Shown in pieces: positions 1 through 64,000 of a DNA stretch of 64,000 bases; position 1 is the stretch's first letter; every line of letters begins with the position of its first letter. The notes beneath the pieces are model-generated. The model was not told the DNA's origin and did no database searches. It saw only the letters and a program-made list of their open reading frames with translations. The DNA is from Rubrivivax sp. (GTDB lineage Bacteria; Pseudomonadota; Gammaproteobacteria; Burkholderiales; Burkholderiaceae_C): the NCBI GenBank assembly GCA_032115875.1, contig JAUMBF010000092.1, forward strand, positions 6,253 through 70,252. Reading direction: 5' to 3'. The position numbers were made by a program, and so were the translations under genes.

Positions 1-2
1 AG

Positions 3-629
3 CGCCTGCACTGGGCCGACGACTTGCGCCACAAGAACGCCCTGCTCGACCACATCCTGACCACGCGCGAGGTCGACCAGGCGCTGGTGTTCACGAGCAC
101 GCAGCGCGACGCCGAGGTGCTGGCCCTGCGCCTGGCCGACATGGGCCACGCCGTCGATGCGCTGCACGGCGGCATGCCGCAGGGCCGCCGCAACCGTGTG
201 CTCGACGGCCTGCGCAGCCGCCGTCTGCGCGTGCTCGTGGCCACCGACGTGGCCGCGCGCGGCATCGACGTCAAGACCATCAGCCACGTCATCAACTACG
301 GCCTGCCGATGAAGGAGGAGGACTACGTCCACCGCATCGGCCGCACCGGCCGCGCCGGCCGCACGGGGCTGGCGGTGACGCTGGCCGAGCGCCGCGACTT
401 CGGCATGGTGCAGCGCATCCAGCGCTTCACCACACAGCGCATCCCGGCGGCCACGATCAGTGGCCTGGAGCCGCGCACGCCCGAGCCCGCACCGCGTGCC
501 AAGCCAGGCTTCGGTGCCAAGCCGGGCGGCTTCGGCGGCAAGCCCGGGCCCAAGCGCTTCGGCAACGGGCCCAAGCCGGGTTACGGCAAGCCGTTCGCCC
601 GCGGCGGCGCGGCCAAGCCGGGGCGCTGA
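3..629 (+). CDS. DEAD-box RNA helicase, C-terminal part (5' end outside window)
   Basis: Helicase motifs LVFT, LHGGMPQ, VLVATDVAARGID, YVHRIGRTGRAG; Gly/Lys/Pro-rich tail; frame open from window edge. Confidence 0.93.
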   Translation, partial: RLHWADDLRHKNALLDHILTTREVDQALVFTSTQRDAEVLALRLADMGHAVDALHGGMPQGRRNRVLDGLRSRRLRVLVATDVAARGIDVKTISHVINYGLPMKEEDYVHRIGRTGRAGRTGLAVTLAERRDFGMVQRIQRFTTQRIPAATISGLEPRTPEPAPRAKPGFGAKPGGFGGKPGPKRFGNGPKPGYGKPFARGGAAKPGR

Positions 630-644
630 GCCCCGGGGCCGTCG

Positions 645-986
645 TCAGACGGCCAAGAGGTCGACCTCGAACACGAGCGTGGCGTTCGGCGGGATCACCC
701 CGCCGGCACCGCGCGCGCCATAGCCCATCTCGGGCGGAATGGTGAGCACGCGCGTGCCGCCGACCTTCATGCCCTGCACGCCTTCGTCCCAGCCGCGGAT
801 CACCTCGCCCTGGCCGAGCCCGAAGCTGAACGGCTGGCCGCGGTCCTTGCTGCTGTCGAACTTGCGGCCTCGCGCGTTGTCGGCCGCCGGGTCGTGCAGC
901 CAGCCGGTGTAGTGCACGCGCACGCGCTGGCCGGCGCGGGCTTCGGCACCGGCGCCAACGACGGTGTCTTCGATCTGCAGGCTCAT
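645..986 (-). CDS. FKBP-type peptidyl-prolyl cis-trans isomerase
   Basis: [44 protein letters not shown]. Confidence 0.95.
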
Positions 987-1897
987 CGGGTTCCTTCCAG
1001 GAGGCAGTGGTCAGGGTTCGCGATGATGCCAGCCCAGGCCGCCACGGCCGCAGCCAGCCAGTCGGGCACGCTGCCCGCGGCCGGCACGCGCAGCCCGAGT
1101 ACGGCCGCCGCGGCAGCGAGCTCGGCCATCGGGTCGCCCGTCGCCAGCGGCGCGGCGCCGTTCTGCTTGCTCAGCTTGTGGCCGTCGGCCGCCCGCACCA
1201 GGGGCGTGTGAAGGTAGCGTGGCGTCGGCAGGCCGAGCGCACGCTGCAGCGCGATCTGGCGCGCCGTGTTGTCGGCCAGATCCTCGCCGCGCACGACGTC
1301 CGTGATGCCCTGTGCAGCGTCGTCCACCACCACGGCCAGCTGATAGGCCCACAGGCCGTCGGCGCGCTTGAGCACGAAGTCACCCACTTCAGCAGTCAGG
1401 TTCTGGCTCTGCAGGCCCAGGCGCCGGTCGGCCCAACCGACGACGCCATCCACGCGCAGCCGCACGGCGCGTGGCCGCTTGCCCTGCAGCCCGGCACGGC
1501 AGGTGCCGGGGTAGACGCGCTCGCCGAAGCGCTGGTGCGGCCTGCCGGCAGCAGCCCATGCGGCCTCGATGTCGGCCCGTGTGCAGCCGCAGTCGTAGGC
1601 TTGGCCCGCGTCGCGCAGCGACTGCAACGCCGCCGCGTAGGCTGCGCTGCGCATGTGCTGCCATTGCACCGGCTCGTCGGGGTGCAGGCCGCAGGCCGCG
1701 AGCTGGCCGAGGATGGCCTCGCCGGCACCGGACACGCAGCGCGGCGTGTCGACGTCCTCGATGCGCACGAGCCAGACGCCGTCGTGCGCGCGCGCATCCA
1801 GCCAGCTCGCCAGCGCCGCCACCAGCGAGCCGGCGTGCAGCAGCCCGGTCGGCGAGGGCGCGAACCGGCCGCGGTAGGGCCTGCGATGACCACTCAC
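983..1897 (-). CDS. gluQ: tRNA glutamyl-Q(34) synthetase GluQRS
   Basis: [42 protein letters not shown]; ~300 aa, lacks anticodon-binding domain. Confidence 0.93.
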
Positions 1898-1910
1898 CGC
1901 GACACCGGGC

Positions 1911-2474
1911 CTACACGCGCCAGACGTGGCGCTCGATCAGCGAGCGCCGCGTGGCCGCGCATTCCAGCCGCTTGAGCCACCACTGAAGCGCGCGGCCCAG
2001 GCCCAGCGCGCTGCGCTCGCTGCGCCAGACGTCATGCATGCGCGCTACCGGGTTGGCGCGCACGGTGGCCTTGCGCACCCGCCGGCCGGACTCGACGAGC
2101 TCGAACACCGTCATGGGGGACAGGATGTCCTCGATGCTGACCGACAGCTCGGTCTCCCAGCCGCCGGTCACGCGTCGCACGCGGCTGGCCACGGCCTGCA
2201 TCTCCTGCAGCAGCCGGCGGCCCTCGTGCAGCAGCTCGCGGCCGGCGTCGGTGAGCTGCGCCTGGCGCGAGCTGCGGTCGAACAGCAGTGCATCCAGGCT
2301 GTCCTCCAGCTGGCGCACGCTGTAGGTCAGGGCCGAGGGCACCTTGCCGAGCTCACGCGCCGCTGCGGCAAAGCTGCCGGTGCGCGCGATGGTGTCCACC
2401 ATCGCCAGCGCCTCGGGCGTGAGCGCCTGGTGGTGCTGCGGGCGGAAGCTGCCGCCAGGGGCCTTGTCGGACAT
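1911..2474 (-). pseudogene. LysR-family regulator (YhaJ-like) with apparent large in-frame internal deletion
   Basis: Intact LysR HTH (GSFAAAARELGKVPSALTYSVRQLE) and C-terminal GRALQWWL motif, but only 187 aa versus ~300 aa typical; divergent from pirin. Confidence 0.6.
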
Positions 2475-2477
2475 GGC

Positions 2478-2492
2478 TTCATCTTATTTGAA
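2478..2492. promoter_or_regulatory. Putative LysR-type operator TTCA-N7-TGAA
   Basis: TTCATCTTATTTGAA inverted repeat (T-N11-A core) between divergent LysR and pirin genes. Confidence 0.6.
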
Positions 2493-2579
2493 CGAGTCCT
2501 TGAAGCCGGCTCACCCGCGGCGCGCTGCACCAGACGCACCATGCGCTTCCGTGGCACAACCCGCGCCCGGAGACACGAC

Positions 2580-3302
2580 ATGCTCACCCTGCGCCGCTCA
2601 GCCGACCGTGGCCACGCCGACCACGGCTGGCTGAAGAGCTTTCGCAGCTTCAGCTTCGCCGACTACTTTGATCCCGCCCACATGGGCGTGGGCAACCTGC
2701 GCGTCATCAACGAAGACCGCATCGCCCCCGGCACCGGCTTCGGCACGCACGGCCACCGCGACATGGAGATCGTCAGCTACGTGCTCGACGGCGCGCTGGC
2801 GCACAAGGACAGCATGGGCAACGGCACGGCCGGCGGCCAGGCAGACGGCGTCATACGCCCCGGCGACGTGCAGCGCATGAGCGCCGGCACGGGCGTGATG
2901 CACAGCGAGTACAACCACCAGAGCGACGGCGCCACGCACTTCCTGCAGATCTGGATCATCCCCAGCCGGCGCGGCATCGCGCCCGGCTACGAGCAGAAGC
3001 ACTTCACGTCCGCGGCCAAACGGGGCCGCCTGGCGCTGGTGGCCTCGCCCGACGGCGCCGAAGGCAGCGTGACGATTCACGCCGACGCGCGCATCCACGC
3101 AGGCCTCTTTGACGGCGACGAACGGGGCGAGCTGGCGCTGGACCCCTCGCGCATCGCCTGCGTGCATGTGGCGCGCGGCACGCTGCGCGCCAACGGCCAC
3201 GCGCTGCAGGCGGGCGACGCGCTGCGCCTGGACGGCGAGCTGGCGCTGGTGCTCGAAGGCGGCAAAGCGGCCGAGGTGCTGGTGTTCGACCTCGCGCCCT
3301 GA
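2580..3302 (+). CDS. Pirin family protein (YhhW/YhaK-like)
   Basis: RGHADHGWL, GFGTHGHRDMEI, MSAGTGVMHSE, FLQIWI; ATG at 2580 after GGAG. Confidence 0.93.
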   Translation: MLTLRRSADRGHADHGWLKSFRSFSFADYFDPAHMGVGNLRVINEDRIAPGTGFGTHGHRDMEIVSYVLDGALAHKDSMGNGTAGGQADGVIRPGDVQRMSAGTGVMHSEYNHQSDGATHFLQIWIIPSRRGIAPGYEQKHFTSAAKRGRLALVASPDGAEGSVTIHADARIHAGLFDGDERGELALDPSRIACVHVARGTLRANGHALQAGDALRLDGELALVLEGGKAAEVLVFDLAP

Positions 3303-3333
3303 CCGGCCGCACGCCGGCTCTGCCGCGGCGTCG

Positions 3334-3552
3334 TCAGCGGGCCGGCGGCTCGGTGCGCAGCAGCACCCAGGCCGCCAGCAGCCCGGCGCCCACGTTCAGC
3401 AGCGCCACCAGGCCCACCACCAGCAGTCCGGCCATGTTCAGCGGCAGCGCGCGCAGCGCCCAGCCGCACACCGAGGACAGCGCGTTGAAGCCGACCATCA
3501 TCCAGAACATCGGGTTGCGCGGCTGCCACAGCCGCTGCCACTGCACCGCCAT
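3334..3552 (-). CDS. Small membrane protein, unknown function
   Basis: 72 aa with two hydrophobic segments; begins 9 bp after methionine synthase stop. Confidence 0.65.
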   Translation of the reverse strand: MAVQWQRLWQPRNPMFWMMVGFNALSSVCGWALRALPLNMAGLLVVGLVALLNVGAGLLAAWVLLRTEPPAR

Positions 3553-3561
3553 GTCGCAGCC

Positions 3562-4623
3562 TCAGGCGGCAACCCGCGCCAGCCGCTCGGTGGCCAGCCG
3601 GGCACCGGCCACCAGGGCCGCCAGCTTGGCCTCGGCCACCTCGCGGCTCATGGGCGCCAAACCACAGTTGGTGCAGGCGATCAGTTTGCCGGCCGGCACG
3701 AAGCGCAGCGCGGCGCCGATGGTGTCGGCCACCTGCTGGGGCGTCTCGACCTCGTCGCTGGCCACGTCGATCACGCCCACCATGACCTCCTTGCCCGCCA
3801 GCAGCGCCATCAGGTCGGGCGGGACGTGCGAGTGGAAACACTCCAGGCTCACCTGGTCGATGCGGCTCTTCGCCAGCGCCGGGAACACGCGCTCGTACTG
3901 GCGCCACTCCTGGCCCAGCGTCTTCTTCCACTGCACGTTGGCCTCGATGCCGTAGCCGTAGCAGATGTGCACCGCCGTCTTGCACGCGCGGCCCCGCTGG
4001 GCCGCGCTCCAGGTGCCCAGGCCCTGCGCCGCGCGCTCCAGTGCCTTCACGCCCCAGTCGGCGGCCTCGTCCATGTAGACGTTGAAGGCCGGCTCGTCGA
4101 ACTGGATCACGTCCACGCCGTCGGCCTCCAGCGCCAGCGCCTCCTGGTTGAGCAGCTCGGCAAAGGCAAAGGCCATCTTCACGCGGTCGCCGTAGAAGCG
4201 GTCGGCCACGGTGTCGCAGATGGTCATGGGCCCGGGCAGCGTGAACTTCACCTGTCGCGTGGTGTGCGCGCGCAGGAAGCGCGCCTCGGTGGCATGCACG
4301 CGGCCACGCAGGGCCAGCGGCGCCACCACCTGCGGCACCATGGCCTTGTAGCGGTCGTTGCGGATGCCCATCTCGACCTTGTGGACGCGGTCGATGCCGT
4401 CCACCTGCTCGAGGAAGCCGTGCACGAAGTGTTGGCGGCTCATCTCGCCGTCACCGATGACGGATAGCCCCGCGTCCTCCTGGGCCTTGATCCACAGCAG
4501 CGTGGCGTCGAGCTTGGCCTGCGCCAGGTCGTCGCCCACGGCCTGCCACTGCGGCCAGAGCTTGCGGGTCTCGGCGAGCCAGGCGGGTTTGGGCAGGCTG
4601 CCGGCGATGGCGGTGTCGAACAT
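3562..4623 (-). CDS. Core (single-barrel) cobalamin-independent methionine synthase, MesD-like
   Basis: AGSLPKP, LPGPMT, QFDEPAF, VHICYGYG, SLEC, TNCG Zn-ligand motifs; 353 aa, no folate-binding N-terminal half. Confidence 0.85.
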   Translation of the reverse strand: MFDTAIAGSLPKPAWLAETRKLWPQWQAVGDDLAQAKLDATLLWIKAQEDAGLSVIGDGEMSRQHFVHGFLEQVDGIDRVHKVEMGIRNDRYKAMVPQVVAPLALRGRVHATEARFLRAHTTRQVKFTLPGPMTICDTVADRFYGDRVKMAFAFAELLNQEALALEADGVDVIQFDEPAFNVYMDEAADWGVKALERAAQGLGTWSAAQRGRACKTAVHICYGYGIEANVQWKKTLGQEWRQYERVFPALAKSRIDQVSLECFHSHVPPDLMALLAGKEVMVGVIDVASDEVETPQQVADTIGAALRFVPAGKLIACTNCGLAPMSREVAEAKLAALVAGARLATERLARVAA

Positions 4624-4659
4624 GGTGGTTGGGCGGTGGGTGGGTGCGGAGCGCGGAGC

Positions 4660-6759
4660 TTAAGGCCGATGTTCAGGCTCACCGCGCGCGTCTTCGATCA
4701 GGCCACGCTGCGCGAGCAGCGGCTCCAGCACGGGCGGCCGGCCGCGAAAAGCCGCGAAAGCCGCATTCGGCTCGACCCCGTTGCCCGCCGCATAGATGTG
4801 GCGCAGCAGCCGCGCCGCGACCTCGGCATCGAAGGGACCGGCGCCTTCGCTGAAGGCACCCCAGCCGTCGGCCTCGAGCACTTCGGCCCACAGGTACACG
4901 TAGTAGCCGGCGGCGTAGCTGCTGCCCGAGAACAGGTGCTGAAAATGCACCAGACGGTGGTTGATGCCGCAGCCCGCGGGCAGCCCGGCCTGGGCCAGGA
5001 AGTCGGTCTCCCAGGCGCAGACGTCGGCCGGCGGTTCGGACAGGTTGCGTGCATGCAGCGCCAGATCGAGCAGGGCGCTGGCGGTGTAGCGCACGGTCTC
5101 GTAGGCCTGGTTGAGGCTCTGCGCGCGCTGCAGCCGGGCGATCAGCGCCTGCGGCATGGGCTCGCCGCTCTGCCAGTGCCGGGCGTGCTCGCGCAACACC
5201 GCCGGCTCGGCGATCCAGTGCTCGAACAGCTGCGACGGCAGCTCGACGAAGTCGCGCAGCACCTGGGTGCCCGACAGGCGCTGGAAGCGCACGTCGGACA
5301 GCAGCCCGTGCAGGCCATGGCCGAACTCGTGGAACAGCGTGCGGGCATCGTCCAGCGACAGCAGCGTCGGGCCGCCCGCCTCGCCGCGCGCGAAGTTGTT
5401 GTTGTTCAAGATGATGGGCGTCTGCGCCAGGCCATCGGCCGTGTTGCGCGCCTGCCAGCGCAGCGCGTTCATCCAGGCGCCGCTGCGCTTGCCCGGCCGC
5501 GCGTAGTTGTCCTGCAGGAACAGCCCCCGCACCGTGCCATCGGTCGCGCGTACCTCGTAGGCGACGACATCGGGGTGGTAGACAGGCAGGTCGTCGCGGC
5601 GCTCGAACCGCAGCCCGAACAGCCGCCCGGCGCAGGCGAACGCTGCCTGCACGACCCGGTCAAGTTCGAAGTAGGGCTTGATCTCGGCATCGTCCACCGC
5701 AAAGCGTTCGCGGCGCAGGCGCTCGGCCCAGAAGCGCCAGTCCCACTCGCGCAGGGGCTGTCCGGCCTGGCCGGGCATCGCGGCATCGCGCAGCGCCTCG
5801 AGCTCGAGGCGATCGGCCTGGGCGCGCGGCACGGCGCGCTGCCACACGGCCTGCAGCAAGGCGTCGACCCGCTCGCGCGTGCCGGCCATGGTGTCGGCGA
5901 GTGCGAAATCGGCATAGCAGGCATGGCCCATCAGGCCGGCCAACTCGTGGCGCAGGCGCAGGATCTCGCGCACCACGGGGCGGTTGTCCCGTTCGCCGTC
6001 GTGCTCGCCGCGGCCGACCCAGGCGCGCCAGACCTGCTCGCGCAGGTCGGCGCGCTCGCTCAAGCTCAGAAACGGCACCACCAGCGAGCGCGCCAGCGTC
6101 ACCACGGCGCCGGGCAACCCGCGCTCCAGCGCCGCCTGGCGCGCTGCCGCGCGCACGTCAGGCGGCAGGCCGGCCATCGCGTCGGCATCGGGCAGCGGCA
6201 GTTGCCAGTCGGCCTCGGCACGCAGCACGTTCTGCGCGAAGCGCGTCTGCAACTCGGCCAGGGCCTGCATCAGCGCGGCGTGGCGCTGGCGCTGCGGCGG
6301 CGGCAGCCGGGCACCGCTGCGCACGCAGTCGAGGTGCTGCCGTTCCAGCAGGCGCAGCGACTCGGGATCCAGGCCCAGCGTGGCGCGGCGCTCATGCAGC
6401 GCATCCAGCCGCGCGAAGAACGCGGCATCGGTGTGGACCGCGCTGTGGTGCGCCGCCAGCGGCGCCGCCATGCGGCGCTGCACCGCCTGCAAGGCGTCTG
6501 ACGTGGCCGAGGCGCACAGCGTGCCGAACAGCGCCTGCAGCCGGCCAAATCGGCGGCCGGCGCGGTCGAAGGCGGCAGAGGTGTTGTCGAAGTCGGCCGG
6601 CTCGGCTTGCTCGCCCAGCGCAGCCACCTCGTCGCGGTGCTCCTGCATCGCCTGGATCAGCGCGGGCTCGAAGTGCGACGGCTCAATCGCGCCGAAGGGC
6701 GGCAGGCCGTGCGGCGCCGTCCAGTTGGCCAGCAGAGGCTGCGCCGCAGCGGCGCTCAC
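4660..6759 (-). CDS. dcp: M3 family metallopeptidase (peptidyl-dipeptidase Dcp-like)
   Basis: TLFHEFGHGLH, DFVELPSQLFE, YAAGYYVYLWAEVL, KRSGAWM. Confidence 0.9.
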   Translation of the reverse strand: MSAAAAQPLLANWTAPHGLPPFGAIEPSHFEPALIQAMQEHRDEVAALGEQAEPADFDNTSAAFDRAGRRFGRLQALFGTLCASATSDALQAVQRRMAAPLAAHHSAVHTDAAFFARLDALHERRATLGLDPESLRLLERQHLDCVRSGARLPPPQRQRHAALMQALAELQTRFAQNVLRAEADWQLPLPDADAMAGLPPDVRAAARQAALERGLPGAVVTLARSLVVPFLSLSERADLREQVWRAWVGRGEHDGERDNRPVVREILRLRHELAGLMGHACYADFALADTMAGTRERVDALLQAVWQRAVPRAQADRLELEALRDAAMPGQAGQPLREWDWRFWAERLRRERFAVDDAEIKPYFELDRVVQAAFACAGRLFGLRFERRDDLPVYHPDVVAYEVRATDGTVRGLFLQDNYARPGKRSGAWMNALRWQARNTADGLAQTPIILNNNNFARGEAGGPTLLSLDDARTLFHEFGHGLHGLLSDVRFQRLSGTQVLRDFVELPSQLFEHWIAEPAVLREHARHWQSGEPMPQALIARLQRAQSLNQAYETVRYTASALLDLALHARNLSEPPADVCAWETDFLAQAGLPAGCGINHRLVHFQHLFSGSSYAAGYYVYLWAEVLEADGWGAFSEGAGPFDAEVAARLLRHIYAAGNGVEPNAAFAAFRGRPPVLEPLLAQRGLIEDARGEPEHRP

Positions 6760-7511
6760 CGGCCAGCCCTGATGGCGATCTCGTCGTCCTCGCGGTAGCG
6801 TCGGTCGGCACAGCTGGTCACCCAGCCTTTGCGCTCTTCCTCAAGCTTGGCGCTGGTTTGGTTCCACCCGTTGTTGCGCTGGTTCCAGTCGGCGATCGCA
6901 GCTTCGAGCTGCCGGGCCTTGGCGTTGAACGCGACGACGATCCTCTCGTTGTCAGCCGTGATGCTGCCTCGTTCGGCTTCCAGCTCCGTCTGGGCCTTCT
7001 GAAGCGCCTCGCGCTCGGTGTTCAGGCGCAGGCGTTCGCGCTCGCCGGCCGGCCCCGTGGGCGAACGGGCGTTGAAGGCCTCGATGTCGCGGTTCCAGGT
7101 TGCCACGCGCGCCGAGTGCGCCTCCATGCGGCCGCGAAGCTCGGCCGCGCGCGCGGCCACGGCATCGACCTGCGCGCGCTCGGCACGCAGCGCCCCCTGC
7201 TGCGCCGCGATGCCCTCGCGCTCGCGATCGAGCGGCGCGCGCGCCTGCTGGTGCTCGGCCATGCGCAGCCGCATCGACTCCTCCTGGCCGAGGCATGCGC
7301 GCAGTTCATCGCGCGTCAGGATGGGCTGGCGCGAGGCCGTGCCGGTGCCGCCGCTGAGCGTGGCCGTGCGATCGCCTGCGGGCGCCGCCGGGCTGGCCGC
7401 CGGTCGTGCGGGGGCGGGCTTGGCGGCGGGTTTCGGGGACGTCTGGGCCACGGCCGGCGCCAAGGGCAGAGCGGCACTGGCCAGCAACAGCAGCAACGGT
7501 GTGAGCTTCAT
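6756..7511 (-). CDS. Exported coiled-coil hypothetical protein
   Basis: Signal peptide MKLTPLLLLLASAALPLAPAVA-Q, Pro/Ala linker, long heptad-rich region flanked by two Cys; GTGA overlap with dcp. Confidence 0.75.
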   Translation of the reverse strand: MKLTPLLLLLASAALPLAPAVAQTSPKPAAKPAPARPAASPAAPAGDRTATLSGGTGTASRQPILTRDELRACLGQEESMRLRMAEHQQARAPLDREREGIAAQQGALRAERAQVDAVAARAAELRGRMEAHSARVATWNRDIEAFNARSPTGPAGERERLRLNTEREALQKAQTELEAERGSITADNERIVVAFNAKARQLEAAIADWNQRNNGWNQTSAKLEEERKGWVTSCADRRYREDDEIAIRAGR

Positions 7512-7839
7512 CTTGGGCACTGCCTCAGGGTCAGTCGGTCCGGACGGGCGCGGATTCTGCCACCCTCGCCGTCGTGGCGCGGGCCGCCGACACTTGGGCG
7601 CCACGCGCGCGCCGCCAGAGACATGCGATGTTGAAGACCCTGCTGAAAGCCTTGTTCACACCAACGTGAAGGCCCTCGTCGAAGGACGTTGATCGACGCG
7701 AACCCCCGCCGAGCAGCTGTCGACGATCCCGCGCGGGCCTGCCGAGCAGCCTCGGCAGCGAGCTGTGGCACAGTGCCGGACCGCGCCGCACCCCGCGGCC
7801 TGGAGACTGCCCACCGATGCCCCGCACGATTGCCGCCCC

Positions 7840-8397
7840 ATGGCGCTGAAGTCCACCGTCTACAAGGCCGCGGTGCAGGTGGCCGACATGGACCGCAACG
7901 TCTACGCGACGCATGCGCTGACGCTCGCGCTGCACCCCTCCGAGACCGAAGAACGCCTGATGGTGCGTGTACTGGCCCATGCCTTGCTGGCCGACGCCTC
8001 GGAAGGCGCCGACGCGCTGCAGGCCGCGCGCGGCTTGTCCGACGCCGACGAGCCCGACCTCTGGCAGCACGACCTCTCCGGCCGCCTGCTGCGCTGGGTG
8101 GAGGTGGGACAGCCCGACGAACGCCGCCTGGCAAAGGCCTGTGGCCGGGCCGACCGCGTCTGCGTCTTCGCCTACGCCAGCAGTGTGCCGGTGTGGTGGG
8201 CGGCGCTGCGCGGCAAGGTCGCACGACTGACCAACCTGGCTGTCTGGCAGCTGCCCGCCGTGCAGAGCCAGGCCCTGGCCGGCCTGGCGCAGCGTTCGAT
8301 GCAGTTGCAGGTGACGGTGCAAGACGGCCTGGTCTGGGTGGCCGACGGCACGCAATCGGTCGAACTGCAGCCCCAGGCTCTCTGGCCGGCGACCTGA
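7840..8397 (+). CDS. yaeQ: YaeQ family protein
   Basis: MALKSTVYKA, HPSETEERLMVR, GLSDADEPDLW, WVEVGQPDE. Confidence 0.92.
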   Translation: MALKSTVYKAAVQVADMDRNVYATHALTLALHPSETEERLMVRVLAHALLADASEGADALQAARGLSDADEPDLWQHDLSGRLLRWVEVGQPDERRLAKACGRADRVCVFAYASSVPVWWAALRGKVARLTNLAVWQLPAVQSQALAGLAQRSMQLQVTVQDGLVWVADGTQSVELQPQALWPAT

Positions 8398-8399
8398 CG

Positions 8400-10550
8400 A
8401 TGCCGACCGTCCGCTTGCTGGTCATCCTGGCGCTGCTCGTGCTGCCCCTGGCAGCCCTCCCTGCTCCACGATCCGCTGGTGCGACGATGAACCCCGACGA
8501 CGACCCCTTCCTCTGGCTCGAAGACGTGACCGGCGAGCGCGCGCTGGCCTGGGTTCGCGAGCGCAACGCCCTGACCGAGGCCATGCTCATGGCGCGGCCC
8601 GGATTCGCCGAGCGCGAACGTGCCATCCGCGAGGTGTTGGACTCGCGCGACCACATCCCCACCATCAGCCGCATCGGCGACCGCGTCTACAACCTCTGGC
8701 GTGACGCCGCCAACCCGCGCGGCCTGTGGCGCCGCACAACGCTCGAGGAGTACCGCCAGACACAGCCCGCCTGGGAGACCGTGCTCGACCTCGACGTCCT
8801 TGGCAAGTCCGAGGGCGAGAACTGGGTTTGGGGCGGCGCCACCTGCCACGGGCCGGCTTACCAGCGCTGCCTGTTGCAGCTGTCGCGCGGGGGCGCCGAC
8901 GCGACGGTGATGCGCGAGTTCGACCTGCTCGGCAAACGCTTCGTGCCGCCGGCCGAGGGCGGTTTCAGCCTGCCGGAAGCCAAGAGCCTGTCCGCCTGGG
9001 CCGACGCGGACAGCATCTGGATCGGCACCGACTTCGGACCCGGCTCGCTCACCCAAAGCGGCTACCCGCGCATCGTCAAGCGCTGGCAGCGCGGCACGCC
9101 GCTGGCCGACGCGAAGACGGCCTACGAGGGCCGCGCCGAGGACGTGTTCGCCTCCGTCAGTGTCGATACGACCCCCGGCTTCGAGCGCACCGTCTTCTAC
9201 CGCGCACCCGACTTCTACAGCACCGAGTTGGCGCTGCAAGTGGGCGAGGGCCTCATGCCACTGCCCAAGCCGGCCGACGCCAGCCTGCGATTCTGGCGCC
9301 GCCATGTGCTGATGGAGCTGCGCAGCGACTGGCAGTCCGACGGACAGCGCTTCCCGCGCGGGGCCTTGATCGCCGCCGACGCCGAGGCCTACCTGGCTGG
9401 CAAGGCGCAATGGACGCAGCTGTTCACGCCCAGCGCCACGCGCTCGCTGGCGGACACCGACACGACGCGCAGCCGGCTGATCCTCAACGTGCTCGACAAC
9501 GTCGCCAACCGGCTGGAGGAGTGGACGCCACCCGAGCGGCCCGGCGCCCCCTGGACCCGTCGCGAGGTGCAGGCCCCGCACCCCGGGCGGCTCTCGGTGG
9601 TCCCCCTGCACGATCCGAGGGTGGCCGAAGACCCGCTGGCCGAGCACCTGCTGCTCAGCAGCGCCGACTTCCTCCAGCCCGACGCGCTGTGGCTGCTGCG
9701 CACCGGCGAGGACGCCCGCGAGCAGCTGAAGTCGCGGCCCCGTCTTTACGACGCCGAGGGCATGCGCGTCGAGCAGCGCTTTGCCACCAGCCGCGACGGC
9801 ACGCGGGTGCCCTACTTCGTGATCTGGCCCCGGGGTGCGAAGGCCGACGGCCGCAACCCCACGCTGCTGTATGGCTACGGCGGCTTCGAGGTGCCCATGA
9901 CGCCCTGGTACAGCGGCAGCGTGGGCCGAGCCTGGACGACCCAGGGCGGCGTCTACGTGGTTGCCAACATCCGCGGCGGCGGCGAGTTCGGACCGGCCTG
10001 GCACCAGGCCGCACTGCTGGGCGAGCGGCAGAAGAGCTTCGACGACTTCATCGCCGTGGCCGAGGCGCTGGTGCACGAGGGCATCACCAGCCCGCAGCAT
10101 CTTGGCATCCAGGGCGGCAGCAACGGTGGCCTGCTCGTCGGCGCGGTCATGGTGCAAAGGCCGGAGCTGTTCGGCGCCGTCGTCAGCCAGGTGCCCTTGC
10201 TCGACATGCGCCGCTACCACCGCCTGCTGGCCGGCGCCAGCTGGATGGCCGAGTACGGTGACCCGGACCGGCTCGAGCACTGGGCCTTCCTCTCGCGCTA
10301 CAGCCCGTACCACAATCTGCGGCCCTCGCAGAAGCTGCCGCCGGTGTTGTTCGTCACCAGCACGCGCGACGACCGCGTGCACCCGGGACACGCCCGCAAG
10401 ATGACCGCCCGCATGCTCGAGCAAGGGCATCGCGTCTGGTTGTGGGAGAACATCGAGGGTGGCCATGGCGGCGCGGCCGACAACGCGCAGCGTGCGCGCA
10501 TGCAGGCTCTCGAGTACGCCTTTCTCTGGCAACAGCTTGCGGGCCGCTGA
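8400..10550 (+). CDS. Prolyl oligopeptidase (S9A), likely exported
   Basis: DPFLWLE, LLYGYGGF, ANIRGGGEFG, GGSNGG, DDRVHPGH, GGH triad; N-terminal signal-like segment. Confidence 0.93.
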   Translation: MPTVRLLVILALLVLPLAALPAPRSAGATMNPDDDPFLWLEDVTGERALAWVRERNALTEAMLMARPGFAERERAIREVLDSRDHIPTISRIGDRVYNLWRDAANPRGLWRRTTLEEYRQTQPAWETVLDLDVLGKSEGENWVWGGATCHGPAYQRCLLQLSRGGADATVMREFDLLGKRFVPPAEGGFSLPEAKSLSAWADADSIWIGTDFGPGSLTQSGYPRIVKRWQRGTPLADAKTAYEGRAEDVFASVSVDTTPGFERTVFYRAPDFYSTELALQVGEGLMPLPKPADASLRFWRRHVLMELRSDWQSDGQRFPRGALIAADAEAYLAGKAQWTQLFTPSATRSLADTDTTRSRLILNVLDNVANRLEEWTPPERPGAPWTRREVQAPHPGRLSVVPLHDPRVAEDPLAEHLLLSSADFLQPDALWLLRTGEDAREQLKSRPRLYDAEGMRVEQRFATSRDGTRVPYFVIWPRGAKADGRNPTLLYGYGGFEVPMTPWYSGSVGRAWTTQGGVYVVANIRGGGEFGPAWHQAALLGERQKSFDDFIAVAEALVHEGITSPQHLGIQGGSNGGLLVGAVMVQRPELFGAVVSQVPLLDMRRYHRLLAGASWMAEYGDPDRLEHWAFLSRYSPYHNLRPSQKLPPVLFVTSTRDDRVHPGHARKMTARMLEQGHRVWLWENIEGGHGGAADNAQRARMQALEYAFLWQQLAGR

Positions 10551-10567
10551 CACCGCCGGCATGCCCG

Positions 10568-11302
10568 ATGTCGCTGCTGCACTGGATCGACGACGGACGG
10601 CCGTTGCCGCACGCCTCGGCGGCGCTGGGCCCGGGCACCGAGGCCCCGGGGCTGGTGGCGGCCGGTGGCAGCGTCACCCCCGATAGGCTGCTCGAGGCCT
10701 ACCGCGCGGGCATCTTCCCCTGGTACAGCTCCGGCCAGCCGGTGCTGTGGTGGAGCCCCGATCCGCGCATGGTGCTGCCCGTGGCCGAGTTCCGCCTGGC
10801 GCCCTCGCTGAAGAAGACGATCCGCCGCTTCCTGCGCACACCCGGCTGCGAGCTGCGCGTCGACCACGACCTGACTGCCGTCATCGATGCCTGCGCAGAC
10901 ACGCCGCGCGATGGCCAGGATGGCACCTGGATCGTGCCGGCGATGCGCGACGCCTACGTGGCCTGGGGGGCCATGGGGCAGGTGCACAGCGTCGAGACCT
11001 GGGTTCAGGGCCGGCTGGTCGGCGGGCTGTACTTCGTGCTGCTGGGGCGCATGGCCTACGGCGAGTCGATGTTCTCGCGCGCCACCGACGCGAGCAAGAT
11101 CGCGCTGGCCGCACTGGTGGCCGGCTGCCGGCGCCGCGACATCGCCTGGATCGACTGCCAGCAGAACACACGCCACCTGGCCAGTCTGGGCGCACGTGAG
11201 GTACCGCGCGAGCGCTTCCTGGCCCACGTCCGGCATGCATCGGCACAGCAGGGCCCCGCCGCCTGGACCTATGATCCGGCCGACTGGGCGCTCCTGCTGT
11301 AG
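10568..11302 (+). CDS. aat: Leucyl/phenylalanyl-tRNA-protein transferase
   Basis: [45 protein letters not shown]. Confidence 0.94.
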
Positions 11303-11331
11303 CCGCCCGCGACGCCTCTGCCCGATCCCGC

Positions 11332-12087
11332 GTGACGCACCCGAAGGAATTGCCGCTGCGGTCGTTGCAGTTCTATGCGACGGCCCCCTACCCTTGCAGC
11401 TACCTGCCCGAGCGCCAGGCGCGCTCGCAGGTGGCCACGCCCAGCCACCTGATCCACGCCGAGACCTACTCGGGCCTGGTGGCCAACGGCTTCCGGCGCA
11501 GTGGCCTGTTCACCTACCGGCCCTGGTGCGACGGCTGCCGTGCCTGCGTGCCGTTGCGCGTGCCGGTGGAGCGCTTCCAGCCGACACGCAGCCACCGGCG
11601 CGCGCAGCGCCAGCATGGCACCCTAATCTCGCGCGTGCTGCGCCTGGGCTTCGTGCCCGAGCACTACCAGCTCTACCTGCGCTACCAGAGCGGCCGCCAT
11701 GCCGGCGGCGGCATGGATCAGGACAGCGTCGACCAGTACACGCAGTTCCTGCTGCAGAGCCGAGTCAACTCGCGCCTGGTGGAGTTCCGCGAGGCCGGCA
11801 GCGACGGCCAGCCCGGGGTGCTGAAGATGGTGAGCATCCTCGACGTGCTGTCCGACGGCATCTCGGCCGTCTACACCTTCTACGAACCCGAGCCGCACAC
11901 CAGCTATGGCACCTACAGCATCCTGTGGCAGATCGAACAGACGCGCGTCCTGAAGCTGCCGCACGTGTACCTGGGCTACTGGATCGCGCGGAGCCCGAAG
12001 ATGGCCTACAAGGCGCAGTTCGTACCCCATCAGGTGCTGGTCGACGGCGCGTGGCGCGACGCGGACGGATCCTCAGCCGACCGCTGA
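11332..12087 (+). CDS. bpt: Arginyl-tRNA-protein transferase family / Bpt aspartate-glutamate leucyltransferase
   Basis: [44 protein letters not shown]; follows aat. Confidence 0.92.
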
Positions 12088-13764
12088 CCAGCCCTCGCCG
12101 GCCTGCAAGGCGCGGCCTTCGCCCTGCAGCTTGAGCAGGTGCGCCAGCAGCGAGCGCGCAGCCACGCCATGCAGCGCGACGGGAACGTCGTCGTAGACGC
12201 GCGGCAGCAGCGCCTCCTGCGACTGCGGTGCGGTCGCGAGGGCCTGCAACACCTTGGTCTCGCGGCGCAGGCGGTGGGCCACCAGCGCGTCGATGACTGC
12301 CGGCGGCTGGGCGACCAGGAAGCCATGCCCCGGCGCCAGCCAGTGCAAGGGGCGCGTGCCCTCGTCGTGCGCCCGGCGCAGCGCGCGCAGCGACTGCAGG
12401 TAGGCCGCCATGTCGCCATCGGGCGGGTTGATGACGACGGTGGAGCCCTGCATGAGGTGGTCGCCGGTGAACAGCAGCCGCTCCTGCTCGAGCCACCAGC
12501 ACAGGTGGTTGCTGGCGTGGCCCGGTGTGTGAACCGCGTGAAGGGTGAGACCGTCCCCGAGCTCGACCCGCTCGCCGTCGGCGGGCTCGTGGTCGGGGCG
12601 GAAGCTGTCGTCCTGCCACATCGGGTGGCGGGCGAGTCGACCCCACACCGGCGCACCGGTGGCAGCAGCCAGCGGCGCAGCGCCGGGCGAATGGTCGCGG
12701 TGGGTGTGGGTGGCCAAAATGGCGAGCGGCCGCCCGCCCGCGGCCGCGGGCAGCGCGGCCTGCAGCGCCTGAAGGTGGCCCTCGTGGGCCGGGCCGGGAT
12801 CGATCACCACCCAGCGGCTGCCGCTGCCCACCAGGTAGCTGTTGGTGCCCGGGCCCGTCATTGGGCCCGGGTTGGGTGCGGTGATGCGTGCCACGTTGGG
12901 CGACAGCCACACGGCGCGGCCCGGCCGCAGTTCGGCCAACACATCGGCTCGACCTTCGGGATCGAGACGGCCGATCTCGGCATAGGGCAGCTCGTGCGGC
13001 AGCACGACCACCGGCTTGCCAGCGCGCAGCGCGCGGCGCGGCATCACACAGGGCTGCGGGCTGCGCGTGCGCGCAGCCTCCAGCACCGAGGCCACATCGG
13101 CAAAGGCGGCCAGCTCCTTCAGCGTCACGGCGGTCACTGGCAGCAGCTTCAGGCCCCGTGCGGGCGACAAGGCCTCGGCCGGTGTCAGCCACATCAGCTC
13201 GACGGCCTCGCCGAGGTCGGGTGTGGCCTGCTGGCCGGCCGGCGCCTCGGCGACAAAGAACCGCGTGTCGAAGCGCTTGGGCGTGCCCGGCGGCGTGAGC
13301 CAGTGGCTGTGGTACGCAATACCACTCAGATCCAGCGTCAGCCCGGCGGCGTCGCAGAGCATGCCCATGTGGACATCGTTGCGTTGCAGCCGATCGCGCC
13401 AAGCCGCGAGCGCGTGCACCTGGGCAGGCGTCACGGCATGGCCGTCGGCGTCACGGGCCAGCAGCAGGCCGACCTCCTCAAAGGTCTCGCGCACTGCGGC
13501 GATGGCGTAGTCCAGGGCGCCTGCGGGCAGGCCCAGGCTTGCACTGAGCATGGCGTCGTCGGCGCCGTGCACGCAGCGGTGGGCCTCGTGGTCGCGGGGA
13601 TCGAGCACGCCGCCGGGGAACACGGTCACGCCGCTGCGCAGGTCGCCCTCACGTTCAGCGCGGCGCAACATCAGCACCTCCAGACCCCGCTCGCCGTTGC
13701 GCAGCAGGATCAGCGACGCCGCGCGGCGCGCGTCGGCGGGCGTCTCGTGCACGGCAGTCCTCAC
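12073..13764 (-). CDS. NUDIX-like / metallo-beta-lactamase-fold fusion hydrolase
   Basis: N-terminal VFPGG...[11 protein letters not shown] and RFDTRFF; C-terminal [24 protein letters not shown]. Confidence 0.88.
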
Positions 13765-14909
13765 AACAACACCCCGGCCGCGCGCAGCGCAGCGGCATCC
13801 AGACCGGCCTCGGCGAGCACAGCGTCAGCGTGCTCGCCGGGGCGGGCGGGGCGGCGCAGCGCGGGCGCCGGGGTGCGCGAGAAGCGCGGCGCCGGTGCCG
13901 GCTGCCACTGGCCCTCGACCTCGACAAAGCTCTCGCGGGCCAGGGCGTGCGGGTGCGCCGGGGCCTGGTCGAAGTCGAGCACCGGTGCGATGCAGCAGTC
14001 GGTGCCGGCGGCGCGGTCGGTCCATTCGGCCTGGCTGTGGCGTCGGAACGCCGCAGCGATCGCCCCGCGCAGGGCCGGCCAGGCGCTGCGGTCGTGCTGC
14101 CGGGGGGGCCAGGCCGCATCCAAGCCCAGCAGCGCGGCCGCCTGGGCGAAGAACTTCGGCTCCAGCGCCGCCAGGCTCATCCAGCGGCCGTCTGCAGTTT
14201 CGTAGCAGGCGTAGAACGGCGCGCCGCCGTCGAGCAGGTTGCTGCCGCGCCCGGGGCGCCACTGGCCGGCGGCATGCAGGCCCCAGAAGATCGAACCCAG
14301 CGCCGCAGCACCATCGATCATGGCCGCGTCGATCACCTGCCCGCGGCCCGAACGCTGCCGCTCCCACAGCGCCGCCATCACGCCGAAAGCGAGAAACATG
14401 GCACCGCCTCCATAGTCGGCCACCAGGTTCAGAGGCGGCAAGGGTGCGCCGCCGGGCTCGCCGATGGCCTGCAGCAGACCGGTGAGCGCGAGATAGTTCA
14501 GGTCGTGGCCGGCCTGCTGCGCCAGCGGTCCGTGCTGGCCGAAGCCCGTCATGCGGCCGTAGACGAGGCGCGGGTTCGCCGCCGCACAGGGCTCGGGGCC
14601 GAGGCCGAGTTTCTCCATCGCGCCGGGGCGGAAGCCCTCGATCAGGACGTCGGCGCCGGCCACCAGGACCAGCGCTGCATCGCGGCCGGCAGGCTGCTTG
14701 AGGTCCAGTGCCACCGAGCGCCGGCCACGCGCGTTGACGTCGTGCTGCGGTGCCAGGGCCAGCCCCAGACCGCTGGGCGCCAGACGGTCGATGCGCACGA
14801 CATCGGCGCCGAGGTCGGCGAAGAGCATGCAGGCCAGCGGCGCGGGGCCGATGCCGGCGAACTCGATGACTCGAAGGCCCTGCAGCGGGCCGTGGGCGGT
14901 GTCGGTCAT
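13761..14909 (-). CDS. CaiB/BaiF CoA-transferase (alpha-methylacyl-CoA racemase-like)
   Basis: [38 protein letters not shown]. Confidence 0.92.
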
Positions 14910-14963
14910 GGCCGGCAGTGTGCCCGAGCCGGCGGACGGCGCTCGCCAGGCTCAGGGCCAGGA

Positions 14964-15587
14964 TCAAGCCGCTGGCGGCGTCGTCGGCGCGGGCGGCGGC
15001 GCATCGCCTGACTGACGCTCGGCCAGCAGCCAAGCAGCGAATGCGGCGCGCGAGGCCTCGTCCAGCGGCGCCTCGTCCAGCCCCGGCAAGGACCGCACAG
15101 CCGCGCGTTCGGCGGCCAAGGCGGCCACATAGCCGCGCTCGAGCTCCTGCTGCACGCGGACGAAGCGCTGCTGCATGCGCACCAGCGCCCGCAGGTCCTG
15201 GCCGACGGCGAGTGCCGGCCCCTCGGTGCCCAGGCGCAGCGCGGTGTAGGCCACCGGGATCTCCTCATCGCCGTCCGGGCCACCGGGCGGCCGCAGAAGG
15301 TTCACCTCGCGTCGGCGGCCGATGCCGCTGGTGCCGACGTCGGCGAGCAGCTTGTCGACCTTGTGGCGGGTCTGCGGCGTCACGGTGTCGCCGAGCGGCC
15401 GACCCAGCCAGCCCTCGCTGACGGCGGCCAGGCTGCGCGCCTCGTTGTGGGCAATGGCGGTGATGGTGCCATCACGGTCGACGACCATCGCGATGTCGCA
15501 GGCCAGGCTGGCGAACGCCCTGGCCAGCTCAGGCGCGTACTGCGCCAGCAGCGCGAGCTCGGCAAGATCGGGCTGGGGGCGGGGCAT
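14964..15587 (-). CDS. PAS-domain protein equal to PpsR N-terminal domain plus Q-linker, no HTH
   Basis: Aligns by eye with the N-terminal third of the PpsR in this window (DIAMVVDRDG/DIVLVLDRDA; IPVAYTAL/VPVSYTAL; GQDLRA...QQELERGY/GRDLRA...QQAMERDY). Confidence 0.8.
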   Translation of the reverse strand: MPRPQPDLAELALLAQYAPELARAFASLACDIAMVVDRDGTITAIAHNEARSLAAVSEGWLGRPLGDTVTPQTRHKVDKLLADVGTSGIGRRREVNLLRPPGGPDGDEEIPVAYTALRLGTEGPALAVGQDLRALVRMQQRFVRVQQELERGYVAALAAERAAVRSLPGLDEAPLDEASRAAFAAWLLAERQSGDAPPPAPTTPPAA

Positions 15588-15640
15588 GATCGGCGGCGCC
15601 GTCGGGTGGGGGCGCGTCCGCGGGGTGGGATGCGCCAGAG

Positions 15641-16870
15641 TCAGGCCCGCACGAGGCCCAGCAGGTGCGCCACGTCCTTGAAGAAGATCCTCACGTGCGC
15701 CATCGGCTTCTTCCGGGCCAGCTTCTTGTGCATGTAGGACTCGAAGGTGAGCTGCTGCACATCCTTGTCGCGACAGATGCTGACGAAGCGCTCGCGTCGC
15801 TTGTCGCTCACGTACCAGAAGCGCTGCATGATGCCCAGCACCCAGAACACCATGCCGTGCTCGCGCATGAAGCGCTTGCGTGCCAGCTTCAGCGCCTTGG
15901 CCTGCCCCGTGCGCAGGAACTCGGCGGCAGCCTCGGCGGCCAGACGGCCGCCAGTCATGGCGTAGTAGATGCCTTCGCCCGAAGCCGGTGCGACAACGCC
16001 AGCGGCGTCGCCCGCGAGCACCACATCGCGTCCGTTCTCCCAGCGAGGCAGGGGCTTCATCGGGATCGGCGCCCCCTCGCGGCGCAGCGTCGGCGCCGTG
16101 TTCAGACCGCTGGCAGCCCGCAGCTTGGCGGTGGCGTTGCGCAGCGAGAAGCCCTTGTCGGCGCTGCCGGTGCCGATGGACAGCGTGTTGCCGTGCGGGA
16201 ACACCCAGCCGTAGAAGTCGGGCGAGAACTCGCCGCGGTAGACGACGTCGCAGCGGCTCGGGTCGTAGCCTTCAGGCGGCTGCGCCGGGCGCGCCACGAT
16301 CTCGTGATAGGCGAAAACGTAGCTGGTGCGCTCGGCGCCGGGCACGGCCTGCCGCGCGACCTCGCTGCGCGCCCCGTCGGCGCCGATGACGACCCGTGCC
16401 CGCACCTGGGCGCGCGCCGGCGGCTGCGGCCCGCGCTCGCTGCCCGCGCTGGCGTCGGTCTCGAAGTGCACGACGGCGGTTCCGTCGGCCGCACGCCCGA
16501 GCTCCGTAAAGCGGCCCCGGCGACGCACGGCACCGGCCGCAGAGGCCCGCTCGCGCAGCCATTCGTCGAAGACCTCGCGGTCGACCATGCCGACGAAGCC
16601 GCCTTCGATGGGAATGTCGACCCGCTGGTCCGAGGGCGAGACCATGCGTGCGCAGCGGGCCTTGGCCACCAGCAGCGAGTCGGGGATCTCGAAGTCCTTG
16701 ATCAGGCGCGGCGGAATGGCGCCGCCACAGGGCTTGATGCGGCCGGCGCGGTCGAGCAGGAGCACGCTCAGGCCCTGGCGGGCGAGGTCGTGGGCGGCCG
16801 TGGCCCCGGCCGGACCGCCCCCGACGACGACCGCGTCGTAGGTCCGGGGGACGCTGGGCGATTGGTTCAT
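15641..16870 (-). CDS. bchP: Geranylgeranyl reductase
   Basis: VVGGGPAG, IKPCGGAIP, FYGWVFPH, GDAAG...SGEGIYYA. Confidence 0.96.
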   Translation of the reverse strand: MNQSPSVPRTYDAVVVGGGPAGATAAHDLARQGLSVLLLDRAGRIKPCGGAIPPRLIKDFEIPDSLLVAKARCARMVSPSDQRVDIPIEGGFVGMVDREVFDEWLRERASAAGAVRRRGRFTELGRAADGTAVVHFETDASAGSERGPQPPARAQVRARVVIGADGARSEVARQAVPGAERTSYVFAYHEIVARPAQPPEGYDPSRCDVVYRGEFSPDFYGWVFPHGNTLSIGTGSADKGFSLRNATAKLRAASGLNTAPTLRREGAPIPMKPLPRWENGRDVVLAGDAAGVVAPASGEGIYYAMTGGRLAAEAAAEFLRTGQAKALKLARKRFMREHGMVFWVLGIMQRFWYVSDKRRERFVSICRDKDVQQLTFESYMHKKLARKKPMAHVRIFFKDVAHLLGLVRA

Positions 16871-18198
16871 GCGGTTCCTCCTGCCCGCGGTGAGGCGCGG
16901 GATGCGGGTTCAATGCGGGGCGCGGCGGCCGCGGGCGACTGTGGCAAGGCGATGCGCAGCGCCAGCCAGGCGGCGACGATGAAAAGGAGGGCCTCGACCG
17001 CGAACACCAGCCCGTAGGCGGCCACCTGGGAGCCGAGTGCCCAGCGCGCGAGATCGCTCGCCGCGGTGCCGGCGACCCCCCCTACTGCAAAGCCCACGGC
17101 CTGCGCGGCGCCCCACAGGCCCATGCGTGTGCCCTCGCGTGACGCCCGCCCCTGGCCGGCCAGGGCCATCATCGAGCCGATGGCGGCGATCGAGAAGGCT
17201 CCGTTGGCCACGCCAAGGAGGAAGACGTTGGCGCGCAGCGGCCAGGGCGGCCCGAGCGCGGCACCGGCCACCAGGCCCAGCAGCGCCAGTGCCGAAGCCA
17301 GGCAGCCACCAAGGATCCAGTGGCGCAGCGATCCCAGCGATACACCGGCGACGCGGCGCCCGGCCATCGCCGCCAGCACCATGCCGGCCAGCGTGCCGCC
17401 GTGCTGCAGCCCCGACAGCTGGGTGCTCTGGCCGGGCGTGAAGCCGAAGCGGATGCCTGCGTAGGGCTCGAGGATCAGGTCCTGCGCGCTGTAGGCGAGC
17501 ATCGACACCAGCACGAAGATGGTGAAGCGCCGGGCGTCCGCCTCACGCCACACCTCGGCCAGTGCGGCTCGGAACGGCGGGCGGTCGTGGCTGGGTGCGG
17601 TGACCCGCACGGCGCGGCGCTCGACCCCGGCGATGGCCACCAGCGCCAGCACCAAAGCCACCGCCGAGACCACGCCCGACACCTGGACCAGCCGTTGCGG
17701 GCTGAAGGGGTCGAGAAAGCTTCCGGCCAAGCCCGCGCTGGCGGCGAGGCCGACGATCATCATCACCCACACCAGCGTGGCGGCACCCGCGCGCCGCTTG
17801 GGCGGCACCCGGGCGGCCAGCAGCGCCAGCACCGAGGTGCCGGTGGCCGACACACCCAGGCCCACGAACACGAAGCTCGCGGCGGCCAGCGCCAGGCCGG
17901 CTTTCGGCGCGGTGGCCGCCCAGGCCGTGCCCGCGGCGGCACCGAAGCCGCCCAGGGCCAGCACCACCATGCCACCGACGATCCAGGGTGTGCGCAGACC
18001 GCCACGGTCGGAACCGAAACCCATGCGCGGCCTCGTCAGCTGCACGGCATAGTGCAGCGCCACCATCAGTCCCGGCACCAGGGCCGCGAGCTGCAGCTCG
18101 ACCACCATGACGCGGTTGAGCGTGGAGGTGGTGAGCACGACGATGGCTCCAAGCGCCATCTGCACCAGGCCGATGCGGAAGATGGCGAACCAGCTCAC
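16867..18198 (-). CDS. BCD/PucC-family MFS transporter (bch2)
   Basis: LNRVMVVEL, GSDRGG, QDLILEPY, GLWGAAQA; lies between bchG and bchP; GTG start chosen. Confidence 0.88.
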   Translation of the reverse strand: MSWFAIFRIGLVQMALGAIVVLTTSTLNRVMVVELQLAALVPGLMVALHYAVQLTRPRMGFGSDRGGLRTPWIVGGMVVLALGGFGAAAGTAWAATAPKAGLALAAASFVFVGLGVSATGTSVLALLAARVPPKRRAGAATLVWVMMIVGLAASAGLAGSFLDPFSPQRLVQVSGVVSAVALVLALVAIAGVERRAVRVTAPSHDRPPFRAALAEVWREADARRFTIFVLVSMLAYSAQDLILEPYAGIRFGFTPGQSTQLSGLQHGGTLAGMVLAAMAGRRVAGVSLGSLRHWILGGCLASALALLGLVAGAALGPPWPLRANVFLLGVANGAFSIAAIGSMMALAGQGRASREGTRMGLWGAAQAVGFAVGGVAGTAASDLARWALGSQVAAYGLVFAVEALLFIVAAWLALRIALPQSPAAAAPRIEPASRASPRAGGTA

Positions 18199-18256
18199 CG
18201 CACAGCCCCCGATGACGAGCCTTGTGGGCCGGGCACACGGAAGTACAACGATCCGC

Positions 18257-19132
18257 TCATGCCAGGCCCCGAAGGGCAAATGCGCTGACCAGCATGCCGG
18301 CCACGAACAACGTCACGCCCAGGCCGCTGAACCAGATCGCGCGCTCCACCGGCGCGGCGACAAAGCGGCGTGCCATCAGCACTTGTGCCAGCACGAGGCC
18401 GGCGATGGCGGCGGCGTGCACGGGGCGGCCCCAGTCGAGCAGCAACGCGATCACGAGCGCCTGCGCCAACACCATCGTGCCGGCCGCGGCGAAGGCCGCA
18501 CGTCGGGGCCCCAGCTGCACCGGCAGCGACGCAATGCCCATCTTGCGATCACCGGCGATCGACTTGAAGTCGTTGAGCGTCATGATGCCGTGGGCACCGG
18601 CGCTGTACAGCGCCGCCAGGATCAGCGAGCGCAGGTCGGGCATCGCACCACCGGCCATGACGGCGGCGCCGGTGAACCAGGCCAGGCCTTCGTAGCTGAT
18701 GCCGCAGGCCGCATTGCCCCACCAGCCGTTTCGCTTGAGCCGCAACGGCGGCGCGCTGTAGGCCCACGCCAGCAGCAGGCCCACCACCGCGGCGCCAAAG
18801 CCCCAGGGACCGAGCAGCAGCGACAGCAGCAAGGACAACAACGTCCAGAGGATCGCCACATAAAGGCCCCAGCGACCCGGCATGCGACCCGAAGGGATGG
18901 GCCGGTGCGGCTCGTTGATGGCGTCGACGTGGCGGTCGAACCAGTCGTTCACCGCCTGGCTGGTGGCGCACACCGCCGGACCGGCCAGCAGCACGCCCGC
19001 GAAGACAAGGCCGACTCGACCGTCGAGCGACTCGCCGGACGCCACGACGCCGCACCCGAACGCCCACATGGGTGGGAACCAGGTGATCGGCTTCAGCAGT
19101 TCGGCAACCGCCGAGGGCGCAGGCAAGGCCAT
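18257..19132 (-). CDS. bchG: Bacteriochlorophyll synthase
   Basis: LKPITWFPPMWAF, NDWFDRHVDAINEP, AHGIMTLNDFK. Confidence 0.97.
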   Translation of the reverse strand: MALPAPSAVAELLKPITWFPPMWAFGCGVVASGESLDGRVGLVFAGVLLAGPAVCATSQAVNDWFDRHVDAINEPHRPIPSGRMPGRWGLYVAILWTLLSLLLSLLLGPWGFGAAVVGLLLAWAYSAPPLRLKRNGWWGNAACGISYEGLAWFTGAAVMAGGAMPDLRSLILAALYSAGAHGIMTLNDFKSIAGDRKMGIASLPVQLGPRRAAFAAAGTMVLAQALVIALLLDWGRPVHAAAIAGLVLAQVLMARRFVAAPVERAIWFSGLGVTLFVAGMLVSAFALRGLA

Positions 19133-19161
19133 ACCGGCATGGTGCCCCCTGGCCCGAAAAA

Positions 19162-19204
19162 CGTCAATCCGAATTTACACGTGCCGCGTCACGCCAAATT
19201 GACG
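19162..19204. promoter_or_regulatory. Tandem PpsR-type boxes upstream of bchG
   Basis: CGT-N12-ACA (19162-19179) and CGT-N12-ACG (19187-19204), 7 bp apart. Confidence 0.7.
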
Positions 19205-19235
19205 TCCGGGCTCGATGCCGCATGGGCACAGACCT

Positions 19236-20735
19236 TCAGTCGTCACCCTCGCCAGCACCCTCACCGGTCGCCAGGCCATACCGCCGCAGCTTGACGTACA
19301 GGCTCTGCCGAGAAAGGCCCAGGAACTGCGCCGCCAGCGCGCGATTGTTGTGCGTCATCTGCAGCGCTGTCTCGATGCACAGCTGCTCGATGACCTCGGC
19401 GGTCTCGGCGACGATGTCCTTCATCGGCACCCGGCCGACCAGCTCGGTGAGTTCACCGGGCGAACGCGCCAGGGCCGCCACGCCGCGGTCGGTGTTTTCG
19501 ATGCGGCGGCCAATGTCGCGGATCGCGAAGGCCAGCGCCGGCGCGGCCCCGGCGTCGAGCCGGGTCGCCGACACCTCGACTTCATGTGACACCCCGACCT
19601 CCCCTCGCAGCGCCGTGGGGAAAGCGGCCACGACGTCGGCGTTGCGCAGATTGGTGAGCAGCACGTTGAGCTCGACACCGGTGCGGCCGAGCCAACGGTC
19701 GAGCAGCGCACCGCGGGCCGCTTCGGGGCTGGCCAGTTGCGCGAGCGTCGCAAAGGCGGCGTTCGCGCGCAACACACGGCCCTGAGCATCCGTGAAGGCC
19801 AGCGCGTCGGCCGTCTGGCGCTCCCAGGCCTCGAGCAGATGGGTGTGGCCCTGGGCAGTCGCGTGGCCGGCGCTACGGGCCGCGCGCCGCCCGCCTGCAG
19901 GGCCGGCAGCGGCAGGGCGCACGCGCAGCAGCAACTGAGAGGACTGCTGCTGGCGGAACACCGCCAGCGACAGGTCGAACTCGGCGTCCGGCGGCGAAGC
20001 CGAGCCGCTGGACAGGCGCACGCGCGTGCTCTCCGGCGCAGCGTCCACCAACCCGCTGCGGCTGGCCGCCAGCCAGGCCTGAAGCCGGCCCTGCGACGAC
20101 GCATCGAACAGCCCGGGCAGCGCGACCCCGGTCAGCCGGCCTGCCGCGCGGCCGAACAGCGCCTCGGCGGCGGGGTTGGCCTCCAGCACCTTCAGGGACA
20201 AGCTGTCGGCGATCAGCACTGCCTCCGCGGCGGTCTGGAACAAGGTCCGGTAACGGGTCTCGGCTTCGCGAAAGCGCCAGTAATCCCGCTCCATCGCCTG
20301 CTGAGCGTCGACGAGGCGGCGCTGCAACTGGGCCGTGGCGCGAAGGTCGCGGCCCAATGCCAGCAGGGCGGGCTGCTGGTGGCCGGCCGCCTCGTCGCCC
20401 AGCACCAGGGCGGTGTAGCTCACCGGGACGTCATCGCGCCCGGGGACGGCATGGTTCACCTGACGCCAGCGCGCCGGCTGGCCGGCACGCGCGTCCTTGA
20501 TCAGGCTGTCGATCTTGTCGCGCCCCTCGACGGTGACCAGCTCGCGCCAAGGCCGGCCGCGCCACCCCTGGCCGAGCAACTGCGCCAGTTGGGGATCGGG
20601 CACCTGGTGATCCAGCACCACCGCGTCGCGGTCGAGCACCAGAACGATGTCGCTGGCGGTGCCCAGAAGGCGGTTCGCCACGCGAGAGTCGAAATCGCCG
20701 ATCAGGTCCGGCTTGCGGGCCGCCGGCCGCCTCAT
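19236..20735 (-). CDS. ppsR: Transcriptional repressor PpsR/CrtJ
   Basis: Three PAS regions, QQAMERDY Q-linker, C-terminal IEQLCIETAL...LGLSRQSLYVKLRRY HTH with redox Cys. Confidence 0.95.
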   Translation of the reverse strand: MRRPAARKPDLIGDFDSRVANRLLGTASDIVLVLDRDAVVLDHQVPDPQLAQLLGQGWRGRPWRELVTVEGRDKIDSLIKDARAGQPARWRQVNHAVPGRDDVPVSYTALVLGDEAAGHQQPALLALGRDLRATAQLQRRLVDAQQAMERDYWRFREAETRYRTLFQTAAEAVLIADSLSLKVLEANPAAEALFGRAAGRLTGVALPGLFDASSQGRLQAWLAASRSGLVDAAPESTRVRLSSGSASPPDAEFDLSLAVFRQQQSSQLLLRVRPAAAGPAGGRRAARSAGHATAQGHTHLLEAWERQTADALAFTDAQGRVLRANAAFATLAQLASPEAARGALLDRWLGRTGVELNVLLTNLRNADVVAAFPTALRGEVGVSHEVEVSATRLDAGAAPALAFAIRDIGRRIENTDRGVAALARSPGELTELVGRVPMKDIVAETAEVIEQLCIETALQMTHNNRALAAQFLGLSRQSLYVKLRRYGLATGEGAGEGDD

Positions 20736-20804
20736 GGGAGGTCTTTCGGTTGCTGACGGCGGTTCTGGGCCCGAATCAAGGTGGTCGTCTCCCGGGTTTT
20801 CGGA

Positions 20805-21710
20805 TCAGGTCACGCGTGCAGCCCCGGACTGCTCCTGCACACGTTGGGTCACCAGCGCCTCGGCCACGCTGGGGGCGTTGCGACCGTCGGTGGTGGCGTC
20901 GGCGCCGACCTCACCCGCCCATTCAGGATGGATCGAGAACAAGGGGCCACCGACCAGCACCACCAGCGACGGGTTGCGCGACGCCAGGCGAACGGCCGCG
21001 ATGGTATCGCGCAGCCACGGCAGGCCGGTCTCGCTGCCCACGGAAAAACCCACGGCGTCGAACCAGTCGCGTCTCACCCACGCCACGGCCTCGACCCCGA
21101 CCCCGGCAACACCACCGAGGACGTCCCAGCCTTCGCGGCGAAAGAACTCGGCGACCATCGACAGGCCGAACATGTGCTGTTCGCTCTCGGGCTGCGTAAG
21201 CAGGACGCGGCGGCCGTGAAAGGGGTGCTCGACCTCGCGGCCGAAGTCGGGGCTGAGCTGGCGCATCAGGCGCTGCAGACGGCCCAGGCTGACGGTGGCC
21301 GTGGCGAAGTCGACACGGTCCTGCTCCCAGAGAAGCCCGAGCTCTCGGGCCGCCGGTGCCAGCAGGTCGACGTAGATCGCCGCCACGGACACGCCCCGCT
21401 GGCGCAGGGCCTGGATCACGTGGTCGGTTCGTTCGTCGTCTTCGGCGATGAGCGCGTCGACGAAGGCCTGGATCTCCCTCGGAGCCGGACCGGGACCGTC
21501 GGAGCCGGGGGCCTCGCGGTGCTGCCGCACCAGGCGCGGAATGACGTCAGTCTCCAGCGTGCGGGTCAGGCGCGACACGCGCAGGCGGACGGCGTTCAAG
21601 TCGGCATCCACCCGCGCGGGCTGCGGATCGGGGGTTGCGGGAGGCCAGACGCTTGAACTGGGCGTGCAAGGCTCAGGCTGGAGGGGCTTCGGGGACGGGC
21701 TGGGCCGCAT
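20805..21710 (-). CDS. ppaA: Cobalamin-binding regulator PpaA/AerR
   Basis: VIPRL, LAPAARELGLLWEQD, EQHMFG B12-binding motif, VGGP; GAGGAGG RBS; immediately upstream of ppsR. Confidence 0.9.
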   Translation of the reverse strand: MRPSPSPKPLQPEPCTPSSSVWPPATPDPQPARVDADLNAVRLRVSRLTRTLETDVIPRLVRQHREAPGSDGPGPAPREIQAFVDALIAEDDERTDHVIQALRQRGVSVAAIYVDLLAPAARELGLLWEQDRVDFATATVSLGRLQRLMRQLSPDFGREVEHPFHGRRVLLTQPESEQHMFGLSMVAEFFRREGWDVLGGVAGVGVEAVAWVRRDWFDAVGFSVGSETGLPWLRDTIAAVRLASRNPSLVVLVGGPLFSIHPEWAGEVGADATTDGRNAPSVAEALVTQRVQEQSGAARVT

Positions 21711-21877
21711 GCTGGGTACCTCCTCACCGCCGCCGCGGCCGCTCCGGGGAGCGACCGCTGCAGGTCCTGCCAGGGTCCGCCGGCCCTCCCCGACCCAGCA
21801 CCGCCAGGCGGGGCCTTGGTCGGCCCGGAATCCCCGGCCCGGATCCGCTTTGCCGGCCGAGCACTGCAACAGACTGC

Positions 21878-21906
21878 CTTGTACACCGGGGCGACGGTGT
21901 GGTCAA
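21878..21906 (-). promoter_or_regulatory. Putative sigma70 promoter for ppaA-ppsR
   Basis: Minus strand TTGACC-17 bp-TACAAG about 170 nt upstream of the ppaA ATG. Confidence 0.45.
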
Positions 21907-22077
21907 AAGGGCCAGACCCACCCGCCGGGGGCACGGCTTGTCCGGTCACGCTCATCCTGATCCTCGTCTTCGGCTCGCGCGCGGCCATCCTGCGGTGGCT
22001 GCGCTTGGGCGCCATGGTGAAGGCCCCGCCGCCGGGACCGCAACGGCGGGACTGGCCGAATGATCCGCCACCCAGCA

Positions 22078-22111
22078 TGTCAATGTCAGTTTACGTCTAT
22101 CTCGATTGACA
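22078..22111. promoter_or_regulatory. Two inverted PpsR-type boxes upstream of bchF
   Basis: TGTCAATGTCAGTTTACG (22078-22095) and CGTCTATCTCGATTGACA (22094-22111). Confidence 0.7.
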
Positions 22112-22192
22112 TTCCTGCCTCCAGCCCCTAGGCTGCCCACATCCCCGACATGCGGGACTGCCACGGGACCCACCCCCGCAACCGAGCCGACG

Positions 22193-24006
<1,814 letters not shown>

Positions 24007-24010
24007 CACC

Positions 24011-25633
24011 ATGCAACTCACGCTCTGGACCTACGAAGGCCCGCCGCACGTGGGCGCCATGCGCGTGGCCACGGCCCTGACCGACGTGCACTACGTGTTG
24101 CACGCGCCGCAGGGCGACACCTATGCGGACCTGCTGTTCACCATGATCGAGCGGCGCGACCGCCGCCCGCCCGTCACCTACACCACCTTCCAGGCGCGCG
24201 ACCTCGGCGGCGACACCGCCGAGCTGTTCAAGACCGCCACGCGCGAGGCCTACGAGCGCTTCCAGCCCAAGGCCCTGCTGGTGGGCGCGAGCTGCACGGC
24301 CGAGCTGATCCAGGACGACCCCGGCGGCCTGGCCCAGGGCCTGAAGCTGCCCATCCCCGTGGTGCCGCTGGAGCTGCCCGCCTACCAGCGCAAAGAGAAC
24401 TGGGGCGCCTCCGAGACCCTGTACCAGCTGGTGCGCGCCCTGGCGCCGCGCCGCGAGGCTGTGCCACGCCGGCCACAGCGCGAGCGCAAGTGCTGCAACC
24501 TGCTCGGCCCCACGGCGCTGGGCTTCCGCCATCGCGACGACGTCGCCGAGGTGACGAAGCTGCTGGGCCAGATCGGCGTCGACGTGCACGTGGTGGCGCC
24601 GCTGGAGGCCTCCGCCGCCGACATCGCCCGGCTGCACGAGGCCGACTTCAACGTCGTGCTTTACCCCGAGATCGCCGGTCAGGCCGCCAGCTACCTGCTG
24701 CGCGCCTTCGGCCAAGCCTTCACCAAGACCGTGCCCATCGGCGTGGGCGCGACGCGCCAATTCATCGCCGAGGTCGCGGGGCTTGCCGGCATCGACGCCA
24801 CGGCGCTGCTGGCCGAGGCCGGCTCGCGCGCCAGCTGGTACTCGCGCTCGGTCGACAGCACCTACCTCACTGGCAAGCGTGTGTTCGTGTTTGGCGACGC
24901 GACGCACGCCATCGCCGCCGCGCGCGTGGCGGCCGAGGAACTGGGCTTCGAGGTCGTGGGGCTGGGCACCTACAGCCGCGAGTTCGCGCGCGACGTGCGC
25001 GAGGCCGCCGCAAGGTACGGCGTGGAGCCGCTGATCAGCGACGACTACCTCGAGGTCGAGCAGAAGATCGCCGAGGCGCAGCCCGAGCTGGTGCTGGGCA
25101 CGCAGATGGAGCGCCACATCGCCAAGCGGCTGAAGCTGCCCTGCGCGGTGATCAGCGCGCCGGTGCACGTGCAGGACTTCCCGGCGCGCTACTCGCCGCA
25201 GATGGGCTTCGAGGGCGCCGCGGTGCTGTTCGACACCTGGGTGCACCCGTTGATGATGGGCCTGGAGGAACACCTTCTGACGATGTTCCGCGAGGACTTC
25301 GAGTTCCACGAGGGTGCCGCCGCCTCGCATTTGTCACACGCTGGCGCGCCGCGGGAACCGCTCGAGGCCGTGCCCGTGACCAGCCAGGCACCGGTGGTCG
25401 AGCCCGCGCCATCGCCCGCCGCCAACGAGCCCGTGCCGGTGGAGGCCGCCGTGCCCGTGGCGGCGCAGGCCGGCGCCACCTGGGCACCCGACGCGCAGCA
25501 GGAGTTGCAGAAGGTGCCGTTTTTCGTGCGTGGTAAGGCACGCCGCAACACCGAGCGCTTCGCTGTGGAGCGAGGTCTGGCCCTGATCACCGTCGAGACG
25601 CTGTACGACGCCAAGGCCCACTTTGGACGCTGA
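24011..25633 (+). CDS. bchB: Dark-operative protochlorophyllide reductase subunit B
   Basis: [31 protein letters not shown]-terminal [13 protein letters not shown] domain. Confidence 0.97.
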
Positions 25634-25658
25634 TCAGACGCATCAACTGAAGCATCAC

Positions 25659-31157
<5,499 letters not shown>

Positions 31158-31159
31158 GC

Positions 31160-32635
31160 ATGGACCTCGGCCGCGTCGCCCTGGGCCTGATCCGCCGCCG
31201 CGGCCGCGTCGACTGGCGTGTCGTGGCCACGCGCTACCTGCCGTTCGCCGACGTCGCCACGGCCGAGCTGCCGCTCGTGCAGCTGGTGCGGCTGGCGCTG
31301 TTCCAGGTGAGCGTGGGCATGGTCACCGTGCTCACTGTGGGTACGCTCAACCGCGTGATGATCGTCGAGCTGGGCGTCGGCGCCTGGCTGGTGAGCCTGA
31401 TGGTGGCCCTGCCGCTGCTGTTCGCGCCCTTCCGCGCACTGGTGGGCTTCAAGTCCGACCAGCACCGCAGCGCGCTGGGCTGGCGCCGCATCCCTTACGT
31501 GTGGTTCGGAAGCGGCGCGCTGTTCGCGGGGCTGGCCATCATGCCCTTCGCGCTGGTGCTGCTGACGGGCCAGACCACCGTGCAGCTGGTGGCCGGCCAC
31601 GTGGCGGCCTCGCTCGCCTTCTTGCTGGCCGGCGCAGGCGCGCAGACGGTGCAGACCGCCGGCCTGGCGCTGGCCACTGACCGCGCCACCGAGGCCACGC
31701 GCCCGCGCGTGGTAGCGCTGATGTACGTGATGCTGTTGCTGGGCATGGTCGGCAGCGGCGCCGTGTTCGGGCTGCTGCTGGCCGACTACACGCACACGCG
31801 CCTGGTGCAGGTGGTGCAGGGCACGGCCGTCGTGTGCCTGGCGCTCAACGCCGTCGCCGTGTGGAAGCAGGAGGCCCGCGACCGCGACCGCGCGAAGGCG
31901 CCACCCGAGGCCACGCCCTTCTCGCAGAGCTGGGCGCAGTTCGCGCGACACGGCAGGGTCGCCCGCTTCCTGCTCGCCGTGGGGCTGGGCACGGCGGCCT
32001 TCAACATGCAGGACATCATCCTCGAGCCCTACGGCGGCGAGGTGCTGGGCCTGAGCGTGGGCCAGACCACGGGGCTGACGGCCATCATGGCCGCCGGGGC
32101 CTTGTGCGCGTTCGGCTGGGCGGCGCGGCGGCTGCTGCGCGGCAGCTGTCCGCGAAGAATGGCGGCGCACGGCCTGCTCGTGGGCCTTGTGGCGTTCTCG
32201 CTTGTGGTGTTCTCAGAGCCGCTGGAGTCGCCCCTGATCTTCCGCGCCGGGGTGGCCCTGATCGGTTTCGGCGGTGGCCTGTTCTCGGTGGGCACGCTCA
32301 GCGCGGCCATGTCGATGGACAGCGGCGGCCTGCACGGCATGGTGCTCGGTGCCTGGGGCGGCGTGGTCGCCACCGCCGCCGGGCTGAGCGTGGCCCTGGG
32401 CGGTGCGCTGCGCGACGCCGTGGGCCACCTTGCGATGAGCGGCTCGCTCGGCGAGGCGCTTGCGATGCCGGCGACCGGCTACGCCTTCGTCTACCACCTC
32501 GAACTCGCGCTGCTGTTGGCGACGCTGGCCGTGCTCGGCCCGCTCGTGACACGGCGGCGCACCCCCACCCCGCCCTCACCCGAGGCCAGTGGCGCCGAGC
32601 CGCGCCGCTTCGGGCTGGCGGACTTCCCGGGTTGA
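31160..32635 (+). CDS. lhaA: LH1 assembly protein LhaA (PucC family)
   Basis: LPFADVAT, LFQVSVGM, SALGWRRIPY, MQDIILEPYGG; between bchM and puhA. Confidence 0.9.
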   Translation: MDLGRVALGLIRRRGRVDWRVVATRYLPFADVATAELPLVQLVRLALFQVSVGMVTVLTVGTLNRVMIVELGVGAWLVSLMVALPLLFAPFRALVGFKSDQHRSALGWRRIPYVWFGSGALFAGLAIMPFALVLLTGQTTVQLVAGHVAASLAFLLAGAGAQTVQTAGLALATDRATEATRPRVVALMYVMLLLGMVGSGAVFGLLLADYTHTRLVQVVQGTAVVCLALNAVAVWKQEARDRDRAKAPPEATPFSQSWAQFARHGRVARFLLAVGLGTAAFNMQDIILEPYGGEVLGLSVGQTTGLTAIMAAGALCAFGWAARRLLRGSCPRRMAAHGLLVGLVAFSLVVFSEPLESPLIFRAGVALIGFGGGLFSVGTLSAAMSMDSGGLHGMVLGAWGGVVATAAGLSVALGGALRDAVGHLAMSGSLGEALAMPATGYAFVYHLELALLLATLAVLGPLVTRRRTPTPPSPEASGAEPRRFGLADFPG

Positions 32636-32693
32636 GCAGTCCCGACACCCGCCCACCAGGCCTCAACGCACGCCAACCCTCCTAGGAGCCACC

Positions 32694-33452
32694 ATGGGAA
32701 CCGGAGCCATCACAGGTTACGTCGACGTCGCACAGCTTGTGCTGTACGTCTTCTGGATCTTCTTCGCCGGCCTGATCTACTACCTCGCGCGCGAGAACCG
32801 CCGCGAGGGCTATCCGCTGGAAACGCACCGCGGCACCACACACCAGGGCTGGATCGGCGTGCCTGTGCCCAAGACCTACCGGCTGCACGACGGCTCCGAG
32901 ATCCAGGTGCCCTCGGGCTCGGCCGGTGCGCAACACGTCAACGCCGAGCGCACCTACGACAACGAGGGCTCCCCCCTCGACCCGATCGGCAACCCGCTGC
33001 TGGCCGGCCTGGGCAGTGGCGCCTGGGCTGCGCGCGCCGACCGGCCGGATCTCGACGCGCACAACCAGCCCAAGATCCGCCCGCTGGCGATGTTTCCCGA
33101 AATGAGCGTCAGCGAGAACGATCCCGATCCGCGCGGCATGCAGGTGCTCGACCCCTACGGCGAGAGCGCCGGCACGGTTCGCGAGCTGTGGGTCGACGCA
33201 CCCGAGATGATGTTCCGCTTCCTCGAAGTGGAGCTCGCCGACGGCAGCCGCCATGCGCTGGTTCCGATGACCTTCTGCCGCATCACGCGCGAAGCTGTCT
33301 ACGTGCATGCACTGTTGGCGCACCAGTGGGCTGAGGTGCCGGCCACCCGATCGGCCGACAGCATCACGCTGCTCGAGGAAGAGAAGATCGCCGCCTACTT
33401 CGGCGCCGGCCTGCTGTTCGCCGAGCCCAAGCGCACGGAGCCGCTGGTATGA
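32694..33452 (+). CDS. puhA: Reaction centre H subunit
   Basis: MGTGAITGYVDVAQLVLYVFW, ENRREGYPL, DPDPRG, ITLLEEEKI; AGGAG RBS. Confidence 0.97.
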   Translation: MGTGAITGYVDVAQLVLYVFWIFFAGLIYYLARENRREGYPLETHRGTTHQGWIGVPVPKTYRLHDGSEIQVPSGSAGAQHVNAERTYDNEGSPLDPIGNPLLAGLGSGAWAARADRPDLDAHNQPKIRPLAMFPEMSVSENDPDPRGMQVLDPYGESAGTVRELWVDAPEMMFRFLEVELADGSRHALVPMTFCRITREAVYVHALLAHQWAEVPATRSADSITLLEEEKIAAYFGAGLLFAEPKRTEPLV

Positions 33453-34144
33453 AGCCCGTGGCAGCCGCGTTCGCGAAGGCTCCGCACCGGGGCCAGGAGC
33501 ACGAGTTCGAGCCGCAGTTCGGGCTTCCTGAACGACTGCCTGCCAGCGAGCGGCTGCTGTGGCAGGGCCAGCCCCTGCCGGGCATCGTGGCCCGGCGGGT
33601 CTTCCACCTGCCGCTGGTCACCGTCTACTTCGCCGTGATGCTGGCCTGGAGCATCGGCGCGCAGTTGCAAGATGGCGTCACGCTGTTGGCGGCGCTGCGC
33701 GGCTCGCTGGTGCTGGGCTTGCTCGCGGCCGTGGCGATCGGCATCCTGGCCGCCCTGGCACGGCTGACGGCCAGCACCACGGTCTACACGCTGACCGACC
33801 AGCGTGTCGTGATGCGCATCGGCATTGTCTTGACCGTGACCTACAACCTCCCGCTGAAGCACCTCGACGCAGCCCACTTGCTGCCCTTGTCGGGCACGCA
33901 GGGCGAGATCGCGCTGCAGTTGCGCGGCGACACGCGCATCGCCTACCTGCACCTGTGGCCGCATGCACGGCCGGGGCTGTTCGCCCGGCCGCAGCCCATG
34001 CTGCGGGGCCTGGGCGACGCGCAGGCGGTGTCCCGGCTGCTGTCCGACGCCTGGGCTGCGGTCAACGCCCAGGCGGCGCGACCCGAGGCGGCGGTGCACA
34101 CACCGGCATCGATCGAGCTGCAGCCCCAGGGGAACGCGGCATGA
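33449..34144 (+). CDS. puhB: Photosynthetic complex assembly protein PuhB
   Basis: EHEFEP, GLPERLP, YTLTDQRVVMRIG, LWPHARP. Confidence 0.93.
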   Translation: MKPVAAAFAKAPHRGQEHEFEPQFGLPERLPASERLLWQGQPLPGIVARRVFHLPLVTVYFAVMLAWSIGAQLQDGVTLLAALRGSLVLGLLAAVAIGILAALARLTASTTVYTLTDQRVVMRIGIVLTVTYNLPLKHLDAAHLLPLSGTQGEIALQLRGDTRIAYLHLWPHARPGLFARPQPMLRGLGDAQAVSRLLSDAWAAVNAQAARPEAAVHTPASIELQPQGNAA

Positions 34145-34629
34145 GGGCCGTCCACAGCGTGCACACCCAGTCGGATCGCATCCCGCGCTGGTTGGTGCGT
34201 GTCATCGCCGTGATGCTGCTGTTGGTGCTGGGCGGCGTCGGCGTGTTGCGCCTCTCGGGCTTCAGCCCAACGGTGCACCCGCCCGCTGCGCTGGCCCAAC
34301 GCGCCCTGGCCTTCGCCGACACCCCCGATGGTGCCGTGCGCGTGAGCGACGCGTCCACCGGCGAGGTGCTGGCCGAGCTGCGCGGCGAGCAGGGCTTCCT
34401 GCGCGGCGTGCTGCGTGGCCTGGCGCGCGACCGGCGCGCACACAGCGTGGGCCAGGCCCCGCCCTACCTGCTGTCGCTGCACGCCGACGGCCGGCTGCTG
34501 ATCACCGATCCCGAGACCGGCCGCCGCATCGACCTCGCGTCGTTCGGCCCCGACAACGCGGCTGTGTTCGCGCGCTGGCTGCCCGCCGGTGCGCTCCGGT
34601 CACTGAAGACCACGCCCCAGGAGAAGTAA
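34141..34629 (+). CDS. puhC: Photosynthetic complex assembly protein PuhC
   Basis: Single TM, GFLRGVLRGLARDR, DPETGRRIDLASFGPDN. Confidence 0.93.
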   Translation: MRAVHSVHTQSDRIPRWLVRVIAVMLLLVLGGVGVLRLSGFSPTVHPPAALAQRALAFADTPDGAVRVSDASTGEVLAELRGEQGFLRGVLRGLARDRRAHSVGQAPPYLLSLHADGRLLITDPETGRRIDLASFGPDNAAVFARWLPAGALRSLKTTPQEK

Positions 34630-34632
34630 GTC

Positions 34633-35697
34633 ATGAGCACGATCCAAGCCGTCGCCAGCACCGACGAGGTGATGCAGCGCGCCAAGACCGAGAACCTGAT
34701 CTCGCCGCGCTTCTACACCACCGACTACGCGGCCATGGACAAGCTCGACGTCAGCGCGCTGCGCGCCGATTGGAACGCCATGCTTGCCGAGTACGAGGGC
34801 GACAACAACCACGATCACTTCAAGCGCGACGAGGCCTTTGCGTCCGAGGTCAAGCCGCTGCCGCCCGAACTGCACCAGGAGTTCATGGACTTTCTGATCA
34901 CCAGCATCACCAGCGAGTTCAGCGGCTGCGTGCTCTACAACGAGATCCGCAAGAAGGTCGAGAACCCCGACATCAAGCAGTTGATGACCTACCTGACGCG
35001 CGACGAGTCACGCCACGCGAACTTCATCAACTACTCGCTTCGCGACTACGACCTGGCCGTCGACCTGCAGGCGCTCAAGGCCAGCAAGGCCTACACCTAC
35101 TTCAAGCCCAAGTACATCTTCTACGCCACCTACCTGAGCGAGAAGATCGGCTACGCGCGCTACATCACCATCTACCGCCAACTGGAGAAGCACCCCGAGC
35201 TGCGCTTCCATCCCATCTTCCGCTGGTTCGAGCGCTGGTGCAACGACGAGTTCCGCCACGGCGAGAGTTTCGCCCTGATCATGCGCGCCAACCCGCAGCT
35301 GCTGCAAGGCGGCAACGTGCTGTGGATCCGCTTCTTCCTGCTGGCGGTGTACGCCACGATGTTCGTGCGCGACCACACGCGCCCGGTGCTGCACCGCGCG
35401 ATGGGCCTGGAGCCCGACGACTTCGACTACCGGGTCTTCGACATCACCACCGAAATCAGCAAGCAGGTATTCCCGGTGTCGCTGGACACCGACGCACCGG
35501 CCTTCCGCCGCGGGCTGGCGGCGCTGGTGGAGGCGCGCATGGCCTTCGACGCCGGCGCGGCGCGCGGCGGTGTCGGCGGCCGCCTGCAGCAGGCCGGTGC
35601 GGCGCTGAAGGGCGCGTGGCACTTCGCGAAGCTGTACCTGTACCCGGTCAAGCAGCACGCGCTGCCGGCGCAGATCCGCGTTGCACCGGTGTGGTGA
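34633..35697 (+). CDS. acsF: O2-dependent Mg-protoporphyrin monomethyl ester cyclase
   Basis: [43 protein letters not shown] di-iron motifs. Confidence 0.97.
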
Positions 35698-35722
35698 GGC
35701 CCGAGCGGACGCGCCCGTGATC

Positions 35723-36496
35723 ATGGAGTACGCCCTGCCCCCGATCGCCGCCGTGCTCCTGTGGTGGCTGGGGACGGGCGTTGTGATCCTGCTCGACCGC
35801 ATGCCGGCCTCATGTGGCGGACGCAAGACCGTGGCCTTCGTGGCGGCCACGAGCTGTGCCATCGCAGCACTCGTGTGCATCGCCCAGACCGCGCACGACC
35901 GCAGCGTGGGCGCGGCTTACGCGGGCTTCACCTGCGCAGTGCTGGTGTGGGGCTGGCATGAGCTGGCGTTCCTCAGGGGCTGGCTCACCGGACCGCGGCG
36001 CGTGGCAGCCACGCCGGACGCGCGCGGGCTGGCCCGCTTCGGGCAGGCGCTGCAGGTGTTGCTGTGGCACGAGCTGGCGCTGCTGGCCACCGCCGTGACG
36101 ATGTGGCTTTGGCTGGGCACCAGCGCAAACCCGACGGCGGCCTGGACCTTTTCGCTGCTGTACGCCATGCGCGTGTCGGCCAAGATGAATCTGTATCTGG
36201 GCGTGCGCAATCTCGCACTGGACTTCCTGCCGCCGCGCCTGGTGTACCTGGGCAGCTATTTCCGCCAACGCGCCTTCAATGCGCTGATGCCCTGGTCGTT
36301 GCTGGCCGGTGGCGTGGTGACGGGCTGGCTGGTCGTCGGCGCCCAGGCCACCACCGGCGGCACGCAGGCCGCACATCTGCTGCTCGCGTCGCTGCTGACG
36401 CTGGCACTCGTCGAACACCTGATGATGGTGCTGCCGCTGGAACCTTCCGCCCTTTGGCGCTGGGCCCTGCGCCGGCCCGTGGAGGCCAGACCATGA
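35723..36496 (+). CDS. puhE: Photosynthetic complex assembly protein PuhE
   Basis: LWWLGTG, WGWHE, LWHE, SAKMNLYLGV, LVEH; follows acsF. Confidence 0.92.
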   Translation: MEYALPPIAAVLLWWLGTGVVILLDRMPASCGGRKTVAFVAATSCAIAALVCIAQTAHDRSVGAAYAGFTCAVLVWGWHELAFLRGWLTGPRRVAATPDARGLARFGQALQVLLWHELALLATAVTMWLWLGTSANPTAAWTFSLLYAMRVSAKMNLYLGVRNLALDFLPPRLVYLGSYFRQRAFNALMPWSLLAGGVVTGWLVVGAQATTGGTQAAHLLLASLLTLALVEHLMMVLPLEPSALWRWALRRPVEARP

Positions 36497-38040
36497 GCAC
36501 AAGCCCCTCGGGCGCGGGCACCGCACTCGTCATCGGCAGCGGTTTCGGCGGCCTGGCAGCGGCCATTCGGCTGAGCGTGCGCGGCTGGCGCGTGCAGGTG
36601 CTCGAACGCCTGCCGCAGCCGGGCGGCCGCGCCCGCGTGCACCAGCAGGACGGCTTCCGGTTCGATGCCGGCCCCACCATCATCACGGTGCCGCACCTGT
36701 TCGAGGAGCTGTGGGCGCTGGCGGGACGGCGCCTGGCCGACGACGTCACGCTCAAGCCGCTGAATCCTTACTACCGCGTGCGCTTTGATGATGGCCGCTG
36801 GTTTGACTACAGCGGCGACAACGCGGCGATGCGCGCGGAGGTGGCACGCTTCGACCCGTCGGACCTGCCCGGTTTCGACGCCCTGGCGAGGGAGGCCGAC
36901 ACCTGCTACCACGAGGGCTTCGAGAAGCTCGGCTCGGTGGCCTTCGACAGCGTCGCGCAGCTGCTCGTGGCGGTGCCGAACATGATCCGCATGAGGGGCT
37001 GGCAAACCATCTGGCAGATGGTTTGCCGGCACCTGAAGAACCCCTACCTGCGCGTCGTGTTCAGCTTTCACCCGTTGCTGATCGGCGGCAACCCGCTGAA
37101 GGTGACGGGCAGCTATGCGTTGATCCACACGCTGGAGCGCCGCTTCGGCGTGCACTGGGCCATGGGCGGCACCGGCGCGCTGGTGCGCGCGATGGTCCAG
37201 CTGCTGGCCGACCGTGGCGTGCCGGTGCGCTGCGACGCCGACGTCAAGCGCATCCTGGTCGAGAACGGCCGCGCCGCGGGGGTGCAACTGCAGAACGGGG
37301 AACGCCTGGCGGCCGACATCGTCGTGAGCAACGCCGATGCCGCCTGGACCTACAAGCACCTGGTCCCGGACGCCCGCCGACGGACCTGGACCGACCGCAA
37401 GCTCGCGCGAGCCAGGTACTCGATGAGTCTGTTCGTCTGGTACTTCGGCACCAAGCGCCGCTACGACGACGTGCCGCATCACCAGATGATCCTCGGCCCG
37501 CGCTACGAAGGCCTGCTGACCGACATCTTCCTCAAGCACAAGCTCACCGAGGACTTCAGCCTCTATCTCCACCGCCCGAGCGCCAGCGACGACAGCGTCG
37601 CACCGCCCGGACAGGATTGTTTCTACGCGCTGTCACCGGTGCCTCACCTGGACAGTGGCGTCGACTGGACCACCGAATCCGAGGTCTACCGCCAGCGTGT
37701 GCAACGGCGCCTGGAGCAGACCGTGTTGCCCGGTCTGGGCCAGCACATCGTGAGTTCCCGCGTGACGACGCCGCAGCAGTTCCACGACGATTTGCTGTCT
37801 TACAAGGGCGCCGCCTTCGGCATGGAGCCGCGGCTGCTGCAGAGCGCCTGGTTCCGCCCGCACAACCGCAGCGAAGACCTACCGGGGCTGTACCTCGTGG
37901 GTGCGGGCACGCATCCGGGTGCGGGGGTGCCGGGCGTGCTGATGTCGGCCAAGGCGCTCGAGACGGTGTTGCCCCCGCTGCCGGTGACGGCCGCGGCAGC
38001 GCCGCGCCCGCTGTCCAGCGCCGGCGTGGTGGCGCGATGA
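36493..38040 (+). CDS. crtI: Phytoene desaturase
   Basis: IGSGFGG, FDAGPTIIT, FHPLLIGGNP, QSAWFRPHN, GTHPGAGVPGV. Confidence 0.95.
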   Translation: MSTSPSGAGTALVIGSGFGGLAAAIRLSVRGWRVQVLERLPQPGGRARVHQQDGFRFDAGPTIITVPHLFEELWALAGRRLADDVTLKPLNPYYRVRFDDGRWFDYSGDNAAMRAEVARFDPSDLPGFDALAREADTCYHEGFEKLGSVAFDSVAQLLVAVPNMIRMRGWQTIWQMVCRHLKNPYLRVVFSFHPLLIGGNPLKVTGSYALIHTLERRFGVHWAMGGTGALVRAMVQLLADRGVPVRCDADVKRILVENGRAAGVQLQNGERLAADIVVSNADAAWTYKHLVPDARRRTWTDRKLARARYSMSLFVWYFGTKRRYDDVPHHQMILGPRYEGLLTDIFLKHKLTEDFSLYLHRPSASDDSVAPPGQDCFYALSPVPHLDSGVDWTTESEVYRQRVQRRLEQTVLPGLGQHIVSSRVTTPQQFHDDLLSYKGAAFGMEPRLLQSAWFRPHNRSEDLPGLYLVGAGTHPGAGVPGVLMSAKALETVLPPLPVTAAAAPRPLSSAGVVAR

Positions 38041-39074
38041 GCAGCACCGTGATGCCAGCTGCCGCCTCGGGCGACGCGGCGTTGCGAGCCTGCCGAACGC
38101 TGATGCGCGGCGGCTCGAAGTCCTTCTTCACCGCGTCGCTGTTGCTGCCGGCGCGTGTGCGCGGGCCCGCGACGGGGCTGTACGCGTTTTGCCGCGTCGC
38201 CGACGACGCCATCGACGGCAGCACCGAGCCAGAGCGGGCGATCGGACAGCTGCGCCAGCGGCTGGATGCCATCTATGGCGGCCGCCCCGGCCCCGAACTG
38301 GCCGATCGAGCCCTGAGCTGCGTGGTTCAGCGCTGCGAGATTCCACGCACGCTGCTCGACGCGCTGCTCGAGGGCTTCGCGTGGGACGTGGCCGGCCGCC
38401 GCTACGAGACCATCGACGACGTGCATGCGTATGGCGCGCGCGTGGCCGGCACCGTGGGCGCGATGATGGCACTGGTGATGGAAACCCGCAGCGCGCCTGC
38501 GCTGGCGCGCGCCTGCGAACTGGGCGTGGCGATGCAACTCACCAACATCGCGCGTGACGTCGGCGAGGACGCGGGCCTTGGCCGCCTGTACCTGCCCGCG
38601 CAGTGGATGCGCGAGGAAGGCCTCGATCCTGACGCCTGGCTCGCTCGGCCTGCCTTCGACCAGCGGCTTGCGCGCGTGGTGCGGCGGCTCGTCGATGAGG
38701 CTGAGCGGCTTTATCAACGTGCCGAGTGCGGGGTGCCGGCACTGCCGCGCGACTGCCGCCCTGGCATCCAGGCCGCGCGGCTGGTGTACGGCGAAATCGG
38801 CCAGGCCCTGGCGCGAGCCGGCCTTGACTCGGTGAACCAGCGCACCGTGGTCCCTCGCCGCCGACAGCTGGCCCTCGTGGCGCGCTCCATGCTGGCCAGC
38901 CTGGTACCGCCGGGCCACCCGCTGACGGCCGGCGGCACGGTGCCGCCACTGCCGGCGGTCCGCTTCCTGGTCGACGCCGCCGCCGACGACCAGCTGCCGG
39001 CTCGCACGTTCTACCAGCGCACGCTGCGCGTGCTGGCACTGCTGGAGCGCCAGGCGCAGCGCGAGCTGGCCTGA
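38037..39074 (+). CDS. crtB: Phytoene synthase
   Basis: GSKSF, FCRVADD, VAGTVG, MQLTNIARDVGED, GRLYLP. Confidence 0.95.
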   Translation: MSSTVMPAAASGDAALRACRTLMRGGSKSFFTASLLLPARVRGPATGLYAFCRVADDAIDGSTEPERAIGQLRQRLDAIYGGRPGPELADRALSCVVQRCEIPRTLLDALLEGFAWDVAGRRYETIDDVHAYGARVAGTVGAMMALVMETRSAPALARACELGVAMQLTNIARDVGEDAGLGRLYLPAQWMREEGLDPDAWLARPAFDQRLARVVRRLVDEAERLYQRAECGVPALPRDCRPGIQAARLVYGEIGQALARAGLDSVNQRTVVPRRRQLALVARSMLASLVPPGHPLTAGGTVPPLPAVRFLVDAAADDQLPARTFYQRTLRVLALLERQAQRELA

Positions 39075-39093
39075 CGGGCCAAAGGACTGCCCC

Positions 39094-39324
39094 GTGTCCA
39101 CCGCCCCTGCATCACCGGGCCGCTCGCCCTGGCTTGTTGGCGCCACCGTGCTGGCCTACCTGGCCAGCGCCGTCGCCGGCTTCATGCTGGGTTTTGGCTT
39201 CGTTCAGAACGCGAGCGGCGGAACCCTCCTCGGCCTTGCAGCCGGCCTCAACGGCGCCCTGTTCTGCACGCTGATTGCAGACGGGCTGCTGACGCGACTG
39301 CTTGGACGGCGGTCCCGCCGCTGA
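39094..39324 (+). CDS. Small two-TM Gly-rich membrane protein
   Basis: 76 aa, GTG start after AAGGA, 19 bp after crtB, two hydrophobic helices, basic tail. Confidence 0.65.
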   Translation: MSTAPASPGRSPWLVGATVLAYLASAVAGFMLGFGFVQNASGGTLLGLAAGLNGALFCTLIADGLLTRLLGRRSRR

Positions 39325-39390
39325 CCACAGCCACCAAGACAAGCGGCCGCGCTGCTGCGCGGCCGCCAGGGCTCGGGCGTCGACCGACGT

Positions 39391-39510
39391 TCAGGCGTCG
39401 GTCGTCTTGCGCTTCTGGTCGTACTTGCGGTTCGACTTCTTGAACTGGCCGCCGAGCCAGAAGGCAAAGACGATGAACCAGGTGATGAGCAGCAGGTGGT
39501 GGACTTCCAT
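39391..39510 (-). CDS. 39-aa single-TM protein after pucC
   Basis: MEVHHLLLITWFIVFAFWLGGQFKKSNRKYDQKRKTTDA; GGAG RBS; GC3-rich codons. Confidence 0.6.
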   Translation of the reverse strand: MEVHHLLLITWFIVFAFWLGGQFKKSNRKYDQKRKTTDA

Positions 39511-39538
39511 CGTGGGAGCTCCGGTCGGCCTTGAGGCC

Positions 39539-41017
39539 TCAAGAGGGGGTTGAAGAAGGGGTGCCCTGCGGGAACGAGGCACCGCCGGAGGCCTGGGATC
39601 GGACGCCGACCAGCGGCTTCATCACCCAGACGGTGGCGATCAACAACACGATCTCGATCGCATAGACGACAGCATAGCCGCTCGCGGCACCGCGCAGCGC
39701 CCCGGCGCCGAAGACCCCAGGCCCCCAGGCGAGGACCGCGTCCCGCAGCAAGCCGCCGGCAGCCACGGCGACGCCGGCCGCCGTGGCCTGCACCGCCCCC
39801 CAGGCCCCCAGGGCGAGGCCGGCATGCTCCCGCGGCGCGCGGTTCATGGTCAGAGTCAGGGTGCCGTGGGCGAACAGGCCGCCGCCAAAGCCGATGCCGA
39901 TCACCCCCAGCACGAACAGGCCGACGGATTGCGTCAGCGCCGCCGCCAGCACCGCACCGAAGGCGGGCACGCCGAGCAACGCCCCAAGCAGGGCCATGCC
40001 GGCGGGGTCGAAGGACCGGCCGCGCCCACCCAGAGCCACCGGCCAGCCACGGGAGAGCAGCCGCGACGCGAGCGTGAAGCCGGCCAGGCACCCCGAGGCA
40101 AACGCCGCAGTCAGCCAGGTGGTCTGGCCCACGCTCATCCCCAGCACCTGGCCGCCATAGGGCTCCAGCAGCACGTCCTGCATCGCGAACCCCATCGTGC
40201 CCAATCCGATGACGCACAAGCGTCGGCGCGTGCCGCTTTGCGCGGCGTAGCCCCGCCAAGCCTGGCGGAAGTCAGGCTCCGGTTCGGGGTCTCGCAGGCG
40301 GCTGCGACCGATCGATTCCTGCTTCCACAGCGCCACAGTGTTCAGCACCAGCGTCACCAGCGCGCAGGCCTGGATGACCTGCACCAGACGGCCGGGCGAG
40401 AAGTCGGCCAGCACGGACCCGAAGGCGAACGCGCTGACGATCGTTCCCAGCAGCAGCATGACGTACATCAGGCCCACGACCTTGGGATGGTCGTCCACGG
40501 GTGCGAGGTCGGTGGCCAGCGCAAGGCCCGCGGTCTGCACCGTGTGGACTCCGGCGCCCATGAGCAGGAAGGCCACGGCCGCACCGGCCGGGCCCAGCCA
40601 CGAGGGCCACTGTGCCGAATCGCCCTGTCCGGCCAGCACCAGCAGCGCGAAGGGCATCACCGCCAAGCCGCCGAACTGCAGCATCGTGCCCATCCAGATG
40701 TAGGGCACGCGGCGCCAGCCCAAAGCGCTGCGGTGGTGATCGGACTTGAATCCGATCAGGGCCCGCACCGGCGCGTACAGCACCGGCAGCGCCACCATCA
40801 ACGCCACGAGTCCCGCGCTGACGCCGAGCTCGACGATCAGCACACGGTTCAGCGCGCCCACCAGCAGAGCCAAGGCCATGCCCACGCTCACCTGGAACAG
40901 CGACAGCCGCAGCAGTCGCGACAGCGGCAGGGTCGCGCTCGCGGCGTCGGCAAAGGGCAGGAAGCGCGGGCCCAACTCGGCCCAGCTGTGCAACAGGCGA
41001 CGGCTGAAAGGGCTCAT
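39539..41017 (-). CDS. pucC: LH2 assembly protein PucC
   Basis: FLPFADAAS, LFQVSVGM, SALGWRRVPY, MQDVLLEPYGG; downstream of pucBA. Confidence 0.92.
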   Translation of the reverse strand: MSPFSRRLLHSWAELGPRFLPFADAASATLPLSRLLRLSLFQVSVGMALALLVGALNRVLIVELGVSAGLVALMVALPVLYAPVRALIGFKSDHHRSALGWRRVPYIWMGTMLQFGGLAVMPFALLVLAGQGDSAQWPSWLGPAGAAVAFLLMGAGVHTVQTAGLALATDLAPVDDHPKVVGLMYVMLLLGTIVSAFAFGSVLADFSPGRLVQVIQACALVTLVLNTVALWKQESIGRSRLRDPEPEPDFRQAWRGYAAQSGTRRRLCVIGLGTMGFAMQDVLLEPYGGQVLGMSVGQTTWLTAAFASGCLAGFTLASRLLSRGWPVALGGRGRSFDPAGMALLGALLGVPAFGAVLAAALTQSVGLFVLGVIGIGFGGGLFAHGTLTLTMNRAPREHAGLALGAWGAVQATAAGVAVAAGGLLRDAVLAWGPGVFGAGALRGAASGYAVVYAIEIVLLIATVWVMKPLVGVRSQASGGASFPQGTPSSTPS

Positions 41018-41053
41018 GGGCGCTGGCGGAGGAAGCAGTGGTGGACGACGACA

Positions 41054-41117
41054 GCGCTCTTCCCATGGGCGCGGGCCACGCGCATCGGAAGAGCGCCCGG
41101 CAGGCAGGCCTGCCGGG
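41054..41117 (-). terminator. Two stem-loops between pucA and pucC (attenuator / mRNA stability element)
   Basis: CCCGGCAGGC-AG-GCCTGCCGGG (41096-41117) and GCGCTCTTCC...GGAAGAGCGC (41054-41096). Confidence 0.6.
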
Positions 41118-41135
41118 ACGTCTCGATCACCGCCT

Positions 41136-41351
41136 CTACTGCTTGGCAGTGGGTGGCGCTGCCACCGCGGTGGACGTCGGCGTGGTCGCCATCGCCGTGG
41201 CGGTGCCCTTGCCCTCCAGGAACTTCTTCACCCACGTGGTGTTCGTGACCAGCATGTAGTGCACGCTGAACGAACCAATGGCCACCGCGCCGAGGAACAG
41301 CGGGATGCCCACCGTCGGCTTGACCACGAGCCAGAGCTTTCCGTAGATCAT
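41136..41351 (-). CDS. pucA: LH2 alpha polypeptide
   Basis: GKLWLVVKPTVGIPLFLGAV, His31, TNTTW, Ala/Thr/Pro tail; AAGGAG RBS. Confidence 0.93.
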   Translation of the reverse strand: MIYGKLWLVVKPTVGIPLFLGAVAIGSFSVHYMLVTNTTWVKKFLEGKGTATAMATTPTSTAVAAPPTAKQ

Positions 41352-41367
41352 GTTGGCTCCTTCGTAC

Positions 41368-41529
41368 TTACTTCAGCCAGGGGGAGTAGATGTACGCAAA
41401 CAGGTGCGCGAGAGCGGCGATGAAGCCGAAGATCTGCGTGCCCTGAATGAGGTGCTTGTGGATCTCCTCCGACTGCTCTTCGGTCAGGCCGGTCGGCCAG
41501 ACCTTGTCGGATCCGGTTGCGTCTGCCAT
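41368..41529 (-). CDS. pucB: LH2 beta polypeptide (not in ORF track)
   Basis: Manual translation MADATGSDKVWPTGLTEEQSEEIHKHLIQGTQIFGFIAALAHLFAYIYSPWLK; AAGGAG RBS. Confidence 0.95.
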   Translation of the reverse strand: MADATGSDKVWPTGLTEEQSEEIHKHLIQGTQIFGFIAALAHLFAYIYSPWLK

Positions 41530-41615
41530 GTCTTCTCCTTGTGTGGGAGCACTGCGAACTCGTGCAAAACCTGCACGCGGGTATCGAACAGCCGTGCCTG
41601 GGATGGGTAGGCTGC

Positions 41616-41659
41616 TGTCATTGTGACCTTACAGTTTGTCAAGTCAAGTCGTATTGACA
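41616..41659. promoter_or_regulatory. Tandem PpsR boxes at the pucB promoter
   Basis: TGT-N12-ACA (41616-41633) and AGT-N12-ACA (41642-41659), 8 bp apart. Confidence 0.85.
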
Positions 41660-41705
41660 ATGTGACGCCGGATTGCGTCGGCTGCGCCCCACGCTGCCGT
41701 CATCC

Positions 41706-42917
41706 TCAGCGCCGCCTTGGCATGCGGAAAGGCAGCAAGGCCTGCACCCAGGGCGCAGCAAAACGACTGGCCGACAGCGTCTCGTGCACCCCGGTGGCCT
41801 CGTGACCCTCCAGCTGGGTACGCACCAGCGTGCGCGCATAGAACGGCGTGTCCTCGAGCGTGCACGCCACGCGCGCGATGGCCTCGCTGCGCAACCGACG
41901 GCCGATGCGCCAGCCGGTGGCAGGAAGGCCGTGGCGGGGCGGCAGAGCGAGCGCCGCGATGCGCCCGTCGGGATGAAAGCGCCGCGCGATGTGGCGCTCG
42001 CCGCCCTGGCGCAGCCCCACGTCATAAACGACCGCACAACTGCCATCGGGCAGCGGCACGCGCATCCAGTCCCAGGTCGTGAAGGGCTCGCTGATCGGCT
42101 CGTCGCCCTCGTTGCTGTCGAGGTAGGCGCTGCCCTGCCAACGCAGGCCTGGGCGATCAAACGCCACATCCACGCGGGCGCACGGTGCGATGGGCCCCCA
42201 GCGGTGGCGGCCGGCTCCGTCCAGCGGCGCGACGAAGTCCACCAGGGCCTGCGGCCGCACGACGACCCGCCCCCGCACCGGTCGCGGCAGCGGCGTGCCG
42301 ATCTCGTCGATGTCAACCACCAGGGCGCCGTCCGACCAGGCCATGCGACTCGGGCCAAGCTCGAACTCCGTGGCGCTGCGCCGCACATGGCGCGCGGCGC
42401 GCTCGGTCATCGTCCAGCGGCCCAGGCCGCCGCCGTACAGGCAGACGTTGAGCGCGCAGTGGTCATCGGCCCTCGCCCGCCCCTGCTGCCAGGCGCGGCG
42501 GTAGTAGGGAGAAAACACGCTCCCCACGAACCCGATCAGCGTCAGGGCGTGGCGGCCGTCGTCGCTGAGCGCATCGACGTACCACCAGCAATATGCACCC
42601 GGCTCGACCGCTGTGTCGAACCGAGGTGTGCCATCAGCGTGGCGGCCGCGAGCCGGCCCGACATGGCCGCCATCGGCACCCCCGGCCCCGGGTGCACGCT
42701 CCCCCCCGCCAGGTACAGGCCCGGCAACGCCGTGGCCGCCGCCGCGCGGCGGAACAGTGCCATCCAGCCGTGCGTCGACGGACCGTAGAGCGCCCCGCCC
42801 GTGGCCGGAAAGAGCCGGTGAAAGTCCGCCGGTGTGCGGCGTATCACCTGGCTTGGGTGGTCGATCTGCAGCGTCAGGCCGCAACGGCGCAGCAGGTCCA
42901 GACTGCGGGCTTGACAT
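41706..42917 (-). CDS. crtC: Carotenoid 1,2-hydratase (start uncertain; overlaps crtD)
   Basis: WWYVDALSDDG, VGSVFSPYY, RWTMTER, WGPIAP, YLDSNEGDEP, EDTPFYAR, LPFRMPR. Confidence 0.92.
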   Translation of the reverse strand: MSSPQSGPAAPLRPDAADRPPKPGDTPHTGGLSPALSGHGRGALRSVDARLDGTVPPRGGGHGVAGPVPGGGERAPGAGGADGGHVGPARGRHADGTPRFDTAVEPGAYCWWYVDALSDDGRHALTLIGFVGSVFSPYYRRAWQQGRARADDHCALNVCLYGGGLGRWTMTERAARHVRRSATEFELGPSRMAWSDGALVVDIDEIGTPLPRPVRGRVVVRPQALVDFVAPLDGAGRHRWGPIAPCARVDVAFDRPGLRWQGSAYLDSNEGDEPISEPFTTWDWMRVPLPDGSCAVVYDVGLRQGGERHIARRFHPDGRIAALALPPRHGLPATGWRIGRRLRSEAIARVACTLEDTPFYARTLVRTQLEGHEATGVHETLSASRFAAPWVQALLPFRMPRRR

Positions 42918-44119
42918 GCCTCGGTCTCCGGGTCGTCAAAGGAACGGCGGTCGCCGTCGGGAGGAGCGTTCACCAGCATCAGGAGCCGCTCGGGCGCCCC
43001 ATCCACCGCGGGCAGGGGGCCGCCGTCCAGACGGTCCTGCGCGCACAGGTAGACCGTGCCGCGGCGCGGCAGGCGGCGGGCGCGGAACACGTCATCGAAC
43101 TCGCTGGCGTAGTCGCTGTCGAAGAAGACGTTGTGCCGGGCCAGGCCAAAGCCGGTCGTGCGCAAGCGCATCGCCCAGGTCACGGCTGACAGCGTGCGCG
43201 CCATCGGCGGCGCGGGCTGCGGCGCCACGCCGGGCAGGCCCTGCAGCATCGGCGCCAAGGCGCTGGCATCGCCATTGAACACCACCGCGTTGCAGGCCAA
43301 AGCCTCGCCATCGGCCAGCCGCACCCCGCTGACATGGCCCTGCTGGTGCTCGATGGCCTGCACGCGAGCACCGTAACGCAGCCGCGCGCCGCGTGCCTGG
43401 GCCAGCCTGGCCAGCGAGGCCGCCAGCGCCGCCATGCCACCCTGCACGGCCCACACACCCTCCTGCTCGACGTGCGCCACCAGCATCAGCGTGGCCGGCG
43501 CGCCCCAGGGCGAAGCGCCACAGTACGTGGCGTAGCGCCCGAACAGCTGGCGCAGCCTGTCGTCGCGGAACTCCCGCTGCAGCGCCGTGGCGAGGCTGGC
43601 CAGCGGCCCCAACGCGGTGAGCGTGGCCAGCCCGCGCGGGCCGAGGTCGCGGATCATCTGCAGCACGCCGGGCTTGCCGCTGCGGATGTGCGGCCGCTCG
43701 AGTTGGGCGTAGACGCCTGCAGCGCGCTCGCAGAACGCGAGGTAGGCGCGGCCTTCTGCGAGGCCGGCGAAGACCGCGATGGCGTCGGCGGAGCGCACGC
43801 GGTCGGCGTAGAGGTCGAGCCGGCTGTCACCCTGGGCCCAGGCGTGGCGCGCCAGCACCGACAGCGGTTGCAGGGGCGGCAGCGCCTCGTCCACCGAGCT
43901 GCCGACGTCGGCCAGCAGCTCGTCGAACACCCAGCGCATCGTGAACACCGTGGGCCCGGCGTCGAGCAAGCTGCCGTCCACCTGGACCGGGCGCATCTTG
44001 CCGCCGGGGCCGTCGCTGGCCTCGAGCAGCGTCACATCGAGCCCGCGCGTGGCCAGCAGCAGCGCGCTGACCAGCCCGCCGACACCGGCTCCGACGACGA
44101 CAACACGCGTCTCAGGCAT
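42542..44119 (-). CDS. crtD: 1-hydroxycarotenoid 3,4-desaturase
   Basis: VVGAGVGG, DAGPTVFTMRWVF, QLFGRYATYCG, GGSVHPGPGVPMA. Confidence 0.94.
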   Translation of the reverse strand: MPETRVVVVGAGVGGLVSALLLATRGLDVTLLEASDGPGGKMRPVQVDGSLLDAGPTVFTMRWVFDELLADVGSSVDEALPPLQPLSVLARHAWAQGDSRLDLYADRVRSADAIAVFAGLAEGRAYLAFCERAAGVYAQLERPHIRSGKPGVLQMIRDLGPRGLATLTALGPLASLATALQREFRDDRLRQLFGRYATYCGASPWGAPATLMLVAHVEQEGVWAVQGGMAALAASLARLAQARGARLRYGARVQAIEHQQGHVSGVRLADGEALACNAVVFNGDASALAPMLQGLPGVAPQPAPPMARTLSAVTWAMRLRTTGFGLARHNVFFDSDYASEFDDVFRARRLPRRGTVYLCAQDRLDGGPLPAVDGAPERLLMLVNAPPDGDRRSFDDPETEACQARSLDLLRRCGLTLQIDHPSQVIRRTPADFHRLFPATGGALYGPSTHGWMALFRRAAAATALPGLYLAGGSVHPGPGVPMAAMSGRLAAATLMAHLGSTQRSSRVHIAGGTSMRSATTAATP

Positions 44120-44972
44120 CGGCGCACGCCGCGGCATCGGGCCGCCCGAGGTCGAAGCGGGCGCCGGCCCAGTGGCCCTGCATCCACAGCGGCACGAAGC
44201 GGACAAACATCCATTCCGAGAAGTAACCCTCGCGGGTCGAGGCCTCGATGGCTCGCTGATGCGCACCCGTGCGCGCGTAGGCGTTCATCGCCGCGGCGTC
44301 GTCCCACAGGCTCAGCGTGGCCTGGCGAACGACCGGTGCTTCGCCCAGGCCGACCGCGAGCCGGCAGCCCGGCGCCGCAGCCAGCGCGGCCTCGGAGGGC
44401 GGCGAGTGACGCCAGAAGCGCAGCGCCCGCGTCGGCCGGATGGAGGCACGGGTAAGCGCCACGAGCGGCTCGCCAGGGCCGGGCGAGGTTGCGATGGCTC
44501 GCATGGCTTGGCCGCCCCAGCGACCTCGCGCTGACGAGGCCTGCAGCACCGCCACCAGGCACTGCTCGGCGCGGTCCCGGTAGGTGGCCACGCGCGGCGA
44601 GCGCCACACGCAGCGCATCGCGTCGTCGACGTCGTCGAACATCATGAACACGCCCTGGTGGTCGAGCCCGGGGCGCAGGCCGAAGCCACCCCCGCGGCCG
44701 CTGCCGAGCACGCGCACGAAGCGCAAGCCCGGCTCGGCCTGCCAGGCCAGACCGCCGCGGACGAGCTGGCCCACAGCCCAGGGCACGTCGCCGCTGCGCA
44801 GGCGGGCCAACACCACGACGGCCAGACCCGGATCCGGCCGCGGCCCATGCGGCTGGGCGGCTGAGAACGCCCCGGCACCGGTCCATGGCCCAAGCGCGGG
44901 CGCGTTGCCATCGTCGGCTTCGCGCGGCAGCGCCAGCGCCCCCCAACCCCTGGGCGACCGTTTTGCGGTCAT
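44112..44972 (-). CDS. crtA: Spheroidene monooxygenase
   Basis: VLGSGRGGGFG, LTRASIRP, GLGEAP, GAHQRAI, FSEWMFVRF. Confidence 0.88.
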   Translation of the reverse strand: MTAKRSPRGWGALALPREADDGNAPALGPWTGAGAFSAAQPHGPRPDPGLAVVVLARLRSGDVPWAVGQLVRGGLAWQAEPGLRFVRVLGSGRGGGFGLRPGLDHQGVFMMFDDVDDAMRCVWRSPRVATYRDRAEQCLVAVLQASSARGRWGGQAMRAIATSPGPGEPLVALTRASIRPTRALRFWRHSPPSEAALAAAPGCRLAVGLGEAPVVRQATLSLWDDAAAMNAYARTGAHQRAIEASTREGYFSEWMFVRFVPLWMQGHWAGARFDLGRPDAAACADA

Positions 44973-45008
44973 GCCGGGCTCGCGGGCGCCATCGACGGCG
45001 GTGCCGGG

Positions 45009-46385
45009 CTACTGCAACCGGACCTCGACGCGACGTGCCGCCGGGTCCTCGCCGGCCACATTGGCACCGGTCAGCTGTGGCTTGTCCAAACGCACGCGGG
45101 CCGGGGCGATGCCGGCGGCCAGAAGCGCTTCACGCACTGCCTGGGCCCGCTTCCGGGCCAACTCCTCGTTGGCCGCCTTCTCACCAGCCACCGAGTGGTA
45201 GCCCGAGACCAGCACCACCGACTTCGGATTGCCACCCAGTGCCGTGAGCACAGACTCCAGGCCCTTGCCCTGATCGGCCACGAGCTCGTTGGATCCGACG
45301 CCAAAGAAGAGCACGGTGCGGCCAGCCTCGGTGACCGGCGGCGGCAGCGTCAGCAGCGGTGCCAGCGCCTGCAGACCGGGGTAGAGCTTGGCCATCTCCT
45401 TGCCGCCGAGTGGCTTGTTCTGGCCGGCGTGGCAAGTGGCGCAGTAGGCCTTGCCGATGTCGCCATGCGGACCCAGGCGGTCCTTGGGGAACGCGTCGGT
45501 AAGAGGCACCACATAGGTGTTGTTGATGTCACGCTCCATGCGGATGCCGTGCCAGGCCGTCACCTTCTTGGGGATCCAGCCGCCGAAGTTCTGCGAGTTG
45601 TGGCAGAAGGTGCAGTTCTGACCGAGGCTCTTGCTGAAGTGCATCATGAGCGCGTAGGTGCGCTCAGCCTGCTGGATGGGCGCGCCGTTGCCGATGCCCT
45701 GTGGCAGCGGCTGCTTGCCGTAGACCTTGATCTCGTCCTCGCCCAGCAGATAGCCGGAGTACGGGTCATAGGGCAGCGAGGTCAGCCCGGGGCCGGTGGC
45801 CTTGTTCTGGCCGAAGTCGTTGCCGAGGGCTCCGCCCAGTGAAGCGTTGCGCACCGGCGTGAGCGGCTTGAACCACATGTTCGCCGGCACGGGGGCGCCG
45901 CGGTGGCAGGTGTAGCAGGTCACGCCCGTGGCGCCGGTGTGCACCTTCCACTGGCTGTTCAGCGCCTGCGTCATCTGGATCATGCGCCGCGCCACGACCT
46001 TGGTGTACATCGAGTCGTCGGCGAAGTTGGCACCGTTGTGGCAGTAATTGCAGCCCTGCTCGGGCGACACCCACTGCGTGATGGCGTTCATGTGGCGGTT
46101 GAACTCGGCCACGGACAGGTCGCCCAGCACCTTGACGTTCTGGTAGACCTGCCCCGCCTTCGGGCCCTCTGCACTGGCGGGCGGCGCGTCTTCGGGGGGG
46201 GCGGGCCGGGCCGCGGCATCCTGGGCGGCCAAGCGCGGATTCACCGTGTGCTGCATCGCCGTGCCGCGGAAGCCCTGCTGGGCTGTGTCCACGGGCGGGC
46301 GTTCACAGCCCGACAGCAGCAGCGTGGCGCCGAGGGCTGCGATCGCGCCCAGCCGCGCCAGGGGGTAGGTGAGCGCCTTCATCAC
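45009..46385 (-). CDS. pufC: Reaction-centre tetraheme cytochrome c with fused C-terminal OmpA-like domain
   Basis: Lipobox [16 protein letters not shown], four CxxCH motifs; extra ~105 aa with FFG...SGYH...[12 protein letters not shown]...ARRVEV. Confidence 0.93.
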
Positions 46386-47368
46386 TTGGCTCCCGTCGTG
46401 AGCATGGAGGGGTCAATGGCCGTGCCCAGGACCGCCGGATAGCTCGGCGCCACATGGTGCTTGACCGCCCACAGGTACCAGTTGTCGACCACCGTACCCG
46501 ACAGCAGGATGCCGATGCCGCCGGTAATGGGCGTGAGCACCGCGAACCACCACGCCCAGCGGTGGATGGATTCCATCGTGGCGTTCCAGCCCATCGTCCA
46601 GCGCCAGAACAGGGCTGCGCGTTCGCTGGCCGTGCCGCGATCGACGATCTGGTCGATCTCGCGGTCACCACCGTAGCGTGTGACGGCCAGGATGGTGGCG
46701 CCGTGCATCGCGAACAGCAGCACGCTGCCGTACAGGAACACGATGCTGAGCGCGTGGAACGGGTTGTAGAACAGGTTGCCGTAGCGCAGCGAGAACGCAG
46801 CCGTCCAGTCCAGGTGGGGGAAGATCCCGTAGGGCACTCCCTCGCTCCAGCTGCCCATCAGCAGCGGCCTGAACAGGCCCAGCACCAGAAACAGCCAGAT
46901 GGCCGCCGCGAAGGCCCACGCGATGTGCGTGCCCATGCCGAGCTGGCGCGCGCGGTTGTAGGTGCGCATCCACCAGGTCAGCACGCTCACCAGCAGCAGC
47001 GCCGAGGCCAGCAGCCACCAGCCGCCCTCGTTCATCGGCGGGATCGACAAGCCGTACTTGGGGTGCGGCGGCTCCAGCGCCAGCCACGGCAGCTGCCGGA
47101 TGAATTCGATGGGGTTCCAGTTCACCGAGGCGAGCTGGTTGAAGCCCATGATGTTGATCGCGAGCGTGCCCGTGATGAGCGAGATCAGGCCCAGCGGCCC
47201 CAGATACAGCGGCCCGATCTGGGCATTGCCCAGGCGGCCGAACAGGTGCACGAGGAAAGGTTTGCCGACGCGCGTGTCGTTCTTGGGCGGCAACTCCACG
47301 CCGTCATGTGCGGGCCCGACGGGCTGCACGCGGGTGAACAGGTTCTGATAGGGAATCTGGCTCAGCAT
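46382..47368 (-). CDS. pufM: Reaction centre M subunit
   Basis: [47 protein letters not shown]. Confidence 0.98.
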
Positions 47369-47378
47369 GATCGGCTCC

Positions 47379-48203
47379 TCACTTCCAGATCGGCAGCTGC
47401 AGCCACCAGTTCCACCACTCGGGCCAGCCGCGGGTCCAGAACGGGCCGCTGATGACGATGCACACCGCGCTGAAGAAGCCCGAGGCCATGGCCAGGAACA
47501 GGCCCAGACGGTGGATGCCCAGCGTGCCCACCGAGTAGCCGATGAGATCGCGGAAGAAGGTGTCCTCGTAGTCCGGCGTCTTCACACGCTCGCCCTTGGG
47601 CGGGTTGGTGGCGCTCAGCACCAGTGCACCGTGCATGGCCAGGGCAAGCGTCGTCGTGAAGAAGAACGTGATCGCCAGCATGTGCGCCGGGTTGTAGTGG
47701 AAGTGCAGGTACTGGTAGCCGATGTTCGACACCCAGTCGAGGTGGCTCCAGATGCCGTACGGGAAGCCGTGCCCCCAGGCGCCCATCAGCACGGGGCGGA
47801 TCACCACCAGCGTGACATAGGCCAGGATGGCCATGCCGAAGGCCGCCGGCACGTGATAGCCCATGCCCAGTTTTCGGCAGATTTCCACCTCGCGCAGCGC
47901 CCAACTCACGAAGGCGCCGATGGCGCACACCGTGACGATCTGCCAGATGCCGCCTTCCTTGAGCGGCGCCAGGGCCAGGCCGTACTTCAGGTCGGGCGGG
48001 GCGATGTTGATGGTCCACGGGTTGAAGGTGCCCTGCACCGCCGCACCGTAGAAGATCATGGCCGTTCCGAGGAACGTGAAGAAGACGGTGGTGACGCCGA
48101 AGAAGCCGACGTAGAAGGGACCGACCCAGAAGTCGAACAGGTCACCCCCAACCAGGGTGCCGCCCCGCACCCGGTACTTGCGCTCGAAACTCAGCATGGC
48201 CAT
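47379..48203 (-). CDS. pufL: Reaction centre L subunit
   Basis: [36 protein letters not shown]. Confidence 0.98.
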
Positions 48204-48329
48204 GGCTATGGGTCCTCCGCACCCCGCGCCGCACCACGCCGTTCTGGCTGTAGCCGCGGCCCGGAGGCCTTGTGTTCGGATGGCAGTCGGAGCGGGCCGC
48301 CCTGTCGGGCGCGACGCCCCTCCTGCCGG

Positions 48330-48392
48330 GTACTGCTGGTACTGCTGGTACTGCGTGTACTGCGGGTCTTGCGGGTCTTGCGGGTACTGCTG
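48330..48392. repeat. Seven imperfect 9-bp tandem repeats in the pufA-pufL spacer
   Basis: GTACTGCTG x2, GTACTGCGT, GTACTGCGG, GTCTTGCGG x2, GTACTGCTG. Confidence 0.85.
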
Positions 48393-48413
48393 CAGCGGGC
48401 CGGAGCCCGCCGC
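48392..48413 (-). terminator. Intercistronic stem-loop after pufA
   Basis: Minus strand GCGGCGGGC-TCCG-GCCCGCTGC right after the pufA stop. Confidence 0.6.
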
Positions 48414-48414
48414 T

Positions 48415-48588
48415 TCACTTCTTCGCGGCCGCCTTGTCGACGACGGCGCGAGCGTTCGGACCGTCGAACCAGTTGTAGGTCGCGGTGCTGAGCAGGATGA
48501 GGTGGATCATCGCTGCCAGGCCAAAGAGGAAGATCCCCTGCACGACCATCGCGCGCAGCGGGTCGTAGAGCTTCCAGATACGCCACAT
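48415..48588 (-). CDS. pufA: LH1 alpha polypeptide
   Basis: [20 protein letters not shown] at His+11. Confidence 0.96.
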
Positions 48589-48599
48589 AGAGAGTTCTC

Positions 48600-48824
48600 C
48601 TATTGAAGGTGGGACATGAAGGTGTAGACCGCGGACTTGACGCCGCCGGTCATCGACTTCACGCCTTCCGCGCCGGGCAACCAGGAACGCCACTGGCAGC
48701 CGAACAACTGCCCGATCACCGCGATCAGCCCGAAGAGCACGAAGCCCAGCAGGAAGATGGTCGAGGTCGAGACCGAGTCGGTCTGTCCCTCGTGCCGGTG
48801 AGAAAGGTGTCGTGCGTCAGCCAT
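48600..48824 (-). CDS. 74-aa membrane protein between pufB and pufA
   Basis: AAGGAG RBS; one TM then WRSWLPGAEG...GGVKSAVYTFMSHL; stop codon overlaps the pufA RBS. Confidence 0.8.
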   Translation of the reverse strand: MADARHLSHRHEGQTDSVSTSTIFLLGFVLFGLIAVIGQLFGCQWRSWLPGAEGVKSMTGGVKSAVYTFMSHLQ

Positions 48825-48855
48825 TGCCGTCTCCTTCAGTCGCGTCGGGGGTCGG

Positions 48856-49002
48856 TCAGAGCCAGGGTCGCCAGATCCAGACCAGGAGGTGTGCGACCAC
48901 GGCTACCGCCGTGAAACCCACAAACCCCTGGACCCAGAACCGGTGAAACTCCTGGGCCTCGTCGTCAGTCAGGCCCGAGATCGAGCCCTTGCGTTCAGCC
49001 AT
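48856..49002 (-). CDS. pufB: LH1 beta polypeptide
   Basis: [27 protein letters not shown]; GAGGAG RBS. Confidence 0.97.
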
Positions 49003-49149
49003 TGGAATGACTCCTCTGCTTCGGCCTCGCGGCCGCCTTTGCGCCAAGCCCGCGCAATGGGGCAGCCGTGGCCCAACGCCACGACATCGGGTGGGGAGCG
49101 CGCGAAACGCCGGCTCCTGGATTCGCTTTGAAGACGGTGGTGGGCTGCG

Positions 49150-50646
49150 TCATGACGGCACCCCGCGCGCTTCGGGAAGGTGATCGACGCTGACCGCCGC
49201 AGCCCCGGCACGGCGTGCCGCGGCCTCAGCGGCGTCGCGCCACTGCTTGGCCGCCGAGATGCGCACCAGAACCGGTTCGTTCTCGACGCGCTCGGCCAGC
49301 AGCGCCTGAGCGTCTTCGTCCCAGGGCAGCGGCGCTTCGTGCCCGACGCCGCTGCGGGCTGGCGTGGCCTCGATGCGGTCGAGCTCGGTGCCCAGCGGCA
49401 GGATGTGGAACAGCGCGTCGAACAGCGCGTTGCAGAATTCCTGCACCAGGTAGGTGGCACCGGCATAACCCATGAACGGCGTACCCGTGGCACGGCGAAT
49501 CAGCGCACCCGGAAAGCTTGCCGGGATCCAACACGGCTTGGGCCCCAAGCCGCTGCTCGCCTCGGCCAGATACATGCGTTCGTTGTAAGAGCCGTAGAGC
49601 ACCAGCGGCGTCTTGTCGTGCACGAGGCGACGCACCGTCTCGTTGTCGGTCTTGGCTCCAGCCTTGCGCGGCACCGCGAACTGGCAGGGCAGCCCCAACT
49701 CGTCTTCGAAGAAGTGACGGATGCCGCGCGTGTAGGTTTCGTTCGCCACCACCGCGAAACTGGCGGTGCCGAAGAAATCTTGCGTGACGCTGCGCCAGAG
49801 GTCCCAGATCGGCTTGATCGTGGTGTGCTTCTCGCGCTCGATGAAGGGCTCGGGGTCCAGGTGCAGCAGCGCGCCCAGCTCGCGCAGGAACGCAGTCGTG
49901 CTGAACAGGCCGATGGGCGCTTGCAGGTAGGGGCGCTCCAGGGCCTCGCAGAGCATGCGGCCGTATTCGCGGTACAGGCACACGTTCACGTCGGCGTTCG
50001 CCAGGTCCGCCACGTCGGCCAGGTGGCTGCCGAGTGGGAACACCATGTTCACCTCGGCACCGATGCCCTCCACCAGGCGGCGGATCTCGGCCACGTCGCT
50101 GGGCATGTTGAAGGTGCCGTAGCAGGGGCCGATGAGATTGACACGCGGCTTCTCGCCCGCGGGGCGCTGGTCGAACGGCGTGCGCTCGGGCACCTTGCGC
50201 GGGCCATGCTGCTGCCACAGCCAATACATCGCGCGGTTGGCGCACTGCCACTGGTCTTCGTCGATGGTGCGCGGCAGGAAGCGCTGGATCGTCGTGCCCT
50301 CTGGCGTGACGCCGCCGCCGATCATCTCGGCGATCGAGCCTGTCACCACCACCGCGGGCAGGTCGGGGTCGAGTGCGGCGTGCGCCTTCTTCATCGCACC
50401 TTCGGTGCCTTCGCGGCCCAGTTGCTCCTCGGCGAGGCCCGTCACCACGATGGGCAGTTCGTGCGGCGGCAGCGCGTCGGTGTAGTGCAGCACGCTGGTC
50501 ACGGGCAGGTTCTCGCAGCCCACCGGGCCGTCGATCACCACCTGCAGGCCCTTGATGGCCGTGAACACGTAGACCGCACCCCAGTAACCGCCGGCGCGGT
50601 CGTGGTCGATCACGTAGTTGAGCTTCGGAGATCCGGACCTGTCCAT
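49150..50646 (-). CDS. bchZ: Chlorophyllide reductase subunit Z
   Basis: [36 protein letters not shown]. Confidence 0.97.
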
Positions 50647-52166
50647 CAGATCATCTCCTCGGCCTTGCGCTTCTTCTGGATCTTGATGATCTGGCGCCGC
50701 GTCTCGGCGCGGAACTCGGGCCGCAGCACGGGCTTGTCGCTCCACACGCCGGCCTGGTCGCCCTCGCCCACCTCGCCGAAGAACTCGCGCATCTGCTCGA
50801 AGCGCGCCTTGTTGGCGATGGCCGCGTTGACCACCTGTGCCAGGCTGCCGGCACCGGCGGGGCCCATGAGCGGACGGGCGCTGATGAGGTTGGTGAAGTA
50901 CAGCCCCGGGATCGTGGCCGCCTTGGCCGCCTGCACCACGGGCGTGGTGCCGATGGCGAGATCAGGCCGGAACTCGCGCACGGCGGCGATGTCCTGCTCC
51001 AGGCTGGCGCGGAATTGCACGTGCACGCCGCGCGCCTGCAGCCAGGCGAGGTCGGGCGCGCTCCAGGGCGTCTGCGGGCAGGCTGTGCCCACGTAGGGCA
51101 CCTCAGCGCCGCTGTCGATGAGCAGGCGGGCCACGAGCAACTCGCTGCCCTCGTAACCGCTCACCGTGATCCGGCCCTTGATCGGCGTCTTGGCCAGCAC
51201 GCCGCGGATGGCGGGCAGGAAGCGGTTCTTGGCGGCGTCGATCTGCGCCTGCGGCACATTGCACGCCGCGCCCACGGCCTGGAGCCAGGCCTCGGTGCCG
51301 TCGTGGCCCACGGGGGCCGATGGCAGCACGGTGCGGCCGGCGGCCTCGAACTCGCGCACGCTGGCGGTGTAGAAGGGATGGATGGCGGCCACGGCCGCGC
51401 AATCGAGCGCGGCGTAGAGCTCGCGCCACTCGCGCGTGGGGACCACGGGGCCGGCGGCCAGGCCCATAGGCTCGAGCAGCGCGCCGATGACCATCGGGTC
51501 GGCCGGGAACATCTCGCCCAGCAGCGTGATCGTCGGCTTGCCGCTCACGCCCTGGCGCGGCGCCATCACCGGGCCGGCCTCGGCTTCGACGCGGGCGTAG
51601 CGCAGCATGGCCCCGGCCAGCACGTCCTTGGCCTCGGCGTGCGTGGGCACACCAAAGCCGGGCACGTCGATGCCGATGATGCGCACGCCGTCGATGGCCC
51701 TGGGCAGCAGTTGCAGCGGCACACCGCTGGCGGTGGGCACGCACAGGTTGATGATGACGATGGCGTCAAGGTCTTCCGCCTTGGCCTGCGCGTGGACGGC
51801 GTCGCGGATGTCCTCGAACAGCTTGCCCGTGACCAGCGTCTCGCTGTTGAAGGGCACGTAGCCCACGCTGCGACGCGCGCCGTAGAAGTGGCTGGTGAAG
51901 GTCAGGCCGTACACGCAGCAGGCGCTGCCGCTCAGGATGGTGGCGGTGCGCCGCATGCGCAGGCCCACGCGCAGCGAGCCGAAGGCCGGGCACATGCTCT
52001 GCGGCTGCTCGTGCGGGCCCTGGCCTTCTTCGGGCCCGGCCACGGGATAGTCCTTCGCGTACTGCGCGAGCACCTCCGACTTGCCGGCGGCCTGCGCCGC
52101 GGCCAGCATGCCGCTGCGGTCGCTGCACGACAGCGCCTCGGCGGCCGGCGCGTCAGGCCGCGTCAT
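50646..52166 (-). CDS. bchY: Chlorophyllide reductase subunit Y
   Basis: [36 protein letters not shown]. Confidence 0.97.
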
Positions 52167-53157
52167 ACACCACCTCGAGCGTGGGCTTCACCAGCTCGGT
52201 CTTGCCGACCATGTCGAACAGCGTCGCCGGCTCCATCTTGAAGTCGCGGCCCGTGACCTCGGCGCTGAACAGGCCCAGCAGCTCGTCCTGCGTCTGCGGC
52301 TTCGGGCGCACCGGCGGCGCCTCGGCGACGTTCTTCGCCAGCTCGGCGAACAGCGGGCCCCAGTCGCCATCGGGCTTGCCGATGATCTCGTAGCTGGCGC
52401 TCTTGCGGCGGATATCCTCGTGCGCCGGGATGGCCGCCAGCACCGGAATGCCGGCATTGGCCGCGAACTTCTGCGCCTCGCCCGTGCCGTCGTCCTTGTT
52501 GATCACCATGCCGGCCACGCCGACGTTGCCGCCAAGCTTGCGGAAGTACTCGACCGCGCTGCACACGTTGTTGGCCACGTACAGGCTCTGCAGGTCGTTG
52601 CTGCCGACGACGATGACCTTCTGGCACATGTCGCGCGCAATCGGCAGGCCGAAGCCGCCGCAGACCACATCGCCCAGGAAGTCGAGCAGCACGTAGTCGA
52701 AGCCCCAGTCGTGGAAGCCGAGTTTCTCGAGCGTCTCGAAGCCGTGGATGATGCCCCGCCCGCCGCAGCCTCGGCCGACTTCGGGCCCGCCGAGCTCCAT
52801 CGCGTAGACACCGTCGCGCTTGAAGCAGACGTCGCCGATGGCCACGGCCTCGCCGGCCAGCTTCTTCTTGCTGCTGGTCTCGATGATGGTGGGCGTGGCC
52901 TTGCCGCCGAACAGCAGGCTCGTGGTGTCGCTTTTCGGGTCGCAGCCGATCAGCAGCACCTTCTTGCCCTGCTGGGCCATCATGTAGCTGAGGTTGGCCA
53001 GCGTGAAACTCTTGCCGATGCCGCCCTTGCCATAGATGGCAATGATCTGGGTCGTCTTGGCCGCCGGGCTGGTGGGCACCGGATCGGGCTCGATGGCCGC
53101 TTCGGCCTTCAGGCGCTCGTCGCGCAGGAAGATGACGGGGGACGCAGTACCGCTCAT
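52153..53157 (-). CDS. bchX: Chlorophyllide reductase Fe protein
   Basis: [35 protein letters not shown]. Confidence 0.97.
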   Translation of the reverse strand: MSGTASPVIFLRDERLKAEAAIEPDPVPTSPAAKTTQIIAIYGKGGIGKSFTLANLSYMMAQQGKKVLLIGCDPKSDTTSLLFGGKATPTIIETSSKKKLAGEAVAIGDVCFKRDGVYAMELGGPEVGRGCGGRGIIHGFETLEKLGFHDWGFDYVLLDFLGDVVCGGFGLPIARDMCQKVIVVGSNDLQSLYVANNVCSAVEYFRKLGGNVGVAGMVINKDDGTGEAQKFAANAGIPVLAAIPAHEDIRRKSASYEIIGKPDGDWGPLFAELAKNVAEAPPVRPKPQTQDELLGLFSAEVTGRDFKMEPATLFDMVGKTELVKPTLEVVYDAA

Positions 53158-54107
53158 TGGCAACCCTTCCAGTCGAGAACCATCTTCAGGCAATGCATGT
53201 CACTGAAGGCCGTGCGATAGGCCCCTGCGGCGTGCTCGGCACGCTCGCGGTGGGTGATGAGACCCGTCAGGTCGAGCCGGCCTTCCTGGGCCAACTGCCG
53301 CACAGCCAGCATGTCGGCGCGCTGCCACTCCGCAGCGGCGCGGATCTGCGCCTCGCGCATGAAGGCGGGCGCAAAGTTGAAGGCCAACGGCTCGGCATAG
53401 AAGCCCGCGAGCACGATCTCGCCGCCCTTGGCCAGGTGCGGCATGACCTTGTCGATGATGCGCACGTCACCGCTCACGTCGTACACGGCGCGGTAGTCGC
53501 GCCGCTGGTCAGCCTCGGGGGCGATGACCTCGTAGCCGCGCGCGCCTTCGCTGCGGGTGGCCTCAAGCTCCCATACGGTCGGCGGCGGCAGGCCGGCGGC
53601 CACCGTCAGGCGCGCCAGGAGCCGGCCCAGCACGCCGTGACCGATGATGAGATCGGGCGGATTCACCGGGTGCCTGGTGCCACCGCCGGAGACCGCGTGG
53701 TAGGCCGTGGCGGCCAGCGCCAGCAGCACCGCGTGCTCGCCCAGGCCGGCGTCTACGCTGACCACCCGATCGTCACCCACCACCAGCCGCGCGGCAGCGC
53801 CACCGAAGAGGCCCCTGACGGGCCCGAAGCAGCGGGCACCCGGCACGAACACCGTCGAGCCCACCTTGTGCCGGGCCTTCGGGCCCGCCTGCACGACACG
53901 ACCCACCGACTCGTAGCCCGGCACCAACGGGTAGCCCATGCCAGGAAACATGGGCATACGCCCGGTCCACAGGAGCTTCTCGGTGCCGGTGCTGATGCCC
54001 GACCAGTCGATGTCGACGACGAGGTCGCTCTCCCCGGCGGCGTCGAGCTTGAGCTCGTCCAGCGCCAGCGACTCTGGCGCCTGCATCACGACAGCAGCGG
54101 TTTTCAC
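53154..54107 (-). CDS. bchC: 3-hydroxyethyl bacteriochlorophyllide a dehydrogenase
   Basis: WSGISTGTE, PGMGYPLVPGYE, GHGVLG, LAGFY, CLKMVLDW. Confidence 0.96.
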   Translation of the reverse strand: MKTAAVVMQAPESLALDELKLDAAGESDLVVDIDWSGISTGTEKLLWTGRMPMFPGMGYPLVPGYESVGRVVQAGPKARHKVGSTVFVPGARCFGPVRGLFGGAAARLVVGDDRVVSVDAGLGEHAVLLALAATAYHAVSGGGTRHPVNPPDLIIGHGVLGRLLARLTVAAGLPPPTVWELEATRSEGARGYEVIAPEADQRRDYRAVYDVSGDVRIIDKVMPHLAKGGEIVLAGFYAEPLAFNFAPAFMREAQIRAAAEWQRADMLAVRQLAQEGRLDLTGLITHRERAEHAAGAYRTAFSDMHCLKMVLDWKGCQ

Positions 54108-54187
54108 GCGGGCTCCCGGTGGACTGCCGATCCGGGCCGGCCGGGACCGTCGAGCCTGAGGATGGTGGGGATTCGAGACATCGTGGG

Positions 54188-54231
54188 TGTCATCCTAGCC
54201 TGACACTTGTGCATGTCAATAGGTCTTTACT
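54188..54231. promoter_or_regulatory. Tandem PpsR boxes at the bchC promoter
   Basis: TGT-N12-ACA (54188-54205) and TGT-N12-ACT (54214-54231), 8 bp apart. Confidence 0.88.
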
Positions 54232-55489
54232 TGTCTTGTTCGCGAAACGATCGTTCCGGCGCTGACGCAGCGCCGGATGCATCCGCTGCGCGCCGGGCGA
54301 CCAGCACGCCGGCTTGCAGCGGCATTCGGGTGCGGCGGGTGCGCACGTCGGTGAACCCGGCCTGCTGCAACAGCACAGCCAGCGCCTGCGCAGTGCGCGG
54401 CTGGCCACGCCCCATGGCCAGCAGGTACAGGCCGAAGTAGGCGTCGCCCATGGCATGCGCACCGGGCGCGTCAGCCATCGGCTCGGCCACGACCAGGGTG
54501 CCGCCGGGCGGCAACACCCGCGCCACCGCGCGCAGGATCGACAACGCGTGCTCGTCGTCGTGGTCGAACAGCACCCGCACGAGTGTCGCCAGGTCGGCAC
54601 CGGTGGGCAGCGAGTCGTCGAAGAAGCTGCCCCCATGCACCTCGACGCGCCCTCCCAGGCCCTGGCTCCCCAGGCGCGCGCGCGCCAGCTCGGCCACCGG
54701 GGGCAGGTCGAACAGCATCGCGCGCAGGCGGGGTGCTGCGGCCAGCGCCGCCGAGACGAAACGGCCCTCGCCGCCGCCCACGTCGAGCAGCACGCGGTGA
54801 CGCCCCAAGGGGTAGGCGTCGAGCAGCTCCTCGATGACCATCGATTGCGACGCCGTCATGAGCGCGGAGTACTCGGCCACCTGGCGCATGGGCAGCGCCT
54901 CGGCGCCCTGGTCGGGGGCGCCCTGGCGCGCCGGGTAGCTGGCGTAGGGCCAGTAGGCGGCCATGGCGCTGCCGGCGCCTTCGTCGCGCAGAAGCGCCAC
55001 GGGGTCGCGCAGGTCGGCGTACAGCGTGACGTGGTGCTCCACCATCGCCGCGAGCGCGCTGTTGCCGACCATCGGCGCGCCCAGCGCACCCAGACCGTAG
55101 CGACCGCCGCCGTGCCGGCGCAACAGGCGCAAGGCCACGCCGGCATCGAGCAGGCGTTGCATCGAGCGCAGCGGCAGGCCGTGACGCTGGGCCATGCGCA
55201 CCGCAGTGTCGGGGCCCGAAGCGAGCTGCTCGAACAGGCCCAGCCGCACGCAGGCCAGCAGCACCTGGGTGTAGACAAAGCCCGCGACAAGGTCGAACAG
55301 CTCGCCCGCCCGCCGCCGCACCAGCGGCCGCGTCAGCCAAAAGCCGCTGGCCCAGCGCCGAAACCCGGGGCGGACGACGAGGCCGTCGACGAAGCCCTGC
55401 CATCGCTCACGCCAGCTGACCACCGGCTCAGTCGCCGCGGCCCGCCACTTCAGGACCTCGCTGTCGCGCGGCTCGGTGCGGCTGGTCAT
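54227..55489 (-). CDS. crtF: Hydroxyneurosporene O-methyltransferase
   Basis: LFDLVAGFVYTQ, LDVGGGEG, VRVLFDHDD, AYFGLYLLAMGRG. Confidence 0.93.
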   Translation of the reverse strand: MTSRTEPRDSEVLKWRAAATEPVVSWRERWQGFVDGLVVRPGFRRWASGFWLTRPLVRRRAGELFDLVAGFVYTQVLLACVRLGLFEQLASGPDTAVRMAQRHGLPLRSMQRLLDAGVALRLLRRHGGGRYGLGALGAPMVGNSALAAMVEHHVTLYADLRDPVALLRDEGAGSAMAAYWPYASYPARQGAPDQGAEALPMRQVAEYSALMTASQSMVIEELLDAYPLGRHRVLLDVGGGEGRFVSAALAAAPRLRAMLFDLPPVAELARARLGSQGLGGRVEVHGGSFFDDSLPTGADLATLVRVLFDHDDEHALSILRAVARVLPPGGTLVVAEPMADAPGAHAMGDAYFGLYLLAMGRGQPRTAQALAVLLQQAGFTDVRTRRTRMPLQAGVLVARRAADASGAASAPERSFREQDK

Positions 55490-55502
55490 CGTCAGGCGGC
55501 GC

Positions 55503-56387
55503 TCAGGCCACTGCACGCAGCTTCGGCCCGGCGCGCAAGGACGGCGGCACCAGCCGTTCGGACTCGGCCCGCACCAGCGCGCGCAGCAAGGGTGCGCCGC
55601 GGCACGTGGGTACGGCGTCAATGGCAGCCTGCACCAGGCCCTCGAACTGCGCCAATGCGGCGTCCATGCCCCTTTCCAGCGCCACACTCGGGCGGCCGAG
55701 CGCGAGGTCCTGGCCGATCGGTTTGCCCAGCCACTCGGGCTGCGCGGCGACGTCCCGGATGTCGTCGGCCACCTGGTAGGCCTCGCCGAGACAATCGCCC
55801 AACGGCGCCCAGGCCTCGGGATCGCCTCCGGCAGCCAGCGCGCCGGCCCGCGTGGCTGCGGTGAACAGTGCGCCGGTCTTCAGCCGCTGGTACTCGCGCA
55901 ACGGTACCCGCGGCTCGCACTCCCAGGCCTGACCGGCAACGATGCCACCCGGCATGCCCACACCGGCAGCCACCGTGTGCAGCAGCGGAGCCAGGCGTGT
56001 GGGCTGCAGCGCGCCGGCCCGCGCCAGCGCACCAAAGGCGGTGACGATCAGCGCGTCGCCCGTCAGCACCGCCAGCCGCTCGCCATAGGCACTGTGCACC
56101 GACGCCTGCCCGCGGCGGATGGGCGCATCGTCGAAGCACGGCAGGTCGTCGTGCACCAGCGAAGCGCAGTGCAGCAGTTCCACCGACACCGCCGCGGCAT
56201 CGGCCAGCGCAGGCGCATCGTCACCGCAGGCCCGGGCCACCGCCAGCGCCAGCTGTGGCCGGATGCGGGCGCCACCGGGGAACACCGCATGCTGCACCGC
56301 CGCCTGCAGCCGCGGCGGGCAGCCCGCGCCCGCGGCGGTGTCGAGCGCAGCGCGCAGGGCTTGTTCGATCCGGGCTTGGGTCGGCAT
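55503..56387 (-). CDS. crtE: Geranylgeranyl diphosphate synthase
   Basis: PGGARIRP, SLVHDDLPCFDD, GQAWE, KTGALF, YQVADD; GGAG RBS. Confidence 0.95.
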   Translation of the reverse strand: MPTQARIEQALRAALDTAAGAGCPPRLQAAVQHAVFPGGARIRPQLALAVARACGDDAPALADAAAVSVELLHCASLVHDDLPCFDDAPIRRGQASVHSAYGERLAVLTGDALIVTAFGALARAGALQPTRLAPLLHTVAAGVGMPGGIVAGQAWECEPRVPLREYQRLKTGALFTAATRAGALAAGGDPEAWAPLGDCLGEAYQVADDIRDVAAQPEWLGKPIGQDLALGRPSVALERGMDAALAQFEGLVQAAIDAVPTCRGAPLLRALVRAESERLVPPSLRAGPKLRAVA

Positions 56388-56439
56388 GGTGGCAAGCTCC
56401 TGGGATGCCCGAGCGTCATGCACGCTTGTCGCATCCATT

Positions 56440-56457
56440 TGTCAATTTTAATGGACA
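56440..56457. promoter_or_regulatory. PpsR box upstream of crtE
   Basis: TGTCAATTTTAATGGACA, exact TGT-N12-ACA. Confidence 0.82.
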
Positions 56458-56566
56458 CAGCATAGACACTGAGCAGGTCGCCGTCAATGCGCGCGAACGT
56501 TGAAGCCGACGCCGCCATCCGGGGCGCGAGGCGACCTCCTTGGCCAGCCGGCCACGGGCCCGGCGT

Positions 56567-57451
56567 TCAGTGCGACAGGAGCAGGCGCTCGATCAGCGCC
56601 GACACCGCGGCCGGCGATTCCTCGTGCGCCAAGTGCCCGAGCCCCGGCAACCGGTGCACCGACGCACCCGGCACGCGCGCCGCCACGGCTTCGGCCTGGG
56701 CAGGGGGCACGGCGGCATCGTTGTCGGCAGCCACCAGCTGCAGCCGCGTGCCAATGGCCGGCAAGCGGGGCAGATCGCGCAGCAGCGGCGCAAGGTCCCA
56801 GGCGGCCATCATGGCGATGACCGCACCGACGTGCCCGGTGTCGCCGGCCAGCCGCGCGTAGTGCGCGCGGCTGCCGGCATCCAGCGAGGAGCCCGTGCCG
56901 CGCAACAGCCGGTCCAGGGCGGCCGGGCGGGCGGCATGCCAGGAGAACAGGGCCGGGGCCAGAGGATTCAGTGCCAACAGACGCGCCAAGGGCGCGTACC
57001 ACCATCCGGCACTGCCGCCGGGCGGGAACCACGCGCCGTTGAGGCTGACCAGTGTCCGGGGCCGAGCCAGACCGTCGAGAACCAGGCGGGCGCCGATGGC
57101 GGCCCCGGCGCTGTGGCCCACGACGGCGTCGGGTGCCACGTCCAGCGCCTTCAGCAGCGCCCCCAGCCGCGCCGCCATGCCCGGCAGCGACAAACCCTCG
57201 ACGCGGGGACGCTGCGTGAAGGCGTGGCCGGGCAGATCGGGGACGATCAGGCCATGGCGTCGCGACAGGTGCTCCACCAGGCCGGCGTAGGAGTGTGTCG
57301 ACGCGCCCGTGCCGTGCAACAGCAGCAGCCAAGACGCACCCGGATGGGGTGGCGCCCAACGCTGCACATGCCAGCGCAGACCGCCAGCGTCGACCCGCGT
57401 GCTGTGGTCCGCATGGGGCCAGTCAGCGGGCAGGCGGGGGCGTGCGCCCAT
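56567..57451 (-). CDS. bchO: Alpha/beta hydrolase BchO
   Basis: LLHGTGASTHS, PDLPGH, GHSAG, GHLAHEE; follows bchID. Confidence 0.9.
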   Translation of the reverse strand: MGARPRLPADWPHADHSTRVDAGGLRWHVQRWAPPHPGASWLLLLHGTGASTHSYAGLVEHLSRRHGLIVPDLPGHAFTQRPRVEGLSLPGMAARLGALLKALDVAPDAVVGHSAGAAIGARLVLDGLARPRTLVSLNGAWFPPGGSAGWWYAPLARLLALNPLAPALFSWHAARPAALDRLLRGTGSSLDAGSRAHYARLAGDTGHVGAVIAMMAAWDLAPLLRDLPRLPAIGTRLQLVAADNDAAVPPAQAEAVAARVPGASVHRLPGLGHLAHEESPAAVSALIERLLLSH

Positions 57452-57463
57452 CTCGCCGGCCCC

Positions 57464-59272
57464 TCAAGGCGCCTGCGGTGCCCGCAGCACCGACTGCACA
57501 GCGCCGCTCAGCGCGTGCGCGTCGGCCTGTGGCAGCGCCAGGTAGCGGGCACCCATGGCCAACGCCAACGCCGCCGCAGCCGGCTCGGGCCGCACCGAGG
57601 TGTCCACCAGCAGGCAGCGCACGCGCAGGGCACGCAGACGGTGGGCCGCGGCCAGTGCGTCTGCGGCCGCCTGAGTGCGCCCGCCCTGCCCGCCGAGCGC
57701 AACGTTGGCGCGGCCGTCGGTGAGCAGCACCACGAACGGCAACGCGCCTTCACGCTGCACCTGCGAGGCCACGCGCAGTGCCATCTCGATGCCCGCCGCC
57801 AGCGGCGTGCCGCCACCGCCCGGCAGGCCGGCCAGCGAACGCCGCGCGCGCACCAGCGAGCGCGTGGGCGGCAGCAGCAGCTCGGCACCGCTTCCGCGGA
57901 AGGCCAGCACGGCCACTTCGTCGCGCCGCACATAGCATTCGGCCAGCAGCAACTCGACAGCGCCTTTGGCTTCGGCGAGGCGATGCAGGGCGGCCGAGCC
58001 AGACGCGTCGACCGCAAACACCGTGGTCGTGCCGCGCTTTTCAGCGTAGCGGCGCACATGGAAGTCGTCGGGCCGGACGTGCACGCGCGGGCCTTCAGCA
58101 CGGCCCGCTTGCGCGGCCCAGGCCCGGCGGCGCAGCGGCTGCCAGGGCGCGGCGGCCCGCAGCGTGGCCACCAGGTGCAGCCGCGCGCCGTGCATCGGCG
58201 GGCCGCGGCGCGCGCCCAGCGGCCGCCCGCGGCTGCGCGAGACCTGCGTGGCGCCGGCCTTGCCCCCGCGCGCCGAGCGCGCACGCGCGGCATCGCCGTG
58301 CAGCAGCTGCGCCAAAAGGCCGGCCGGGATGGCGGCGGTGGCGGCATCGAGCACGCGGTCCTCGAGCGGCGTCGTTTCTTCGTGCGATGACGCGGGGGAT
58401 TCGCCCGGCGGTGGTGATGCGGCTTCGTCGGGCGGCGGGGCCGGTGGCGGGGTCTGCTCGGCGGTCTCGTCAGCCCGCTCGGGTGGCAGCCGCGTCGCGC
58501 GCGGGGCGAGCACCAGCGCTGCGGCGCGGTCGGCGTCCTCGGCGTCGGCCACCCCCCTGCCGAACAGCGCCGCAGAGGCCCGCGCCAGCCGCACCGCGGC
58601 CCAGGCGGCGCGCGGCGAATCGACGCCCAGCACGAGCGTGGCCGCGGCCAGCGCAGCCACCAGTTCGTCGGGTACCTGCACCGTGGCAACGCGGCGACGC
58701 GCCTCGGCCACGGCTTCGACCCAACCAGCCACGTCGGCGGCTTGCGGCGCGTCGCGCCAACCCAGGCCGCGCAAGGGCAGCCACAAAGCCAGTCGGTCGG
58801 CCAAGGCGGCCGCCATCGGGCTGTCGTCACCCTCGGCCTCGTCGAGGGCGAGCAGTGCAAAGCCGGCGGGCACAACGGCGCTCAGGCCGTCGCGCTCGAC
58901 GCGCAGCGTGCCGCTGTCCAGCGCCGCGGCCACTTGCGCCGCGGTGCCCGTGGCCAGCCGCTCGGCCATCGCGGCCACGACGATGCCACCGTCAGCCGCG
59001 GCCAGCAGCCCCTGCTGCAGCACCGCGCGGCCGCTGGCAAGCGTGGCCTGCAGATCCAGGCCGCCGGCCAGGCGGTCTTCACCGGCGTGCTGCGGCAGCC
59101 GCCGCCAAGGCATGCCTGGTGGCAGCAGCGCGCGCAGCGCGCCGAGCCAGGCGTCGCGCACAGGGCCGGCCGGGCCCATCAGGCGCGCACCCCCGAGGCC
59201 ACGTGGATCGACGGCCAGCAGCGCTGCCGCCAGGGCCAGGTCCTGGCCGGCGGGCTCGCGTGCGTCGGCCAT
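57464..59272 (-). CDS. bchD: Magnesium chelatase subunit D
   Basis: GGLDLQATL, Pro/Glu linker, vWA VDASGS, GGGTPLA, LTDGRAN. Confidence 0.95.
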   Translation of the reverse strand: MADAREPAGQDLALAAALLAVDPRGLGGARLMGPAGPVRDAWLGALRALLPPGMPWRRLPQHAGEDRLAGGLDLQATLASGRAVLQQGLLAAADGGIVVAAMAERLATGTAAQVAAALDSGTLRVERDGLSAVVPAGFALLALDEAEGDDSPMAAALADRLALWLPLRGLGWRDAPQAADVAGWVEAVAEARRRVATVQVPDELVAALAAATLVLGVDSPRAAWAAVRLARASAALFGRGVADAEDADRAAALVLAPRATRLPPERADETAEQTPPPAPPPDEAASPPPGESPASSHEETTPLEDRVLDAATAAIPAGLLAQLLHGDAARARSARGGKAGATQVSRSRGRPLGARRGPPMHGARLHLVATLRAAAPWQPLRRRAWAAQAGRAEGPRVHVRPDDFHVRRYAEKRGTTTVFAVDASGSAALHRLAEAKGAVELLLAECYVRRDEVAVLAFRGSGAELLLPPTRSLVRARRSLAGLPGGGGTPLAAGIEMALRVASQVQREGALPFVVLLTDGRANVALGGQGGRTQAAADALAAAHRLRALRVRCLLVDTSVRPEPAAAALALAMGARYLALPQADAHALSGAVQSVLRAPQAP

Positions 59273-59300
59273 GGTCGGCTGGCGGCTGCAGGCGGCCCGT

Positions 59301-60338
59301 TCAGGCGGCCGCGGCCCGCGGAGCGCCGAAGACCTCGGCCAGCACACGCTCGACACGCGCGCCGGCGTCGGTGTCGTCCAAGGGGTCGCGGCGCAGGCGG
59401 TGGCGCAGCGCGGGCCGGGCGATGGCGTGGACGTGCGCATCGGAAACCGCCGCATCGCCCTGCAGCGCTGCAAAGGCCCGTGCCGCGCGCATGAGCGTCA
59501 ACTCGCCGCGCAGACCATCGGTGCCCAGTGCGGTGCAGAGACTGGCGATGCGCAACAGTGCGGCATCCCCCAGGCTCACGTCGGCCAGCCGCTGGCGTGC
59601 ACGCACGAGGCGGCGGCGCGTGGCGTCCTCATCCTTTTTCCAGCGAGAGGCGAAGGACTCAGGATCGCGCTCGAAGGCGTCGCGGCGCTTGATGACCTCG
59701 ATGCGCGTGGGCAGGTCCTGCGGCGTGCGCACGTCCACCGCCAGGCCAAAGCGGTCGAGCAACTGCGGGCGCAGTTCGCCCTCCTCAGGGTTGCCGCTGC
59801 CCACGAGCACGAAGCGCGCGGGGTGGCGCACCGACAGGCCCTCGCGCTCGACGACGTTCTCGCCCGACGCGGCGACGTCGATCAGCAGGTCGACGAGGTG
59901 GTCTTCCAGCAGGTTGACCTCGTCGATGTACAGGAAGCCGCGGTTGGCACGGGCCAGCAGCCCAGGCTCGAAATGCTTCGTGCCCTCGGTGAGGGCGCGC
60001 TCGATGTCAAGCGCGCCGACGACGCGGTCTTCGGTGGCGCCCAGCGGCAGGTCGACGACCGGCACGCCCACGGGCGCGCTCTTGCCGCCGATTCGGCCAG
60101 CGCAAGGCTCGGCCTTGCTGCAAAACGGACGCGCAGGGTCACAGCCATAACGGCAGCCGACGACGGCCTTCATCCTGGGCAGCAGCGCCGCCAGGGCCCG
60201 CACCGCGGTGCTCTTGCCGGTGCCGCGATCGCCGAAGATCAGCACGCCGCCGACGGCGGGATCGACCGCGGCGACAAGGATCGCGAGCTTCATCTCGTCC
60301 TGACCGACGATGGCGCTGAAGGGGAAGGCGTGGTTCAT
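59301..60338 (-). CDS. bchI: Magnesium chelatase subunit I
   Basis: FPFSAIVGQ, GDRGTGKST, YIDEVNLL, GNPEEGELRPQLLDRFG. Confidence 0.97.
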   Translation of the reverse strand: MNHAFPFSAIVGQDEMKLAILVAAVDPAVGGVLIFGDRGTGKSTAVRALAALLPRMKAVVGCRYGCDPARPFCSKAEPCAGRIGGKSAPVGVPVVDLPLGATEDRVVGALDIERALTEGTKHFEPGLLARANRGFLYIDEVNLLEDHLVDLLIDVAASGENVVEREGLSVRHPARFVLVGSGNPEEGELRPQLLDRFGLAVDVRTPQDLPTRIEVIKRRDAFERDPESFASRWKKDEDATRRRLVRARQRLADVSLGDAALLRIASLCTALGTDGLRGELTLMRAARAFAALQGDAAVSDAHVHAIARPALRHRLRRDPLDDTDAGARVERVLAEVFGAPRAAAA

Positions 60339-60351
60339 CGCGGCCTGGGAG

Positions 60352-60369
60352 TGTCAACTTCAATATACA
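60352..60369. promoter_or_regulatory. PpsR box upstream of bchI
   Basis: TGTCAACTTCAATATACA, exact TGT-N12-ACA. Confidence 0.82.
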
Positions 60370-60408
60370 CGACGGCAAGTCTGCGCATCCGACGGAGAGC
60401 CCGCTCCT

Positions 60409-62430
60409 TCAGGAGTCCAGGTCCAACGGAGGGCGCCACTGCGATGTCGGCACCTCGCGCGAACGGCCGGTGAGAAGACCCAGCGCCAGAGCAACCACGC
60501 CGATGGCGGCCACGGTGCCCAGCGGCGCAGCCAGCTCACCCTCGAAGGCACCGAACAGGCTGACGCGGAACGCCCGCACCACCCAAGACAACGGCAGATA
60601 GGGGTGGATGGCCTGGAACTCCGCATCGGACAACTCGATGGGCAGCAGGGCGCCGGCCGCCGACACCTGCACCACCAGCAGCAGCACGGCGATCACCTTG
60701 CCCAGATCACCGAGCAGGCGCACCAGCGCGAACACCAAGGCCAGGAAGGTGGCCGACGCCACGAGCAGCGTCGCCGCAAAGTCCACCGGCGCGACCAGCG
60801 GCACCTGCAGCACGCCGCGCAACAGCGCCAGCATCAACAGCGCCTGCAGCAGCACCGCCGCCAACGGCAGCATCAGCTTGGCCGCGCCCACCTGCCAGGT
60901 GGGCGCCATACCCAGCGGCTCGGGTACGCGGCGCCAGTGCACCAGAAACGCCGCCATCACCGCGCCCACCCACAGCGCCAGCGGCACGAAGTTCGGTGTC
61001 AGCGCCGTTCCGTGGTTGGGCACCGGCGCGGCCACCTCGATGCGTGGCTCCACCGACAGCGCCAGCCCCTGCGCACTGCCACCCGGCGCGTCCACGCCAC
61101 CGGGCAGGCTGCCGCGCACGAGGCCGATGCCGGCGGCGAGGCGGTCGGCGCCGTCGCCAAGTTGGGCCAGGCCGGTCTGCAGCAGCTGCTGGCCCGAGGC
61201 CAGCTGGCGCAGGCCGACGTTCAAGGACTCCTGGCCCCGCACGAGCTCGCGGGCCCCGTCGATGAAGCTCTCGAGCCGAGCGTCGTCGGGAAGGCGCGCC
61301 AGCACCGGCGCGAGCGCTGCGCCAGCACGCTGCGTGCCCTCGGCCAGCGCGGCGACGCCATCCTCCAGACGCTCGGCACCGCCAAGCAGGCGGGCCTGAC
61401 CGGCCACGGCCTGACCAAGCCCGCTGACGAGCTGGCCGGCACCGTCTTCCAGCGGCACGATGCCTTCCACGAGACGGCTACCGAACAGAGGTACCTCGTC
61501 GGCCGCGGTCTTGAGCGTGCCCAGGCCGGCCTCGAAACGCCGAGCCCCGGCCGCGAGCCCGCCAAGCCCCCGCCCGAGCTCCTGGTGCCCCTCGACCAGG
61601 GCCCGCGCGCCGCCGCGCAGCGCCAGCAGATCCGCATCGGAGGGCCGTGCGCGGTCGAGGCCCCTCAGCACGGGCCCAATCTGGCGCAGCCCGGCTGCAA
61701 GCTGCTGCGCGCCCTCGTTGAGCTGCGTGGCCCCGGCCCGCAGGCCCTGCGATCCATCGGCCGCCGCCGCTGCGCCATGGGAAAGCCGCGCCCCACCTTC
61801 GCGCACGCGCGCCACGCCTGCGGCAAGCTCGGCGCTGCCGCCGTGCAGGTCGGTCAACGCACCGCGCAGCGCCTCGAGGCTGCGTTGAGAGCCGGCGGCT
61901 GTGGACAGCACCAGCTCCCAGCGGGCCTCGCTGAGCATGGTGTTGACGCGCTGCGCCACCTCAGGGGCGAAGCGCCTTGCCAACCCGGCGCTGGCGTAAT
62001 GGTTGCCTTCGCTGGTGTAGATCGTCAGCTTGGCGGCGCCGGGCAGTTCCGCTGGCAGGGCGCTGCGGCTGAAGTCCCGCGGCAGCTCGAGACTGAAGGC
62101 CAGCAGGCCGCGACGCACATCGCGGCGAGCCTGCTCGGGATCGTCGTAACGCAGGTAGCGGAACTGGCCGTGCCGCCGGATGGCCTCAATGACCTCGGTG
62201 CCGAGATTCAGCGAGCGGTCGCGGTAGTGTGCGCCTTCGTCCAGGTTGACCAGCGCGGCAGGCAGCTCCCGCGTGTGCGACGCGGGATCCCACATCGCCT
62301 TCAGGTAGATGAAGGCGTAGAGCGCCGGCACCAGCAGCACACCCCCGAAGGCGATCGCCAGCCGCCGGTGGCGGCGCATCAATCGCCACTCGGCGTACAG
62401 GACTTGCAGAAAGGGGGAGGCTGTCGACAA
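60409..62430 (-). CDS. YhgE/Pip family membrane protein
   Basis: VPALYA...AMWDP...LPAALVNLDEG N-terminal motif, L-x-x-G-A-x-x-L helical repeats, PNHGTALTPNFVPLALWVG and 5 C-terminal TMs; TTG start uncertain. Confidence 0.85.
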   Translation of the reverse strand: MSTASPFLQVLYAEWRLMRRHRRLAIAFGGVLLVPALYAFIYLKAMWDPASHTRELPAALVNLDEGAHYRDRSLNLGTEVIEAIRRHGQFRYLRYDDPEQARRDVRRGLLAFSLELPRDFSRSALPAELPGAAKLTIYTSEGNHYASAGLARRFAPEVAQRVNTMLSEARWELVLSTAAGSQRSLEALRGALTDLHGGSAELAAGVARVREGGARLSHGAAAAADGSQGLRAGATQLNEGAQQLAAGLRQIGPVLRGLDRARPSDADLLALRGGARALVEGHQELGRGLGGLAAGARRFEAGLGTLKTAADEVPLFGSRLVEGIVPLEDGAGQLVSGLGQAVAGQARLLGGAERLEDGVAALAEGTQRAGAALAPVLARLPDDARLESFIDGARELVRGQESLNVGLRQLASGQQLLQTGLAQLGDGADRLAAGIGLVRGSLPGGVDAPGGSAQGLALSVEPRIEVAAPVPNHGTALTPNFVPLALWVGAVMAAFLVHWRRVPEPLGMAPTWQVGAAKLMLPLAAVLLQALLMLALLRGVLQVPLVAPVDFAATLLVASATFLALVFALVRLLGDLGKVIAVLLLVVQVSAAGALLPIELSDAEFQAIHPYLPLSWVVRAFRVSLFGAFEGELAAPLGTVAAIGVVALALGLLTGRSREVPTSQWRPPLDLDS

Positions 62431-62464
62431 GGCTCCACCATAACCGCATCGGCCCAGAAAGACC

Positions 62465-62486
62465 GACGGCACCCGAGGGTGCCGCC
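62465..62486 (-). terminator. Hairpin downstream of tRNA-Val
   Basis: CGGCACCC-GA-GGGTGCCG followed on the minus strand by TCGGTCTTTCT. Confidence 0.55.
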
Positions 62487-62523
62487 TGTTGCCTGGAAAC
62501 TCACTGGCCGCACGGGCCGATGC

Positions 62524-62598
62524 TGGTGGGCGGTGCAGGGTTCGAACCTGCGACCCCTGCCGTGTGAAGGCAGTGCTCTACCGCTGAGCTAACCGCCC
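62524..62598 (-). tRNA. tRNA-Val (CAC)
   Basis: GGGCGGTTAGCTCAGCGGTAGAGCACTGCCTT-CAC-ACGGCAGGGGTCGCAGGTTCGAACCCTGCACCGCCCACCA, 75 nt, encoded CCA. Confidence 0.97.
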
Positions 62599-62636
62599 GG
62601 AATCTGCGGACACACCGTGGCCCGGGAAGCCGAGGA

Positions 62637-63368
62637 TTATGCCACGGCCGAGGGCGGCTCGGTCGGACGCCATACCGCGCCCTGCTTGCACGCCTTGTCC
62701 AGCCCGCGCAGCAAGTCGTCATGTGCCCTCCGTTCAGCGGCGCTCGCTTGGAGCAGCGGCAGCACGAGGGCGCGCAGCTCGGTCGAAGCCTCCTCGCTGC
62801 GCACCCCCCCCGGGGGCGATGCCCCGTCGGCGGAATCGATGACCAGCGTGTCCTGCCCACGCGTCATCGCCAGGTAGGCCTGTGCCAGCAGGTCGGCATC
62901 GATCAGCGCCCCGTGAAGGTCGCGCCGGGAGGTGTCGACCCCCAGCCGCCGGCACAGCGCATCCAGCGAATTGCTCTTGCCCGGGTACAGCTCGCGGGCC
63001 ATGAGCAGGCTGTCGGTGACCTGCACACAGTGCTGCGAGAAACGCGGGCGGCCCAGCCGGGCAAGCTCGGCATCGAGAAAGGCAAGGTCGAAAGCGGCGT
63101 TGTGGATGATCACCTCGGCACCGTCCACGAAGGCCAGCAGTTCGTCGACCACGACCGCGAACGGTGGCTTGTCGGCCAGGAAATCGTCAGTAATGCCGTG
63201 CACCCGCACCGCGTCAGGGTGGCTGCTGCGCCCGGGGTTCACGTAGTGGTGGAAGCGGCGATCGCTGCAACGGCGGTTGTCGAGCTCGATGCACGCGACC
63301 TCGATGATGCGATCGCCCTGCTCGGCCGACAGGCCGGTGGTTTCGGTGTCGAGGAAGATCTGGCGCAT
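62637..63368 (-). CDS. dnaQ: DNA polymerase III epsilon subunit
   Basis: FLDTETTG, IHNAAFD, NSLDALC, HGALIDA, MTRGQ. Confidence 0.96.
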   Translation of the reverse strand: MRQIFLDTETTGLSAEQGDRIIEVACIELDNRRCSDRRFHHYVNPGRSSHPDAVRVHGITDDFLADKPPFAVVVDELLAFVDGAEVIIHNAAFDLAFLDAELARLGRPRFSQHCVQVTDSLLMARELYPGKSNSLDALCRRLGVDTSRRDLHGALIDADLLAQAYLAMTRGQDTLVIDSADGASPPGGVRSEEASTELRALVLPLLQASAAERRAHDDLLRGLDKACKQGAVWRPTEPPSAVA

Positions 63369-63378
63369 GGTGGGCATG

Positions 63379-64000
63379 CTAGGCGTGTGAGCGGCGGGCG
63401 CACCACAGCCACAGCGCCACACCGGCGGCGATCATCGGCAGGCACAGCCACTGGCCCATGCTCAGGCCCAGCGCCAGGATGCCCAGGAAGCTGTCGGGCT
63501 CGCGGAAGAACTCGGCCACAAAGCGCAGCACGCCGTAGCCCACCAGGAAGGCCGCCGCGACCTGCCCACGCGCACGCTCGCGCTGGCCGTACCACCACAG
63601 CAGCGCGAACAGCAGCAGACCCTCGAGCAAGAACTGGTAGAGCTGCGAGGGGTGGCGCGGCAGCGCGTTGCCGCTCTGCGGGAACACCACCGCCCACGGC
63701 AGCGCGGAGTCGGCAGCGCGACCCCAGAGCTCGCCGTTGATGAAGTTGCCGATACGGCCCGAGGCCAGGCCCGTGGGCACGCAGGGGGCCACCACATCCA
63801 TCATCTCCAGGAACGGCCGCCCCCGAGCGCGCGCCCACAGCGCCAGCGAGACGATGACGCCCAGCATGCCGCCGTGAAAGCTCATGCCGCCCTTCCAGAG
63901 CATGAGTATCTCCAGCGGGTTGTCCAGGTACTGGCCGGGCTTGTAGAACAGGGCGTAGCCCACGCGGCCGCCGACAACGACGCCGATCACGCCCCAAAAC
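63379..64000 (-). CDS. lgt: Prolipoprotein diacylglyceryl transferase (5' end outside window)
   Basis: [47 protein letters not shown]. Confidence 0.96.

Follow-up and report, generated by a model that had tools for sequence, protein, structure and literature searches.

An OmpA-like domain on the reaction-centre cytochrome PufC of Burkholderiales, a candidate and often-lost leash to the cell wall

Introduction

How phototrophs decide between placing photosystems in cell-surface membranes and in internal membranes is an old question. It is raised here by a gene in the window (the whole stretch of Rubrivivax sp. DNA that was analysed, 64,000 nucleotides), in which the reaction-centre cytochrome PufC runs on into an OmpA-like domain. 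Is this fusion real, how widespread is it, and what would such a domain do on a photosystem? The fusion architecture is already known from print, and the idea of an anchor has been proposed for another photosystem. The prevalence of the fusion, a clade in which the binding-pocket Asp is fixed as Ser, a move of the domain to PufM, deletion remnants and a tag shared with pumps were not found described together. We argue, with a probability of about 0.55 and from sequence and analogy, that the domain on PufC is an accessory, often-lost leash that would tie the RC-LH1 complex to peptidoglycan.

A real fusion in an ordinary puf operon

The genes of the operon, all on the minus strand, are:

45009–46385, minus strand: pufC-ompA fusion gene, 458 aa (NF040706 PufC, 424.9 bits, cut-off 150)
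46382–47368, minus strand: pufM, 328 aa, of ordinary length and without an added domain
47379–48203, minus strand: pufL
48415–48588, minus strand: pufA, LH1 alpha
48856–49002, minus strand: pufB, LH1 beta

The gene order is bchXYZ-pufB-orf-pufA-pufL-pufM-pufC-crtA-crtD-crtC, with pufC directly behind pufM; its GTG start codon overlaps the pufM stop, and an ATG is codon 2. The open reading frame between pufB and pufA (48600–48824, minus strand) encodes 74 aa with one hydrophobic stretch and no match in Pfam.

A preliminary description, made from the DNA letters alone, had proposed an intact PufC frame with neither stop nor frameshift, and translation of 45009–46385 gives just such a single, stop-free frame of 458 aa. 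It had also called for sequence continuity over 45300–45400 and for an architecture search over genomes. A contig of an independent study (X11) bridges the junction (45030–45465) without a single difference or gap. Residues 300–458 find 273 matching proteins in the database, and all of the 120 listed carry both PF02276 and PF00691. An assembly or frameshift artefact is ruled out by these two observations: the fusion is real. An RNA-library contig (X9) crosses the junction as well (45242–45693). It comes from the study of a possible source sample, and the RNA run behind it covers window positions 1–20000 only sparsely; the contig is compatible with expression of pufC-ompA and does not demonstrate it.

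The protein can be divided as follows:

46305–46385, minus strand: predicted lipoprotein signal peptide with lipobox LSG-C27 (from sequence; C27 invariant in 108 of 108)
45372–46304, minus strand: tetrahaem cytochrome core, residues 28–338, with four CxxCH motifs
45321–45371, minus strand: Ala/Pro linker, residues 339–355
45012–45320, minus strand: OmpA-like domain, residues 356–458, of the His-Ser type

Conservation was read from an alignment of the window protein with 107 of the 120 listed relatives, the 13 partial ones being left out. The lipobox reads LLLSG-C27, the CxxCH motifs start at C112, C157, C258 and C315, and M99, M135, H149 and M247 are invariant or at least 90% conserved. These last four we take to be the axial haem ligands, as assigned by spacing in the Blastochloris viridis cytochrome. 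CytoC_RC (PF02276) covers residues 28–338 (423 bits, cut-off 22.4, E 8.9e-127). The host PufC is a normal reaction-centre tetrahaem cytochrome, with its lipoprotein Cys, behind pufM in a puf operon; lipobox, haem motifs and Met/Met/His/Met pattern are all present as first described, and conserved in the alignment.

The tail matches OmpA (PF00691) over residues 360–432 (41.5 bits, cut-off 27.2, E 1.8e-10), so that both halves score above their cut-offs in the Pfam scan that had been suggested. Its type is recognised by the motifs SGYHS..G....N..LA..RA..VR and EAN.AGEDP..RRVEV. AlphaFold2, run on the full protein with the 108-sequence alignment, predicts a beta-alpha-beta-alpha-beta-(alpha)-beta fold with pLDDT mostly 87–98, and the domain predicted alone reaches pLDDT 88.8 and pTM 0.83. 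In Foldseek, the tail of the full model is matched to Pal of A. baumannii (4g4w) with TM 0.81 of target and rmsd 2.7, and to OmpA of the same species in complex with DAP (3td4) with TM 0.73 and rmsd 2.2. By profile and predicted fold, the tail is a folded OmpA-like domain, in agreement with the initial reading of a Pro linker followed by about 105 aa of this kind. The first half of the linker is variable (mean identity 22% over residues 339–346), and an LPxP motif is conserved. Within residues 347–458, 20 positions are invariant over 108 sequences; conservation is 68% in the domain and 63% in the core, a comparison biased by the choice of relatives through the domain match. In five pairwise comparisons dN/dS is 0.11–0.33 for the domain and 0.07–0.41 for the core. 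Where it is retained, the domain is under purifying selection.

The host and its membranes

PufC cores 92% identical to that of the host occur in MAGs named Rubrivivax sp. or Betaproteobacteria (L046, L047), and the window stretch was found in freshwater and plankton metagenomes. In the host genome, which is 86% complete, acsF, LH2 genes and two HiPIP genes are present; at that completeness, bchE and RuBisCO were not found. The host probably lives as an aerobic anoxygenic photoheterotroph. A canonical OmpA-like protein and a Pal-like one, both with GHTD, are encoded as well.

Does the fusion mark phototrophs that lack LH2 or are strictly heterotrophic? This idea is unsupported: LH2 (at least three antenna-gene matches) is encoded in 12 of 25 fused and 18 of 44 unfused genomes (p 0.62), and RuBisCO in 12 of 25 and 14 of 44 (p 0.21), counting strong or split matches only and excluding five unfused genomes with weaker, probably RuBisCO-like matches (19/44 with them). 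LH2 and RuBisCO genes are only proxies for internal membranes. The suggestion that these photosystems sit in the peripheral membrane rather than in vesicles gains nothing from such proxies, and the window itself encodes LH2. On the ultrastructure of these betaproteobacteria, nothing usable was found in the literature searched. The LH2 genes (39539–41529, minus strand) belong to the photosynthesis cluster itself and come shortly downstream of the crt genes:

41368–41529, minus strand: pucB
41136–41351, minus strand: probable pucA
39539–41017, minus strand: pucC

A diaminopimelate pocket with Ser in place of Asp

Does the domain still have the means to bind the wall? In PorE, Asp576 and Asn584 bond the amine of diaminopimelate (DAP) and Arg591 its carboxylate, with the assistance of main-chain amides (PMC7192894); in A. 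baumannii OmpA, Asp271 and Arg286 are reported to be essential for DAP binding (PMC12108004). The corresponding codons in the window are:

45192–45194, minus strand: Ser398, at the position of the DAP-amine-binding Asp of canonical domains (alignment to PDB chains)
45168–45170, minus strand: Asn406, second pocket side chain (PorE Asn584 by spacing)
45147–45149, minus strand: Arg413, the DAP-carboxylate-binding Arg

When the host domain is aligned to PDB chains, Ser398 falls on the Asp of GHTD/GYTD and Arg413 on the conserved Arg. Ser398, Asn406 and Arg413 are each invariant in all 108 aligned sequences, as are His397, Leu409 and Glu446, the last within a clade-specific GEDP motif (G445–P448); Phe361 and Ser365 of the pocket are also fixed. 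As aligned, the domain keeps the Arg and Asn of the DAP pocket and lacks the Asp, which sets it apart from canonical DAP-binding members, and the change from Asp to Ser, noticed at the outset in the one protein, is a fixed trait of a clade rather than a one-off. Going by these residues, DAP binding by the Ser-form domain is likely weaker or shifted, and possibly lost. Nothing usable on binding by OmpA domains without the Asp was found in the literature searched; the His-Ser domain offers a natural Asp-less pocket of this kind.

A scan of metagenome contigs with the motif G[FY]HS..G....N..L[AS]..RA..V returned at least 120 loci. Among the 120 listed, BLAST assigns 93 to PufC and 6 to PufM, 6 more are linked to reaction centres by eye, 8 sit on other carriers with no reaction-centre partner, and 7 are too short to assign. 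The notion that the His-Ser type is exclusive to reaction centres was dropped on account of those 8 of 120. In the domain tree, the carriers outside reaction centres fall into at least two separate positions, and the Asp-to-Ser change has therefore been tolerated more than once.

Gain and loss among relatives

How common is the fusion? In the host family, 251 genomes were sampled, 40 have pufC and 18 of these carry the domain, all 40 loci having been inspected; among the carriers, 17 have a His-Ser domain, one of them in a frameshifted pufC, and 1 has the Asp type described below. In the order, 301 genomes were sampled; the domain is present in 8 of the 36 with pufC (2 His-Ser, 6 Asp) and absent from 28, of which 23 were inspected and confirmed, one with a remnant. 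With 273 matching proteins, many family genomes, a second PufC clade and a mention in print, the idea of a unique fusion was dropped. Cultured carriers include Piscinibacterium candidicorallinum LMG 29480, Rivibacter subsaxonicus DSM 19570, Methylibium sp. Root1272, Azohydromonas sediminis, Variovorax sp. H27-G14 and strain AAP99.

On a FastTree phylogeny of the PufC core (112 rows), fused and unfused genes are interspersed, and the starred branches force at least 12 changes. Two genes carry in-frame deletions at the 3' end of pufC: in G235 (L151) the last third of the domain is left, and in G366 (L128) the first and last few domain residues. Because of this interspersion and these remnants, the domain is to be regarded as accessory and often lost. 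Since sister cytochromes do without it, two of them through in-frame deletion, we read it as lying outside the electron-transfer chain.

Other arrangements were seen along the way. At L087:4186–6336 a single frame joins PufM 1–277, PufC from residue 73 and the domain, probably as an artefact of assembly or as the outcome of a deletion. L014/L015 (G181), G308, G335, G412 and G504 have, besides, a second pufC-like gene that is more distant and lacks the fusion, and a second pufC in L140 (G504:C2) has a C-terminal extension of about 200 aa with a small, non-OmpA domain.

The same tag on other membrane proteins

The domain is not confined to His-Ser PufC. A second PufC fusion clade, with the motif SG[FY][AT]D, has kept the Asp; among the 120 matches listed in a search for it, 116 are PufC with OmpA and 4 are H+-pyrophosphatases, the Asp being present in all 120. 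With the Asp intact, the same subfamily is found C-terminally on H+-PPase, CoxB-cytochrome c, cytochrome c5, HlyD-type and DUF937 proteins and single-helix anchors, and N-terminally on AmtB. From the established topology of those families, the domain-bearing ends of the carriers would be expected to face the periplasm. The statement in the preliminary description that similar domains occur on CoxB in relatives proved correct (L010, L013, L167); the literature searched held nothing usable describing a CoxB-OmpA fusion. The AmtB proteins with an N-terminal domain are at L166:2016–3200 and L172:1890–2999, and L176:1409–2347 encodes a membrane-anchored c5-like cytochrome with the same domain at its C-terminus. 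At L178:531–3923, aconitase and an OmpA-like domain share one frame of 1131 aa, possibly by read-through or assembly error.

PufM can be the carrier too. At three GTDB loci (L098:4969–6312, L100:4936–6327 and L101:1865–3415) PufM bears the His-Ser domain, and the pufC that follows has a long Ala/Pro tail but no fusion. These PufM domains nest inside the reaction-centre clade (support 99/94), and a domain that has moved to PufM beside an unfused pufC presumably works for the reaction centre as a whole rather than for the cytochrome in particular. PufM proteins of at least 393 aa number 291; among the 120 listed, 35 have PF00691, of which 4 are His-Ser and 31 canonical, the latter with a plainly different, GHTD-type domain (one protein is named Gemmatimonadales). 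In the remaining 85 of 120 the extra length contains no OmpA domain and may represent long N-terminal calls or other extensions. As classified from their sequences, the OmpA-like domains that reaction centres have acquired fall into no fewer than two plainly distinct types, most with a complete DAP pocket.

Did the Ser- and Asp-type PufC fusions arise separately? In the careful domain tree, the Asp-type PufC domains group with CoxB domains, away from the His-Ser clade; AU tests, however, do not reject a single clade (p 0.55, p 0.11), and separate origins, which the tree favours, are not claimed. The domain trees are unrooted, both outgroups being long branches, one of which, labelled MotB, turned out to be Pal-like.

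Is the photosystem tied to the wall?

To judge from the lipobox and the homology to PufC, the protein would be exported, lipidated at Cys27 and assembled on PufLM, and the domain would thereby stand in the periplasm, atop the cytochrome. A linker of about 21 residues may give it the reach to the wall, where Arg413 would hold the meso-DAP carboxylate, and Asn406 and main-chain groups the amine; with Ser398 in place of Asp, affinity is probably lowered or specificity shifted. RC-LH1 would then be held in membrane apposed to the wall, which could limit its diffusion or the curvature of the membrane.

Such a leash is favoured because two of the three side chains that bond DAP in PorE are invariant in the host domain, because a second PufC fusion clade keeps the Asp, because a fold known for wall binding has been recruited repeatedly to photosystems (PufC, PufM and Gloeobacter PsaB), and because the same subfamily, Asp intact, caps other inner-membrane proteins. 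The linkers fit loosely with wall reach as well: on the tall cytochrome they are short (median 21–22 residues, n=354), and they are longer on H+-PPase, which lies flush with the membrane (50, n=9), and on PufM, where the count starts after the last helix (56, n=8). On the other hand, the CoxB linker is long (48, n=3) despite a tall periplasmic part. Also counted against the leash are the loss of the binding-relevant Asp with Ser fixed in its place, the GEDP motif, which could be a protein-binding surface, the pufC genomes without the domain (22/40 in the family, 28/36 in the order), the lack of any LH2 or RuBisCO association, the joining of the domain to a cytoplasmic aconitase in L178, and the Gloeobacter tail, which is unseen in the cryo-EM map and for which anchoring is hypothetical. 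Neither a functional test of any Puf fusion nor a mention of the Ser-type domain was found in the literature searched, which leaves out most subscription papers; PMC11762602 and PMC4582080 yielded nothing that bears on the question.

Could the His-Ser domain have abandoned the wall altogether and instead dock proteins where the reaction centre faces the periplasm, either covering the cytochrome like a lid or catching a soluble donor (HiPIP or cytochrome c8) or a partner complex? The Asp is lost, a new invariant surface (H397, S398, EAN.AGEDP) is fixed in the reaction-centre clade, 105 of the 120 listed His-Ser motif matches are on PufC or PufM, the domain is at least as conserved as the core (with the selection bias given above), and the host has two HiPIP genes. 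Nevertheless, the pocket residues Arg413, Asn406, Leu409, Phe361 and Ser365 stay fixed, Asp-type and canonical domains make the same fusion, and His-Ser domains ride non-photosynthetic carriers too, all of which leaves docking doubtful as the explanation. Docking of respiratory complexes, suggested earlier, finds little favour here if it is to work from tag to tag: the host CoxB is untagged, and no second subfamily member and no H+-PPase were found in the genome (86% complete), so that tag-to-tag docking on cytochrome oxidase was rejected for this host.

A more modest proposal would be that an abundant membrane protein serves as a cheap carrier for a generic envelope tether, with no specific placement of the photosystem. 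The subfamily does ride many unrelated inner-membrane proteins and bare single-helix anchors. Genomes with a PufC fusion more often have further tags (16/25 vs 10/44 unfused) and are larger (median 4.4 vs 3.35 Mb), with few below 3.5 Mb (1/25 vs 23/44), although kin are not independent in the size comparisons. This proposal is nonetheless unlikely, given that the reaction-centre version forms its own clade, that the tag stayed on the reaction centre when moving from PufC to PufM, and that in 9 of 25 fused genomes no further tag turns up at E<=1e-17. That the domain is a mere passenger, neutral or in decay, or that the tail is removed once exported, is very improbable: the patchy distribution and the remnants in G235 and G366 would suit it, but the low dN/dS and the 20 invariant positions would not. 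The leash to peptidoglycan remains our preferred reading. A bolder extension of it, which we consider quite unlikely, is that Burkholderiales pin reaction centre, cytochrome oxidase, H+-pyrophosphatase and cytochrome c5 to the sacculus by one mobile OmpA-like tag, the Ser of the reaction-centre clade reading cross-linked (acylated) rather than free DAP, so that mature wall would hold the photosystems and keep them from entering invaginations. Such wall-based placement would have been reached independently in purple bacteria, Gemmatimonadota and Gloeobacter.

The findings point to a tag shared by several proton-pumping complexes. Cultured carriers, natural Ser and Asp variants and sisters with deletions make the anchor idea directly testable. 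The significance is tempered by the prior mention in print and by the accessory, often-lost status of the domain.

Comparison with known systems

Canonical PufC (PF02276, NF040706; PDB 1PRC, 5Y5S, 8WDU, 8Z82) shares with the host protein the lipobox, the four haem motifs and the pufBALMC operon. The host is 39–50% identical to the top solved PufC chains, and in Foldseek the core fold matches fully; among 23 matched solved-chain sequences, none reaches the OmpA-like part, the matches stopping by residue 349. Canonical OmpA-like domains (3TD4/3TD5, Pal 4G4W, PorE 6TOP, MotB) have in common with the host domain the fold, the pocket Asn and Arg and the RRVE end motif. In the host, however, Asp is replaced by Ser and the preceding Thr by His, the C-terminal loop reads KP...EAN.AGEDP..RR rather than G.G...P...N.T..GR..NRR, and the domain is anchored from the inner-membrane side, unlike those canonical ones.

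The preliminary description knew of no published PufC fusion. A 2025 paper does mention them (Biomolecules 2025;15(11):1529, PMC12650329; preprint 10.1101/2025.09.22.677880, section 3.4, Fig. 10E): three PufM and some PufC proteins with OmpA-like fusions, the same architecture as in the host. Its three sentences on the subject term the fusions rare and leave wrong gene models possible, and place the domain N-terminally in the text and C-terminally in the legend; unlike the present analysis, its text, supplements aside, gives no prevalence, subtypes, pocket residues or mechanism. What was a doubted annotation is now a real and common trait (18/40 sampled pufC genomes of the host family). The H+-PPase-OmpA fusion noted in PMC11210485, its role stated there as unknown, uses the same betaproteobacterial domain subfamily; it differs in having a proton pump as carrier and in retaining the Asp (HD, TD or AD).

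The closest precedent is in photosystem I. The subfamily profile matches PsaB of the Gloeobacter violaceus structure (PDB 7F4V, PMC9000952) at residues 754–862 of chain aB (7f4v, E 1.7e-10). Like host PufC, this PsaB ends in an OmpA-like tail, part of a 155-aa C-terminal extension; mass spectrometry confirmed this extension, the map does not show it, and its role as an anchor of PSI on peptidoglycan is a hypothesis (PMC11565984). Gloeobacter has a type I, oxygenic centre, with the extension in two species, whereas the host has a type II centre with the domain on its cytochrome subunit. The Gloeobacter model concerns a cell that lacks internal membranes and has its photosystems in the cytoplasmic membrane; on this point LH2 and RuBisCO genes serve as proxies, and neither is associated with the fusion. 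Compared with the PsaB tail, the host domain is carried by a large share of a family, belongs to a distinct subfamily and has exchanged its Asp for Ser.
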